A stretch of 61,370 nucleotides of DNA, filler included. It is 13 parts of 13 records of this genome, joined end to end, with 100 filler letters (N's around TTAATTAATTAA, not from the genome) between each part and the next. Parts side by side here need not be neighbours in the genome. Positions count along the whole stretch, not along the records: positions 25,842 to 29,335 come from SRR15195285_980; 12 more parts are not named here. One strand, given 5' to 3'. The position numbers and the translations under genes were made by a program. This document shows positions 1 through 61,370 of this stretch, one piece after another; positions within the stretch are counted from its first letter, which is position 1, and every line of letters starts with the position of its first letter. The notes below the pieces were generated by a model, which saw only the letters and a program-made list of their open reading frames with translations, was not told where the DNA came from and made no database searches.

Positions 1-252
1 GAGCTGGTGCGCGGCGCTGCACCAGGGCGTTGCCAAGTCCGAGACCGAAAGAAAGCACTGAAGGCTGCAAAGAAGGGCGAGCGGCGAGCGCAGGCAGAGG
101 AGGACGATGGAGATTCCGCAGATGAAGCTTTCGATTTCGATACTGGCTTTGGCCAGCAGGGAGTCGACGGCAGCGATGAAGAAGGCGCGGCAGACGGAAC
201 AGTAGAAATGGACGAAGAGGATGATTACGGATTTGACAGCGACGACATGTGA
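1..252 (+). CDS. 3' end of an unidentified gene, basic then highly acidic C-terminal tail (5' partial)
   Basis: Open frame from the window start: ...RDRKKALKAAKKGERR...EEDDGDSADE...DEEDDYGFDSDDM*, TGA at 250-252. Convergent with Lon. Confidence 0.55.
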   Translation, partial: ELVRGAAPGRCQVRDRKKALKAAKKGERRAQAEEDDGDSADEAFDFDTGFGQQGVDGSDEEGAADGTVEMDEEDDYGFDSDDM

Positions 253-379
253 AGTGCTGGGCCTGGGTGTATACATTTAAGCTCATGCGTTGCGTCTACT
301 CTTCAGAACCGATCTCAACAACCACAACGTTGCCCACCATCTCATATTGTACAGTATCTCCCCCCTGGCCCAGTTGTTG

Positions 380-3300
380 TCATGACTTATTTACGTCGAT
401 GTTGGGGAAACAGATGGCAAAGACCTCGTCGTAGTCCTGGACGAAGTGACAAGTAAGGCTGTCCCTCTGAAGCAGCACAGTTGCACCCAATTGCAGCATT
501 TTACACGCTATCAGTTGTGTACAGCCATAGCACACGAAAACGCTGTGTACGGGTCGGAGAGCAGCTGTTCTGGGTCTGCGCACCAGTGAATCCGGCAGCT
601 CTTCCCAGTCCTTTCGGTTCGTATGCGGCAAGATGATCTGTTCAACTGCCGACCGACGCGCTGCAATCACCTTTTCTTTTACCCCACCAATTTTCAACAC
701 TTTGCCAGTCAAGCTCAGCTCGCCCGTCATCGCAACGTTGTTGGCCACTGGTTCATTCATAGCCAGTGAAAGCAACGCTGTTGCCATAGTAATCCCTGAC
801 AACCCAGCACACGAGTCAGTAGTGTTGCTGCTGCGTGGACAGCAGCAACACACCAGTCCAACCATAGCCCGGCTGTCAGCAAGCTCCGCAGGCAATGCTC
901 ACCAGCAGATGGACCATCCTTTGGGGTTGCTCCCTCCGGCACATGCAACTGCAGGTCATCACTCTGCAATGTCACGTTGTCTTTTGCAAGTTTGTTCAAG
1001 AACCGGGTCGAGAAAGAGTGCGCGATGCTCAATGACTCGTTCATCACGTCGCCGAGCTGGCCAGTACTTCGAACTCGCCCGACCGCCAGCTCAGTTTCTT
1101 TGCCATCAGCCATACGCGGTCCACCGTTCACGTTCGCACATTCCACATACAGAGTGGAACCTCCCATCGATGTCCAAGCCAGACCCATCACAACACCTGC
1201 CCCAGAGTATAGTGAGTGAGGGACTTCGAAAAGATGATGCAAGCTAAGGCAGCAGATGCTTGGGCGTACCGGGTGGTGTGTTCGCATACATGAGGTCAGT
1301 TGAGTGCACCGGCTTGCCTACTAGCTCTACCAAGGAACTCGAGCTCACGACCTCTGGAGTTGCTGCTTCCCCACGGACAACTTTCAATGCAACCTTTCGC
1401 AATATCTTTTCAATGTGCTGACCCAAGTTCCGAACACCAGCCTCACGGCAGTAACCAGTTATCAGTTCCCTCATCGCCGATTCTTTCAGCACTACCTGAT
1501 CCTGCGTCAAACCGGAAGCCTCTCGTGCAGTTGGGACTAGATAGCGGTCAGCGATCGACACTTTCTCGTCCAAAATGTATCCAGACAGCCGGATCACTTC
1601 CATACGGTCGCGAAGCGGCCCTGGAATTGTGTCAAGCAAATTTGCGGTGCATAGAAAAAGCACTTTTGACAAGTCGATCTCCAAGTCTAAATAGTGATCG
1701 ACAAAGTTTGCGTTCTGCTCCGGGTCCAGCAGCTCAAGCAGTGCTGACGCTGGATCGCCGTTGTGAGCCGAGCCCATTTTGTCAATCTCATCGATCAGAA
1801 CAACCGGATTCATGCTTTCGGTTTTCTTCAGAGCCTGAACTAGTTTCCCAGGCATGGCGCCCACATATGTTCTACGATGACCCTTGATCTCTGCCACGTC
1901 GGTAAGCCCGCCCACAGAAAAACGGAAAAAGTCTCGCCCCAGTGCACGGGCGATGGATTTCCCGATGGAGGTTTTCCCAACTCCAGGTGGTCCAACCATA
2001 CAGATGACTTTGCCATCGACCTGGCCGCAAAGCGCCCCGACGGCAATAAATTCGAGAATTCGTTCCTTTACGTCTTCAAGGCCGTAGTGATCCTCGTCCA
2101 GGATTACCTGTGCGGCAGCAGGATCAAGTGTTTCCTTCCGCATTTCTCCCCACGGTATGATCGATAACCAATCTAGATAGCTCCTGCAGAGCAGCACTCG
2201 ATGGTCAGCATAACAACCACAGATGCAATCTAAGCACCTCAAGATATATGCAATACCGTGTCACGTTGAACTCAGATGAGGCCGTCTCTAACGTGTTCAG
2301 CTTGGCTATTTCTTCGTCAATGACTTTTTGAATCGCCTCTGGTACTGTGCGTGCTGACAGGCGCTCCTGGAACTTCGTAATCAATGCCTCCTTATCGTCC
2401 TGTGGCAAGCACATGCTCAAAAGAACGGAGACGCAAGCGAGGATAGATGCAAGTACTATATATCTCGGAGTACCTTTTCAATGCCCAGCTCACGCTTAAT
2501 TTGCTTGAGCTGCTCGTTCAGGAAGTACTTTCGCTGGTTCACTGAGATTTTTTCTTCGACCTCTTTTGCCAGTTCCTTCTGAAGCTCCATCATTCGTAGC
2601 TCTTTCTTCAGCATTACGAGCGTCAGAGAAAGCCGTTCGTACATGTTCAGCTCCTCCAGGATTTCTTGAAGATCAGCACCCTCTGCAGACGACAATCCAG
2701 CGAGAAAATCGCACAACCTTGCAACGTCTGATGGAAGATCATTCGACCAGTTCATTAGCAGATTGTCCTTCAAAACATCAGACACTCGACAGTCAGTAGT
2801 TGTAGCTCACGATGGCGAGCGATGTTCCTATTTGACCTATATTGACTGTACGGTACGGAGCCAAATGAGGGTGACGTCTAGTCAATACCTTGTACAGAGT
2901 GTTAAGCTTCAGCATGTCACGCATAGTGAGCATGATTTCATTCGTGTAGGCTTTCACGTCATCTGATGTTTGGTCATATTCCAGATGTTGGTTGTCGAAG
3001 TGCTCCACGTTGACCTGTTCTCGTGACACGTGCGAGGTCAAACTTGCCACTTACGTGAGGTGTGCGTGCGCGCGTGCGTGTGCGACTACAGCAAACTGAC
3101 CTTGAAAACAGGTTCATCTTCCGCCACCCCTGTGACCCGTATGCGTCGGTGAGCTCGGAGCAGCAGCAGCATACCACCGTCGTTGTTGGGTTCAGGTTCC
3201 ATTCTCTCGATGGATGCCAGCATGCCCATCGGGTGTATCTGATCGACATCGGTGATGATGTCTGGAGAATTGCCCTGGGTGGTGAAGAATGCCCCAACGT

Positions 3301-3949
3301 ATGCGTGACCAGCGGATTGCAGTGCGGCGAGCGCTTTCGGGATGATGGAGTTGTCGGTGATCGAGACGGGCTGAACAGTTCCGGGGAACATGGGACGTCT
3401 CAACAGTGGCAGCGGGATCACCTCCTTCAGGAAAGGCGCGTTGGTGCTCTTTGCCTGCAGCTCTCTTCCAGGAGGTTCTGAGACGCCACCCCCATTCTCG
3501 AGGTCGGCAATGGCGCGCTCTATGTCTTGTTGAGCTCCGTCACCGCCGGTCTCAGCAACGGTACGGTTGCGCCAAGCTGTTTCCTCGTCGACGACATCGT
3601 CTACAGCCTCTCCATCCTCGTGTGGGAGTTGCGCACCGTCCTCGTCATTACCGCCGCTACTATCGTTATCGTCGCTGTCATCGCTGTCGTCGCCTCTGCT
3701 GCTGCCAACTGCGAGACCACGACGCTGCCCTGAGGTAGCATTGCTGCCGGGATGCACCAAGGACACTGCGCTGCCGCTGCGGCCAATTGCGCCCCGACCG
3801 ACACACGCACCAGCAGGCGCCACGTGGCGCCACGACACCTTGGACTGCCGCCCCAGACTGCCTGCGCAGACAGTCCGTACGTGGGCGTGCTTGCCGCACG
3901 GGCGCAACACCACACCTGGCACCGCGAATCGGTGTAGCACAGGCCTCAT
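380..3949 (-). CDS. LONP1: Mitochondrial ATP-dependent Lon protease, multi-exon
   Basis: Lon N-domain ([11 protein letters not shown]), Walker [21 protein letters not shown], Walker [37 protein letters not shown], catalytic Ser in PKDGPSAG and Lys in IGGVKEK. These are spread over successive minus-strand ORFs separated by GT-AG introns. Arg/Ala-rich presequence starts at ATG 3949. Confidence 0.95.
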
Positions 3950-4269
3950 ACACGCTGAGCGAATGCAGCCGCCCAGCCTGCTTGCCACCGCCCCTGCTGC
4001 TGCTCCCTCTCTGTGCCGATCCCCTGCCAGCGTCACCCCGCCTCCACAGCGTCCACCATCCGCTCCCTCTGGCGCAGCTGACGCTGTGTGTACACCTGTA
4101 CGCGTCCGTCACAGTCACAGCGAGGGCTTGCTGGCGGCGTCGGGACGCGCAAGCAAGCAGCGGTCACCCGCCGCTCATTCGACTCATCACCCGGCCGGGG
4201 TTGCAAACTCCAAACTGGTTGGGTGGCACCGCTCCATCTGACCCTTCCGTTCAACGCGCCGGAGTGAAT

Positions 4270-4369
4270 NNNNNNNNNNNNNNNNNNNNNNNNNNNNNNN
4301 NNNNNNNNNNNNNTTAATTAATTAANNNNNNNNNNNNNNNNNNNNNNNNNNNNNNNNNNNNNNNNNNNN
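4270..4369. other. Artificial contig spacer (N44-TTAATTAATTAA-N44); 12 in total
   Basis: Identical 100-nt linkers with stops in all frames at 4270-4369, 9531-9630, 14474-14573, 22312-22411, 25742-25841, 29336-29435, 34396-34495, 40174-40273, 44921-45020, 48843-48942, 53735-53834, 57751-57850. Confidence 0.99.
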
Positions 4370-4395
4370 AAAGGGCATACGGCCGTATGCCCTTT
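4370..4395. repeat. Perfect 26-bp palindrome, copy 1 of the AAAGGGCATA palindromic family
   Basis: AAAGGGCATACGGCCGTATGCCCTTT equals its own reverse complement and sits at the very start of contig 2. Confidence 0.9.
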
Positions 4396-4782
4396 TACAC
4401 TGCAGTGTGTGTAATCAGTAATGGTGAGCACTTTTTTTAAAAAAAAGTTAGAGAAAGTGAGCACCGGCCGGCGACCTTCTTGCTTCTAACCTGGGCTCTG
4501 TCGACTCTGTCGATCCCGACGGGATCGGACGACGACGACGATCATCTGCTGTTCTGCTCAGTTCGACTCCCGGGCTGGCGGCGGCCGTTTTCTGGCTGGG
4601 AGGGAGGCCTTAGGCTGGTGGGAGACGAAGGCAGCGCTGCGTAGTGGCTGGTGTGTGTTGTACTGTTGTTGCGCAGGGCTGGGCTGGGACGTGTCCGCAT
4701 GCTGGCAGTCAGGTGAGGAAGTCCTGAGTGTGGCACGCACCTCCGATCCGTCCGTCACACTGGCGGCGGCTGTCAGGTCGTG

Positions 4783-6390
4783 ATGATCGCGGCGGGTGTG
4801 CTGCTGAAGAAGAAGAAGGAGGACGCGGCCTTGGCGACGTTCGCGCGGACGGAATTTGACTCTGGGCAGGTGCGTGATGATAAGAGGCATGTGGAGACAG
4901 TGGTTAAGGCCAGGACCAAATGGATGACCACGAGACACGTCGCCATGGAGAAGCTCGGGAGCAACAAAACTCTAGATTATGACGCAAACATTCTGGAGGG
5001 CATGGGCCACGAGCAAATGATCCGTACGTGTAAAAGCTACCACCTGAACTCAAGTGGCACGACGGAAGAGGTGAGAAAAAGGCTGGCAGATCTGATGATG
5101 CGCGAGCGGCTGCGGTCGAATGCATACAAGAAGAGACAAGCAACCGAAGCGGGAGAGAAGGCGTCGCAAAATGCCGATGCAATCATCCAGCAGTTCGAGA
5201 TGGAGTCGATAATGCACCAGGAGGAGTTCGCGGGGCTTCACGGCCTCGATTCGGAGGAGCAGGAGGCCTTGAGTAAGATGGAAATCAAAAAGAGTCTTGG
5301 GAGCGTCATGAACAGCTCCACGCAAACAAGAAAGGCGCTTGCTGAGCTGCAGGCGTGGCACGATTCATTCGAGCCTATCGAGCCACCGTCGGCCCACCTG
5401 ACGACAATCGAGCAGGCACTAGCCGGTATGCAGCCGCAGGACTGGATGGAGATGAAGGAGCGCGGGCACGAGGGCAAGACTGCGGTGGACACGAAGGTGA
5501 TGGATGCGATCGACGATATACGGCGTAATGCAGCGCGTTTAACGGACCTTGAGCGGCTCATCGCAGAGGCGAAGAAGGACCACGCCGAAAATTCTCGCAA
5601 GCTCTCTGCCCTGAAGCATCAGCACCAGCGGCTCCAGAGTGAGTACGAGCGCAAGACGGAGGAGAAAGACAGCAAGCAAGCGGCTGTCGCGCGCGCGAAG
5701 CACGAAGCTAAGGGCCTCAAAGTAGAGTCGCAAGACGAGGAGGCCGACTGGGCGAACGAGGAACGAAAGCTGGAGAAAGCGGAGGCTCTGCTCCAGGCGC
5801 AGGTCGATGAACTGAAGGAGCGCTACGAGAAAGAGATCGACGCTTTGCATCGAAAACACGAGGAGATCGAGAAGCATGAGGCCGATCTGAACCGCAAGAA
5901 GAACGAGAAGCTGATGCAGATGCAGGCAGAGGTGGACAAACAGTTCGAGGAGCGCAAAGTAGCGAAGCTGGAAGAAATGCTGAAACAGGCGCTGGCGAAA
6001 GAGGAGGCAGACGTCGTAGCTTTGCGAAAGGAGATCGATGCCGAGGAAGCGAAAATTGCTGACCTGACTCAGAAGATTAAAGACAAGGTAGCGTCGAAGC
6101 TCGCTCTACAGGGAGAGATTTTGCGCCTCACCCAGCAGGCGGCAGAGGCGCTTGAAGCGGCAGAAGACTCAGAGCGAGCTGCAAAACGCGACCGTGAGAT
6201 GTACAAGGAGCTTGAGCAAGAGCGTGCAGAGTTCGAGTGGTATATGAAGCACATTGCACCAACGGCTGGGCATCCTCCGGAAGAGAAGGAGTGCCAGGCA
6301 GGTAGCGACGACAAGTTCGACGAGCCGATGATAGATGGAGGAGCACAGGTTGAACAAGCTCGGCTTCATTTCGTCGAACCTAGGGGCTAA
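4783..6390 (+). CDS. Long coiled-coil protein with an N-terminal SAP-like motif
   Basis: 535-aa ORF with E/K/A-rich heptads. LEGMGHEQMIRTCKSYHLNSSGTTEEVRKRLADLM resembles the SAP consensus. Start uncertain, since an upstream exon is possible. Confidence 0.75.
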   Translation: MIAAGVLLKKKKEDAALATFARTEFDSGQVRDDKRHVETVVKARTKWMTTRHVAMEKLGSNKTLDYDANILEGMGHEQMIRTCKSYHLNSSGTTEEVRKRLADLMMRERLRSNAYKKRQATEAGEKASQNADAIIQQFEMESIMHQEEFAGLHGLDSEEQEALSKMEIKKSLGSVMNSSTQTRKALAELQAWHDSFEPIEPPSAHLTTIEQALAGMQPQDWMEMKERGHEGKTAVDTKVMDAIDDIRRNAARLTDLERLIAEAKKDHAENSRKLSALKHQHQRLQSEYERKTEEKDSKQAAVARAKHEAKGLKVESQDEEADWANEERKLEKAEALLQAQVDELKERYEKEIDALHRKHEEIEKHEADLNRKKNEKLMQMQAEVDKQFEERKVAKLEEMLKQALAKEEADVVALRKEIDAEEAKIADLTQKIKDKVASKLALQGEILRLTQQAAEALEAAEDSERAAKRDREMYKELEQERAEFEWYMKHIAPTAGHPPEEKECQAGSDDKFDEPMIDGGAQVEQARLHFVEPRG

Positions 6391-6493
6391 GCTTGAGCAT
6401 TCAATCGCTGCGCCGCCGTGGTTCTGTTACTATCTCGATGATACCAAGGGGCTCTGCAATTGAATGAAAAAGAAGAAAAGTTCTGAATTCTCC

Positions 6494-9287
6494 TCACGCA
6501 CACGCTGGCGGAGGCAGCAGGCCGACCAGCACGACCGACATCCCAACAGACACCGTGCCACCAACTAAGCCCGCTCCCCAGTTTTCCACACTGTCCTCTG
6601 TCACTTCCTCCGGATCGCGCTCCACCGCAGCGCGCTCGAGCTCTTTGTAGTACGAGTCCGATACGTCTGATAGTACAAGCTCCATCACGATCCGTTGGGC
6701 ACTTAGGAGCACGGCACTGCCAAGCACTGCCCAGATGCATAATGGCAGCGCCTCGTCCAGTGTAGGCAAAAGGGGCTCATCAGCGGGACCTTGCACTCCA
6801 CAGCTGGTACGGCTGCTGCGGTAAGCGTCCATCAGCAGTAGTACCCAAGCAATCAGGTGGAGGCACCAGTTCAGGCTCTGACCCACACTCTGGCCGGGCC
6901 CAGGTGCGTGAGAAGCTCTCAGCATCAGCTCTCTTCTCCGTTTGGCTTCACGCTTTTCAGCCTTGGAGCGCTTGCCGCACCTCATACTAAAGCCACAGCA
7001 GCGGCCATCATTGTCACTGGCAGACACAGGCCCACTACGTCGTCTTCGCTCCCGGAGGGCCGTCACTGCACCGAATATGCACACCAGCAACTCGCCAACA
7101 GCAAAACACAGCCAGCCACCTGCGACCTCTCGTGGTGCCAGTCCTCTGCCCGCGCAGCCTGCGGCGATGACAAGCGATGACACGATGTGCATGCCAGCCT
7201 CCATCACACCATACGCGCGGTCGTCGTTACGCAATCGCTCGACAGCTTTCAGTCGCACTCCAGTGGAACCGTCGTGATCCTCATCATCTGAGTCCGAATC
7301 GGGCAGGTGCCAGCTAATGACTGCCAGGTGCACATGATGCGCCACAACCATCATCGCACAGCTTAGGCCTGTCCAGGCCAGCTGCGGCATTGCCGTGACC
7401 CATAACTCCACTAGTGAGCTACTGGCATTCTGCCAGTTCAGCACAATTGCCTCTGTTTTGGCGCCTGATGTGTTGTGCAGAGCGGCACTCAGCCGTGGCC
7501 CAAGCGGCGTCACTCTGGGGGCAGGACCGAGAGTTGCGGCCAAGATGTTGCCCATTGCCACTGTATAGCCCGCAAACGATATACTCACCGCATGAAGGCT
7601 GCCATTGGTAACGCTACCTACAACCTGTAGCGCGCTTCTGAAGCCGCAGACATCATTGCAGCTCTTGGTTTTCTTGCCATGCCGTTTCTTCTTGGCGGAG
7701 CTGATACAACGCAGTGGAAGCTGATAGAAAGTTCGAGTGGTCAGCACACAGAGTAGCGCAAGCAACAGGGCTACGCCTGTGTCAGGAGTGAACACTGCTG
7801 CGCCCTGCTCCGTCTGCAGGCTCTCCTGTTCCAGCACGACGAGCTCTGACGGGAGATCAAATAGTGGAGTGTCAACTGTCCTGTTTTGGTGTACGTCTGA
7901 CGCCACATTCGCAGCTGTGTAGGCAGTAGAAGCGCCACAGCCTCGTCTTGGAATCAGCCCAGCGATGGCAAGGCCAGACGCAAGAATCATCGCACTGACC
8001 ACAAGACCATATCCCCAGTTGTGTTGTTCAGCCATTTTCTTGAAGCTGTGTTTTGTCGAAAATCCAGATGACAAATGCTTCGCAAGCACTGCGACAATCA
8101 GCAGAAGCACCAGACAACCAGCCCCCGCCCACACTGCGAGATGCAACAACTCCACTGATGCTGCAGCTGCTTTGCCCAGAATCTTAGAATAGCTGATCAA
8201 GCACGCTCCATACAGCAGTGCTTTGACAGGATTCCCACGTTTGAGCCGCTGGGCTCCCAGAATTGGGCCACCGAGAGGGAGCCTGTACCTTTCCTGCACC
8301 TTCTCGGTAACAAACGCGTCCACAGACCTTCCTTCGAAGTGAATCACGTTCAGCACGAAACTGAATATCACGAGAGCACCCACCATGCAGAGTATTGCAA
8401 TGCTGGCAGCAATGTTTTGCTCAACAAAGCTCAACGGCGGCTCCGTTTTGCTCTGGGCGCGTGGAGGTAGGGCGCCGCTGACGATTACCCCAGCCGCCAG
8501 AATAGCAACGGAATCCGTGATCCCTGCTGATACATTACCGTCAATCCCAGCTGAACAGATTAGGTGTAGCGGGTGTGGACATAGGCAACGGCGTAGCGCT
8601 AGATTCGCGAGCGCGAGCAGCAACAGCCCGTGAACGACCCAAAAGCAGCATAGGCCGAGATCGTCGAGCCTGGTCTCATAACCACCATCATCGGTCCAGC
8701 TCGCCAGCCACGGATGGCTACTCCCATCGCCCAATGTAGAGCTGCTGTTCGCAGCCGAAGATATCGCGCCGGCACCCCAATGGGCACGGGCGAATGCCTG
8801 TGCCACACAGCACGAGTTATGCGTCATGAGCGGCGGCAGTGTGTGCACATTGAGAAACTGATGGGCTTACCGTGTGGACGACAAGACTCGCCGATAGAAT
8901 CGCCGCGGCGAAGCACAGCTGCAAGGCTGGCTGGGCTAGGTGCCGAACGTCTCTGCTTGAGTGACCTTCGACCTCTAGCATCGACGAGACGCTGTCTCGC
9001 GAGACGCTGTCTCGGGACACGCCATGGTGTTTGCCGCGCCGCTTCCTACGGCTTCCGTGAACGCGCCCGCCGTCTTCGTCATCGCTGCCAGCGCATCCAC
9101 AACAACCCGCGACGAACGACTGGAAACACCCGTTGCCATCATTGGAGCGCAGCTCAACTTCATAGAGCCGCCGGAACAGCGAATCGCTGACTCCCAGCGC
9201 TGCGATGGAGAGCAGCACCTTAGGGCAGTTCGACCAGTCCATGAGCAGGCCAACCGACAACGCCTCCTCGCCGGTCGTGGAGTTCAT
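6494..9287 (-). CDS. Polytopic membrane protein with repeated DUF350-like helical hairpins (2 exons)
   Basis: ORFs 8817-9287 and 6494-8848 are joined by a GTAAG...CACAG intron (about 8871-8799). Repeated motifs: NPVKALLYGACLIS, NWGYGLVVSAMILASG, AVSISFAGYTVAMG, AYGVMEAGMHIVSS, NWGAGLVGGTVSVG. Confidence 0.65.
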
Positions 9288-9632
9288 CGCAGCAGCCCTC
9301 CCCTCCCCTCCTACCCGCCAGATCTCGAGACAGCGCTACTGGCGCTGGAGTCCCCACCGGCTCGCTCGTCGAGGCTGCAACGCGGCACCACACTGTGCGC
9401 GCAGCAGCAAAGAGCTCCTTGACAAGCGCCAGCCCGAGCCACGCCAGGTCGAGCCACGCACGGCAGGTGCGGCGCTCTGCTACCGCCGGCCTACGAGTGT
9501 TATCCGTCACTCGAGGAAATCCGTCACTCGNNNNNNNNNNNNNNNNNNNNNNNNNNNNNNNNNNNNNNNNNNNNTTAATTAATTAANNNNNNNNNNNNNN
9601 NNNNNNNNNNNNNNNNNNNNNNNNNNNNNNCA

Positions 9633-9917
9633 ACGCAGACCTTCTCGTACACCATCTCCACAGATCATGAGATCAGGGCGACTATAGCACCCGCGGTCTC
9701 GACCGGGGGCTTCGTCTTGCCGAGCGCGAAGGTGCTGCACTCAATCGAGTTCAGAGGGCGACATGCACCGAGTGTTGCGACAATGGGCGGTGCTGCAATG
9801 AGCTGCACGCTCTCACAAGAGCATTCGGTCACCCGGCCAGCCGGCACTGTGATTTGTGAAGGCCCCACTCGGTATGGGCTCGCCCAATCGATAGACGTCG
9901 TCCTTCGTTTCGATTGA
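9633..9917 (+). CDS. 3' end of an unidentified gene (beta-rich C-terminus), 5' partial
   Basis: Open frame from the contig start: TQTFSYTISTDHEIRATIAP...SIDVVLRFD*. Convergent with the MFS gene. Confidence 0.4.
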   Translation, partial: TQTFSYTISTDHEIRATIAPAVSTGGFVLPSAKVLHSIEFRGRHAPSVATMGGAAMSCTLSQEHSVTRPAGTVICEGPTRYGLAQSIDVVLRFD

Positions 9918-10060
9918 AGGGTGACCGCGGTGCTTGGGGCACACGGCACGACATGAACATCGTAGCAATCCTACTTGCTGAAAAGCGTGATGAATGATGT
10001 GAGTTCAAACATGCCTTGGAAGATCTAGACGAACGCATTTCATCGCATCATGGCGTCTAA

Positions 10061-11618
10061 TCACGCAAGCTTGTCCTTTTTGCCGTGGAAGGCGTCCCGT
10101 TCACTAGCTAGCACTGTCCTAGAAACGAGCACCAGGACACACAGCAGAGCTGCTCCGGTGGCACATGCAAGTAGTGTAGCAGTCGCCCCGCCAAGATGCA
10201 ACACCCATGAGGCCCCGACGGGCGCAAGCACTTTTGCACCTGCATCGACGGCGCTGAACCAGCCGAGAATCTCACCTCGCTGACTGGGCGGCACGGCGGC
10301 AAGCGGCACCGCCTTGCATTGCACACCACACAGAAGACAAAGCCACAGGAATATCAATTGGGACACCTCAGCGATGCGTCAATCTATACCCGACTAAAAG
10401 GCACCGTGGGCAACGCGAGCAAAATTGCAAAAAGGGAAGCAAGAGGAGGAGCCGCGGGGTAGCAGATGCTTTGTCACCTGAAGAAGTGTCCGACACACGT
10501 TTGTGGTGATCGTCAGCGGCATCTGAGTGAAGGCCAATAACGCCGAAGACGACGTATGCAACGCCGTCGCGGACAGCAAGTAACTCATCGCCAATCCCAA
10601 AGCGGCAGCCATCAGCAAGTCGTTGCTCGCCCATCGCTTGCTGGCGAGCAACGGGACGAGACCCATCGAGTTCGCGAACATCGCCACAACACCCTTGTAA
10701 GAGAGAAAGGCCCCAATCCAGCCTTCAGACATATTCATGCGATCTTTCACCGCAAGGGCAAACGTTTCACGCTGCCCAGTGGCGCAGCTGCTGAAGAGCA
10801 GCCTCATGACAACCAAAATTCCTAGGGCCGCTATCGACAGCGTCTGTTCGCCATCGCCCGCCTGATCGCTGTCATCATTCTTCTTCTTGTCCATAGTCGA
10901 GTGCTGGCCTCGCTGCCGCCCAGAAGCAGATTGCTCCGGGTCACGCGATGCGTTATGGATCGGTACCAACCCCACGAAGACAATAACTGCGGCCAGCACG
11001 TACGCTAAACTCGCAAGACGCGCAGCTGAGGAAAATGACAGTTGGCCACCGAACCCGGAGCCGATGGCCAGGCCGATGCCCACAGCCGAGTTTATATGAG
11101 CAAAGTGCCGGGTGTTGCCCCCACTATTGCCCCCAGCTGCCTCATCGACGTCAGCACACGCCTGGACACCGACAGCACGTGTCAGCCCCGCGCCAGGTTC
11201 GGTGGCTGGATCCGACAAGCTGCTACCGTACTGTGAAACTGCGAAGCAGAGCGGCAGTGCGGCGACGTACCGCACGGAGCTGGTTCAGCGTGTGCGCAAA
11301 GAGTCCTGCCGGCACACGGCTGAGCAGAAACATCGTGGGTTCATCCGCCTGCACGGCCACCTCCGAGCCCAGTGCTGAGGCGAGCAGGCCCAGGATCAGT
11401 ATCCAGCGACGGTCGGCGACTCGGTCAGAGTACCGGCCGACAATGGGGCCCGCCACAAGCTGCAGCGCGCCCACGAACCCAGACAGCATACCGACTGTCT
11501 TTGCGTCCCCGCCCAGCTGAAGGACTCGTCCGGGCGTCAGAGCGAAGGTGAGCGAGGACGCAGCCATGTCGACGAGCGCTACGCTGTACAGCAGCGCGAA
11601 AGTGCGATGCTCGGGCAT
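10061..11618 (-). CDS. Major facilitator superfamily transporter (TetA/SLC22A18-like), 3 exons
   Basis: MFS motif A-like GPIVGRYSDRVADRR, FLLSRVPAGLF, AVGIGLAIGSGFGG and QRGEILGWFSAVDAGAKVLAP. Frame changes coincide with GT-AG introns (e.g. GTACGT...CACAG near 11270-11231). Confidence 0.85.
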
Positions 11619-11999
11619 GGAGTCCGATGCGCGCTCGAGCGCTTGCTCGCCGTCTCTGGCCAGCTGCGCTGCTCCAGCAGAACACGATCCCGACGTTGCA
11701 GCTGCGCTTGGCGGTGGGCTGCGACGTGTCGCACACCAACGCCTCCCGCTGCGCGCTTTGCTGGACGCGCGATGCGAGCGAGAATAAGTGGCCCTAGGAA
11801 CCTAGGACTAGTGGGTGTGCGTGGGCGGCATGCAGCGACGACACAGGGCGCCCGCGGCCGCGCGAGACAAAACACAACATCAACAACGCGATGACCGATG
11901 TGTACGACGGTATCCGGACCACTGGCACTGCCGGCGGGTGGCCGGGTGCCTGCAAGTACCTAGTACAGCTGGCGTCACCAGCTCACCACCCCCCTGTAC

Positions 12000-12420
12000 A
12001 CACGGTACTAGATCTACATACTAGCTAGTACCTAGTAGTATCGAGTATCGGGTAGGATTGAATCCCTACAGCTGTACTCGGTACAGCTGATCTATCTCTC
12101 GATGAGATCTATTGTCATCAATACTCATCCAGCCCGGTAGGATCCTACAGTACGGCGGCAGGAATTCCTGTGCGTCTCAAATCTGAGGCCGAGGATTCCT
12201 ACAGTAGGGCCATCCAGCACTGTAAGATTCATGACTATCAATAGGAATCCCCGTGCTAGTATAGTAGGATCCTGCTAAACGCAAAACGGTATCAATATTG
12301 ACTTCTCTTCGATGAGAGTCCGGACTGTCACTGTGTTCCAGCGGTACGGTCTACCCACCCGGACACAGCTGTACTCGGTAGGAAAAATGCCCGGAACCCC
12401 GAACGGGGTTTTTTCTGGAC
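12000..12420. promoter_or_regulatory. Divergent intergenic region rich in short palindromes and hairpins
   Basis: Lies between the MFS (-) and Cys-rich (+) genes. Contains CAGCTGTAC-TCG-GTACAGCTG, GTAGGATCCTAC variants and AACCCCG-AA-CGGGGTT followed by T-run. Confidence 0.45.
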
Positions 12421-12808
12421 TCGTCCACTGCCTGCCGCGGCGGGAATTGCAGAATGAATGAGTGAATGTGCGTCCTTACATGTTACAAACGACAATGCCT
12501 GGGTCACAGGCAGGCTCAGGCGACTCCTCGCCAGGCAGGGCGGTTGGCCAGCGAGCGGTTGGTTGCGTGGACAGAGGGTGGTCAGGAGCCTGCACGCGGC
12601 AGAGGACGCGGGGACGGCCTTCCTGCAGTGGAGTAGGCAAGGGGCTTGGGAGGGGTGCCTCGGAGAGCTGGGGGAGGGCTGCTTGGGTGGCGAGGTGTGC
12701 TGACAGGAGGGAGGAAGGAGTCGGTGCGGGACTCTGGCCACTCCTGCTGGCCTTGGGCTGCGCCCGGGCCGCGCGTTGGAGCAGGGGCGAGCTTCGTAGT
12801 GGAAGGCG

Positions 12809-14473
12809 ATGGGTGGTGGCGCCGGGGAGGGAGGTCGGGCTGCTGTGGCGCGTCGACGAGAGGGCGGAGCGCAGCGCACCTGGCTGGCGCGTCTCGCGCT
12901 GGCTGCGGCTGTCTCGGCGCCGCGCACGGCGCGCGCACAGTGCGCCAATGCGGCGGGCGATGCCGCCTGCGCGTCATACCTCAACGTGCTTGGGCACGAG
13001 TGTGCCACTCAAGTGGGCGGCGTAGAGGTCGGGGATCTCTGCAAGAAGTCGTGCGGCCGTTGCGATGGCGGCTTCAGTGCTGCCAACGGCGGGCCGGTGG
13101 CTCCCGGCAACAACGCCTGTTGGTTTGGGGATGTGCAGTTCGCACCATGCTGCGACATGTCCCAAGGGAACATCGGCAACGCCCCCTGCTGGGGTGGCGT
13201 GGAAGGGCTCTTTGAGGTTTGCTGCATGGGTCGCCCCCTGTGCACAGGCACCGTGACGACGGCTGGTGTCGACTGCGGTGACTACGGCACCTGCACCGCG
13301 AAGTCGAACGGCTACGAGTCGGAATGTCTCTGCGATACCGGGTTCACCGGGACCGGGTGCACCATTTACAGCCCCGGGTCGAACTCCGGCTTAGCTCACC
13401 CCGCGTGCCGATCTCTCTCGTCGGCTGGGCCGGCTACGGTCTGCCCTCATGGGCAGGAGTGCCACGCGACCACGGGCGAGTGCACTTGCCAGGGTGGATG
13501 GCACGACCAGGTCGACGTGGCCACGTGCGAATACAGCTCCCAGACTACGTCAAACTGCTGGAGCGGCGAGTACACGTTCGACCGCTGCTGCAATCCTCGG
13601 GATGGAGTTGGCGATGCCAGTTGCTGGTGGCAGGACGTCAATTACGCCAACTGTCACTGCGTGGATAAGTGCTTAGGCGTGGAGTGCGGCCCGCACGGCG
13701 AGTGCGACCAGGACACGGGTGCTTGCAATTGTCACAGTGGGGTTGGTGCTCCCAGCTGGGTTGGCTCGGCGTGTGAAAGGTATAACGGCCTCGCATCGTG
13801 CTGGAGCGGCGATTACACGTATGATCGCTGTTGCAACCCTCTAGACGGGACGGGCGACGGCACGTGCTGGTGGCAGGACGTCAATTACGCTGCCTGTTTG
13901 TGCGAGGTGCCAGTTGACTGTGTTGGTTCTTGGGGTGCATGCAATACCGAGTGCACGAAGGTATACACCGTAACAACAGAGGCCCAATCTGGCGGTAAAG
14001 CTTGCGAGGCTAGCAGCGGAGATACCATGGGGTGCAGTTCGGGTGAGGGAGCGTGCATGTACTGCGCCGTTGACTCAGGGGACCGAACGGGATACTCCAT
14101 CGCTGCGCCTGGAGCTGCAACTGTGGCCGGGCTGGGGGACCTAACATGCGCGTCCGGCTGGGCTGCAGATAACCCCGCTGTATCATGCCCTGCCGGTGGA
14201 GAGAACTTCTACTTCAGCGGGTGCACCGAGAACTCGTGTGCGGCGATTTCGCTCGCAAGCGGGGTTGTCTCAGATGACTCAGCTGGCGATGCATGCACAC
14301 CTGGACTGGTGCTGACGACGAGCAGCGACTCCAGCTGTGACGTGAAATGCGACGAGACTACTCACGTGGCTCAGAGTGGAACAGTGGCATGTGCATCCGA
14401 TGCATCGGTCGGGCAGGCAACGACGGGGCAGCCAAACTGTGTGGCTCGTGCAGCTTGCTCGACGATTCAGTGT
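12809..14473 (+). CDS. Secreted or cell-surface cysteine-rich protein: ShK-like, EGF-like, TSP1-like and three CW...CC modules (3' partial)
   Basis: Hydrophobic signal WLARLALAAAVSA, ShK-like LCKKSCGRC, EGF-like CLCDTGFTGTGC and CGPHGECDQDTGACNC, TSP1-like VDCVGSWGACNTEC. Runs off the contig end. Confidence 0.85.
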
Positions 14474-14872
14474 NNNNNNNNNNNNNNNNNNNNNNNNNNN
14501 NNNNNNNNNNNNNNNNNTTAATTAATTAANNNNNNNNNNNNNNNNNNNNNNNNNNNNNNNNNNNNNNNNNNNNAACCTGGGTACATGCATTTGAAGACCG
14601 GATTGCTGGGGCGCCCTGGTGGGTCTGTGCGATGCAGCGCAGGCGCGCGCTGCTGCGTGCTGCGTGCCGCGCGCCACCGCCTGCCAGGCCTATATCCTTA
14701 AAGCATAGGGCCCGCGCGCATGCAACCGGAAGTGGAAGTCTCCCGGCGACGGAACTCCATCGCACGCGCGGTGGCACTCCGACGCTCCTCGCATCGCCGC
14801 GGTTCGGACGGCGAGCGGCGCGCAGGTGAGTCGTGCCACCGGGAGGAGCCGAGCCGAGCGAGGAAGCGTGGC

Positions 14873-16840
14873 ATGCAGGGTTGCAAGGCATGGCTGATGC
14901 ACGCCGTCCCACCTCTGGTTCTACTGCTGCTTCAGCGCGGCCGAGGCATCCCACTTGATCCCAGCCAGCGCCAACTTCACCCAGCAGGACAATGCAAGCT
15001 GTGCCCTCACCATAGCGACGTCATTGCCACATCCCGTGCTGTTCATTACACACCAGACCATGGCTATGATACCTGGAGTGCGATGCAGGCGTTCCACGCA
15101 ACCCGCCTGGACTGGGTGTACAACCGCAACGCCAGCTTCGTTTCTGAGGCCCACGAGCGTGGCTTCGAGGTGTCACTTGCGATGAACCCGCAGTGCCCTG
15201 ACGCGGAAGGGAAGTACGACCAGTATCGCGTTCAAAATATTCACGGGCGGCCGCTTGTTGCTCCGTGGATGAGGGCGTGGAAGGGAGAACCGCGCAACTA
15301 CGGCTGTGTCAACAATCCTGGTTATCTGCAAATCGCGTTAGATTTTGGCTCAAACCTGTTGAAAATCGGATCAGACGCAATCCAGCACGACGACCCTGGC
15401 GCAAACGGTGAAGCATCCACCTGGAACAACGGCGACCCAGAGCAGAGTGGCTGCTACTGCGACCACTGCATGTCTGGGTTCACCGCCAGGCTGCTGGATC
15501 TGCTCAGTCCGGTCGAGCAAAATAAGCTGAACGTCACTGCAGATTTCAACTATCGCGAGTTGTTGCTGCACAACCCCTGGAACGGCAGCAATTCGTCAAC
15601 AGTACGGGCACTTCGCCCACTATTCGTGGACTATCAACGCAACGTTTCAGAGCTCTACTTGAGCAATTTGAGGCAGCACCTTGATGAAACTGCACATTCC
15701 CTCGGCCGAACGACTTCGCTCTCTTGCAACGGTGGTGGTGGGTGGTCAACTCATATGGCTTGTGATTATGTACTCGGGGAGCTCAACGCAGCTGATGCAA
15801 CGCCGCAGGGATTGGAAAACATTTTTTGGACGGAGTTGCCAGATGGCAAAGCGCAGGTGATGACGATGCCAAAGCACCACAACAAAACACTGGTGGAATC
15901 ACCTGCCTTCGAAGTTCTGATTCGCACGTCGATCGCCTACACCTACGCACTTGGTTCGAATATGATGGCGCCATGGGACATCTACCTGCCCACCCCGCAG
16001 GCGGAGCGATATTACGGCAATGCCAGCCAGTACGGCGACCTTTATGCATTTGTTCGCCGTCACGCCGCACTGCTAGATGCCACGACATTGCCCGTTCCAA
16101 CCCCGCAACGAGCAAAGCCAAATGGCGGTCGCGGTGGCGAAGCGAACTACAACCATACCTACAATACCGGCAGGTTGGCCACAGGCCAGATGGGTAATCG
16201 CTGGCGCTTCCCATTTCCATTTACATCTCCAGGCTACAGCGGCCCACGCATCAACGGATCGAAATATGAAGGACAGAGTCTCCTCAGTTGCCAGTCTCTT
16301 TGCGACGATGACGACATGTGCAAGGGCGTGTACCTTTCTAGCACTAGCTCGGAGTGCTTTACTTTACACGAGCTTGTGAGATGCGAAACAACGCTACGCG
16401 GTGACAGCTACACGCGCACTGCAAAGGGGCACGCCCATCCTGCACAGCCTTCTTCACCAGTCAGTATCGCAGAGCCAGATGTGCGGCTCAGGCTGCGGGT
16501 CGCGCCAAACCACAGTGTGGCGGCGCTGCACGTGATTGACTGGCGCAATTCTATGCCGAGTGTGTGGACGACAGGGGTGTTGCCGAATCGTACGTTTGGT
16601 CCAATCAGTGTTAACGTGAGTAACTCGGTCCTGCAACCGAAATCGCTGGCAGCTACACGAGGGGCAGGCAGCGACGTTGGCGCTGTTTGTGGTAATCTGC
16701 GATTTTCACTGCATGGGCTAGCCGACACCGCTCCGGTCGTGCTGACAGGGCAGTGCAGCGGCGGAATGACCGTGCTCAAACTACCCAGCCCTGGTCCATG
16801 GTCGATAATCGAGGTAAAGCCCATGGGCCACCGTGCGTGA
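14873..16840 (+). CDS. Secreted putative glycoside hydrolase-like protein with a PAN/apple-like domain
   Basis: Signal-like VPPLVLLLLQ. Aromatic/acidic motifs HATRLDWVY, YGCVNNPGY, DAIQHDDP, MAPWDIYLP. PAN-like SLLSCQSLCDDDDMCKGVYL...C. Intronless. An alternative upstream ATG is at 14720. Confidence 0.6.
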   Translation: MQGCKAWLMHAVPPLVLLLLQRGRGIPLDPSQRQLHPAGQCKLCPHHSDVIATSRAVHYTPDHGYDTWSAMQAFHATRLDWVYNRNASFVSEAHERGFEVSLAMNPQCPDAEGKYDQYRVQNIHGRPLVAPWMRAWKGEPRNYGCVNNPGYLQIALDFGSNLLKIGSDAIQHDDPGANGEASTWNNGDPEQSGCYCDHCMSGFTARLLDLLSPVEQNKLNVTADFNYRELLLHNPWNGSNSSTVRALRPLFVDYQRNVSELYLSNLRQHLDETAHSLGRTTSLSCNGGGGWSTHMACDYVLGELNAADATPQGLENIFWTELPDGKAQVMTMPKHHNKTLVESPAFEVLIRTSIAYTYALGSNMMAPWDIYLPTPQAERYYGNASQYGDLYAFVRRHAALLDATTLPVPTPQRAKPNGGRGGEANYNHTYNTGRLATGQMGNRWRFPFPFTSPGYSGPRINGSKYEGQSLLSCQSLCDDDDMCKGVYLSSTSSECFTLHELVRCETTLRGDSYTRTAKGHAHPAQPSSPVSIAEPDVRLRLRVAPNHSVAALHVIDWRNSMPSVWTTGVLPNRTFGPISVNVSNSVLQPKSLAATRGAGSDVGAVCGNLRFSLHGLADTAPVVLTGQCSGGMTVLKLPSPGPWSIIEVKPMGHRA

Positions 16841-17075
16841 CGGTGATGAACGACCCGATTCCGATGTATTGGCTCCGCTCGAGGTGTTTGTCGCAAAGCT
16901 TCAACACACACGAAATCTCCCCTGGTATCGAGACTAGCACAGGCGCGTGGCGCGGCTTTCAGGCGCGCCCATGTGCTGCGGTGCCAAGGTTGGTCAGCCC
17001 GTCGTTCTCAATTCTGTCAATTCACTGCCATTGTTAATGCTCTCGAATGTTCCTCGAGCTCGGCCACGGTCTCTC

Positions 17076-17933
17076 TTAGGACATCTCGGCCTGGTGGTCG
17101 CCACGCTTGTGAGCGTAGATCTGGTTAGTGCCACCGAATGTCGAGCCGCCGAGCAGCCGGGTGGAGCCATGCATCTTAGCGTTCAGGAACAGGCGCTGCT
17201 CGTTGTAAGTGGCTGCAGTGTTGCCCTCGTTAAAGATCGTCTCATCCACCGGCTTGCGTTTGTACCACCTGAGATTCCACCGCGCGTGCGAAAGGTCCAT
17301 CAGATGGCGGTACAGTTGGCTAGTGGGGAGGGCTTATGGGCGGGGCTGAGCGACCGACTCACACAATGTCCGGGTAGTTCATGAGGTTGCGTGCGGAGGC
17401 GTAGGCGCAGAGCAGGCAGCCACCGCCGATGGCCGCGTACAGCGGGACGATCTGTGTGGCGGCAGCGCGCACGGGGGTGTCAGCTCCACGATCGGGTGCG
17501 GCCGTAGGCCCGCGAATCCATGCGCGAATCGCTCCCCAGCATGTGGTCGTTCGTTCGGAGGGACAGGGAAAAAGAGTCCAGACGAACAGACGAGCAGACG
17601 AGCACAGAGAGGTGTGGCGGGGCAGGGCAGCGAGTGGAGGCTAGCTATCTATGCCCTCCACTGCTAGTCAAGGCAGAGCTGCGAGGAACGCCAGCGCAGC
17701 ATCCACGCGGGGGAGAGACTCCACGCAAACGCCTGAACACACGGGGACACAGAGACGGACAGACTGACAGACAAAGACACAGGGCGAGCGAGCGAGCCCA
17801 AGTGTCTTGGCGCATTGCCGGCAATGGCGTGCGGAGCGTGATGCGTGCATTGCGGCGGCTCCTCGCATCTGCAACGCACCGCCGTGTCGTACCAGGCCGA
17901 GAGTGGCGTGGCCTTCCGGAGCAGTCGGGACAT
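17076..17933 (-). CDS. NDUFA4/B12D (MLRQ) family mitochondrial membrane protein, 111 aa, 3 exons (17933-17880, 17451-17363, 17268-17076)
   Basis: Manually spliced: MSRLLRKATPLSAWYDTA-IVPLYAAIGGGCLLCAYASARNLMNYPDIV-WYKRK... All junctions are GT-AG and in phase. Matches the family pattern (I/L)xPLFxxIGxxxxxxxxxxxRxxxxxPDVxW. Confidence 0.8.
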
Positions 17934-18158
17934 CCTGAACCCTTGCAACAGCCGCAGGTCGATCCTACCTACCGTAGATGCCCCCCAAGGAATGCCCAAC
18001 ACAGCCAGCCCAGTTACGCGCAGTAGTAGGCCGTCCCTCAATTTCTCATTGAGTTCACGGCATCCCGCTAGCGATCCCCTCCCCTTTCCAGAGCAATCCA
18101 CGGTGTGGCACAACTGATCCATGCACACGACAATCACAACAACTGGAATTTTCAGAGA

Positions 18159-18270
18159 CACGGTGAAAAGTACGCAGCCGCTCGGGCTGAGTCAGCGGGC
18201 ATCCACGCGAATTCTCAATGAGTTCTGCCTACCCGTACGGGTTTTTTTATAGACCACGCGGTTCACCGTG
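18159..18270. mobile_element. Candidate 112-bp MITE
   Basis: Bounded by the 9-bp inverted repeat CACGGTGAA...TTCACCGTG, intergenic, no coding capacity. No direct target duplication is visible and there is a single copy in the window. Confidence 0.4.
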
Positions 18271-19147
18271 GGTTGCACGCATAGGGGGTCGGGTGGCGGG
18301 GGAGCGGGGGCGCCGCGGTCAAGGGCGAATTCTGCTGTGAATTCTGACGGTCTCTGCGGTCGGAGAGCGCGGGGCACAGACGGTCCGCGGTCAAACACAC
18401 AAACAGTCGCATCCACGGCGTTGCAGGACAGTCAGAGTCAGCAATCACGAGTCAGTGCGCGTTCTGAGACGCTGCCTGAACGATGCGCGTCCGAACAATT
18501 CTCAATTGTGACGACCGTGTGGGTCCAGGTGTTTGTAAAATGTACTGCCCCTCACCCAGTTTTCAAGCGAATTTTTCCCAGTCTCTACAAAGTCGTATAT
18601 CTTCGCCGTCAATGGAAAGTTGAGTGGCAACAACTGCAGGTGAGAAATAGTCCGAGTTTGTTTCGTGGCACAACATTTCGTCTATTTATGTCAAAACATT
18701 GTATCGTTCGCCATTCTCATCGTTCTGCCAGCGGGCAAATGTGCTGAGTCGAATTCCATGGAGGATGTTGCCGTCGGACTTTTCTCATGATCAGCGGAAT
18801 TCACATACAAATTGCTGTCCAAAACCGCGCAACCGCAAAAAGTCCGAGGGCTCAGATCTCAGACAGAAGGAACAGAGCTCGCGACGCTGTTGGTCCCGAA
18901 ATGCATTTCCAGCGATGTTTCTACGCCCCACCCACCTGAATAAATATCCGATTTGCACCGCACCACGACGAGTGAATCTATATACTTTTTCAGGAATTGA
19001 ATGTGACGTGTGTTTGTGAGAAAATGCGAATGTCCGCGGGTGACTGGCCATCGAATTCCGATGAGAAAACGAGGCGTCGATCGCCTGTCCTGTCCTGTCC
19101 GTGGCGCTGCACGAAGGCCTTCGTCTTTCCGCACCCGTTTGCTCGCG

Positions 19148-21177
<2,030 letters not shown>

Positions 21178-21445
21178 AACTCCCTGCAAACACGATCGAC
21201 TGGTTGTATGTTGCGTGCTTGTTCCTTACGCGCTCCAAAAACTGACTGTCCATGCTTGTGTGTCCTTCAGATCCAGTAGATCGGCTAAACAACTGTAAAG
21301 GTAGCGGACCTCTTGTGAGCAAGTCGAGTGCAACAATGAGTGTAATAGACCGGTTTTTAGCGGAACACTCTCGGAGTACACTGCACCACACACACAGCCA
21401 CATTGCCCACCACACACTGCCCGCTGCGGCCGGCATGCGGCACCA

Positions 21446-22000
21446 CTAGCGCGCTCTACTAGATCTCTGAGTACCACGGCCGCTTCCGATGGCCGGCAGG
21501 CGAGGAGACGGGTCAAACGTCGAGGTCTTCTTCACCTGCCTACTCGGCACGGCCGACGCGGCTGCGCCGCCTGCAGACTCCCGTGCAGACCGCAGATCGT
21601 ACTGCTTTCGCTCTTTAAAAGACGACGAACCCCAGTTCGTCTCGAGACCGAACTGAGACGCAGATGTTTTCGCTTTCTCCTGCGCCACACACGTCAAACA
21701 CAATCCCACCACAGCACACCGTTAGTCACTAGAGTTAGGTTTGCGTGTGTAGAGTGGTGGTCGCGTACCCGTGCACCGGTGACGTCTACACGGCTGATCG
21801 TCGTATACTGAGCTGCCTTGCTGTACCCCAGGCTCCCCGCCATCACGGTCGTCGGCCCTGCGAGCTGCATTTTTCTTTTTCTTCGGCGAATGATTTGATA
21901 CGATGAATCTGGCTCTGTCTCCTCATCAGCACCGTTGCTGTCCTCTTCTTTTGACTTAGTAGCCGCGACTGTGTAGCACACACGAGAAGACAAATTCAGT
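21446..22000 (-). CDS. 3' exons of an unidentified low-complexity protein (5' partial)
   Basis: Two protein-like minus-strand frames (TKSKEEDSNGADEE...; QEKAKTSASQFGLETNWG...RSSRAR*) with intron-like gaps. Convergent with ATP2. Confidence 0.45.
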
Positions 22001-22674
22001 TTGCGAGTAGACGTAGGCAAAGTTCACCCACTGTAGTCATTTGTATTTGCATTTATCGATGCTGAACGTACTTGGATCGGTGAGTAGAATGTCCATTGCG
22101 TCTACGAACGCGATCGGTTCCGCTTGGAGTGCCGATTGCAGGTTGTAAGTATGCACAACGAGCATCTGTGGAGTCAGGGACGCACAAGCAGATCGTCGCA
22201 GTCAGTACGAGTAGACACCCCCGTCGCCTCCATTTCCCTGCGCAGGTCAACTGTACCAGTGGATGCGCATGTGATTTACGGTTCCAACTCACCTCAGTCT
22301 CTCCCACTGCCNNNNNNNNNNNNNNNNNNNNNNNNNNNNNNNNNNNNNNNNNNNNTTAATTAATTAANNNNNNNNNNNNNNNNNNNNNNNNNNNNNNNNN
22401 NNNNNNNNNNNTATTGGCGTTACGAGCCGTTATTTTGGCCATGATTCTGAGTATATCGTAGCTGCGCGCGGGGCTGTGCCACAGCCGGTGAGCTCGCTGC
22501 GTGCTGCCGTGCCGCGGCCGCCCCGGCGATGACCGACCCTTCGGGTTCGTCGTCCTGAGCTCGCTGCACTGCGTGGCGCTGGGAGGGGGACAGTTGCGGT
22601 CGGTCGGACTGCGCGCCTGCTGTGCCTCAGTTGCGTGGGCGCGCTTCGTCGCTGCATTGCCAAGCGGCTGTGCC

Positions 22675-23272
22675 ATGGACACGCCCACTGTGGCCGTCGC
22701 GGCCGTGTGCCTCGTGCTCGGCTGGGTTGCCCACGCAGCTGTGGCGCCCTCCAGCGTCCGCGGCGCGGCTGCGTGGGACGACGAGGGCGATGGAGCTGAC
22801 AGTGCGACGAGCGCTGTCCGACTGGGGCCGGTGAAGATGGTGCTGTGTGTCCGCCAGGACCTGAAGATGACGAAGGGCAAGATTGCCGCCCAGTGTGGGC
22901 ATGCATCACTCGGCATGTGCGCCTGTTGCCCGTCAGCGCCCTGGCTGCGGGGCGCTCACCGCGATCCTCGCGACTCGCGCTGCGTCTGACCACGACTTGT
23001 GGCTGATGCACAGGTACATGAAACTCCAGACAAAGGCAGGCGCCTTGTTAGCGAGCTGGTTTGCGCACGGCCAGGCAAAGATTGCGCTGAAGGTCGAGGA
23101 CGAGGAACGTCTGGTAGCGCTGAAGGCGGCTGCGCAATCAGCGGGACTGCCGGTGCACGTTGTCGTCGACGCTGGCCGGACACAGATCGCAGCCAATACC
23201 AAGACGGTCCTGGCAATTCTTGGACCAGAGGGCGATGTGGATGCAGTGACGGGGAGTCTAAAACTATTGTGA
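22675..23272 (+). CDS. PTH2: Peptidyl-tRNA hydrolase 2 (exons 22675-22916, 23014-23272)
   Basis: N-terminal [63 protein letters not shown]. The GT-AG intron restores the frame (GM|YMK). Confidence 0.95.
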
Positions 23273-23369
23273 CCACCAAAAGCGTCCGGTGGTCTCGTTG
23301 CTGAGACTTGAAAACGACCTGCACTTCATTGTCCACCTGAATGCCAGATGTCAATCAGCACCACTTTGC

Positions 23370-25446
23370 TCAGACCAAGATATTTGGCGGAGAAGGTGGC
23401 TGCTTCGGAGGTGGCGGGCCTCCCAGTGCACCGTATGGCCCGAGCTTCTTGCCCCGCCCATTCACCACGACGTGCTCTTGCCGGTGCGTTGCCGCGGAAG
23501 CCGGCGCCACACAGTAGTGATCTGGGAGAATCGGCGCGCTGGCCTGCTGCTGTCTGCCGGCCGGCCTCCTCGGTATTGACGTGTCACCTGACGCAACTTC
23601 CTTTTCAAGCATCTCCATCCGTGCCCCAACGTAGTCGGGCACCGCCCAGCGTCCAACACTTGCGCCCCCATCTCTAGCGTGAGCGCTGGCTGACAGTCTC
23701 ACTGACTCCGTACGGCAGTCGCACGCGGCCATCGAATCTACAGACCACTCGTGCAGTGGCTTCGACCCACTATCCCAGCGTGGTAAGCACTCCCGTCTCC
23801 CACCCATCGCACCTCCTCCGACCTTACTGCCGAGTTCGTAGTCAAGCTCCCAGTGAACTGGACGAGCATTTGTGGCTAAGGCGCGATCCAAACGATCTGA
23901 TCCTGGTGCAGCTGCACAGTCAGCCACACCTGCGGCATGCAAAGCGTGCTCGAGAGACCAGCGACCGGTCGAGCCGACTGTGGCCGGTGCGTGGCGCTCG
24001 AGCTGCTCTTCGATCGCGCGTTCATCCAGCAACCGATTCTGCTCACCCTTGAGTGGATCGATTAGATCACTGCTCCTGTAGCGGACCCCGCCACTTCGTC
24101 TGCCTTTGCCAGACCTTCCTCGCTGTGCGGCTTCGATCCTCTGCCGCTCACGATGGTTAGAAGGCTCCAGGAACACCCAGCCATCGTTCCGGTTGATGCT
24201 CTCCACGTATTCCTCCGACTGTCGCCGCAGACGCTGTTCGAGGTCTTCCGCATCAATACTGTCCACATCGCGCATTACCTGATGTTGAATACGCTGGAAT
24301 ACATCCCTGTCCCACTTCTTGTACAATCGCAGTTGCCGCTGGCGTGCAGCTTCCACCTGCGCGTCGTTCTCTGCCTCCAGAGTCGCTACAAAGCCCTGGC
24401 GGTCCAGTTCAAATTGTTCCAATCTGTCGTTTCTCGCCTTCTCTCGCTGCCTTCGTGCAAATTCAGCCTCCTGCCAGCGAAGACAGTAAGAATGGGCGGC
24501 TCGGACAGAAGTTGGGTTCATGGATGGATGTGCCACGTACGCGGCGCGTTTTGCCCTGCAGGGTGGCTATGTCCTCCCACTCGGACGTGCCGTACTTCGG
24601 TGGAATATAGTCCAGCCCGATACCAGATTCTGTGTAGTCGCGGCAGTGAGTTGCCTTCGTGCCTGCGTTCGGGCCCGTGACGATGACGTCGTGTGCGTTG
24701 CGCTCTAAAGGGGCGTCACCACGGACAGTACGAGGTGCAGGGCTGACCGTCGAATGCGCTGCAGGGCCTTGACGAATCTGCACCTCTTTAGTAGGTCTGA
24801 TGCCACCGTTCTCGCCAACAGCAGTCAGCAGTCGCGGTGGCGTAAGGCACGGACTGGTCTGCCGCTGCTGCTCAACCGGGTGTGGCTGAGTGGAGGTGGG
24901 CTTCACCATAGTGGCAGTGCGCGAGGTCGGACGGTTGCGTCGACGGATCGGGCCGCTGGACTCACTGTGCGGACCAATAGACTGTACGACCAGAACAGGT
25001 GCGCCACAAACCACCGGCGCAGCGACATTTCTGCGTTTTCGCTGCTCCGAATGCTCCATCTTCTTGTCGTCATCTGGTTCAGGATGGGTCAGCGTCATAA
25101 TCTGTGCCACAGACGGGCGGTTCTTGCCATTACTGGACTGTGGTTGCGGCTCGGGCGTTACAAGCAGCGACTGTGACTTTGGCCTACTGGTGGCGCTCGG
25201 CGCCGTCTTTGGTGGCGACACCGAAACATGTTGCGGAGACGCTGGCGCCGTCGTTGTGCTTGCGAGAGATCCAATAGCGTCCAAACTGCTGCCGCTGCTG
25301 CCGAGCAGAAATCCGGAGCCCCCGGTCGATCCAAACTCGGTGCAGCTCGGCGAGCGCAACGGCGTCGCCGGCGGACTGATCCCAGCGCTAGCGCCCCACG
25401 CCCTGACGGACCCACCCGACACCGCATTCTTAGCCTGCGGAGCCAT
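23370..25446 (-). CDS. FAM228-like protein with a long disordered N-terminus (2 exons)
   Basis: Exon 2 has RLYKKWDRDVFQRIQ...EEYVESINRNDGWVFLE...DPLK, resembling the FAM228 core. The intron is at about 24540-24473. Confidence 0.5.
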
Positions 25447-26040
25447 CCAGCCGCTGCTCCGTAGCCACAAAAACTACCACAGCCCGCCACAGCCCGCCCA
25501 GCCGCCCACGCTGCCTCCACCACCACCCTCGCCGGCTGTTATACCGCCGCAGCCCAGCCAGCGGCAGTGGCAGGGGCAGTGGCGCGGCAGCTCAGGGCAC
25601 AGGGCTGCAGAGGCGGTTGCGTCACGTCGCGTACTGTACTGCACTCGGCCGTACTGCACGGGGTCAGAACCACACTAATGTCAATACTGGTGTGCGGAAC
25701 AACCCAGTGTATCGGGGCGGTCCGCGGAGTGTGCTGCATTGNNNNNNNNNNNNNNNNNNNNNNNNNNNNNNNNNNNNNNNNNNNNTTAATTAATTAANNN
25801 NNNNNNNNNNNNNNNNNNNNNNNNNNNNNNNNNNNNNNNNNCAGTCACATAGGCAGAGGTGGAACAGTCTCTGGCTGACTGCATGGCATGGCACCATGCA
25901 TGGCTGCCGTTTTTGCCAAGATATTCACGCTGCAGTGAAAGTTCATTGTGAAAGTGCGCAACCGCCCTGCGCCGCGCTACGTGCTGCTACGCTGGGCTGG
26001 GCTGGAACCCTCTCCCCTCTGCCTCCCTAGCGAGACCACG

Positions 26041-26098
26041 CCAAGGGCCGAGGGCCGAGGGCCGAGGGCCGAGGGCCAAGGGCCAAGGGCCAAGGGCC
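26041..26098 (+). repeat. 7-bp tandem repeat (CCRAGGG)x8
   Basis: ccaagggccgagggccgagggccgagggccgagggccaagggccaagggccaagggcc, upstream of the CDS at 26160. Confidence 0.9.
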
Positions 26099-26159
26099 CC
26101 CGCCGCTGCTCATCGAAGAGCGCAGGGAGGGTCCCATTCCCACTCCCACTGCCATTCCC

Positions 26160-27713
26160 ATGGGCGAAGGCGCCGGGGCGCTGGACTACCCGAAGGGCGT
26201 GCTGGTGGCAGGCGCTGGCCCGCCCTCGCAGCACTGGGCGCTGAGCAGCGAGAGGGCGAGGCAGGACCAGCAGGCGCGCGTGGCTTGGGCGCAGCGCTGC
26301 GAGGACTTGGAGGCGGCGCAGCGGGCGGAGCGGGCGGTGGCCCAGCTGGAAGAGCAGGCGCGGGCGCGCGCGGAGGAGCTCGCGAAGGAGGGGCGCGATT
26401 TCGTAGTCGCGGGGCTCTCTGAGGCGCCAGAAGCTGCGCCAGAAGTTGCGCCGCGCGGCGCGGACAGCCGTGACGGCGACGGCGGCACCGCTGCCCGCGG
26501 TGCGGCGGCGGACAGGTTCAACATCACACCGCGAGGCACCGGTGGCATTGTAATCGACAAGGCAGCTGCGAAGGCAGATCGCATACGGCCGCCTGAAGTT
26601 CAGGTCCGCGTGCGCGTTGGAACGACAATCAGCGATGCCGAGGCCGACGAGAGTACGCACGCGAGCACTGGTTCGAGACGTCGTGGCCGATCGCGCTCCG
26701 CCGCGCCGGACGGGACTGGCCGACCGCGGACCGCGAGCTCGGCAACGGGCTCGCTTTTGCGCTCCGCGAGCCCGCCCGAGCACCTCGACGGCCCCGAACC
26801 GGCTGTGTGGCAAGGCAACAACACGGACGCGATGGAGCCTGGAGCTGGCGTTGCGATGCGAGTAGGCAATGAGCTGCGGCGCGGGCCCTCACTGGCGAAG
26901 GATCCGATGCGACTCACACGCCGCGAGTATCTCATGAGCCGAACACGCGGCGACCATGAAACAATCGACGCCCGCACACCGACGCGCGCGTCTCACGCTG
27001 CCGCAGCCTACAGCGCAGGCAGCTCAGAGGAAGAGGAGGACCATGTCCAGCCACCAGTGCCCGAGCGACACTGGATGGATGACGCACGAGCCTTAGATCA
27101 GCCCAGCTCTGCTGAAGAGGAGGAGCAGCGCCAGCTCCAGCAGTGGTACAGCAGGGGCAGGGGCAGGCACTACGCTTTCGAGAAGCAGATCATTGAAGCC
27201 AAGGCCAAGTCAGCGTGGGGGAACGACCACGCCGGTGTCCCAGGACGGCGAGCGCCTGTGCCCGTGTTGCCACAGAAGAACTCGCGCAACGCACTGCTCT
27301 CGCAGGCAGCTACCCTCTCTAGTCAGGGGGCGACTGCGGTCCAGCGCTCTCTGCGGCGAGGGCAGCATCAGCAGCAGAAGCAAACAACAGAAAAGCAACA
27401 GCGTGGCTCGGCAAGCTCGCCGCTCGACGGTTTCGCAGTACCAATGGGCGATGGTCCGGCGCGCCGCACTCGGCTTGAGCTTGCGTCACGAGATTTGCAG
27501 CGGCATGTCAAAAGCCAGGCTTTAGGGAACAGGACAAGGGTCGCACCAAATCCCGACAGTCCGACACGTGCGGGATATACGCGCATGGCAGGCCTACCGA
27601 TTGGCGGCGGCAGTCGTCGTCTTGCCTCGGGCGCCACATCCGCCGCTGCGTCCTCTACATCCAGGCGCGCGAGTACGGCCCGGCGCACACCTGTTATGGT
27701 TGTGCGCGCATGA
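26160..27713 (+). CDS. Hypothetical, largely disordered protein (517 aa)
   Basis: Long ATG-initiated ORF with a short coiled coil and R/S/A-rich tracts. Convergent with the rhodanese-Rid gene. Confidence 0.6.
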   Translation: MGEGAGALDYPKGVLVAGAGPPSQHWALSSERARQDQQARVAWAQRCEDLEAAQRAERAVAQLEEQARARAEELAKEGRDFVVAGLSEAPEAAPEVAPRGADSRDGDGGTAARGAAADRFNITPRGTGGIVIDKAAAKADRIRPPEVQVRVRVGTTISDAEADESTHASTGSRRRGRSRSAAPDGTGRPRTASSATGSLLRSASPPEHLDGPEPAVWQGNNTDAMEPGAGVAMRVGNELRRGPSLAKDPMRLTRREYLMSRTRGDHETIDARTPTRASHAAAAYSAGSSEEEEDHVQPPVPERHWMDDARALDQPSSAEEEEQRQLQQWYSRGRGRHYAFEKQIIEAKAKSAWGNDHAGVPGRRAPVPVLPQKNSRNALLSQAATLSSQGATAVQRSLRRGQHQQQKQTTEKQQRGSASSPLDGFAVPMGDGPARRTRLELASRDLQRHVKSQALGNRTRVAPNPDSPTRAGYTRMAGLPIGGGSRRLASGATSAAASSTSRRASTARRTPVMVVRA

Positions 27714-27777
27714 GTATCGGTGAATCCGCTAATGCAATGGCGCTTGTGGTCATTGTCATTGCTGCTCAGCCGCTGAA

Positions 27778-29148
27778 TTACAGCTTGGCTTTGATCACTT
27801 CGAACCTACTCTCCACTTCTTCTACCATATTGTCGATGAAGCTCTCGAGCTCCTCTACTCGGCTTTCCAACGCCACTACGCGCTCTTCGCTCTTCGCCAG
27901 CAACAGTTCGAGCGTCGATCCCTCCCCGCTACTGCTGCCCGGTGCATCACTAGGTTCGCCATAGCCATCCTCCACCTGCCGCGACAGACAGGAAGAGCAG
28001 ATGACTGATTACTGACGGCTCATCAAGCACTCGCGCTGCAACGATTAACAACCGCACCTCAAAGATGGCTTCGATCTCGACAGCAATGCTCATCGGCAGC
28101 GAGCCCATCCCTACAGCAGACCTCGCTCCCCAGCCATCCTCGCCAAACACTTCCGTCATCAGCTCGGCGTAGCCGTCGATGACACCCGGATGCTCACCAA
28201 AATCTGGACGAGCGTTGACCATGCCGAGCGACTTCACGACGCGTTTTATCCCATCTAGCGAGCCGATAGCGCCTTTAGCAATGGAAAGCAGGGAAATGCC
28301 CGTAGAACGGGCTGCCGCTTTCGCTTCGTCGAACGACACCTCATCTGGCACCTTGCCAATCACACGGGGTCGGGCAGAGCTGCCAGAGACGTAAAGCATG
28401 TTGCCAACTAGACGCTGCACGGACAGCAACGGCAAAGCTCGGTATCAACTACCATAAACCACATTCCGCCAAATTCTGCGAAGATGCTGGTCTGACGGTC
28501 GGTGTAGGGAGTGAGGGGGGAGCGGATGCTGTGAAGTCTCACGTAGGGAACGTAGCGACCGACTGGGACCAGCTCTGGGAGCTCGATGCCCAATGCTGCC
28601 AGGCGCCCTTCTGCTGTGAGGCTATCCGCCAACTCCTCGATGTCCGACAGGCCGCCGGCGTTGATTGTGTTGCTGTACCCAGCAGCCTCCAACGCTGACT
28701 TCGCGACGCCAGCACGGCCGCCGACAGCGCAGAAACATATGACTGGCACGTCCTTCTCTGGCAACAGTTCCGCGGCTTTGGCAACCAGCTCCTCCGCGCT
28801 GTCCATCGTGACGGGGCATTGTACCTACTCCCGACCAAACAGTCTCGTGGATCAGCTGTCTGGAACCTGGCTGGCAACGCAAGGTGCACATTTGAGTAGA
28901 TTCCATCACAATTCACAGCGCACTGTGATACCCCCCCAAAATGAGGGGAGAAACCGTTTCGCATTGAAATTGTGCGTCTCTGAGTGGACACCCACCCGTC
29001 TGGCGCGAACTTTCGGCAGTGGGTTCTGCTCTTGCTCGGCGGTTGAGCGCACGTCCAGCCAGACGGCGGTTGTGTCGGCTGCGGCGCTCGCCACCTCCTC
29101 TCGCGGGGACACGCCGTACGTCGCCATGCGGCTGCTATAGTCAGACAT
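27778..29148 (-). CDS. Rhodanese-Rid (YjgF/YER057c/UK114, Rid1-like) fusion with coiled-coil tail and PTS1 (exons 29148-29011, 28824-28543, 28414-28058, 27975-27778)
   Basis: Rhodanese motifs WLDVRS, VICFCAVGGRA and NAGGL run without a break, within one exon, into AEGRLAALGIELP..GRYVPY, then GNMLYVSG, VNARPDFGEHPGVIDG, ARSAVGMGSLP and VEIEAIFE. The protein ends in AKL*. An alternative ATG is at 29127. Confidence 0.9.
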
Positions 29149-29435
29149 ACCGGCAACTATTCCCGCATATGTCCAGTATAGTGCTCCCGCGGCGCCGCGC
29201 CGGCCGGCGCGCGCGCGCGTCCGCGGGCGCGTGCTATATATGCAACGTACTAGTATGGTACTCAAATCCCCATTCAACTTCTAAACTGGAAGGACTGCGG
29301 AGGTCACCGCGCGACCCGGCGGACGGCGCATTCGCNNNNNNNNNNNNNNNNNNNNNNNNNNNNNNNNNNNNNNNNNNNNTTAATTAATTAANNNNNNNNN
29401 NNNNNNNNNNNNNNNNNNNNNNNNNNNNNNNNNNN

Positions 29436-30485
29436 AGCGCACTGGACTGAGGTGGTGCAGGACGGCCAAGTGAAACACTTGGGAATCGGTGAGCATTGGG
29501 CTCAGCATGCATTCTGGGAGTACGATGTCTATCAAAACGGAGGTTTTTGGGGCACACCGTCTGGGTGGGTGCTACCGGTCATTGCACGCAACGACAGCGC
29601 GGTGGCGGAGCAGCTTGTGAGGGATGCGATCAACGACTGCCGCCGCAACGGCATTAACGAGTGGCACAACAATGACTACTGCAGTAACTGCGCGGGTGAG
29701 CTGGTCACGAATCCGGCCCAACTTCCCCCCCTCGCTGCTGGTGAGAGATATTTCACGCACAATTCTCATTGGTTTCGTAGATCTAAGAAAGGCTAACGCC
29801 GACGCAACTGTTTTGGAACTATTAAATTCGAATGCTGAAAGAGAGCTTGACTTCTGTGCTGTTTTCCTTGGAACAGGAGGAGTCTACGGCCAGTGCACGC
29901 CAGACGGTCTTGGCTGCCAGGCGTACCCAATGCGAGGGAACTGGTACGGTGGCGCGATGGTTTATGGACCTAATATTGGAAGCATTTATCTGGCTGCGCA
30001 GCGGATTTTGCCAAATCTCCCTGTCCCGCCACCTTCGCCGAACCCAACTCCAGCACCGCCACCTCCCGTCACACCCCCGCCGTCTGGGTGCAATGTCACT
30101 GCGAATTGGACTTTCACGTCATTAATCGCACCACCTCGCTTGGAGACGAATGTTTTCTTCGAATCTGCAGACGGTAAGAAACACAAACTCGCATGCATAC
30201 GCCACTAGTATGCTGTGGCTCGTCGAAGGTTCGCGTCAAACTTTCAACGCTTGCGTGGTTTGGTTTTGATTTCAAAATATAACAGGTTCGTTGGTCCTCA
30301 CACCGGGGAAAAATGATGGTTGGAAGACAGCAAAAGGTCGTCTCTACGGCGACTGGCAGATGGTCTTTGAGTATGGCACCGCCTTCAACGCTCGTCACCG
30401 CGACATTGGAGTCACATGCACACTGGCGAGGAATTGTAGCTTCATCCGCTGTCCCGTGTACACGTACACGCGCGTGGCGCTGTGA
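29436..30485 (+). CDS. 3' part of a putative six-hairpin glycosidase-like protein with a Pro-rich linker (multi-exon, 5' partial)
   Basis: GQVKHL...YQNGGFWGTPSGWVLPVIA...GINEW is typical of the end of an (alpha/alpha)6 barrel. It is followed by PPPSPNPTPAPPPP and further exons. Confidence 0.55.
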
Positions 30486-30554
30486 CAATGCAATTTTCAA
30501 GTGAGCATCGATTGTAGGACGCAGTCGTAAATGCCCTTGCTCATTAGCCGTAGC

Positions 30555-30720
30555 CTACGGAGGCACGTTCGAGGTAAGTGGATGGCTGCTGACGAAACCA
30601 TTCGTGCTCGCAATCCGTATGGACTCGAAGAACTCGTTCATCGTCAATCCACCCGTACCCTTGTGGTCGATAGCTGCAAATAATCGATCGAGCTCTACAT
30701 CAGTTGATACAGCTCCTATC
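30555..30720 (-). other. Isolated EF-hand-like coding fragment
   Basis: ELDRLFAAIDHKGTGGLTMNEFFESI fits an EF-hand. No convincing start or full gene model. Confidence 0.4.
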
Positions 30721-31158
30721 TGAGATCTTCCAACTGACACAACAAACACTGACCTTGAATATATTGAGATCAACCGATGAATCGCATATGATGCACGAGC
30801 AGAATGTGTCTACACTCGGGGGGCTGTACGCTCAGCTGGTTCTGGTGAGAAGGCCTCTCGAGCCTTGATCCATCAGCGCGGATCCTGCTGGTGGTCCCGA
30901 CATCGGCCTGCTATTGCAGCTCTGCACTGACTCGCCGGTGTTGTCATCACGGGCGCGAGAACTATGCGGTCTGTGGAAGAGATTATTCGAGAGGACGCTG
31001 GTTATGTGTTCTGCATAACCAGTCAGACGTTGCCACTAATGGAAACGTGGGTGACCTTACTGGCCATGACTTGAAGTACGGAGACGACCAAGCCGAGTTC
31101 AAATTTCATTTTAAGTAGAGCAGAGACATGAGCATCATTGGCCTATGTGTGCCTAGCG

Positions 31159-31193
31159 TGACAAAGGGCATAAGGGCCTTATGCCCTTTGTCA
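31159..31193. repeat. 35-bp palindrome, copy 2 of the AAAGGGCATA family
   Basis: TGACAAAGGGCATAAGG-G-CCTTATGCCCTTTGTCA, with perfect 17-bp arms. Confidence 0.9.
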
Positions 31194-31282
31194 GAATGGT
31201 GCGTACGGCTCACATGTACGGTACGGCGTAGCATAACGACGATTCATTGAATAGAGCGTAGCATACGATACAGTACCTCAGG

Positions 31283-34187
31283 CTAATCATAGATGGTACC
31301 CCCACCACTCGTGCTAGACGTCGCCTCCGGTGGAACATAGGGCGCCGCCGCCCCACCACCGCCGATTCCTGCATCCATCTCGAATATACTCTGGGAAAGG
31401 CCATCCCCACCCTTCCCTCCGCCCGGGACCCGTTGGTTCAGGTACCTCTGCACCCCGTAGGCTATTCCGCAGAGCAGAACGAACACAGGCAAGATGCGGG
31501 AAATGGTGGTCGCAACCATGCCCTCTTCCTCCATGCAATGCTCGGTTAGCCTGCTCTCCTTCGCCATGTTGCGCAGCTCCTTCACGCACTCAGAGAGTGG
31601 TTCGTCCTCTCCAAACTTCCCACCGACGATCGTGCCGTCGTGGCTGTTGCCACTCAGGTCCCGTAGGACTTTGTTAGACTCACCAAAGACATAAAACGCT
31701 TCCAGATCTTGCGCGCGTTGACACGGGCAGCTGTCCTCGCCACCTTGCTCCGCCGACCAGACGCGGAACACTGACATCTGTCCGTCCATGGAGCGCGCGA
31801 CCTGCCCCTGTGGGTCCCTCCAGCCGCCCAGCCGCGGCGAATCGAGCACAACGGGCACCCAGCCTTTCGCAGCAGTCTGTGAGAATGCAACACCATGGTC
31901 TTCATAGTTCTGCTCAGGGTCGTACTCCTCTTTCGCAAGAGAACCGCCTTCCGCCGACTGAGCCCAGAGCTTGTACACGTGCTGTTCACTCGAATAGAAC
32001 ACCGAGATGTAAACCCACTCGTCCGTCGGCGGGACCCACGAGAACGTGAAGTCTCCATTGCCGTTGATATCGAAACCGAACTCGCTATTGTAGATCTGGT
32101 AGTGCAAATCACCAGTGGTCCACCCATCTTCATTCATGATCGGATGGTTGCCCGTGGTACAGTGAAACTTCGCCCAAACGTCGACCTGGATGTCGACGTA
32201 CGCAGCCGAGGCCGAGTCCCGTCTACGGGTCAGTTTTGGCAGGCTCACGTAGTCGGCCTCACCGTCGAAGTATCCACCAAACCCGGGGTTAGTGCACGTG
32301 ACGTGCTCCGGCCTTGCGCCACCGTGACACTGCGTCTGATCGGTGCTGTCACAATGGGCAATTCCATCACGACCGTTACCTGAGAGATCTGGGACGTGCG
32401 TGTCGTGGTCGTTCGAGAACGTATAGCTGAGCTCCATTCCTGGAGTGCCAGCGCCGTAACAGTGCGTGCAATGGTGGCACTGGTGCTTTTGGTAAGAGAA
32501 CACTTTGAACTCGTAGATCTCGCCGTCCAAAGCGCGCTTGATCTGGGAATTGAACGTGGTCGCGAGAGGGTCCTCGTGGAACCACGCGCCGATGCGAGGA
32601 GAGTCGAATGTGATCATCGGCCACTTCGCCCTTGCTGCTCGCGAGATTGCCTGCTCTACGCAAGGCTCAACTGCTGCGCCCACGTGATAGTCACAGAATC
32701 CCTCCGGCCGGTACTCTTCCTGTGTAACAGTCTGCAGGCCGTTCTGATCGTTGTGACTATTGCCACCTCCGCCCACTGGTGGTTCCGCAAGGGCAGGTGT
32801 TGAGACGTGAAGGTGATACCGGTGGTCGGCACAAGAATAGATGGTGGTGATATAGTACCACTGGTCCGCGTGCATGTCTGTCGGGCCATTTCCAGGCTGC
32901 CACTGAAAGTGATAGTCTCCGTTGCCATTGATGTCGAACCCGAACGCACCATCGTATATCTGATAATGTAGGTCTCCCTCGTCCCAGTTGTCTTCGTTCA
33001 TAATCGGGTGATTCATCTTAGGCATCTTTTCGCATTGGCGTGGGCTCGACGCAGTACTGGGCTTGACACAGTACTGATTCCCTTCCACCTCCTATGGTAG
33101 CACGAGACAACCTTGAGAGCGCCGCACAGTATGGTGTGCAGGCGAGGAGTGACCAGAGGTTGCGCACCGTTCCTGGACATTCGGTGGCCGCGTACCCAGC
33201 AGTTCCCTGCGTCCAGCCGTACCCGAGCTGTGAGCACTGGTCTGTCGAAAGTGCGTCCCGCCCGAACTTTATCCACGTGTCGATTGTGACGTCACAGTAC
33301 GTCCCGAGCTTGTTCTGCGACACCTGCACGTAATCGTTGCCGCCGTTAAACTTGCGTGGAGTAGCCTGCGTCTGGTCTGAAATCGCGCCCGCCGACGTCC
33401 CAGCGAGATCGTGGCCTGCGCTGTGCGCCCCGGTGGCAACTGGCGAGCGATCGCAGCTGCGCGGAGTGGTGCTGAGGTAGCAGCCCTCGATCTGACCGCT
33501 GGCCCCGGAAGTATCGAGGCACATCCCGACTACAAAGCCATAAGCCTCCGCGCTGCCCTGCATGCACATCTTCTGCCCGTTGGGCTGCTCCATGACCCCC
33601 ACCCACGACGCGCACGTTGGCACAGACACGCAGCCCGCCGGGTTGTTGTCAAGCCGTTCGCACTCTGGCGAGCTGGACGAATACTCGTAGTTCGTGTTAC
33701 ATGGGTGTACATGCTCCGCCGTCTGCCTGTCCGCGGTACACCTACAGGCGGAAGGGCACATTTCCGGTGTCAGCGCACCGGTGCAGAACAGTGGTACCCG
33801 AACCCTTCCGCGCGGCTCGCGCGAGAGAGCAGAGCGAGAGCGAGAGACAGGGTGTTCGCTCGCCACAGGGTGTGCCCCCCGACCCCGCCCCTGCGCTCGC
33901 GCCCTTCCCCCGAGTGAAAGAGACAGACAGAGGGACAGAGACAGACCAGGGGGTACGAAGGCAAGGAACAAGGAACTGCCGCCCAGCCGCACTGTATGTG
34001 CCCACGACCGCCGACCGCACTCGCAACATGGTGCTAAGAAACCAGGAACTGCCCGTGCCCCCCAGCCCCCAGCCCCCAGCCCCACTGTACTGTAGTACGT
34101 GCCCGCTACCGCACCCAGCATGGTGCTAAGGAACTGCCCCCCAAGGAACTGCCCGTGCCCACTCCCGCTGCCCACCATCATCGTCAT
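31283..34187 (-). CDS. Type I membrane protein with tandem LamG/concanavalin-like domains (multi-exon, start uncertain)
   Basis: Repeats FNGGNDYVQV / YFDGEADYVSLP; duplicated NHPIMNEDxWxxGDLHYQIY..FGFDINGNGD; DSPR(I/L)G(A/G)W; DLSGNxxDG; C-terminal TM ILPVFVLLCGIAYGV with a short tail. Confidence 0.8.
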
Positions 34188-34502
34188 GCTCTATAGTACG
34201 GCACTCACTCGCGCACGACCGACTGCGCCAAGCCACTGCGGCACTGAAACACAACCACCAGCGCCGCTGCCATCACCGCCTCCTTCGCCACCATCCTGCC
34301 AGCAGCCAGTGGTATGGGGTGGCAAAACGGGGCGACCTCCCCCCGGTCTAACTCACTGCCCACAGCTCAGCAGAGTCAAAACAATGCTAATTTACNNNNN
34401 NNNNNNNNNNNNNNNNNNNNNNNNNNNNNNNNNNNNNNNTTAATTAATTAANNNNNNNNNNNNNNNNNNNNNNNNNNNNNNNNNNNNNNNNNNNNGACAC
34501 AC

Positions 34503-34525
34503 AGGGCATACGGCCCGTACGCCCT
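34503..34525. repeat. Degenerate palindrome, copy 3 of the AAAGGGCATA family
   Basis: AGGGCATACGG-C-CCGTACGCCCT (one mismatch), 7 nt from the start of contig 8. Confidence 0.8.
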
Positions 34526-35055
34526 TTATGTTACAACCTGTACTAGATCTAGATCTAGTACCATGTGCACTTATGCGATGAGACTACGGGAGTAGAACTC
34601 TGCCGCAACCCAACTTTTCATCGAAATCAAACACACACCACATGCAAGCTCCGGAAGCTTACACCGACAATGACGGACACACACCGCCTCAACTGGGTGA
34701 CCACCCTACGCAGGGGCGCTCATAGCGAGACTGTCCACCGCCTTCTTAGTACGAAGCAGCCCTTCTGCAGAACTGGTTTCTTGTCATCTCTTCGGGAAAC
34801 CTAAAAGTGATTCTGCATAAGGAGGCAGGTGGAACGTGGAAGCTGGACAATACGGAGCTTCATGGCGATTCCAACCCTGCCAATAAAGCGAGCAGGAAGG
34901 CTTTTCGTGAATGCGCAGACAGTCCCGGGGCGTTTTGCCAGCGTCTCTACGGCTTAGGTGATCTCACAGCAGTGAAACCTCGATCATTGTCAAACCGTTC
35001 TTGCGAGCCATTTCCGCATGTCCGAGCCATATCCACTACACCAGACCTGGAAACT

Positions 35056-38000
35056 TCACGGGCGCACGGCATCGCCCAAATCCTGTTGGCTGCCGCCACT
35101 GACTAGAATTCTCGTGCTAATGCTCTCGGCGGCATCCTCTATTGTCTCCGCCACGGTCTCCTCCACGAGCTCCTCAGCTGTGCCTTCCAGGAGCCCAAGC
35201 TGTTCGTTATGAGCGCGCGAAAGTGGTGCAGCGCGACATTTCATGTACACAGCAAGTCAATGCCAGCACATCAGTACAGTACATCAAAACGAAAGAACCC
35301 TAGCGGGAGGCTCAATGCAGCGAGGCACTAAGCTTGTTTAGCACCAGCGTGGCATACTCAAAGTGGATCGCACCAATGTACCAATGTTGCATCCTCCGCA
35401 GGCAACGTCCATGATAACGTCAATCATCGGCAACGAAGATAGCACGATCTTCAGCGGATCTATGCACAGGACTGTATGACGAACACCCACGACCCATGCC
35501 AATCCGACACGACATGATAGCACCATCAGCAATGCGAGTACGAAACTGTCGACACGCTGACTAACAAGAGCAGTGGTGGCGTCAAGAAGCAGCAGAATGC
35601 GCTTAGATGGTACAACAGGTACCGGCACAGACCCACTTACACTTCCACGCGAGGCTTGAAGCCACGGCACCGATGAATTCAATTGTCTTCTCTTCGCTGA
35701 ACACAGTAGTGGTTGCGGCAACGACGACGCATGCAGACACACTTGCCACAGTTGTGTAGATATATGGCACCATCAGCGCCCAACCAACGCGTGCTTTGAT
35801 GGGCAGGGGGCTGACGTGGTGATACCAAGCCATCACGGCAGCCATGAGCCGCAGGTCTTCTTTCTCTGTGTCACTGGCAGTCGTGAAGCCCACATCGCTA
35901 CCGGTAGGTACTGTCGGCACACTTGGAACAGCTGGCTCAGCTACCGTAGACGCAAACGATACAGACAGCGAGTGTGGTGCCGCCGGAACGGCTGGCAGTC
36001 GTGGCCACTCGTGATCAGGCGGGGCCGCTGGGAGAGTTGCGGCTTCATTTGTGTCCGGCGGCTCGCCTTCCTCGGTTTCGTGTTCAGGCTGAGGCTCGAG
36101 TTCAGGAGCAGCAACTGTGACGTGAGTATGACTCATCTTTGCCGCAGTTGAAACTGCAGTTGCAAATCGTCTGCGCGCGCCGTGAATGTGGGTGTACCTG
36201 AGGTTCTGCTTAGCCGCAGATAGCGCGTGTACCGTAGCTTGGTGCTGCAGAGCAAGGGCCCTCAGTTTGTTGGAGGTTGAGTTTGCGTCAGCATCATCGA
36301 TATTGGCATCAACCACGTGGCTCTTGAACTTGCGGGTTGAAGTCTCAGACTGAGCCTTCTTCACCAGTCCCATCACGTCGTAAAACGCATTTCTGACTGC
36401 CTGGTGCTCTCTACGCGCAGCCTCGACTTTCTCGGCAGCATTCTGAACTGCACTCCAATGCGCCAGCGCCTTTTCGGCCTGTGCTTTCTTGTACATGACA
36501 CCCCCCAGGCGCTCTGCTTGTGCTATCGCCAGCTCCATAGCGTCAAGTTGTCCATTTCGACTATTTTCTTCAGCTTGTGCCATCAGTGCCTTGATTTCAG
36601 TCTCTTCGGCGGCTAACGCGTCGCGATCTGCCTGTGCTTTAGCCAGCTGTACCTTTGGTGAGGGCTCGTTCTTGGCAGCCTTTGGGTGAATACGAGAGGG
36701 CCCTGTCGGGTTTTCAAACGACCAATAGATGCCTAGATTAGCCTTGCCAGCTGGTCGGCCATCAGGTGGTGCTGTCAGCTCGTGGAAATTCTCTGCACAA
36801 AGCGTCGGCCAAACTAAGGTGCTATCAATGGGGAGGGTGATTTCGGTCTGGGCAATGATGCGATCACTCTTGAATCGCTCTGTGCAGTACACTTTGACAC
36901 CAAGCATAATTCTCTGCTTCCTCTGCTGCTCCAACAAGTAGTCGCGGGGCGGCAAGAGGAAAGAGATTGTCTCTCCTCTTGCTACGTGTTCACCATCTGC
37001 AGGTGTAGGCCATGTCGGATTGACGCCAGTGACAACGCTGCTCTTCAATGTCTCGCCGCCGATGGTGAGCTTAACATACACGTGCTCGTGCAGTGAGCCA
37101 GTCAAGTGTTCTTTGGACAGCCCTTGACACTCGATTACAGAGATATGGACGCAGCTGGCCGGGGCGCCCGTCGTGCAGCTAAACACCCAGTTCACTTCGG
37201 ATGGAAGTGGCTTCTTGTTGTCGTTCAAAGCTGTCAGGAGATCGCGAATTTCTTCTCCCGGATCTGTTCGTACCGGCTGAACTTCAACATCAGTTTCAAC
37301 TTTCTCAGTGCCTGGTTGGGGGCGCTGAAGTAGCTGAGGATTCGAATAGAAAAATTCTTCCAGCGTTCGCATCGCGCGTCGCATGCCTCTGAACGCCACT
37401 AATGGCTCCTTTAGCATCGTCTTGGGAACCTCCACCATGGTGTTTTCATTGCTAGCCCGGTCAATCTCCAGTTGTGTGCGTCCAGCCAACCGCAGAACGG
37501 CCCCGACATCCCAGGTCTGAACACGGCGATCAGGGCAGAGCACCTCCATGACCTCTCTCACGTCCTCTTGGTTCAGAGCCACTGGCAGATTTGCCAAGAG
37601 ACTATCTACCCAGACTCGATTCACACGCAGCTGTAGTGCTGCTGCACGGCGGCGAGGACCCACAACGGCAGCTTTTGAAGACATCGCGTCTTCGATTCGC
37701 TCAATCATATCACTAATGATTCCGACAGTCTGCTGCATCACGAAGGTATTGGAGAATCTACTGCTCATGTCAACGGAAGACACAATGCGCTCGTGTTTGC
37801 TGTACATGCACGGAAAAGTAGCTTTGGCACAGGTGCGAAGACTACTGGAAATCTCAGCGAACGTACTCGCCCACCAGGCGTGCGAACAGCACTTTTCGCT
37901 CGGTTCATTATCCCCGTTTTTGCTCTCGTTCAGCTTGCTCTCCATTTCACCAGTTTTCAGCTTCAGGTCATTCTCAAATGGGCGACGCAACCATGCAAAC

Positions 38001-40173
38001 ATAAAGTTCAGTGTGCCAGTCATTGGCACGCTTATCAACGCCGACAAAATAGATGCGGCCAGGCCGTTACCAGCGCATTCATCATCGCACTGCTCAGCAC
38101 ACCCAGATACAGCGTTTTGTCCCCCAGCAAATGTCTCGTCAGGGCAACGATTGTAGCAATCGGGGTCGGGCTTCTTGAAGAATAGCACATTCAGAAACAT
38201 GCCTGTTCGTTGAGCACAACATGATTATGAATAAAAATTTGCAACGCCGAAAAGAGCTATGGCGATGAAAATGTGCAATGCCGAAAAACCACAAGGTCCA
38301 GTGTCGTACCGATTAGAATCGAGGCCCAAAACACCAGCAGTCGCTCATCTCGTAAAAATGGGTCTCCAGGGTAGCCGAATAGCATGCCTCCTAGGTCCCA
38401 TCGAGTGCGGAGTTGAATTGTCATTCGCGTAAACCAACTCACGTCTGCACGCTCCAGCAGCTGTAGCCGCACAGCATATGTGGAAGCCCTATGGTCGAAA
38501 GCATCACGTGCCCGCTCAGTTTGTTCCCCGGTTGCCTCAGCCACCAGATTTTTGTATACCTTGATGCTAAGTATAGTAGTAGCCAAGGACAATGTCAGCA
38601 CGCCAAATGCAGTGGCCGCAGAGGCAGGATTGTTCATGATCCACTCCCTGAACAGCAAATGAAGGTAGAGATACGAGACAGTCCGGCACGCAGGCACACA
38701 CACGCACACATGCATACAGTCAAGGTGGTTCTATTTGAATGCATTGAAATTTCGATCTCTAGCATCAGCAGCAGCGACGAAAACCAAAATCGCTCGCACA
38801 GGCACATACTTAGAAAACAGTCCCTCCACAGACATTCTGTTGAAACTTGGAGGTGGCCCGATGAACGTGGAGAACGACGTCAGGTGAGTGAAGGCACATG
38901 TAGAAGAGTCTTCAGTTTTCTCCACCAACACGCCATCTTTCCTCCACTGCTCCCCATCCCAGAATGAGCACTGCATCTCGTCCGCTAGATACGCGCGCAG
39001 CAATGCTCCACGCAAGCAACTACAGTCATCTGTCCATCGGGCGCAATCCTCGGCGCCGCCACGCACACCATAGCACCCCTTCGCTTCGACCATTGCTCTC
39101 TGAGCAGCAGCGCAAGAGTCCCGCCGTGACGGACAGTAAATCTGCTCCTCTTCTTCGCGTTTGCGCAGCGCGCGTTGTTCTTCTTCAACGGCAACTTCAA
39201 AATCACTCGAGTTGATGGAGCAACCAATCGTAGATAGTGACACATTGTCGAATACATCCATGGCCTCAGCTGTCAGTGTCGTTCGGTTCCACAGCCCTGC
39301 AATGTATGCCTCGACTTCTTCGAGAGTTCGATTGTCGAGATTTGTTGAGTAGTTGGCCAACGTATTTTGTGCTGGCATCGTGACAAGAAACGGCGTGGTC
39401 AGATTGGAGATGTTCATCTCTCGTGCTCTCGGCCTGCCATCGTCATCTGTTGTCATTTCGCTGAAAGTCACTGACGTAACACCAGACACTCTTTCGCCTC
39501 GAGCATCGCCGTCACTCAGTGATTTTGGCGACGCAAAAAGAGGCCCAAGTCCATTGTACTGAACGACTTGAGACTTCAACGAATCCGACTTGGCTGTTTC
39601 AAGTGCCCCTGCCGGCACCTGCACAACGCCTTGAATCACGCTATTTTCGAGTTCTGTCTTAGCATTGCGGCCCACGGTCATGTTGAATGCAGAAGAACTG
39701 AGCACAGTCGGCTCTTGCCCGTCCAGCATACGATGGGCAGAGGTTTCACCAATACTGTCGACGATGCTAGACAGTTGATCACTTCGGCGGCGATCCTGTT
39801 CATCACTTAGCTGCTCTTCTCCGTCTTCTTGGGTCCTCCGTCGCCTTCGTCGTGCGTCTGATTGCAGATCCGCAGTCTTGAACAGCGACGATAGAGCATC
39901 CACGACCGAGTCAAGAGGGTAGTCTAAGGCCACCCCAGCCGCAGTCACTTGAGCAATGGCATCAATGGCTACACTGGCTGCACTGTCAGTTAGTTCTGCA
40001 GGTTCTTTGACGAGCGCCGCCAAGCTAGACGTCACTCGTTCTGCAGATTCAGCTGTCACTGCAACTTTGCCTGTTGTGTTGCTGTCTGTGGAAGACGATG
40101 ATGGCATCAACAAAAGATCAGACAAGGCATCAATCAGAACCTCTCTCGCAGCTGCTCGTTCGTCCACCCCCCC
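35056..40173 (-). CDS. GAIN/GPS-domain polycystin-1/REJ-like multipass membrane protein with a cytosolic C2 domain (multi-exon, 5' partial)
   Basis: GPS motif CSFWDGEQWRKDG...CAFTHLTSF, polybasic RRRRRR site, TMs after the GPS, ERLLVFWASILI/MFLNVLFF, C2-like VHISVIECQGL...YVKLTIGGETLKSSVVTGVNPTW, and terminal TMs with IDPLKIV. Confidence 0.75.
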
Positions 40174-41094
40174 NNNNNNNNNNNNNNNNNNNNNNNNNNN
40201 NNNNNNNNNNNNNNNNNTTAATTAATTAANNNNNNNNNNNNNNNNNNNNNNNNNNNNNNNNNNNNNNNNNNNNGACGCGAGTCCGACTCATCGATCGAAT
40301 TATAGCCACCCGCGAGGCAACTCCAGCCGCCGGAATATATTGAAAGAGCCCGGATCCTACCCCCTCCGCCGGCAGCGCCGGGAGGTAAATCTCGATCCAA
40401 TTATCGTGAAGGCTGATCTGAAGACTCAAGAAACCTCGAAGATGACTGACGCTGAGACTGGCCAAAACGCATGCGCAAACGGAAGTTCGTGAGCATCACT
40501 CGACGCATGTACAGCCTGGCGTATATAAAATCAATAGTATAGTACAGCGTACTGTACTAATTACAGTTCTCATTACGAATACACTAATTACAATTCTGTA
40601 CATGTAGGATTCCTACTATTCATAGTACGCAATCCGGATGTTGCAGTTCGCGCCGTAGCGCATCGCCCTCTCCGTGCGTGCACGCACTGCACGGCAGCAC
40701 GGAGGCACACGGTCGTGTACACTGTGTACACAGCCTGTACTGTACGCGTGTACGGTACTAGCTACCGGTAGGAACTTCCTATGATGCAACAGCTGTGGGT
40801 TCCTAATCCTATACGCATGTACAGTAGATCTATGATACTGTAGCTACGCGGCACCGTAGACCGTACCGTTGCGAGTCGGTCAACATGGATGATATACGCA
40901 CGAACAGCGCGCCGGGGGAGCCTCGGTGTGAGCCACGCACCGCCACGTATGCGAGAGGAGTTCGTGCTGAAGAAGTGGCCTCAGAGCTGCGAACAGCTTA
41001 CGCAAAAGCAGCTTCAGTACTCTCCTACTAGTAGATTCTCTGGTGTGTACACACTGAATTCAGTTCAGACCACCCTCTTCTCCACGAGCTGCTG

Positions 41095-43901
41095 ATGGTT
41101 GTTCGCTCCACACCCGGGGCGTGTGCTGCGTTCACGGACCTCGACGCGGCAGAGGCAGAACCGTCACTGGCGAGTGAACCGGAGCTGTTCACCAATATAG
41201 ATCCTGTGAACGCAGAGGAGCCAGCGCCAGTGATACCGCAAACGCCTGGGCAGGTGACGTTGGCTGCTGACCATCAGCAAGGTGCGACCAACACTGTGAC
41301 AACTGCGGCGGCCCCGTTGCAGCCACAGGGCGAGTGTGCGCACAATCGCGCTGCAACAGCTTCGGCGAGACGGGGAAGTCGGGAAGGTCCTGACGAGGCC
41401 AGCAGAAACGGTGGCGAAGAGAAGTTTCCAGTCCGATCTGGCTCTCGCGGATTCTGGGATCTGGGATCTGGTCCGATTCGTTTATCTGGTCCGATTCGTT
41501 TATCTGGTCCGGCTCGTTTGTCACCACTGCGGCCCGACAGAAAAGATTTCCCGTGGCGAGATCCAGACATGGATGTGAGGACGAAAGCACGCTTGTTCAC
41601 CAAAGCAGTTGTGGCGGCGCGCGCTGACAGCGGGGCCGCTACGGCTGGAGAGTCGCTCGACCACGAGGAGGCGCGCCACGTGATGGAGCGGGTCTGGGAT
41701 TTTGACATCGGCAAATTACAGGAGCACGCGCTGCGGACGGGGGCCGACCCATTGCAGATTTTGAAGGCTGGCGCTGATGGCTTATCGGATCACCCTGGGC
41801 TGCAGATTCTCGACGCTAGAGAGTCGGTGCAGGCATTCATCATCATGCGACTAGTCAAAATGCCACCATCGTTAGGTGAACAGAGACTGCGAGTGCAAAT
41901 CGAGGGTTTAGGGTGTGGCAATCCTTACTGCGTGCACATGAAGACTGGTGTGTCGTGTCCGGGCGGCTGCAAATGGAAAATCTCTGGTCGCAATGGCCAG
42001 GATATACACAGGCACAAAGGCCTTGTGGAGCTCCGAAAGCTTGCCCTTGTGTGGGATGTGAGCCCACTCGAAGTATTCCACTGTGGATCTATGCCAGATC
42101 TCATGAGCCAGAAGGATAAGCTCACCGCCCTCATCGTCAACCGGGCGCGAAGTCTGGATTTTGTGCGCCCATCCGAACCCGAAGAGCTCTCTGCGCGTGA
42201 TAGCAGCCAACAGACTGATGCTGATCTCGCCAAGGTAATGCGAGACCAAGAACACTTACTCTTGGTGGGACGGCTACGGACGGACGGGTTGGCATGGGCG
42301 GAGGAGCCGCTGACCTGTTGCAAGGGTCGAGCCCGCTGTTGCTGCGCGATCCGCAGTGCGTCGCTGCAGATCGTGATGAGCATGCAGGGCACCGTCCTAG
42401 AATGGTGCATCAAAGGCGTCCAGATGTGGATCTCTGTGAGTGTATATATCGTCACGCGTATTCTCGTGAGACGTTTTCGGAAGCCTGAGGAGCAGCAGCA
42501 GTTCCCGCCGATGGACGCACCACATATCATCGGTGGATTCCTGTCATTCTTTCTAGTGTTCTACGCTAGCCAGGCATACGACAGATTCAACTCGATGTAT
42601 GCCAATTCCATGCAATGCTTGGGGATAATCTTTGACGTGTGCACACTCGCGAAGGTCAACCTCGATGCGGCGGCCGCCATCCGGATATGGCGTCACGTGA
42701 ACTTGGCGCACATACTGGCTTACACGGATGTCTCCGAGACATACGCCGTGAGCAATTTTCTCGAACCGATGAATCAGAAGTATGGACTTTGCTCACGTGC
42801 CGAATGGAGACGGGTCTTGGAACTCAATCCCGACTCTAGCAGCGACGCAACACGAGAGGCCATCGCGTGGGCTATGAATGATGTTGTGATGCAGACGAAA
42901 CCGATCGAAAGACCTCACCGTGCGTTGCAGCATATGTCTTTGCCTGCGCTCATCAAGCGAGCCAAGCGCGCTCGAGTCCCAGTCCACATGTACCGCGAGT
43001 CTTCGCCTTTGCACAAGATGGCTTTCCCTGCCGATAGTGTGGAGCCACTACAGCCAATAGATGAAGAGAGAAGTGAGCTCATCAAGGCGATCTTGAAAGA
43101 CCCGAATGCTGCACCACCTGTTCACACATGGAACATCAATGCGGTCATAGAATGGATCACGGATCTTGATGGTGTCGTGGTCGATGATGTTGAAGCCGTC
43201 AGTGCAGCCCTAAAGAAAAACGGTATAACCGGATCGGATATGCTGCGGCTGACACCAGACCGTCTCGACACGCTAGGCATCGGCCGGATTCACTCTCAAT
43301 TGCGCATCATGCAAGCAATCCATAGTTTGACCGGCGAAAAGGAGGTGCTACCCCCCCCCCTGTAGGCATAAAGATGGTCAACGATATCCTGGGGCTCCGT
43401 GGCCAGCTTGCCCGCCTGTACGACAGCCAATGGCCGGTTCCGTTCTTCTACATCCACCTACTGCACCTCACATGTGCGATCTATTTGCCTATCTTCGCCT
43501 ACTCTCTCGCACTGGGCTCCGAAATACCCGAGAGCTGTGATTCCGTAGACGACCGCAGCATGTGCTGGAACAAACTGTGGTGGGAGCTTTCTGGCATGAT
43601 CATGATCAGTGTGCAGAACATCATTGTGATCGGCCTCGTTCGCTCTGGTCAACAGCTCTCTGATCCGTATGGTGATGATATTGTCGACCTTCCGGTCCGT
43701 AGCTGGGTATTGTGGGCTTTGGATGCCAGCAAGGCCACGCTGACATCCTCGTCCGATCCGGTGGCACCAACTGATCGTATTGAGGCAGGCATTGAAGACC
43801 TGAGACCTGCCGCAAACAACAAGGTTAGGAGACGACTGAAAACATTGTTGAGCAACGGCAAGATGAAAGAAATGACAAAACAACACGCAGCAGCAAGATA
43901 G
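41095..43901 (+). CDS. Bestrophin-family anion channel with an inserted SAM domain; frame break at the C10 run 43351-43360
   Basis: GGFLSFFLVFYASQAYDRF, PVPFFYIHLL, LSDPYGDDIVDLP. SAM-like VHTWNINAVIEWI...LKKNGITGSDMLRLTPDRLDTLGIGRIHSQLRIMQAI. Confidence 0.8.
41468..41521 (+). repeat. 18-bp coding tandem repeat x3 (SGPIRL)
   Basis: tctggtccgattcgttta x2 followed by tctggtccggctcgtttg. Confidence 0.9.
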
Positions 43902-44370
43902 GCACCATCTATCTTTAAAACCCCAAAACACTCGCCCGGTGGTATGCCGATCGTGAGATTCTGAACGGCAACCTTCGGGCCAACTGGCGAGTCGTACACT
44001 TTTCGAATGTGGGCATTCGTCAAAGGCATCCGGCTCATCAACAACTGGCACTGCCTGACCGTTTGTACCTGTCAAGCGCGAGCTATTGTGCGTCAACCTC
44101 TACGGACTGGCTACCCAGCCCTTTTACTGCTCGGTTGCCCGACGGATCATCAACAATTTTGCCCAAATCAGTGCAATTCCTACCGATAGCTTCCTTTTGC
44201 CCACCACTCAGCACTGATGAATTGATTTGCGCTTTCTGCTCCAAGCCTACACGTGCGACCATCTCGTCAACTGCAACGGATTTTGTCTGTATGGGGGACG
44301 TTCTTCAACGCGGCAAATACCTCCAGATGCTGACGAACAGAATTTTAGCTAAGACATCGTGAGACTGGCC
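43902..44370 (-). pseudogene. Decayed ABCA transporter fragments
   Basis: Across frameshifts: HDVL / SVRQHLEVFAALKNVP / AVDEMVARVGLEQKA...LSGGQK / RKLSVGIALI / DDPSG, then IRKVYDSPVGPKVAVQNLTIGIPPGECFGVLKIDGA. Confidence 0.8.
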
Positions 44371-45020
44371 GGCGTCATCTTCTGCTACATGTACGAATGG
44401 GACTTTGATTCGCATTTCCATTGGACTTGATTTAGCTTGCACAAACTCGTCACTCGTTCGCGAGCGCGCGTCTTGCGAGGACTATTGTTTAAAACACTCT
44501 CATCTCGCGCGTCACGCCATGCTATGTTTCCTAGTCTGCATGTGTCGATCTGCAGCACGACCTGGTCGTCGTTAAGCTCCGTGTTATCCAGTAGCCATTG
44601 CTTGATCTTCGCTGCCTGGCTACTATCACTGGGTTCTGCTCCTCATGGATGATATAGACTGGCAAGACCACATCTTTTGTGCGCTGTCACGCTAGGTTGA
44701 TGACGAAGATGGTGCCCCAAAGCTGAAGCTGCTTGCGCCTGACGCGGCGCTGGATGAGGAGGCAGCCGAGCTGCCCGAGAGACCGCCGCTCGCGCCGACG
44801 GTGTTGAATGTCGCCGAAGGGTTGCCCAGAACCGCCGCGTGCTCTTCACCTGACGCCACACTGGTGGACATCGCACAGTGAGCGTCGACTAGGGCAAGCT
44901 GTAGCGCTCTGTGTTTTGAANNNNNNNNNNNNNNNNNNNNNNNNNNNNNNNNNNNNNNNNNNNNTTAATTAATTAANNNNNNNNNNNNNNNNNNNNNNNN
45001 NNNNNNNNNNNNNNNNNNNN

Positions 45021-45063
45021 GGCTCTGGCTCCGGCTCCGGCTCTGGCTCTAGCTCCGGCTCCG
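45021..45063 (-). repeat. Coding (Pro-Glu)n hexanucleotide repeat at the contig end
   Basis: ggctct/ggctcc repeats encode PEPELEPEPEPEPEP, the likely cause of the assembly break. Confidence 0.85.
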
Positions 45064-48000
45064 GTGCAGACGGCGGCACGCCCTCAGGCATTTGCAGCCC
45101 TGCAGCGTTGCTAGCGGTCGTGATATCATGCGAGCAGCCCGGCCACTCGTGCTCGATGACTGCCTCGAGCTCTGCCTCGAATACCCGCAAGCTGCCCAGA
45201 CATGCGCCGTGAAGACCGCCGGCGCGACAACGAGCCTCCAGAACGACGCCAGTCGCGCCCTTCTGTCCGATCGACACCTCTATCCGCAGCGCCCTTGCTA
45301 TATGCGCGACAATCGCGTGCTTCATCTGCTGTTTTGTCTCGGCCTCCAGTGCCGTCTCAACGACATCCGAAGCCACGCCCGCGCTCAAGGCCTCCGCCTT
45401 CAGCTCCTTCATCGTCAGGGACGACAGTGCTGTCAGGTAAGGGCTCCCAGCGATCGCATCGGGAACTGCAGCGCCCTCGATCCTTGCAATCGTGACCAGG
45501 TCGCGCCGCCACACCACCGTCTCCTCGCCACACCACTTTGCGCAGCGACTCAGTACGACTGCCAAGAAACCCGGTGGCAGTGGCTGGTGAAACTCGAAGC
45601 TACGCACGACGGCATCCACGCCGGCAGGGTCGCCATTCAGACTTTCAGCCAGCTCGGCCAACGATCGATGCTTGTGCACATCAACTTCCTTGCTCGCCGC
45701 CTCCAGAAGCACCTCCTGTGTCTGCTTGAGCTGAACTCTGATTATGCCACCGGGTGTCAGCTGATCTGCCGACTGGATCACGAACGACGTGCCGCATGGC
45801 ATGACTAGCTCGTCTTCGCTCGGAATGTGCGAATATTCTTGCACGTCCCGGGCGCAGCTGCTGCTGATGCAGAAGATTACTCGCTTGCCGTCGTTACCAG
45901 CGAACTGCTTCACGACGCCCAGATTGGTTGAAGTCGAAGAAAACGACCACCAGACCACTGGCTCACCAGCTTCAGCATCGTGCTGCAGCTCCTCGAGCGA
46001 AATGTCCGGCCGCGGATCCTTGATGCCACGATACAGGAACTCGCCGCTCTGGACCTTGACGATTGCAGCCGGCGAAATGCCAGCGGAACCTGCCGGAACT
46101 CCAGGCACATGCTCCGCGCTGCTGTCCGCTGGGTTCTGAGTCACGAAGTCGCTCCAATCCACCACTTTTGCTGCGACGAGACGCTTGATCGCTGTGCTGG
46201 GCGAAGACTTCAGTTGTTGCACCAGCTGCAGCGCTTCCGACTGACTTGCCAGCTTAAGCTTGTCGACGGCACCGAGAAACTCATGGATCCCCTCCTTGAG
46301 GTCAACCGGTGGCAGTTTCAGCAGAGCTCGCTGCAGCAGCCCGATATATAGCCAGTACGGCCGAACTTTCTCGGGCTGTTGAGAGCGGAGTGCGCTGTTC
46401 AACGGACGGTACAGATTCGCTTTCTCGTCGGGCGAAGAGTGAGTATTCTCCTGCGTGTACAGGTTGATGGCTGCTATCTCGTCCCGGTTCAGCTCATTCG
46501 CGTCGCACGATGCACCCTGTAGAATGATGGAATCTGCTTTCGCGAACGCAATTTCCAGCCCTTTCGCAAGCTCCTCGGCGAGCATCGTGCCAGTCTTCAC
46601 AATCGATGCAATCGCATCCTCAAGCCCAACTTGGGCCGAATTCACAGCAGCGCCGTCTTCCATGCCAGCAAGGAAGCGTGTGAACTGGCTCCGAGCTGCA
46701 GCAGCTGCTAGGGCCTCTCTCCGATCTGGCAAACGCATTGGCAGCAGCAACTGATCGGCGATGCTCAGCCTCGTGAGTAGACCAAGTTCCACAAGCAGAT
46801 CGACGATGAAATCCATCTGTGCCGGATCGTGGACAATCGGCGGCTGCAGGCCACGCCACAGCCACGGCAGCAGCGTAGGCCTGTCCAGTTCCCCTCGGGC
46901 CAAAAACCGGTGCCCCAGATCCTGAAGCTGCGCGTGTGCAGGATCAGCTGATGGGTCGAGCTGATTCAATCGCCGGGCGAGGTCATGGTCCACCAGCACT
47001 TTCATCACATCCACCAGACGCTGCGGTTCCAAAAACACACGGTCTCGGAGTGCCGGCGAATGGGAGTCAGGAAACAACACCTCGCCAGTAATCCGCAGGT
47101 ACATCATGGCGCGGCGCACCAGCTCAGGATCAGCCGCAATCTTCCGGGCTACTTGACAGCGCCGCTGCTTCAGGTAGTCGATGTTGATCTCGGGGCCCAT
47201 CAGCTCCTGAAAGAGCTGAGCGGCTTCGTCTGGCCATGTCTTCCACGAGACGAACAGCTCGTTGTAGTACTGCTGCAACTCCGTAGCTCGCCGTGCTGCA
47301 TTCGCTTCGTCATGCGTCATGTCACGCCCTACACTCCACCAGTGATCTGGGAATGCAGGGAGACTTTCAACCAAGGCAGACAGCCGCTTGTGCACAGCCT
47401 TCGCGCTGCGATGGCGAACTGTAAATTCCGTTGCTTTTTCTCCCAAAAGCGATAGCGAGAAGGTATACTCCCGGAAGCTGCTCTCGGCGGCCTCTTCAGG
47501 CGCCGCAGATGTCAAAAAGGCCTCCATGCCATCGCGCCATCGCTGGAGCTCCAATGCACTTCCGGCGTCAAACGCGGTGATATTTGCTTTGGTGCCTGCC
47601 GACACTAGCTCGAAACTGAAAGGCCTGTCCGGCCACGGCTTCCGAGGCTGCCGCATCGCAACCCCTGGCACAGTCAGATCGACCGAGATTGGCGCTGACC
47701 CGACAGCTACGGTAAATGTGCCAGTGCTCGAGATTTCAGCACGACAGACAACAAGCTCGGAGGCATCAGCCAACGGAGTCAGCTTGCCAATGATCCCCAG
47801 CGCCTCGTCTGCTGCCCGTGGCACGGCGGGCAGTGCGCCCAAGATCGCAGCGAAATCGTCGTGGCCGTGCTCCGTCGCCACCTCCGCCGCTGTTTGCCCG
47901 GTATCAGTGAGCACAGTGCCGTCGAAGATCACGCCCTGATCAACAAGCCAGCGATACTCATCGACTGCGCCATGGTACGCCAGCTGGTGGAGCAGGCCGT

Positions 48001-48842
48001 ACCGACGGTCTCTGGGCACCGAGTTGATCATCTCGTTCGGCAGTGCACACGGAGCATCTCTCGCCGAAAACAACTGCTGCTGCATCTCCGACCATCTCGC
48101 ATGCTTGGCAGCGTGAACGACGCTCTGCAGCATCTTCATCCGCGCCACGCGGTCGACTGACACCTCCGAGCGGACCAGTTCAACCACGAAATGTGCATCG
48201 ACAGCATCCACATCAGGAGGTTCGGTTAACACCTGCTGCAGGTGTTCGCACGTCACAGACGACTGCTCCGCACACAGAGTCCTTGCTGCCCGCAGGATTG
48301 ACACATATGTGTTCGGCTGCGGCCTGCCAAACTCAGGGAAGGCATCGCTGTCGAAGGCTGCGGTGACCAGCTGCTCACGAAGATCCGCGAAGCCGGCAAG
48401 CGTCTTCGCACTGACGGCAATCGCTTCCTCTGACAGTCGCAATGGCTGAGAAACTACCCGCTGCAGGTGCCGAATCCGTGCAGCGTAGGCCTCTGGGTCC
48501 CTGTCTCTGAGACCGTCGAGCTCTCGCTCCTGTGCGGCTGCAGTTGTGCGTAGGGAAGCACTGATTGCGGTGACCATCTGGCTGCATCGCGAGCGCACAA
48601 GCGACTGGTCGTCGATCTCATCGGCGTGGCTGGCCACGAGGATCACCTTGGAACCCGGCGCGCAGGTCTGGATCAGAGTAGCCCAACCAACCATCTTCTG
48701 CTCCATGGACTCCAACGCCTCGACCTCACCAGCTGCCGATCCAGGAGAATGGGCGGAGAGTGCCACGTTCCACACCAGCACGTACAAGGTAGCCTCCGAC
48801 AGAAACGTCTGGTGCATCTCCTGGTACTCGTCGTGCCCGCCC
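45021..48842 (-). CDS. Roco-family (Roc-COR) GTPase with ankyrin, PH, PX and ADP-ribosyltransferase insertions (partial at both ends)
   Basis: Uninterrupted frame across the contig. Roc: GGHDEYQEMHQTFLSEATLYVLVWN, ILVASHAD, AVSAKT. COR: LRITGEVLF, RVFLEPQRLVDVMKVL, LLVELGL, LPPGFLAVVLSR, VVWR. ART: LYRG, WSFSSTST, SEDE. Confidence 0.85.
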
Positions 48843-48983
48843 NNNNNNNNNNNNNNNNNNNNNNNNNNNNNNNNNNNNNNNNNNNNTTAATTAATTAANN
48901 NNNNNNNNNNNNNNNNNNNNNNNNNNNNNNNNNNNNNNNNNNCAACTTCTCAGCTCAAACTAGTTGAATCAAGCCACGCAGTG

Positions 48984-51900
48984 ATGGCGGGGCCGTGGCA
49001 GCGGGTCTTCTTGGGCGTGCTCGTGCTTGCCATAAAATGCCTCCCGGCCGTACAAACGGCTGCTAATCCACCGCCGCCACCATCAACGCCCGACCCGGCG
49101 CTCGACCCGGCGCTCGAGTGCGCTCTCAAGATCGTCGCGTTTGATCACGGGTCCAGCCGCATTCGCACCGGCAGCCAAGCGGCGTTGTATGACGGACTGC
49201 GCCTGAGCAAATGCAGCAACGCCCCGTCGCGCCCTGCTCTGAAGCCTCGCGTAGTGTCGCGGTCCGTACCGTCCGCAGAACTGGTGATTTTTGTCGCAGC
49301 GAAGGGAGGCTCTGACAATTCAACTGGCGCCTCGGCTTCCGAGGCATTCGCCACGCTGCTGCGCGCGCGTGATGCTATCAGATCCGCGCCATGCCGCAGC
49401 AGTGAGCAGCGTCGGTGCTCGGCCCTTGTGCACGTTGCTGCTGGCCATTACGACTTGAATGAGACCTTGGAGCTGGACGAGCGCGATGGCGACGCGACGT
49501 GGCTTGCTGAGACTGGCGTTCTCGTTGGGGGAGCCGTGGCACTCAGCAGTGATGATCCTCGCCTGAGCTGGAAGCCCTGGCTGGGTCCGCACGGCAACCT
49601 TACTGGCGCATGGGTCGCTGATCTATCCGCAGTGCTACCACTGCATGTGCAGGAGGCTATTGTGTCGCGCCGCGCTGTCCAGCCGCGTGCATCTTCCACA
49701 CATAGTATGCCTGCTGCTCCAGTTGCTGACTGGGACTACGGTGCTCCACCTCCATTGATCAATCAGCTATTCGTCGACGACTCCCGCATGATTCGTGCGA
49801 GGTGGCCAAACGGTGACCCAGAAACGACCTCAGGAATTTGTTTCCAAAATGGTGTGAGCGCGCGAAATGAAGGATGCGCAGGATGGATTGCTCCCGATGC
49901 AGGGACCGCTAAGCAGCCGTCTGGTATTAGCGTGACACCCGCTGCTGGTGGTTGGCCATGCGCTGGAGACAGTAACAACTGCACAACGCTCAGCCGCAGC
50001 ACACCCAATCGCGGCATGTCGCCAACCTGGGGTTGCACCGACTGTGTGTCTTGCGGCACGTTCGGACCGTACTGGGTAAACGATCCACCGCCCAACCATC
50101 CAGTCTACAACACTCGCTCACTCATGTACGGCTGGACGAACTACTCGACCACTGCCTTCTGGAGCGACATCTTCTCGCGCCCTGCAGGCGTGATCAGCTA
50201 CACTGCGACAAACCGCTCATTGATGCAGCGGTGGAGCTCAAGTAGTATCCGCAGTGGAGCCGTGCACATGTTTCACGGGGCTCTGTGGGGTTGGTGGGCT
50301 TTCAACATTGCATCAGTGGCGACAGAAGACTCCGCGAATGGTCCGCAGATCAACTTTGGTGCGCTCAGCTTGACACCACTAAGACAATGCTAGACCTATA
50401 ACGGAGTTTGTCACCAAACCTGCCATAGTGCGCGACCTGAGCACTTGGCTATGCCTGGTCGTACTGTCCCGCAGGCTACGGTGGATACCAGGAGGCGAGG
50501 GGATGGAGCGTGACGCCCAAGTCGCATTTCTATGTGGAGAATATCCTCGAAGAGTTGGACTCGCGCAGTGAGTGGTTTTTCGACGACGCAACATTCAAGC
50601 TGTACATTTTCCCAAACGTCACGGCCGAGAGACCCATGCGTGACTCGGCTGACCTGCCGCCACAATTTTCATTCTCGCTGCCGGTGCTAAACACACTCGT
50701 CTCCATCCGTGGTTCACGCGCCGTTGGGGAAACAGTCGCCCCACTGCCGGTCGAAAATCTTCACTTGGTCGGCTTTTCATTTTCGCAGACCCGTTCAACG
50801 TTTTTATCGGAACCGTACGAAGTGCCATCTGCTGGTGACTGGAGTGTGTTCCGCGGAGGAGCGATGTCTGTCGAGTCGGCGCGAAACATCTCCATCGAGG
50901 CATGCACCTTCAATCAGACGGGAGGGAACGCGCTGGTGTTCTCCGGTTCTGTAGTTGACAGCCGTGTAGTTGGCAATGAGTTCACCCGGCTAGGCGACTC
51001 AGCAATCGTGCTACTCGGAGCTGCAAGCATTGACGACGGCACGGCTCCGACCTACCCCAACAATAACGCAATTGAGTTCAATCACGTGCACGATTATGGC
51101 GTCTATGGGAAGCAGACCTCTGCTTTTTTCCAAGCGCTCTCTGCGAACACTACCGTACGTAACAATGTAATGCATGGCGGGCCAAGAGCACATATCAAGT
51201 GAGTGGAGTAAAACTCTCATGTACTGTGCATGCGGTGTATTTGCTTACTTGACAGCACTGTGAAAAACACTGAGAAGAGAAATTGACTCCCGCTGTGGCC
51301 ACAGTTTGAACGATGGCTTCAGTGGCGGAAACGTCATCGAGGGTAACCTGCTTTTTGGTTCAGTACGAGAGACGGCTGATCACGGTACGTCCAAACGCAT
51401 CACAAGCAGGGTTGACTTCAGCTCCTGCCTCCAGCAGCCATTCGATGCCCCTTCTCATTCTGCTCAGGCTCGTTGCCTCCGGTAGCTAGCATTGGAGCCG
51501 TATGACCTTCCGCGTCGAGCACGTCGACGCCCGGCCGGACCCGCTAACTGAACTGCTTCTTCGTAGGTCCCATAAACACATGGAATCGCATGCCGTACTG
51601 GACGCTCAACAACGTGGATGACGGGTTTGATGACTGGGAAAATGTCACGAAGCCGCAACCACAAGCGTCGTCTGTCAAGGACTTCGATCGCATCCGACGA
51701 AACCTGGTGTTCACTGACTACGGTGGCACACGTTCTTTGGACCATGACGACGGTTCTCAGATGTTTGTCGACTCGGAAAACGTTTTGATCGGCTCGGGAG
51801 TCAAGAATTTTCTCGGCCACACGAAGCACTTTGTTGGAAACTTGATCCTTGGTGCTGGAGTCGAAGGCATCTCGTGTTACCAGTCAGATTCAGTAGGGGG

Positions 51901-52252
51901 CAATCATCTTTTCGCCAACAACACCTGCCAGTACAGCGAATCCCTGAGTGGGCGTGGGGCCACACATGGTGCCCCGTACAAGACCAAATGTACCAACGAG
52001 ACTGGCCCAGGCACCGCTGCATTCAAGGCGTTTATGCAGAGCAATTCGTGGGCCGCGCAAGGAAACCAATATCTTTCTGCAGATGGTCTCTTTGAGCTCA
52101 ATGCAGCCAAGCCGTGCGTACCGTACACGATGAATCTCCACGAAACCCAAAGGGACACTGGACTTGAGAAAGCAAGCACACAGGGCAGGTTGTTGCATCC
52201 GCGAGATGCGGCAAGGCTAGCACGAAAGCTACTGCAAATGCCAGAGCGCTAG
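48984..52252 (+). CDS. Secreted right-handed beta-helix protein, GH141-like (multi-exon)
   Basis: Signal peptide; FVAAKGGSDN..G...AFATLLRARDAIR, NQLFVDDSRMIRARWPN, GGYQEARG, FYVENILEELDSRSEWFFD, GVYGKQTSAFFQA, DHG/PINTWNRMPY, LDHDDGS. Confidence 0.8.
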
Positions 52253-52360
52253 ACGCCGAGACTTCACCGTGTGCTGATAATGACACGTGCCCTCAGAGTG
52301 GATCGCGTACGTTGCGCTCATTCTGTGCATTTGAAATCCATTGACCATCACACACTCGCG

Positions 52361-53584
52361 CTACACCTTCCTTCTCTTGGCTGCGTCTTCGCTGCGCACT
52401 GCGGCACGGGCTCTTTCTGTAGCGTCGCGCGCGATCGCGGCGCGGCCTGGTAGATCTACGCCACACAATGCAACTGTAACCAGCTCCTGAACATCACTGC
52501 TTACGATGCTCACGCTCCAGGCTCGAGCGTCGGTGTCAGTGCGCGCATGACTATCGGCATAGTAACAAGTCGTGTGACAGCCGACCGCCCACGCAAGTAG
52601 CTGGTAGCGTCGCAACAGGTGTCGCGCACAGAGTTCCGTATGGGCATCGAAGCGGTCCTCGCATCGCGCGTACCGCTGAGCGCGGCGCCCAGCGTTGCGA
52701 GAATGGTTCGCGATCTGCATTCGTGTCCGTGCGCTCCCCTTCCCTTCCTGAGAGCCCGGCGGCCCTGCTAGCGCCAGGTGTTCTGAAACGAGCGCCGACA
52801 TGGCTGCAAGACACACGTCACGCGCCGTCTGCCCGCGGCCGTTGCGCTGCTGTGGGTCGGCGCCGCCCTCCAAGAGTGCAGTGATCACCTCAGCGTGCCC
52901 TTGAGCAGCTGCGTGATGTAACGGTGTGGCGGAACTGAATCGATCACGCGCGTTCACTTCGGAGCCACGCTCGAGCAGCTGGTGTAGGAGATTGACATGG
53001 CCATGCATCGCGGCGCCATGGAGTGGGGTCTTGCCGCCCTGGTGAGGATATGGGAAATTTAGGAGCCGCGCCTGCTCCGAGCGCGCTGACATGTCCAGCA
53101 GGCGGCAGCAGGCGTCTACGTCTCCCGCGACAGCTGTCGACCACAGCTTTGGCACGAGATCGTTGGCTAGCAGAATCAGAGACCCAGATCCGTCGGCCGC
53201 TGCAACCTCGCCAGTGGAACACGTTAGTGCGTCAGCATTGCCATGGTGCGCCACGGCAACGACGTTGGCCGCCGATACCTTCCCGTTGATCAGCGCGTGG
53301 ACGACTGAGTCGCCTTTCGGGAGCCGCGCACACAGATTGTCCGGGCACGCGACGCTTCTGCTCGTCACCTTGTACATCCGCAGCTGCGCGTCCGCTGACG
53401 ACCCTCGGCCGTGGCTCCTCGTGTGCTCGAGTATCGCCTGCTCCAGCTGCACCGCCAGAGCCTCCTCCTCCTCCTTCCCGGCGGCGGCGCCACTTCCATG
53501 CAGCACGGAGCCGATCCGAGCGGAGAGCATGCGGGTGACCTTCTGCCGCAGCTCAGCTGGCACGGGGACCCCCTCCGCCATCAT
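52361..53584 (-). CDS. Ankyrin-repeat protein with an N-terminal TFIIS-central-like domain
   Basis: GKTPLHGAAMHGH and ATPLHHAAAQGH ankyrin repeats. N-terminal LRQKVTRML...LAVQLEQAIL...YKVTSRSV...NL...LINGKVSA. Confidence 0.8.
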   Translation of the reverse strand: MMAEGVPVPAELRQKVTRMLSARIGSVLHGSGAAAGKEEEEALAVQLEQAILEHTRSHGRGSSADAQLRMYKVTSRSVACPDNLCARLPKGDSVVHALINGKVSAANVVAVAHHGNADALTCSTGEVAAADGSGSLILLANDLVPKLWSTAVAGDVDACCRLLDMSARSEQARLLNFPYPHQGGKTPLHGAAMHGHVNLLHQLLERGSEVNARDRFSSATPLHHAAAQGHAEVITALLEGGADPQQRNGRGQTARDVCLAAMSALVSEHLALAGPPGSQEGKGSARTRMQIANHSRNAGRRAQRYARCEDRFDAHTELCARHLLRRYQLLAWAVGCHTTCYYADSHARTDTDARAWSVSIVSSDVQELVTVALCGVDLPGRAAIARDATERARAAVRSEDAAKRRKV

Positions 53585-53834
53585 CGCCGTCACGGAACGA
53601 CGTACGGCTGGGAGTATGGAAAAGTCACTGATAAATGAACTTCACTTCTCTGACCACCTCGGGCCGCTGCTTTTTCTTTCGCATTACTCGTGAAATTGGT
53701 GTTGGTTTCACTCCGTGGAGTGTTGAATTCTGACNNNNNNNNNNNNNNNNNNNNNNNNNNNNNNNNNNNNNNNNNNNNTTAATTAATTAANNNNNNNNNN
53801 NNNNNNNNNNNNNNNNNNNNNNNNNNNNNNNNNN

Positions 53835-56800
53835 GTTGAGGGAGTGTACTTCGCATCGGCACAGGTCTCAGCTACTGAAAGTCCCTCTATAGATGCTCTT
53901 TTGGCCGTAAACGGGCAGCACGACTTCGACAGCACCATATTCTTGTCGGCCGTGTCTGATACCCTCAACATCGCAGGCCTTTTGCGTTTACGTCCAGACG
54001 AATACGTATCTTTGTGGGTTCGCGGCATGCAGCCTTTCACCGTGGGGTCTAGGTCAAGTTTTGGCTCAGTGCTGATTTCCACACCCACGCTTGGACCGGC
54101 ACTTTCTTCAATTTCGTTGCTTGGATATTCAGGAACTCCGATGTCAGTGCAGCACTTTGGGCATGCTCGTGTGCGCGCTGATTCTAGCAATGTCACGCTG
54201 ACAAACGTTTCGCATATGGCGATCGACGTGCGGGTTGCCCGGGAGAAGACCTGCCCCTACGTGGTGGCTTCTGATTTGTCCAGCAGGGACATCCCACCCT
54301 TGAAAATTGCGATTGATCAGTCCGTCAAAGGTACGCAAGGTTCGTATGACATCAAGGCACCTAATGGCGAGATCTTGGTGGGGACTGACGACTTGACTGG
54401 TGCTCTATACCCTTCAGATGGCACGATAATGCCAGCTGCAGGACCATTCTCGTATTCTCGCGTCGGTGCAGCCTCAGGCCGCATAGGCAACGTTGGGATG
54501 GAACAAACTCTGTCTGCGTACATAGAGAACGGAGACATCTCTTTGACTGTGACTGCTCAGGACTACAGCAAGTGTTTGAACGACTGCCAAGGCCGTGGCC
54601 GATGCTATGACGACGGTTCTTGTCTTTGCTGGAGCGGCTATGCTGGTGATGATTGCTCACTGCGCGCCTGCCCGAACCAGTGTTCCGGAAGAGGAACATG
54701 CGACTCGTGGACTGGCACATGCACTTGTGATTATCGATTCGCAGGGGCAGATTGTTCAGCTGTAGCGTGCCCAGAGTTGCAGGCCGGTGGGTTCGAAGCC
54801 TCGCGGCTGGGAGGACAGACGTGCGCATCGTGCCCAGGTGATTCGTTCATTTGTGAAGAACAGTGCAGAGATTATGAAGCTAATGGCAAGACGTGCGCCT
54901 ATGGAGTGTCTGTGCCGTCAATCACAAGTGTAACGAGTATCACGATGACATTCGAATGGGTCTCGACTGCGCTCGTGGGTTCAGTTGCATTGGATGTCGA
55001 TGTAGCGTTCATAGGTGTCGGTACGGCTGCCAGAGTAGATTTTGAGGCTGCGTTCATTTTGGACTTTTCTTCGTTGCTTGGCATTGAACCTGACCGCATC
55101 CGTATAATCGGTATCACAGCTGGTAGTGCAGTTGTCAGCTTTTCTGTACGGCCAGCTGCGGATGGCACAGCACTTGCTGTAGAGGAACTGGAACACGCGT
55201 TCAGTTCTGGTCAAGTTCGGCTCGCTGGAGCAAGTGTGGATGGACTTAGTGGCATCCCAGACGGCAGCGTCGCCGACGATATAGTTGACGCAGTGGCACA
55301 AGTACTGAACATGGAGGACAGACTGCATCTTTTTTCTAGTCCGCGATTTGCCAATCTTTCGGCACCTGCGAGGCTGTGGGAAGCACCAACATGCACAGTG
55401 ACAGTGTACGGCGCAGGAAATTTCTCCGGAAGAGAGGCTACATTTCAACCGGGCAGGTATACAATGAATGACATGCAAGCCCAGGGAGCAAAAAATGATG
55501 ATATCGAATCGCTACGAGTGGGATGGGGATGCGAATGCCAGCTCTGGGCCTCGTCCCTTGGTGGGGCTGGATGGCGCGAAACATTTGCTGCTGGCGACTA
55601 CGATGCAACTATGATCGAGGCAACGTCGGCTGAACTCAATGATGCATCCGCCATGATCGTGACTCAGGTGGCATACGAGCCTGTGCCCACCTTGCTTCAA
55701 GCAACTGTTGAGGTGACAGCGGAGTTGCAAGACTCTCGGCTGTTCCTGGAAAAGATGCTACCATCGGCAAACTACGTAGAACAGGTAGACCCGATGACAA
55801 GTCGCACCGTACACGTTCTGGACGCATATAGAGAAACTAGCGATACGCCTGCAGTTTCGGTGGCGGGATTACAGATGCTCGAGGCGCAACTTGACATCAG
55901 ATGCCCGAATGACTGTTCTGGGAATCATATTTTCTGCGACCAAGACTACGGTTTCTGCAAGTGTCAGCCTGGCTTTTTCCGTGACGACTGCGCTCTGCTG
56001 CAATGCCCTGGAATGTGCAACGGCCGCGGCCGCTGTGACGTCTATACAGGCACATGTGAGTGCTTCAGTGGATACACTGGCATGGGATGCGAAATGATTC
56101 TGTGCGAGCACGATTGCGCTGTAGCACAGCGGTCCGGCGAGTGTGATTACAACACCGGCCTCTGTGAATGTTCTGGACAAGCATATGGTGACCGTTGTCA
56201 GTATCTCCTCTGCCCTGGGAATTGCACCTGGCCCTCTGGCGGTAATTGCAACCCCAGCAATGGTGCATGCGCATGCAACTCTGGGCGCTTTGGGTACGAT
56301 TGTGCCAACATTCTCTGTCCAGGCTCGCAAGAGGCTACTCTCGACATTCTCTTGACGGCTGACCCGAACGAAAAAGCGGTGTGCAGTAGTGCACACATCA
56401 CAACAAGATACTCGATTCTCTACGATGATGACGAGGCCGCTATGGGCGGTCTAGGTCTCGATTGTTCTACAGGCTTGTCTTTAAACATGTGCGAGGATGG
56501 GGGTAATGCCTTCAAATGGGCATGCAAGTGTTCGTGCAGGGGTGAGTGGGATACTCGCCCGTGCTTCACCGGTTCGAGCTTTGCCCAGTACACCGGGGAT
56601 GCCAAATACACAGAAGAAGGTGGCAGGTGCATGGACTGGGATGGTCGTAATGGAGTGGCAGACTCAGTTGAAAACAGGTGTCGGCGGCCGACGCCTCATG
56701 GGCTGCCTAATCCGTATGGGCCCTTTGCACAGCCGTGGGGCGAAGAGCCATGGTGCTATCTCTCACCGAACGATGCTCCGTTCATGCTTACCGTCCGGGA

Positions 56801-57750
56801 TCCTGATGGGACAGTTAATCGTGGAGCAGGCACCCCCCTTGTTGTCGAGTTGCGGCTAGAATATGGTGCGCCAACAAACCGTAGCTGGTTCGAGGGGAGC
56901 CTCCAGGACGCACTATCTAGCGCGCTGCGAATGCCTGCCAGATTCGTCGAGCTGCTGTCGTTTGAGGAGGGCGATTATCCAGCTGCAACGTACAGACTGA
57001 ACCAAAGCTTCACAGGCTGGCCAACGATAGCTGGTGTGGGTTCCTTGCTGGGAGAGCTCACAGGCGAATCGATCGCGGACAACTCAACAGTTCTCGCCGG
57101 AGTCAGTGTGATAGCGGGTGAAGACTTGCTGTTCCCTTCAGTTGATACCGACCGCACCGGACTCTTAAACAGCTCGGAAATTTCGCACATGATGGCTTTC
57201 TTCTTTCAGTACCGAGCGGGTAGACAGTATATTGATAATTTGCGGTCGAGGTTTGGTGGGTATGATCGAAGTGTCGACCTGACAGAGTTCGGGCCACTCT
57301 GGAATTTCTTGAATGGCCGCCTCCGTGACGGTCGCTTGTGCGTCGCGCCAGCGAGGAATGACAGTTCTATCCGCGTGGAACCTTGTGTCGACCTCGGGCA
57401 GATTTCTAGTCGCGGAGAACTGTGGACTGAGGAAGGCTACATCCCCGAACCTCAGCTATGGGAGTCATATAATGCGACCGGCAACTTTCGGGTCATTCAC
57501 AAGAACCGCACCAACGAAACGGCGTTTGGGCTGCAAATGCACTATATGCTACCATTGTACAGCACGCTTCCAGGATTTGATGAGAAAGATGCAGTCCGGC
57601 GAGCTACACAGAACAAAGTATTCGGGTCTGGAACGGCAACTGCTGGCGCGGCGGTGGACGGAGAAGGCTATCGCGCGTACCATGCCACGCGATTCAACAT
57701 CCTTGCAGCTGCAACTGAGTTGTCGTCGTCGTCGTCGTCGTCGTCGTCGT
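53835..57750 (+). CDS. Large extracellular mosaic protein: tenascin-type EGF repeats, beta/gamma-crystallin-like, kringle-like and EF-hand-like segments (partial at both ends)
   Basis: CPNQCSGRGTC...CTCDYRFAGADCS-type repeats; VTVYGAGNFSGREATF...NDDIESLRV; YTG....TEEGGRCMDW...NRCRRP...PWCY; DTDRTGLLNSSE. Confidence 0.85.
57722..57750 (+). repeat. (GTC)n microsatellite, poly-Ser, at the contig end
   Basis: About 9-10 copies of gtc directly before the spacer. Confidence 0.9.
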
Positions 57751-57858
57751 NNNNNNNNNNNNNNNNNNNNNNNNNNNNNNNNNNNNNNNNNNNNTTAATT
57801 AATTAANNNNNNNNNNNNNNNNNNNNNNNNNNNNNNNNNNNNNNNNNNNNGGCGGGCG

Positions 57859-59701
57859 ATGCTCCAGGCGGCGCGACTGCTGTCACCGCTGGCGGCGGTT
57901 TTCTTGGCTGCTCTATTCGCCCTGCTGCTGTCCGAGCGGGTGCAAGCTGGGCTGGGGCCTGGTACCCAGCTCACTACTGCGGGGGCGTTTGGATTTGACG
58001 CGTCGCCCACCTCCACTCGCTGGTTTCCGCAGGTGCTGGACCACTTCGAGAACGGCCCCGCGCCAGAGAAGACATGGCAGCAGGCGTATTACATGAACGA
58101 TGAGCACTGGGACCACAATCCAGCCTCGCCGATCTTCCTATATGTGGGCGGGGAGGGACCGCTCGGCTCGAGCTCTGTCACGAACAACTTCGTCGTTGAT
58201 GTGCTGCCGAAGTACCACGGGCTGCTGTTTGGTGTGGAGCACCGCTACTACGGCTGTCACAACGCCAGCTCTTGCCCGTATACCAAGCCACTTGATGGCA
58301 ATATGCACTTGCAGTCCCTCTCGAGCGTGCAGGCCCTTGCTGATCTGGCTGAGTTTCATACGTATGCTACGGGCCAATATGACATCTCGCCTGAAGCACG
58401 CTGGATTGGCATCGGAGGGAGCTATCCTGGAATGCTCGCTGCGTTCTTGCGCGCCACATATCCTGAGAAATTCGCAATGGCTGTGGCATCCTCCGCTCCT
58501 GTACATGGGGTGTTGGACATGACGTCCTTCGAGGATATCAAGGCCGATGCGTACGCTATGAATGTCGAAGGCGTGCGTGGGTCGGCTGAGTGTGCCACTA
58601 CGATTGCCGATGGCCACAAAGCTGTGAAGGAAAAGCTGCAAAGCCCAGAAGGGCGCGCTGAGCTTGCTACTCTCTTCCCGACATCAGTCCCAGACGTCAA
58701 GTTCCTTGAGGACCCCGACAATCGCAGGACGTTCGCGGGCTGTGGCGTCGCGAACTTTCCCAGCCAGACCAACGACCCTACCTGCGCTGAAAGGCACCAA
58801 GGGCGTGCGTGTGGGATCTCAGAAATCTGTGCGCTGCTAGCTGAGCGCCATGCTGACAGTCCTATCCAGCGCTTGGCGAACCTCTCCGCGGTGCAGCGCG
58901 TTGACAGTGGCAACACCGTACAGAACTCTTCTACCGGCTGCGAAATGGACTGGGAGATGCCGGGTGGTATTCCACCGGGCCCCACCAATTACTGGGGCTG
59001 GCAGACATGCACCGAATTTGGATTTTATCAAACGTGCGAGAACAACACGCAGTGCATGTACACTCAGGGCCTAGTAGGGTTCCTCACCGATCCCTTAAAA
59101 GGAGTTCATCAACGACTTCTGCAGCAGAGACTACAACCTCGCAACGAACCAAACCGTCGCTAAAATCGTGGAGACAAACGAGTATTACCACGGGAAAATA
59201 GCCCAGGCGACCAAAATCGTTTGGGTGAACGGCGATGTTGATCCTTGGCACAAGCAGTCCAATTACAAGGTCAGCCCAGGCCTAGAGCAGCCCGTGCTCC
59301 CACTAGTGCGTGGAGCACGACACTGCGCCTGGATGAGTGTGGCAAAAACTACTGACCAGCTGGCCGTGAAGGAAGCGCGGCGAGAGATCTGGGAGACCGT
59401 CGACAGATGGCTGGCGAAGCCCCAGCCTCCTTCGCCACCGGCTCATCGGAAGTTGTTGCTAGGGTTCCTAACGTTGAAGGCGCTGCTCTTGCTACTCGCA
59501 GCAGCTCTCATTTGCGCTGGGTGTTGTTGCTGCCTCATGCAGAAACGGATGACACCGATCCGAAACTTGCTTTGTCCCTGCTGCTCCTGTCGCTGCTGCT
59601 CAGAGCCTCTGGAACAGCCATGGCAGCGAGGGCGAGCCGGGCTCGACGATCCTCTCAACGCTGGGCCAACAGATGTTGACAGCCTGAAAGCGAGCTGGTA
59701 G
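57859..59701 (+). CDS. Serine carboxypeptidase S28 family (PRCP/TSSP-like) with a C-terminal TM anchor; frame break near 59074-59101
   Basis: QVLDHF, PIFLYVGGEG, EHRYYG, QALADLA, catalytic GGSYPG, AVASSAPV, WQTCTEFGFYQT, NGDVDPW, GARHCAWM. Confidence 0.92.
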
Positions 59702-59916
59702 ACGTTCTGCCGGTGTTCGACTCGCAGGACTACAGAACCGCTACTACGGGTAGTGCTGCTGCAGTTCAGGTGTTGAGATAGAAACCAGAGCAGATCGACA
59801 ATGAAAATCCAATCCAGTCCAGTCTAGTCCACAATGCCTCCCTGTATCTCTAGAGGGCATAGATTACAAAGGTCTACACTGTACGTGGCGACCGCGACGT
59901 CATCAGCGCACAGGTG

Positions 59917-61234
59917 CTAAGGGGTTGGGGCCGATTTGATCAACCCAGCTGCGACCTCCAGAGCAAGGCACAGTCCAAATACAAACCCAAGCCAACCGCA
60001 GTAGCTCGCCAGCTGCGTCGATAGCAGCGACTGGGGAGGCTCCTGACCTGATGGCTGCGGCAACGGCAGCTCTCCCCCAGCCGAGGCGGCTGCAGAGCCT
60101 GCCACAGGCGTGGCACCAGTACCGGTTGCTGCCGCAGGTGTTAGCGCTGCTCGGTAATCGAGAAAGGTACCAGCAACACGGACGCAACCGAACCATGCGG
60201 CAACCTCCGGCCTGTTCCCGATCCGACACCGAGAATCGGTCAGTCAATCATCAACAATGATGGGTTTGATTTACTTGGGCAGCGGTAGAGAGCTCAGTAG
60301 GGCCCTCACCTGAAGACGCCCGAAGCGAGCAGTAGTAAGATAGTCGGAGCGTATTGCTCGTTCAGGATCTGGTAGCCACGCAGGACCCGGTTGCATGCCT
60401 CAGCATGCTCAGGGATGACGTCCTCTGGCAAATATACCTGCCACTCGCTTACGCCGTACCTGTCCCGGATACGTCCACGGCGCGCACAAATGCTGGCGTG
60501 AGAAGGAGCACGCGTGCATGCGCGGGCGCGCGCTCTCGCTCGCAATGTCGCGTTGGGTAGCGCGACTTACTGTTTTCGCGCGGCCGCGGCCTGCGTGGCG
60601 GCGTACTGCAGCAGCACGGTAGAGAGCAGCGCCACCGCCAACAGCCATCCGTGATTGGCCTCCAGAGCCAGCTGTGCACCCAGGGAGTTTGGGGGGAAGT
60701 CGTTCGAAGTCCTCTTGGGCGTGTAGTGCCAGTACTGGTCGGAGCTGTACAGGAAGAGACCGGCAGCCACGACCGCGGCAACGGCCAGCGCGATCTTTGC
60801 GTTGTTTTGGACCTGCGCCTCGGCGGCGGCCTTCTTTGCGTTGCGCTTCTGCTGCTTCTGGAATTGCTTCTTGAAGTATTCAGCGTCACCCGCACCAGTA
60901 TAGTTGGCCGGGTCGATGCCTTCGCCAGGCTTCATCGGATTGGTCCCGGGCGACTCTGGCTCGTTCGCGGTGCCTCCGGCCTCGCTGTTCTCCGCGTCCT
61001 CTGCAGCCGCACGGCGGCGGCAGGTGGCACGAGGAAAGCAGGAAAGTCGAAGCGGAAAGGGTCAGGCGGTCGCACAGCAGAGCAGAGCAGAGCAGAGCAG
61101 TGCGCACCGAGATCGCCCATGCTGAGCACGCCGTTGGCAGATAGCGTCGCGCCAACGCTCGGGGTCGGTGACGCCGCCGCCTCCCCATCCCCACCCTCGC
61201 CCAGATCGTCGAGCGACCACACGTGGCTGCTCAT
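59917..61234 (-). CDS. Divergent MAPEG (MGST3-like) membrane protein with an N-terminal extension (about 4 exons)
   Basis: Spliced HGWLLAVALLSTVLLQY...AARK...RYGV...NRVLRGYQILNEQYAPTILLLLASGVFRPEVAAWFGCVRVAG parallels MGST3 YGFVLL...ARKKYKV...[36 protein letters not shown]. Confidence 0.65.
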
Positions 61235-61340
61235 CGCTCCCCCCGCCCTCCTCGTCCCTACGCCGCTCGTTCCAGCACACCACACCACCCGCCACCCACC
61301 ACCCACCAGCACACCACCCACCACCCAGCACACCACACTA

Positions 61341-61370: not shown

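What the first reader, a model, noticed from the sequence alone, without database searches (positions are those of the whole stretch)
27778..29148. Peroxisome-targeted rhodanese-Rid imine deaminase fusion
Seen: splicing four exons at canonical GT-AG sites gives about 324 aa. It has a single rhodanese domain with the active-site loop CAVGGR, fused within one exon to a bacterial-type Rid1-like domain that keeps the catalytic Arg (ARSAVG) and Glu (VEIE). A coiled coil follows, ending in -AKL*. Known: AKL is a canonical PTS1. Rid proteins with this Arg hydrolyse enamines/imines such as 2-aminoacrylate or imino acids from flavin amino-acid oxidases. Rhodaneses carry persulfide sulfur, and D-amino acid oxidase is peroxisomal and converts D-cysteine to 3-mercaptopyruvate. 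Inference: a coupled enzyme for cysteine catabolism or detoxification, handling both the reactive imine and the sulfur. I am not aware of this fusion being described.
Basis: partly seen in the sequence, partly recalled or inferred. Interest (0 to 1): 0.78.

Follow-up and report, generated by a model that had tools for sequence, protein, structure and literature searches.

The report
Rhodanese–Rid1 fusion enzyme with peroxisomal tail
A marine protist gene joins a small sulfur-transfer domain to a bacterial-type imine-detoxifying domain and ends in a conserved peroxisome address tag, a combination not found described elsewhere.

Summary
The product has four parts: a PspE-like single rhodanese domain with the loop CAVGGR, a Rid domain with the catalytic Arg and Glu, a heptad helix, and a C-terminal -AKL. 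The rhodanese-Rid junction lies inside exon 2, so the fusion does not depend on any splice. Intron 3 removal is seen in RNA contigs of two runs. Junctions 1 and 2 rest on contiguous relatives only.

The Rid part is closest in sequence and fold to the characterised Rid1 proteins PA0814 and ACIAD3089, a subfamily that the literature calls prokaryote-only. The fusion occurs in about six closely related marine eukaryote lineages. A scan of 1.84 billion representative proteins found it nowhere else among the 150 hits listed. -AKL is kept in every lineage whose C-terminus could be read.

Most likely this is a trimeric, peroxisome-targeted bifunctional enzyme. The proposed coupling in cysteine catabolism is untested. 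Bacterial relatives sit beside D-serine-dehydratase-like genes, not sulfur-transfer genes. I rate it a new variant of known kinds, of moderate interest.

The parts
28996..29148 (-). Exon 1 (51 aa): start codon 29148-29146 and the N-terminal half of the rhodanese domain. No N-terminal targeting extension.
   Evidence: The same start motif and a contiguous exon1-exon2 join appear in relatives P0032, P0035, P0036. No upstream in-frame ATG.
28825..28995 (-). Intron 1, 171 nt, GT..AG, phase 0.
   Evidence: Absent from relatives' contiguous sequences. Retained in one metatranscriptome contig, X1 record 2. Unspliced, it runs into an in-frame stop.
28543..28824 (-). Exon 2 (94 aa): C-terminal half of the rhodanese domain, then the N-terminal helix and first strand of the Rid domain. 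This exon holds the fusion junction.
   Evidence: Rhodanese E 5e-4; PspE NF007627 E 1e-6; both motifs sit in one frame in 15 of 15 relatives; in the P0293 model the rhodanese helix 111-121 runs straight into Rid helix 123-129.
28714..28731 (-). Rhodanese active-site loop CAVGGR (Cys83 to Arg88 of the 329-aa product).
   Evidence: Identical loop in 15 of 15 relatives. It is a six-residue Cys-X4-Arg loop.
28543..28617 (-). Part of exon 2 that belongs to the Rid domain (N-terminal helix and the conserved Tyr-containing strand).
   Evidence: In relative P0293, PF14588 starts at residue 124, which is profile position 1. Free-standing relatives begin at the same motif: P0044 and P0008.
28415..28542 (-). 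Intron 2, 128 nt, GT..AG, phase 0.
   Evidence: The join is contiguous in P0006, P0293, P0033, P0034, P0037, P0295, P0300. No RNA cover in the four runs laid.
28058..28414 (-). Exon 3 (119 aa): core of the Rid (PF14588, Rid1-like) domain.
   Evidence: PF14588 E 3.9e-8, 33.7 bits. (3d01 E 1.2e-17; PA0814 4.6e-15; ACIAD3089 2.7e-9). RNA contigs X1, X12 and X7 cover parts of it.
28121..28123 (-). Codon of the conserved Rid arginine (Arg243 of the product), in the motif ARSAVG.
   Evidence: aligned to the Arg of 3d01 and PA0814. Present in 14 of 14 relatives. PMC5619798 and PMC4433059 passages say this Arg predicts deaminase activity.
28076..28078 (-). Codon of the conserved Rid glutamate (Glu258), the first Glu of VEIE.
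   Evidence: PMC4433059 passage: Rid1-3 retain the Arg and Glu of RidA.
27976..28057 (-). Intron 3, 82 nt, GT..AG, phase 0.
   Evidence: An RNA contig of X12 joins 27975 to 28058, and loose ends in X7 agree. The join is contiguous in P0005 and P0038-P0041.
27778..27975 (-). Exon 4 (65 aa + TAA): acidic/Ser-Gly linker, heptad helix, C-terminal AKL.
   Evidence: X9 RNA contig covers 27729-27983. Homologous last exons occur in L001 and L002.
27790..27915 (-). Predicted amphipathic or coiled-coil helix (about residues 285-326).
   Evidence: Heptad a/d pattern read by eye from the translation. The equivalent stretch in P0007 is a single helix, 206-237, with 10-residue block means of pLDDT 79-98. 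Only weak coiled-coil-type Pfam matches.
27778..27789 (-). Codons for Ala-Lys-Leu plus the stop: a PTS1-type C-terminal tripeptide.
   Evidence: AKL is also the end of P0003, P0308, P0310, L002, L001 (after an inferred extra intron) and P0007.

Best explanation
This is one spliced eukaryotic gene for a 329-aa bifunctional protein. The N-terminal part is a single-domain, PspE-like rhodanese. Its Cys83 in a six-residue loop would carry sulfane sulfur as a persulfide. With almost no linker it continues into a Rid1-type Rid domain. That domain would form the usual Rid homotrimer, with Arg243 and Glu258 at the subunit interfaces, and would hydrolyse reactive enamines and imines such as 2-aminoacrylate or imino acids to keto acids and ammonia. 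A C-terminal helix then presents a conserved -AKL, most likely a PTS1 that PEX5 reads to import the pre-assembled trimer into peroxisomes.

Shown here: the gene structure, the domain identities, the catalytic motifs, and the conservation of the fusion and of -AKL.

Inferred: both enzyme activities, the trimer, and the peroxisomal location.

I think the two domains most likely act side by side in one compartment. The Rid domain would clear imines or enamines released by peroxisomal flavin oxidases or PLP enzymes, and the rhodanese domain would handle persulfide or thiosulfate sulfur. A shared cysteine-derived substrate is possible but is the minority reading. The Rid1 module was probably acquired from bacteria once. 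It gained the helix and AKL, and in one sub-lineage it became joined to a pre-existing eukaryotic single-domain rhodanese.
For: Gene and fusion:
- Exon model.
- The junction lies inside exon 2, and the Cys loop and Rid N-terminus share one frame in 15 of 15 relatives.
- Exon-limited DNA similarity to L001.
- Intron 3 is spliced in RNA contigs of two runs, X12 and X7.
- The last exon and 49 nt of 3' UTR are covered by an oligo-dT RNA contig, X9.

Domains:
- Relative P0293 (74% identical to window exon 3) passes both Pfam gathering scores: PF00581 23.6 against 22.2, and PF14588 54.6 against 35.
- Its model has mean pLDDT 86.9. It matches Rid1-type structures 2otm, 3d01, 9bkb/9bki and 9bk9 with TM 0.70-0.75, and E. 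coli PspE (2jtq) with TM 0.76 at 35% identity.
- The window's exon 3 hits 3d01 (1.2e-17), PA0814 (4.6e-15) and ACIAD3089 (2.7e-9).
- For the P0007 model, Rid1-type structures give TM 0.79-0.87 and RidA structures 0.52-0.67.

Activity precedent:
- PA0814 and ACIAD3089 are Rid1 proteins. They deaminate imines in vitro and rescue a Salmonella ridA mutant on serine or cysteine (PMC5619798, passages).
- The Arg and Glu are kept in 14 of 14 relatives.
- Close bacterial homologues lie next to D-serine-dehydratase-like PLP genes in 8 of 52 loci, and are fused to one in P0025 and P0026. A PALP piece is fused to three tandem copies in P0001, P0002 and P0004. This fits a 2-aminoacrylate or enamine substrate.

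Trimer:
- Three copies of P0007 residues 47-238 scored 0.87, best of 3 controls 0.00.
- The mark was reached by 21 of 30 proteins solved as pairs of one chain and 0 of 23 solved as single chains. On eukaryotes the counts were 17 of 29 and 0 of 30.
- The runs agree in at least 96% of contacts, and the partner's pLDDT is at least 88.
- Confident contacts include 178-192, 196 and 198, which cover the conserved Arg181 and Glu196.
- Rid trimers are solved, so this pass may be from memory.

Targeting:
- -AKL ends the window protein, P0003/P0308/P0310, L002, L001 (after a GT..AG intron) and the 61%-identical P0007. The preceding residues differ.
- AKL was sufficient to import trimeric CAT into yeast peroxisomes (PMC2120261, abstract in the listing).
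- Mammalian UK114/RidA was localised to the peroxisomal matrix (PMC5979572, passage).
- There is no N-terminal extension.

Origin:
- The six eukaryote-type Rid rows form one clade (SH-aLRT 100) among bacterial-type rows.
- Free-standing rhodanese homologues exist: P0166 and P0186.
Against: - No enzyme activity, oligomer or localisation has been measured.
- The window's own exon pieces fall just below the Pfam gathering scores, because each domain is split by an intron: Rhodanese 20.9 against 22.2, and PF14588 33.7 against 35.
- Junctions 1 and 2 have no RNA support in the window's own lineage. One metatranscriptome contig (X1) keeps intron 1, which would truncate the protein.
- No genome is held. 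I could not check that the organism has PEX5 or peroxisomes, or any candidate imine-producing or sulfur-donating partner with a PTS1.
- The trimer prediction was made on a relative that lacks the rhodanese domain. It gives no confident contacts in the C-terminal helix, so the role of the helix is open.
- A functional link between the two domains has no independent support. 0 of 149 ORFs flanking bacterial homologues were rhodaneses at E <= 1e-6 or 1e-8.
- The Rid-helix-AKL form appears to exist without a rhodanese in P0007 and P0044.
- The tree is unrooted, and most 'bacterial' rows are unnamed metagenome proteins. The direction of transfer is therefore inferred from distribution only.
Confidence: 0.6

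Rival explanations
1. Dedicated coupled enzyme of cysteine or D-cysteine breakdown. One substrate stream feeds both domains. For example, a peroxisomal oxidase or desulfhydrase would act on cysteine, the Rid domain would hydrolyse the resulting imine or 2-aminoacrylate, and the rhodanese domain would take the sulfur from 3-mercaptopyruvate, sulfide or a persulfide.
For: - The two domains are joined with almost no linker, and the join is conserved in all 15 relatives read. This suggests selection for proximity.
- Rid1 proteins rescued a ridA mutant on cysteine as well as on serine (PMC5619798, Fig 4 legend passage).
- Other solved rhodanese fusions, to persulfide dioxygenase (5ve3) and persulfide reductase (4ocg), appeared among the structural matches. 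They show that rhodanese domains are often fused to a sulfur-pathway partner.
Against: - 0 of 149 ORFs next to the nearest bacterial homologues were rhodaneses. The recurrent partners there are D-serine-dehydratase-like enzymes, GntP permeases and M19 dipeptidases.
- The loop is of the PspE type. From recall, it is not the loop of 3-mercaptopyruvate sulfurtransferases.
- The Rid-helix-AKL form appears to function without a rhodanese in a sister lineage.
- No oxidase or desulfhydrase could be sought, because no genome is held.
Confidence: 0.15
2. The same bifunctional protein, but cytosolic. The C-terminal AKL is not used as a PTS1, and the helix serves oligomerisation or partner binding.
For: - Localisation is untested.
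- Peroxins could not be sought.
- A C-terminal tripeptide at the end of a long helix may be poorly accessible. In the P0007 model the helix runs to residue 237 of 238.
Against: - AKL is kept in five sequence groups, while neighbouring residues and even the intron structure change.
- AKL alone suffices for import in yeast (PMC2120261, abstract in the listing).
- A basic residue precedes it in the window protein.
Confidence: 0.2
3. The rhodanese domain is not a sulfurtransferase here. It would be a redox- or persulfide-sensing module that regulates the Rid domain, or simply a passenger imported by piggy-back on the PTS1-bearing Rid trimer.
For: - Pfam scores for the rhodanese part are marginal, 20.9-27.7 bits.
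- From general knowledge, many single rhodanese domains have no demonstrated catalytic role.
- The Rid-helix-AKL module appears to exist on its own.
Against: - The Cys loop is identical in 15 of 15 relatives.
- The fold matches the active sulfurtransferase PspE with TM 0.76 at 35% identity.
- NCBIfam's best match is PspE.
Confidence: 0.1
4. Gene-model artefact: two neighbouring genes, or a pseudogene, wrongly joined.
For: - One RNA-library contig retains intron 1.
- Public ORF-level calls split the locus into pieces named 'phage shock protein E' and 'enamine deaminase RidA'.
Against: - The rhodanese loop and the start of the Rid domain are in one uninterrupted exon.
- P0006 and P0293 carry both domains in one contiguous sequence.
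- Exon borders match the limits of DNA conservation.
- Intron 3 splicing is seen in RNA.
- The split calls read on into introns, so they are artefacts of intron-blind ORF calling.
Confidence: 0.03

Closest known systems
Rid1 subfamily proteins PA0814 (P. aeruginosa, PDB 9bk9) and ACIAD3089 (A. baylyi, 9bkb/9bki), plus the uncharacterised Atu1372 (3d01) and SO_1960 (2otm)
   Same: - They are the best sequence and fold matches of the Rid part.
- The conserved Arg and Glu are kept.
- They share the extra N-terminal helix of PF14588.
- A trimer is predicted.
- PA0814 and ACIAD3089 are shown imine and 2-aminoacrylate deaminases (PMC5619798).
   Different: - Those are free-standing bacterial proteins of about 130-165 residues.
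- Here the domain is eukaryotic and interrupted by spliceosomal introns.
- It carries an N-terminal rhodanese and a C-terminal helix with AKL.
- The literature read states that Rid1-7 occur only or mainly in prokaryotes.
E. coli PspE (PDB 2jtq) and other single-domain rhodaneses
   Same: - About 100-residue single rhodanese fold.
- Six-residue Cys loop.
- Best NCBIfam match and best rhodanese fold match, TM 0.76 at 35% identity.
   Different: - From recall, PspE is periplasmic and free-standing.
- Here the domain has no signal peptide and is fused to a Rid domain.
- The nearest free-standing relatives are eukaryote-type metagenome proteins P0166 and P0186.
Mammalian RidA / UK114 in peroxisomes
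   Same: It is a Rid-family imine deaminase reported in the peroxisomal matrix of rat liver (PMC5979572 passage citing Antonenkov et al. 2007, which I did not read).
   Different: - UK114 belongs to the RidA subfamily.
- It is also cytosolic.
- It is not fused to anything.
- This protein is Rid1-type and carries an explicit AKL tail.
Rid domains fused to enamine-producing PLP enzymes (P0025 and P0026: D-serine-dehydratase-like + PF14588; P0001, P0002, P0004: PALP piece + three PF14588 domains) and the 3x-RidA proteins of PMC4433059
   Same: The same Rid1-like domain at 48-58% identity is covalently linked to a metabolic partner. Tandem Rid fusions are described in PMC4433059.
   Different: In those, the partner makes the Rid substrate. 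A rhodanese makes no known imine or enamine, so the logic of this fusion is not the same.
Rhodanese fusions of sulfur metabolism (persulfide dioxygenase-rhodanese 5ve3; persulfide reductase-rhodanese 4ocg)
   Same: A single catalytic rhodanese domain is fused to another enzyme. These appear among the fold matches of the rhodanese part.
   Different: Those partners are sulfur-oxidising or sulfur-reducing enzymes. No Rid partner appeared among the hits the protein scans listed or in five literature searches.

Membership tests
Rhodanese homology domain (PF00581), catalytic sulfurtransferase type | Profile match over the whole domain | tested here: inconclusive
   The window's exon 2 piece alone scores 20.9 bits against a cut-off of 22.2, because the domain is split by intron 1. 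I could not send the spliced protein to the tool. Relatives with the contiguous domain pass: P0293 23.6 and P0032 27.7. P0036 at 21.7 does not.
Rhodanese homology domain (PF00581), catalytic sulfurtransferase type | Catalytic Cys at the start of a six-residue active-site loop | tested here: met
   CAVGGR at 28731-28714. Identical in 15 of 15 relatives. That a six-residue loop marks sulfurtransferases, as against the seven-residue loop of Cdc25-type phosphatases, is recalled knowledge.
Rhodanese homology domain (PF00581), catalytic sulfurtransferase type | Rhodanese alpha/beta fold | tested here: met
   In the model of relative P0293, 10-residue block means of pLDDT over residues 11-120 are 86-97. 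It matches PspE 2jtq at TM 0.76 and other rhodaneses. This was tested on a relative, not on the window protein.
Rhodanese homology domain (PF00581), catalytic sulfurtransferase type | Sulfur-transfer activity | not testable with these tools
   Needs an enzyme assay.
Rid (YjgF/YER057c/UK114) family, Rid1 subfamily | Profile match to the family | tested here: met
   Window exon 3: PF14588 E 3.9e-8, 33.7 bits, just under the cut-off of 35 because the N-terminal part lies in exon 2; PF01042 E 1.2e-4. Contiguous relatives score 54.6 (P0293) and 58.8 (P0007).
Rid (YjgF/YER057c/UK114) family, Rid1 subfamily | Conserved Arg (and Glu) that predicts imine deaminase activity in RidA and Rid1-3 | tested here: met
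   The Arg codon at 28123-28121 aligns to the Arg of 3d01 and PA0814. Arg and Glu are kept in 14 of 14 relatives. The criterion comes from PMC4433059 and PMC5619798.
Rid (YjgF/YER057c/UK114) family, Rid1 subfamily | Closer to Rid1 members than to RidA or other subfamilies | tested here: met
   All four PDB sequence hits are PF14588-type, two of them named Rid1 in PMC5619798. Fold search of P0007 gives Rid1-type TM 0.79-0.87 against RidA 0.52-0.67. The formal criterion, NCBI CDD model YjgF_YER057c_UK114_like_1, could not be run.
Rid (YjgF/YER057c/UK114) family, Rid1 subfamily | Homotrimer with active sites at the subunit interfaces | tested here: inconclusive
   A prediction only, and on relative P0007 residues 47-238 in three copies. 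Score 0.87, best of 3 controls 0.00. The mark was reached by 21 of 30 proteins solved as pairs of one chain and 0 of 23 solved as single chains. The runs agree in at least 96% of contacts, and the partner's pLDDT is at least 88. The interface includes Arg181 and Glu196. The pass may be from memory of solved Rid trimers.
PTS1-targeted peroxisomal matrix proteins | C-terminal tripeptide of the (S/A/C)-(K/R/H)-(L/M) type at the very end | tested here: met
   AKL followed by TAA. The consensus is recalled. AKL is shown sufficient in yeast in PMC2120261 (abstract in the listing).
PTS1-targeted peroxisomal matrix proteins | Tripeptide conserved in orthologues | tested here: met
   AKL appears in all five sequence groups whose C-terminus could be read: the window, P0003/P0308/P0310, L002, L001 (after an inferred GT..AG intron) and P0007. 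The 'HAIL' ending of P0005 and P0038-P0041 is read-through into that intron.
PTS1-targeted peroxisomal matrix proteins | Organism has PEX5-dependent import, and the protein is found in peroxisomes | not testable with these tools
   No genome is held for the window. Localisation needs an experiment.

The most novel reading that the evidence does not exclude
An uncultured marine protist lineage captured a bacterial Rid1 gene, gave it a peroxisomal tail and welded it to a rhodanese. The result would be a peroxisomal module that processes sulfur-containing amino-acid intermediates. The Rid1 domain would hydrolyse the imine or enamine released from cysteine or D-cysteine by an oxidase or desulfhydrase, and the adjoining rhodanese Cys would capture the sulfane sulfur on the same trimer. 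This would give the first physiological substrate class for any Rid1 protein, and the first sulfurtransferase step placed in peroxisomes.
Probability: 0.15. Interest if true: 0.72.

Novelty: new variant of a known kind. Interest (0 to 1): 0.5.

Why it matters
Rid1-3 proteins are known imine deaminases in vitro. The papers read here say that nothing is known of their in vivo substrates, and that Rid1-7 are confined to prokaryotes. This gene shows a Rid1-type domain in a eukaryote, with spliceosomal introns and partial RNA support. It is also a 'Rosetta-stone' fusion: it nominates sulfur transfer as a functional neighbour of Rid1 and gives a concrete protein to assay.

The conserved AKL adds two candidate activities to the peroxisomal matrix of a little-known protist group: imine clearance by a dedicated enzyme, and persulfide handling.

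The practical lesson is that intron-blind ORF calls hid the fusion in public data. There its pieces are named 'phage shock protein E' and 'enamine deaminase RidA'.

Three limits apply:
- The fusion is restricted to a narrow clade.
- Both domain families are well known.
- The coupling itself is unproven.

Tried and rejected
- Whole-genome search of the window's assembly: none is held. No search was possible for peroxins, D-amino-acid oxidase, cysteine desulfhydrase or paralogues.
- Protein Atlas look-alikes of P0293: no usable hit.
- Bacterial promoter and terminator scan of the locus: uninformative for a eukaryotic gene.
- tblastn of the spliced product against the window: no second copy.
- Literature: five searches for a rhodanese-Rid link or a peroxisomal rhodanese gave nothing relevant. 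'Picozoa' plus 'peroxisom' gave 7 papers, judged from titles and abstract starts only.
- RNA cover: junctions 1 and 2 and most of exons 1-2 had no spliced RNA contig in the four runs laid. These are contigs, so absence of cover means nothing.
- Taxon: the ORF at 19570-21174 proved to be mitochondrial ATP synthase beta. The only label is a EukProt tag 'Picozoa sp. COSAG04' on P0295, a cluster mate of relative P0033. Single-cell assemblies can carry foreign DNA, so I treat this as a lead.
- Coiled-coil contacts: the three-copy prediction names no confident contact in residues 206-237. Whether the helices bundle is therefore left open.
- The idea that the L001 lineage lacks a PTS1 (ORF calls end in 'HAIL') was rejected. 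The DNA shows a GT..AG intron after the Val-Glu-Glu codons, then an exon ending AKL.
It was corrected.
- Neighbour survey of bacterial loci: 24 of 78 loci were dropped because my crude ORF picker lost the Rid ORF, and two more had no neighbouring ORF.
Full report
**What is in the sequence**

The finding lies on the minus strand. Reading the reverse complement and joining four open stretches in a script gives these exons:
- 29148-28996 (51 aa)
- 28824-28543 (94 aa)
- 28414-28058 (119 aa)
- 27975-27781 (65 aa), followed by TAA at 27780-27778

The introns are 171, 128 and 82 nt. All begin GT, end AG and sit between codons. No in-frame ATG lies upstream of 29148 before a stop, so there is no N-terminal presequence.

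- the loop CAVGGR (28731-28714)
- ARSAVG, with the Arg codon at 28123-28121
- VEIE, with the first Glu at 28078-28076
- a C-terminal Ala-Lys-Leu (27789-27781)

Exon 2 by itself contains the rhodanese Cys loop and then, in the same frame and without a stop, the first 25 or so residues of the Rid domain. The fusion therefore does not depend on any splice.

**Is the gene model real?**

Four lines of evidence say yes.

1. Database relatives that are contiguous across each junction reproduce my joins exactly.
   - Junction 1: P0031, P0032, P0035, P0036, P0148, P0316 and P0006.
   - Junction 2: P0006, P0293, P0033, P0034, P0037, P0295 and P0300.
   - Junction 3: P0005 and P0038-P0041.
2. DNA similarity between the window and the related metagenome locus L001 is confined to 28824-28535 and 28417-28055. 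These are exons 2 and 3 to within 8 nt.
3. RNA contigs were laid on the locus.
   - A 196-nt contig of run X12 (oligo-dT library), identical to the window, skips 82 nt and joins 27975 to 28058.
   - Loose ends of contigs in run X7 (poly-A metatranscriptome, another study) read the same join. I checked them by eye.
   - A contig of X9 covers 27729-27983, which is the last exon, the stop and 49 nt beyond.
4. P0006 and P0293 carry both domains in a single contiguous sequence.

Against this, no RNA from the window's own lineage covers junctions 1 and 2. One contig from an RNA library (X1, 28619-29300, with indels upstream, so from another strain) keeps intron 1. That contig could be pre-mRNA or DNA carried into the library.

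Public ORF calls for this locus and its relatives stop inside introns. P0309 is the window's own exon 3 read on into intron 3. P0147 is exon 2 read on into intron 2. Where such pieces carry a name they are called 'enamine deaminase RidA' or 'phage shock protein E'. The fusion is thus present in public data but not recognised there.

**What the domains are**

On the window's exon pieces, Pfam gives Rhodanese at E 5e-4 (20.9 bits, cut-off 22.2) for exon 2. For exon 3 it gives PF14588 YjgF_endoribonc at E 3.9e-8 (33.7 bits, cut-off 35) and PF01042 at 1.2e-4. NCBIfam's best match for exon 2 is the thiosulfate sulfurtransferase PspE, at 1e-6. Both Pfam scores fall just short because an intron cuts each domain.

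The contiguous relative P0293 is 74% identical to window exon 3. It passes both cut-offs, with PF00581 at 23.6 and PF14588 at 54.6. An AlphaFold model of P0293, built with a 26-row alignment, has mean pLDDT 86.9. Foldseek matches its C-terminal part to 2otm, 3d01, ACIAD3089 and PA0814 (TM 0.70-0.75). It matches its N-terminal part to E. coli PspE (2jtq, TM 0.76, 35% identity) and other rhodaneses. In that model the last rhodanese helix (111-121) runs directly into the first Rid helix (123-129), so the linker is only one or two residues.

**Which kind of Rid**

By sequence, window exon 3 finds four solved proteins: 3d01 (1.2e-17), PA0814 (4.6e-15), ACIAD3089 (2.7e-9) and 2otm (3.7e-8). Passages of PMC5619798 assign PA0814 and ACIAD3089 to subfamily Rid1. 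The same passages show that they deaminate imines in vitro and rescue a Salmonella ridA mutant on serine or cysteine, but do not act on iminoarginine.

For the model of relative P0007, Rid1-type structures score TM 0.79-0.87, and RidA structures only 0.52-0.67. The Arg that PMC4433059 and PMC5619798 call the predictor of deaminase activity is present, as is the Glu. Both are kept in 14 of 14 relatives read.

The formal CDD subfamily model could not be run.

**Distribution**

- A word-indexed search with exon 3 among longer proteins listed 30 hits. Only P0006 also carries the rhodanese domain.
- A search with P0006 gave 175 hits at E <= 0.001, of which 120 were listed. Those covering the rhodanese half were P0031-P0037, all close relatives.
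- A full HMMER scan of 1.84 billion cluster representatives with exon 2 gave 611 hits at E <= 0.001.
  - Of the 150 listed, 6 match through to the last residue of the query, across the domain junction. One is the window's own ORF, and the other five are 66-86% identical.
  - All others stop within the rhodanese part, except P0156 (to residue 89) and P0177 (to 87).
  - P0156 is a double rhodanese without a Rid domain. P0177 was not read.
- A scan of JGI metagenome contigs found two close loci (L001 91%, L002 87%) and 78 bacterial-type loci at 43-59%.

The Cys loop and the start of the Rid domain are in one frame in 15 of 15 database relatives, which fall into about six sequence lineages. None carries an NCBI or UniRef name.

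One cluster mate of relative P0033 bears the EukProt label 'Picozoa sp. COSAG04'. The window's ATP synthase beta gene has no named relative above about 80% identity. The organism is therefore an uncultured marine eukaryote without close named kin, and I do not name it further.

**The C-terminus**

Exon 4 encodes an acidic, Ser/Gly-rich linker and then about 40 residues with hydrophobic residues at a/d heptad spacing. The equivalent stretch in P0007 is modelled as one helix, 206-237, with 10-residue block means of pLDDT 79-98. The final AKL is found in the following:
- the window protein
- the near-identical P0003, P0308 and P0310
- L002
- P0007, which is 61% identical over exon 3
- L001, after one further step

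In L001 the ORF calls of that lineage end in '...HAIL'. The DNA shows GTGAGA directly after the Val-Glu-Glu codons and, after an AG, an exon that ends AKL plus a stop.

Thus AKL is kept in five sequence groups while neighbouring residues and intron positions change. AKL was sufficient to import a trimeric reporter into yeast peroxisomes (PMC2120261, abstract as shown in the listing). Mammalian RidA/UK114 has been localised to the peroxisomal matrix (PMC5979572 passage).

**Oligomer**

Three copies of P0007 residues 47-238 were predicted to bind.
- The score was 0.87, and the best of 3 controls scored 0.00.
- The mark was reached by 21 of 30 proteins solved as pairs of one chain and by 0 of 23 solved as single chains. 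On eukaryotes the counts were 17 of 29 and 0 of 30.
- The runs agree in at least 96% of contacts, and the partner's pLDDT is at least 88.
- The confident interface covers 178-192, 196 and 198. It therefore includes the conserved Arg181 and Glu196 of that protein.

Rid trimers are solved structures, so this pass may reflect memory of them. It shows likeness rather than proof. No confident contact was named in the C-terminal helix.

**Clues to function from relatives**

In an unrooted maximum-likelihood tree of 90 Rid rows, the six eukaryote-type sequences form one clade with SH-aLRT 100 on a long stem, among bacterial-type rows. I used P0008-P0027 and P0043-P0099 but not P0100-P0146, and I left out P0057. 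The fused forms, P0007 and P0044 all fall inside that clade.

P0007 and P0044 have the Rid domain, and P0007 also has the helix and AKL. Neither shows a rhodanese domain. P0044 and its cluster mates begin with Met at the Rid N-terminal helix. Their contigs are short, so an upstream exon cannot be excluded. Free-standing homologues of the rhodanese part exist at 52-56% identity (P0166, P0186). The simplest history is one acquisition of a Rid1 gene, then addition of the helix and AKL, then fusion to a resident rhodanese in one branch. The order of these events is inferred, not shown.

Around the bacterial-type homologues I picked ORFs crudely. This dropped 24 of 78 loci where the Rid ORF was lost, and two more with no neighbouring ORF. 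I then scanned 89 first and 60 second neighbours against Pfam. The recurrent neighbours were:

| Neighbour | Loci |
|---|---|
| D-serine-dehydratase-like PLP enzymes (PF01168 with PF14031) | 8 of 52 |
| SMP-30-like proteins | 13 |
| Class I/II aminotransferases | 7 |
| GntP permeases | 6 |
| M19 dipeptidases | 5 |
| TauE exporters | 4 |
| Rhodaneses | 0 of 149 ORFs |

The same Rid type is fused to D-serine-dehydratase-like enzymes in P0025 and P0026. In triplicate, it is fused to the end of a PALP enzyme in P0001, P0002 and P0004. These associations fit a 2-aminoacrylate or enamine substrate for this Rid group. They give no independent support for a link with sulfur transfer.

**Most likely mechanism**

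I think this is a trimeric, peroxisome-targeted protein with two catalytic domains. Confidence is about 0.6 for the whole statement. For the separate parts I estimate about 0.93 that it is one real fused gene, about 0.8 that the Rid domain is an active deaminase, about 0.7 that the rhodanese is an active sulfurtransferase, and about 0.65 that it is peroxisomal.

The Rid1 domain would hydrolyse imines or enamines released by flavin oxidases or PLP enzymes. The rhodanese Cys83 would carry persulfide sulfur. The tight and conserved join speaks for it, as does the literature's note that Rid genes cluster with cysteine desulfurase and desulfhydrase genes. The bacterial neighbourhoods and the apparently rhodanese-free sister form speak against it. 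I put it at about 0.15.

Rivals are a cytosolic location (0.2), a non-catalytic or passenger rhodanese (0.1) and a gene-model artefact (0.03).

**Novelty**

Both domains, PTS1 signals and domain fusions of either family are known. Three things are not described in anything I could search:
- this combination of domains
- a Rid1-type protein in a eukaryote, where the papers read say Rid1-7 are confined, or largely confined, to prokaryotes
- a rhodanese with a PTS1

Five full-text searches found no such report. They cover open-access papers and bioRxiv only, and I could not query InterPro architectures. I rate the finding a new variant of known kinds, with interest 0.5.

Noticed in passing
window 29336-29436: An N-filled gap containing the twelve-base string TTAATTAATTAA (stops in all six frames) lies about 190 nt upstream of the gene's start codon. 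It looks like an artificial scaffold linker, so the promoter side of the gene may be incomplete.
   Followed up: no
window 19570-21174 (+): An intron-free ORF encodes mitochondrial F1 ATP synthase beta. Unnamed metagenome relatives are 83-93% identical, but the best named ones (green algae, a red alga, plants) reach only about 78-81%. The source organism therefore has no close named relative.
   Followed up: partly
window 26031-27713 (+): A 560-aa low-complexity ORF with no Pfam match ends 65 nt from the stop codon of the fusion gene on the other strand. The two genes converge very tightly, in keeping with a compact genome.
   Followed up: no
window 1247-2260 and 3089-4108 (-): Two ORFs carry the Lon protease AAA+/lid domains and the Lon substrate-binding domain. 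They are probably exons of one Lon gene.
   Followed up: no
window 44972-48886 (-), 53787-57803 (+), 38734-40221 (-), 6497-8866 (-): Four long ORFs. A 1305-aa ORF has a weak NAD:arginine ADP-ribosyltransferase match. A 1339-aa ORF has teneurin-type EGF repeats. A 496-aa ORF has a GPS motif. A 790-aa ORF has DUF350.
   Followed up: no
protein P0186 (Logan contig, 227 aa): A free-standing homologue of the rhodanese part (52% identical to exon 2) continues, after a proline-rich stretch, into a WD40 repeat. This may be another fusion of this rhodanese family, or read-through into a neighbouring exon or gene.
   Followed up: no
proteins P0001, P0002, P0004 (ENA contigs, 543-573 aa): The C-terminal end of a PALP-type (serine/threonine-dehydratase-like) enzyme is followed by three tandem PF14588 Rid domains. 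This would be a covalent Rid1-type trimer attached to an enamine-producing enzyme. The source organism is unknown.
   Followed up: partly
loci L015, L035, L039, L053, L057 (metagenome contigs): A recurring bacterial gene row: a Rid1-like gene beside a D-serine-dehydratase-like gene (absent in L015) and an M19 dipeptidase, with a GntP permease upstream in all but L057. It suggests a D-amino-acid or dipeptide utilisation cluster.
   Followed up: partly
locus L001 1250-1400: In this relative the last coding exon is split by an extra short intron rich in GAA repeats. Intron-blind ORF calls read this as an Arg/Lys run ending 'HAIL'. Intron positions also differ between lineages: L001 lacks introns 1 and 3, and P0033 has one inside the rhodanese domain.
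   Followed up: yes

Follow-up and report, generated by a model that had tools for sequence, protein, structure and literature searches.

Can a toxin-type ADP-ribosyltransferase (ART) be nested inside the COR domain of a Roco GTPase, and could it then act as the output enzyme of the Roc-COR switch? Kinase, death, and TIR domains are among the Roco outputs already known. The question is raised by one contig within a window of 61,370 nucleotides (the whole stretch of DNA that was analysed), for which an initial sequence-only reading had proposed such a layout.

The contig and its reading frame

The window is made of 13 contigs joined by N44-TTAATTAATTAA-N44 spacers, so that genes adjoining in the window are not genomic neighbours. 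Positions 45021-48842 correspond to exactly one contig of 3822 nt, issued from a fragmented assembly, which encodes most of one Roco-family protein (P0001) from an uncultured marine eukaryote (a protist). The single uninterrupted frame of about 1270 amino acids described initially is confirmed, with 1273 codons open on the minus strand. As it has neither start nor stop, the gene is truncated on both sides by the contig ends. The features are listed below, in the order of the protein (aa, residues of P0001).

45023..48841, minus strand: whole open frame, 1273 aa, without start or stop
48347..48841, minus strand: Roc GTPase, C-terminal part (G3 end, G4, G5), aa 1-165, by Pfam, alignment, and model
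48158..48346, minus strand: COR-A, N-terminal part, aa about 166-228, from superposition of the P0012 model, mapped to P0001
47837..48151, minus strand: putative ankyrin repeats, aa about 231-335 (Pfam Ank_2 E 0.013, under cut-off; helix pairs in the model)
47516..47794, minus strand: PH-like domain, aa about 350-442 (seven strands and a C-terminal helix in the model)
47192..47494, minus strand: PX-like domain, aa about 450-550 (Pfam PX in aligned relatives; weak profile-versus-PDB matches)
46724..47176, minus strand: COR-A, C-terminal part, aa 556-706, ending in LLPMRLP, by structure match and HMM
45707..46723, minus strand: ART cassette, aa 707-1045 (roughly 340 aa), lead helices and R-S-E mono-ADP-ribosyltransferase fold (aa 734-1041)
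46049..46306, minus strand: 86-aa insert (aa 846-931) separating the helical subdomain of the ART from its R938 strand
46028..46030, minus strand: putative catalytic arginine R938 in LYRG (aa 936-939), aligned to the HopU1 VYRG arginine
45929..45937, minus strand: S-T-S motif, S969-T970-S971, aligned to HopU1 STT
45809..45817, minus strand: E-x-E motif, E1009-D1010-E1011, aligned to HopU1 EEE
45107..45667, minus strand: COR-B, aa 1059-1245, by CtRoco/LRRK2 fold matches and alignment with the COR-B of P0009
45287..45481, minus strand: small helical domain inside COR-B, aa about 1121-1185, from the model and relatives
45023..45088, minus strand: Pro/Glu-rich tail with a terminal (EP)n repeat, at which the assembly broke off

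Features that the sequence-only reading did not describe are the concatenation of the window, the splitting of COR-A, the 86-aa insert in the ART, and the helical insert in COR-B.

The stretch was found in 19 runs from 16 studies. The COR-A/ART joint is bridged by contigs X1 record 6 and X6 record 31, and the ART/COR-B joint by X1 record 2, X6 record 26, and X15 record 9. These records come from DNA and RNA assemblies made independently in other studies, so that the contig is not chimeric; a chimera had been named at the outset as a possible objection, and with assemblies crossing both joints, the contig is genuine. RNA contig X6 record 32 and DNA contig X1 record 8 extend past position 48842, by 728 and 642 nt, respectively. 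At the opposite end, many loose ends occur at 45021-45065, in the (EP)n tail, with a summed contig depth above 10,000 in all four runs examined. The same repeat is found in the relative P0004, where it is followed by a FYVE domain (56.5 bits). The gene is likely expressed, although the metatranscriptome libraries behind the RNA contigs can contain DNA.

The Roc-COR core and the domains nested in it

All the Roc motifs claimed initially (G3 to G5) are present: GGHDEY (G3 end, aa 1-6), SHAD (G4, aa 71-74), and SAK (G5, aa 144-146), with a helical hairpin inserted at aa 79-131. Pfam Roc scores weakly here (E 0.27, covering profile positions 64-119 of 119) for the sole reason that the contig starts partway through the domain. 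Beyond the contig end lie the P-loop and switch I, and with them G1 and G2, so that the completeness of the GTPase depends on relatives. The segment aligns with their full-length Roc domains; P0012 has a complete one, with the P-loop GPSMAGKS and a Pfam Roc score of 52.8 bits versus a cut-off of 27, which P0002-P0006 and P0008 also pass. Sequence comparison places P0001 among the Roc GTPases, G1 and G2 being assigned by way of these relatives.

The COR domain is recognized by predicted structure and not by Pfam, which called neither COR-A nor COR-B in P0001. Relatives' Pfam COR-A scores (17-32 bits) are all under the 35.3 cut-off, including 24.8 bits for COR-A positions 41-141 on the P0004 counterpart of the C-terminal part of COR-A; this part is found with an E of 4e-60 by an HMM built in this analysis. 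Two AlphaFold models were used: model 1 covers aa 560-1250 of P0001 (pLDDT 87.1, pTM 0.79), and model 2 covers P0012 from Roc to COR-B (pLDDT 86.1, pTM 0.69). The Roc-COR core of model 2 superposes, across both inserts, on MbRoco2 RocCOR (4wnr; Z 23.4, 304 of 323 residues aligned over model range 1..741, spanning the COR-A insert). It also matches LRRK1 (8fac; Z 22.7, 405 residues), LRRK2 (9ci3; Z 21.6, 401 residues), and GTP-state CtRoco (8r4b; Z 21.4, 342 residues). Model 1 matches CtRoco 3dpu_B and 3dpt_B (Z 12.3 each, model range 10/44..684/690), LRRK2 9ci3 (Z 10.9), and, at 2..145, the C-terminal part of COR-A, 4wnr (Z 7.4). Whether COR folds around the insert had been left to such models, and they match solved Rocos across the inserts with Z of 12-23. 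A COR domain (COR-A plus COR-B) after Roc is, on these predicted structures, present in P0001. The motifs said to resume after the ART (LPPGFL and VVWR) do fall in COR-B, as FHQPLPPGF (aa 1084-1092) and VVWRRDL (aa 1109-1115).

P0001 does not contain an uninterrupted Roc-COR tandem: about 330 aa (ANK/PH-like/PX-like) interrupt COR-A, and COR-A and COR-B are set apart by about 350 aa (ART). This is no ground for excluding it from the Roco family, as solved Rocos can still be superposed on its core. The site of the second interruption is given by the paralogue P0009, in which COR-A residue 611 is followed by COR-B at 614 (joined within 3 residues), and which has no counterpart of P0001 aa 706-1059. 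The ART cassette is inserted exactly at the COR-A/COR-B joint. The helical insert in COR-B (roughly 65 aa, five helices, pLDDT 87-97) is common to P0001 and P0011, and missing in P0012.

The assignment of the module inside COR-A relies on relatives and on the models. Pfam PH matches 6 of the 13 aligned rows of alignment A3 (best E 3.1e-4) and Pfam PX matches 2 of 13 (best E 7.5e-5); the corresponding segment of P0001 itself gave no Pfam PH or PX match. Profile-versus-PDB matches of the PX-like region are weak (SNX17 E 0.11, nischarin 0.16, PI3K-C2alpha 0.2; overall E 0.11-0.35). The secondary structure of the model agrees with the PH-like/PX-like assignment, and the matches listed in a fold search with model 2 are to domains other than PH and PX. 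An atlas search of the ankyrin region returned leads under 0.9 only.

The ART cassette and its relatives

The ART unit had been placed at nucleotides 46500-45720, which correspond to aa 781-1041 and agree with the HopU1 fold match at aa 734-1041. Its lead motifs (LNRDEIAAINLYTQE, LYRPLNSALR, and LLKLPP) occupy aa 784-845, followed by FSSTST (aa 967-972) and SEDELVM (aa 1008-1014). Pfam ART (PF01129) scores 30.6 bits on P0001 versus a curated cut-off of 22.3, and 27-48 bits on relatives; ADPrib_exo_Tox (PF03496) stays under its cut-off (14.5 versus 23.4). HopU1 is matched by sequence (E 1.8e-4), by Foldseek (E 4.4e-6), and by superposition on model 1 (Z 16.9, rmsd 3.7, 206/232 residues (VIA)). 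Other superpositions include Tre1 (Z 15.6), rat ART2.2 (15.3), XopAI (14.8), ExoS (13.4), and C3 exoenzymes (about 12). Foldseek gave 43 matches at E<=1e-3, all to ARTs among the matches listed. The predicted structure, thus, confirms an ART fold in the region where its absence would have spoken against the sequence-only reading, and the R / S-T-S / E-x-E signature nested in COR stands.

The putative catalytic residues are in register, intact, and kept in relatives, as judged from the filled rows of a 72-row alignment (A2). R938 is R in 35/35 rows, and S969 is S in 36/37, with T970 in 29/37. E1009 is kept in 31/36 (D in 3, Q in 1, A in 1), and E1011 in 33/37 (P in 3, S in 1). The 86-aa insert, predicted as three helices and then coil (pLDDT 71-88), is kept in P0012 and missing in P0002-4 and P0011. 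It is in frame and bounded by GT..AG, and its GC3 equals that of its flanks. RNA contigs cross both its borders, and no joint skips it.

The same block order is found in relatives at 43-57% identity, namely P0002, P0003, P0004, P0011, P0012 (57.1% identical to P0001 over 1144 aligned positions), and P0014. As the Pfam ART score is above cut-off and the block order recurs, the nested layout is beyond chance. It is complete in 7 of the 159 collected proteins, P0001 included; in 36 of 159, an ART adjoins COR-A, COR-B, or both, with the order correct. In the COR-A tree, the nested form is present in no fewer than five well-separated subclades, and a separate 7154-nt metagenome contig has the same layout and a conserved version of the 86-aa insert. 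The family search yielded 1502 matches at E<=1e-3. In relatives, the N-terminus, outside the contig in P0001, carries DUF4116 repeats, LRR (only a few of which Pfam calls), and the P-loop. The suspicion that the architecture is already catalogued as common is, therefore, half right: it is frequent among metagenomic proteins and implicit in precomputed Pfam lists, but a literature search found no described Roco-ART and no paper describing this layout.

The effector varies among paralogues. P0009 has no ART and carries a C-terminal TIR instead, as P0028 likewise does after COR-B; it has Roc, the PH/PX region, COR-A, and COR-B in common with P0001, at 38% identity in the two longest aligned segments. 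The ART cassette, lead helices included, is also found in many non-Roco proteins, with Tcp10_C, UBA, ubiquitin-DUF4116-SAM, LRR_6, or NHL as partners, in tandem ART forms, or C-terminal to a Ras-type GTPase.

Known systems, a possible switch, and its alternatives

LRRK2 and LRRK1 have the LRR-Roc-COR-A-COR-B core in common with the P0001 family, and each combines a GTPase and a second enzyme in one chain. They differ by their output, a kinase after COR-B in place of an ADP-ribosyltransferase between COR-A and COR-B; the P0001 family also lacks WD40, and its COR-A is split by ANK/PH-like/PX-like. The C. tepidum Roco (CtRoco) and M. barkeri Roco2 (MbRoco2) share the Roc-COR fold but, unlike P0001, have neither output enzyme nor nested domains. 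HopU1, Tre1, ART2.2, XopAI, ExoS, and C3, which resemble P0001 by their fold and catalytic residues, are secreted or injected toxins, effectors, or ecto-enzymes. The P0001 ART, in contrast, lies within a multidomain switch protein of cytoplasmic type; to the part aligned to HopU1 it adds lead helices of about 30 aa, as well as the 86-aa insert. Roco-TIR proteins, such as TPR-ROCO-TIR in Chondrus (available part of PMC11378527), ROCO-TIR in Aplysia (available part of PMC9334734), P0009, and P0028, also combine Roc-COR with an NAD+-using effector-type domain. TIR and ART nevertheless differ in fold and chemistry, and the TIR of P0009 and P0028 is appended C-terminally to COR-B, whereas the ART of P0001 is nested.

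The reading preferred here, and considered reasonably likely, is that P0001 is a Roco protein in which the R-S-E ART cassette at the COR-A/COR-B joint is an active output switched by Roc-COR. The output enzyme would then be a ready-made cassette inserted at this joint, rather than a kinase after COR. Its intact residues suggest an active NAD+-dependent transferase. Judged only by its E-x-E motif, it is probably arginine-directed; this form of the ARTT motif accompanies arginine specificity in HopU1, ecto-ARTs, and iota/C2 toxins. The sole mechanistic model applied to P0001 is CtRoco, where, according to the available part of PMC11052575, COR-B rotates by about 30 degrees relative to Roc/COR-A upon GTP binding and the COR-B dimer is broken, yielding GTP-driven rotation and monomerisation. 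As the ART is tethered at both ends, to COR-A and COR-B, and COR-B moves in CtRoco, the ART should respond to the Roc cycle. The Roc nucleotide/dimer cycle might expose, free, or re-orient the ART, in which case Roc-COR would be the switch and the ART its output; gating by GTP or dimerisation would fit the CtRoco hinge motion. The nested ANK/PH-like/PX-like module, along with FYVE in one relative, may place the protein on phosphoinositide membranes (e.g., endosomes or phagosomes).

That the ART is active but ungated, Roc-COR, ANK, PH-like, and PX-like merely scaffolding or localising a constitutive enzyme nested by a domain-shuffling accident, is seen as rather unlikely. The occurrence of the same cassette, lead helices included, in quite different contexts is compatible with it; the cassette in non-Roco proteins may work without Roc-COR control, and its ends can evidently meet, so that many insertion sites would be tolerable. 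Against this, the nested form has been kept across the COR-A subclades and the 36 proteins counted above, and the insertion occupies the one joint that moves with the nucleotide state in CtRoco (available part of PMC11052575).

It is improbable that the ART is a pseudo-enzyme, i.e., an NAD+/ADP-ribose sensor or protein-binding module feeding into Roc-COR instead of an output. The 86-aa insert, which in this lineage lies just before the R938 strand, might block the pocket, and a few A2 rows lack one glutamate (E1009 in 5/36; E1011 in 4/37). Yet the invariance of R938, the near-invariance of S969, and the mostly kept glutamates form the pattern expected of catalysis under purifying selection, and the nearest folds are active enzymes. 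An artefact, whether by chimeric assembly or by translation of an unspliced intron, is highly improbable. The short contig, without both gene ends and from a fragmented assembly, and the in-frame GT..AG-bounded insert could have raised this doubt; it is countered by the independent DNA and RNA assemblies that bridge joints and insert borders without skipping the insert, by the 7154-nt metagenome contig, by six further proteins with the full block order, and by the GC3 of the insert.

An active, switched ART would have a logic that is maybe like that of NLR/STAND receptors (e.g., plant TIR-NLRs), given the LRR in relatives, an NTP switch, alternative ART or TIR effectors in paralogues, and a large, diversified family. 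The switch of P0001 is, however, a Ras-like Roc-COR and not an NB-ARC/NACHT STAND ATPase. Membership in NLR/STAND was rejected, the central NTPase being Roc and no Pfam NB-ARC/NACHT match being found in P0001 or in 30 scanned relatives. An immune or cell-death role may be proposed, with which the TIR-bearing paralogues fit. A bolder proposal, tentative and on balance doubtful, is a Roc-COR counterpart of NLR receptors in this protist lineage. It would combine an LRR/DUF4116 sensor, a Ras-like GTP switch replacing the STAND ATPase, and two interchangeable NAD+-using death/defence effectors (TIR after COR-B, or ART clamped between COR-A and COR-B). The COR-B swing of roughly 30 degrees would open the ART on PI3P-marked phagosomes or endosomes, the entry sites of prey, bacteria, and viruses.

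Roco proteins have been studied mainly on account of LRRK2, and to our knowledge, a single architecture, a kinase after COR-B, still underlies the debate on how Roc-COR motion is passed to the output enzyme. The nested layout may show how Roco switches drive an output enzyme: an enzyme tethered at both ends to the COR halves would constitute an independent, possibly simpler system for testing if an enzyme can be switched by motion between COR-A and COR-B. ADP-ribosylation would be an addition to the known Roco outputs. For ART biology, the family provides an instance of a toxin-type R-S-E domain that a eukaryotic signalling protein uses internally, presumably under regulation. For a protist group without a cultured, genetically tractable member, the ART and TIR paralogues together would constitute a concrete candidate system of innate-immunity-like signalling.

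The open frame and its contig

The stretch at 45021-48842 is one whole contig with exact boundaries, and its minus strand is open across 1273 codons, start and stop both being absent. The uninterrupted frame of about 1270 aa claimed from the sequence alone is thus borne out for this protein, P0001, a Roco GTPase fragment with a nested R-S-E mono-ADP-ribosyltransferase (ART), and every motif quoted with that claim is found at the place given. The G4 and G5 motifs of the GTPase domain (Roc) are likewise present, as SHAD (aa 71-74) and SAK (aa 144-146). The Pfam Roc profile matches aa 1-74 with an E-value of 0.27, over profile positions 64-119 of 119; a weak score restricted to the C-terminal part of the profile is expected, because the contig end cuts the domain. 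In an RNA contig, loose ends past 48842 continue as ..YDAGGHDEY, the same as in the relatives. The features referred to in this analysis are as follows.

Features of the contig and of the window
45023-48841 (-): open frame of P0001, 1273 codons
48449-48607 (P0001 aa 79-131): predicted hairpin of two long helices, about 50 aa, separating G4 from G5 in Roc
45287-45481 (P0001 aa ~1121-1185): five-helix mini-domain of about 65 aa in COR-B, pLDDT 87-97
45021-45064: (GAGCCN)n repeat, coding (EP)n, at the contig end; contig depths there sum to 10,000-31,000 in each of the four runs examined
4270-4369, 9531-9630, ... 57751-57850: spacers

At the low-coordinate end, the assembly breaks because of the (EP)n repeat, whose summed depth exceeds 10,000 in all four runs and from which many divergent loose ends depart. 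EP-rich linkers of a similar kind lie between domains in the relatives P0004 and P0012.

The window is made up of 13 separate contigs with N44-TTAATTAATTAA-N44 spacers between them. As the spacers separate contigs, the genes flanking 45021-48842 are not its genomic neighbours, and the order within the window has no genomic meaning, the contigs being artificially joined. The remaining contigs encode ordinary eukaryotic proteins, such as mitochondrial ATP synthase beta, C2, SAM, and GPS-motif proteins, a protein with teneurin-type EGF domains, and an S28 peptidase. A six-frame scan of these 12 contigs with purpose-built HMMs detects no other family member; one CORB_n match (16380-16532, E 0.0018) lies in a frame of only about 50 aa and is taken as chance. 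The ATP synthase beta (19570-21177, +) finds its best matches among metagenome proteins (91-93% identity), and named taxa match only at about 66-81%, so that no named organism in the collection searched is closely related to the source. The contig at 53835-57750 (+) is a single end-to-end open frame of 1305 aa, with teneurin-type EGF domains (EGF_TEN, 81.1 bits, and EGF_2). A 756-aa frame with a SAM domain at its end (41095-43365, +) is followed nine bases later by a 175-aa frame with hydrophobic stretches (43374-43901, +), and the two may be one gene divided by an intron or a frameshift. Finally, a 790-aa frame (6494-8866, -) matches DUF350 in three stretches (81.2 bits); this family of membrane domains is mainly bacterial, and its presence in a eukaryote-type contig set would be unusual.

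The nested ADP-ribosyltransferase and the Roc-COR core

At aa 931-1040 of P0001, the Pfam ART profile (PF01129) scores 30.6 bits, above its curated cut-off of 22.3. Structure prediction for aa 560-1250, based on a 72-row alignment, yields a model (model 1) with a mean pLDDT of 87.1 and a pTM of 0.79. When it is compared with the PDB using Foldseek, 43 matches are obtained at E ≤ 1e-3, all of them R-S-E ARTs among the matches listed, with HopU1 on top (E 4.4e-6). A second comparison, relying on an aligner independent of Foldseek, superposes HopU1 on model residues 175-482, i.e., aa 734-1041 (Z 16.9, rmsd 3.7, 206 residues), and also matches Tre1 (Z 15.6), rat ecto-ART2.2 (15.3), XopAI (14.8), and ExoS (13.4). 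The ART unit that the sequence-only reading had placed between COR segments therefore stands, on a profile match above the cut-off and on the HopU1 fold match.

HopU1 is also the best solved relative by sequence (E 1.8e-4), and the alignment pairs LYRG with VYRG, SSTST with MSTT, and SEDE with SEEE. Counting only the filled rows of the 72-row alignment, R938 is conserved as R in 35/35, S969 as S in 36/37, and T970 as T in 29/37. At E1009, 31/36 rows have E (with D in three, Q in one, and A in one), and at E1011, 33/37 do. Such conservation is what a functional active site would be expected to show. In the ART clade, the E-x-E form goes with arginine specificity, which is inferred here from the same form.

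The COR domain, composed of halves COR-A and COR-B, is predicted to fold around the ART, in line with the nesting read from the sequence alone. Model 1 matches the COR of C. tepidum Roco (3dpu_B, Z 12.3, rmsd 3.1, 180 residues, model 44..684; 3dpt_B, Z 12.3, 225 residues, model 10..690) and LRRK2 (9ci3, Z 10.9, model 7..691), and all three alignments begin in COR-A and finish in COR-B. A second model (model 2), of the relative P0012, spans 1200 aa, Roc through COR-B (105-row alignment, pLDDT 86.1, pTM 0.69). The RocCOR of M. barkeri Roco2 matches it with Z 23.4 over 304/323 residues (model 1..741), spanning the insert of ankyrin (ANK), PH-like, and PX-like units. LRRK1 (Z 22.7, 405 residues), LRRK2 (Z 21.6, 401 residues), and GTP-state CtRoco (Z 21.4, 342 residues) follow. 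In the models, the shape of solved Roco proteins is preserved in the Roc-COR core, with the inserts looped out from it.

Between the COR-A pieces, ankyrin-type helix pairs, a seven-strand-plus-helix unit, and a strand-plus-helices unit are modelled; the last two units are named PH-like and PX-like. In an alignment of this region with 13 aligned rows, Pfam finds PH in six (best E 3.1e-4) and PX in two (best E 7.5e-5), and neither in P0001's own segment. Profile matches to PX and PH in the PDB are weak (E 0.11-0.35), and the comparison of P0001 aa 215-565 with the protein atlas returns ankyrin leads only, all below 0.9. PH and PX chains do not appear in the fold searches with the two large models, where ART, GTPase, and Roco chains take up the best 50 rows, so that this absence is uninformative on PH and PX folds. 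Two smaller additions complete the picture. The Roc hairpin is common to the aligned full-length relatives. The COR-B mini-domain is found in P0001, the relative P0011, and several fragments, is absent from P0012, the closest full relative, and has as its best fold match a death-domain-like helix bundle, with just Z 6.8.

Relatives, insertion point, and alternative readings

A word-indexed search recovers nine relatives. The full layout is found in P0002, P0003, and P0004, which begin with DUF4116 repeats, LRR, Roc, and a first COR-A piece, and continue with ankyrin repeats, PH-like and PX-like units, the remaining COR-A, ART, and COR-B; P0004 goes on, through an (EP)n linker, to a C-terminal FYVE domain. 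P0012, a closer relative encoded on the 7154-nt JGI metagenome contig L001, has 57.1% identity to P0001 over 1144 aligned positions, with a complete, P-loop-containing Roc and a true stop shortly past COR-B. The relative that tells most is P0009, a TIR-bearing paralogue, whose alignment to P0001 covers Roc and then the PH/PX/COR-A region as far as LLPMRLP (P0009 residue 611), and resumes at P0009 residue 614, onward to COR-B. As P0001 aa 706-1059 has no counterpart in P0009, the ART is a block of about 350 aa cleanly inserted where COR-A meets COR-B. In P0009, a TIR domain stands C-terminal to COR-B, in place of the ART, and P0028 is a second TIR form (LRR-Roc-COR-A...TIR). The ANK/PH/PX insert of COR-A predates that of the ART, since the TIR forms have it too.

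Such a layout could in principle arise from a chimeric contig. The stretch is, among the matches listed, present in 19 runs from 16 studies, all marine or seawater metagenomes, six of these runs being RNA libraries. Within the four runs examined, contigs bridge the COR-A/ART joint in one DNA and one RNA run (X1 record 6, X6 record 31) and the ART/COR-B joint in one DNA and two RNA runs (X1 record 2, X6 record 26, X15 record 9); X15 leaves portions of the stretch uncovered, to which no meaning is attached. These bridging contigs, the alignments of P0009 and P0012, and the recurrence in relatives rule out a chimera, and the architecture stands. A second alternative concerns an 86-aa ART segment (aa 846-931), found only in P0001 and P0012, which was examined as a possible intron because it starts with GT, ends with AG, and is in frame. 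It has the same GC3 as its flanks, both borders are crossed by RNA contigs (X6 records 28 and 29; X15 records 10 and 12), no joint omitting it occurs in the four runs examined, and P0012 has a conserved counterpart at the protein level. The intron reading is ruled out by the GC3, the RNA contigs, and the P0012 counterpart; the segment is coding. Transcription is likely, short of proof, because RNA libraries may contain DNA.

The frequency of the arrangement was addressed by an exhaustive search with P0001 aa 74-1273, yielding 1502 representatives at E ≤ 1e-3, of which 330 reach ≤ 1e-10 and 57 reach ≤ 1e-30. HMMs built from slices of the 72-row alignment were run on 159 collected proteins, the HMM source sequences matching by construction. 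The combination sought by the sequence-only reading in other proteins does recur: in 36/159, an ART adjoins one or both COR halves in the expected order, and seven of these have complete COR-A-ART-COR-B, the others being fragments. COR-A is directly followed by COR-B in 12 of the 159, and ART blocks alone occur in 42. In Pfam annotations, the same cassette is also found with Tcp10_C, UBA, ubiquitin-DUF4116-SAM, LRR_6, or NHL domains and as tandem ART; one Ras-type GTPase has the ART at its C-terminus, and there homology is confined to the cassette, lead helices included.

Proteins with the ART cassette in other domain combinations
P0040, P0052, P0070, P0092, P0140, P0153, P0157, P0059

Within this set of metagenome proteins, the cassette seems to be a promiscuous module. 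In a COR-A tree of 24 rows (14 with ART and 10 without, leaving out rows whose COR-A is shorter than 100 aa or forms the end of the sequence), the two labels are clustered, with three changes versus a shuffled mean of 8.0 (0/500 shuffles as low). The ART-bearing forms fall into several separate COR-A subclades on an unresolved backbone, compatible with one or more origins.

Proposed switching and role

The analysis shows an intact ART cassette within a Roco core, both of its ends being anchored where COR-A meets COR-B. In CtRoco, GTP binding is described as turning COR-B by about 30 degrees versus Roc and dissolving the COR-B dimer (PMC11052575), which would locate the ART where nucleotide-driven motion is greatest. 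By analogy, the ART would probably be switched by this COR-B motion. The PH-like/PX-like module and the FYVE domain of P0004 would point to phosphoinositide membranes. The TIR-for-ART paralogues, the LRR end, and the family size suggest an NLR-like role in defence or cell death; a trafficking role resembling that of LRRK2 is equally plausible.

ROCO-TIR proteins are described in Aplysia (PMC9334734). No description of a Roco protein with an ART was found in the full-text literature within reach, outside which lie most subscription journals and supplements, and where Roco and ADP-ribosylation terms co-occur, they do so only through reference lists, as in two Aravind-group eLife papers, through Arf ('ADP-ribosylation factor'), or through PARPs. 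Precomputed Pfam lists contain the domain pair implicitly, and P0003 and P0004 are named 'GTPase SAR1 family protein' by JGI. The Roco protein with a nested ADP-ribosyltransferase is real and recurrent in uncultured marine eukaryotes, its output role being predicted, and it is this nested ADP-ribosyltransferase, as the predicted output of a Roco protein, that is new here.
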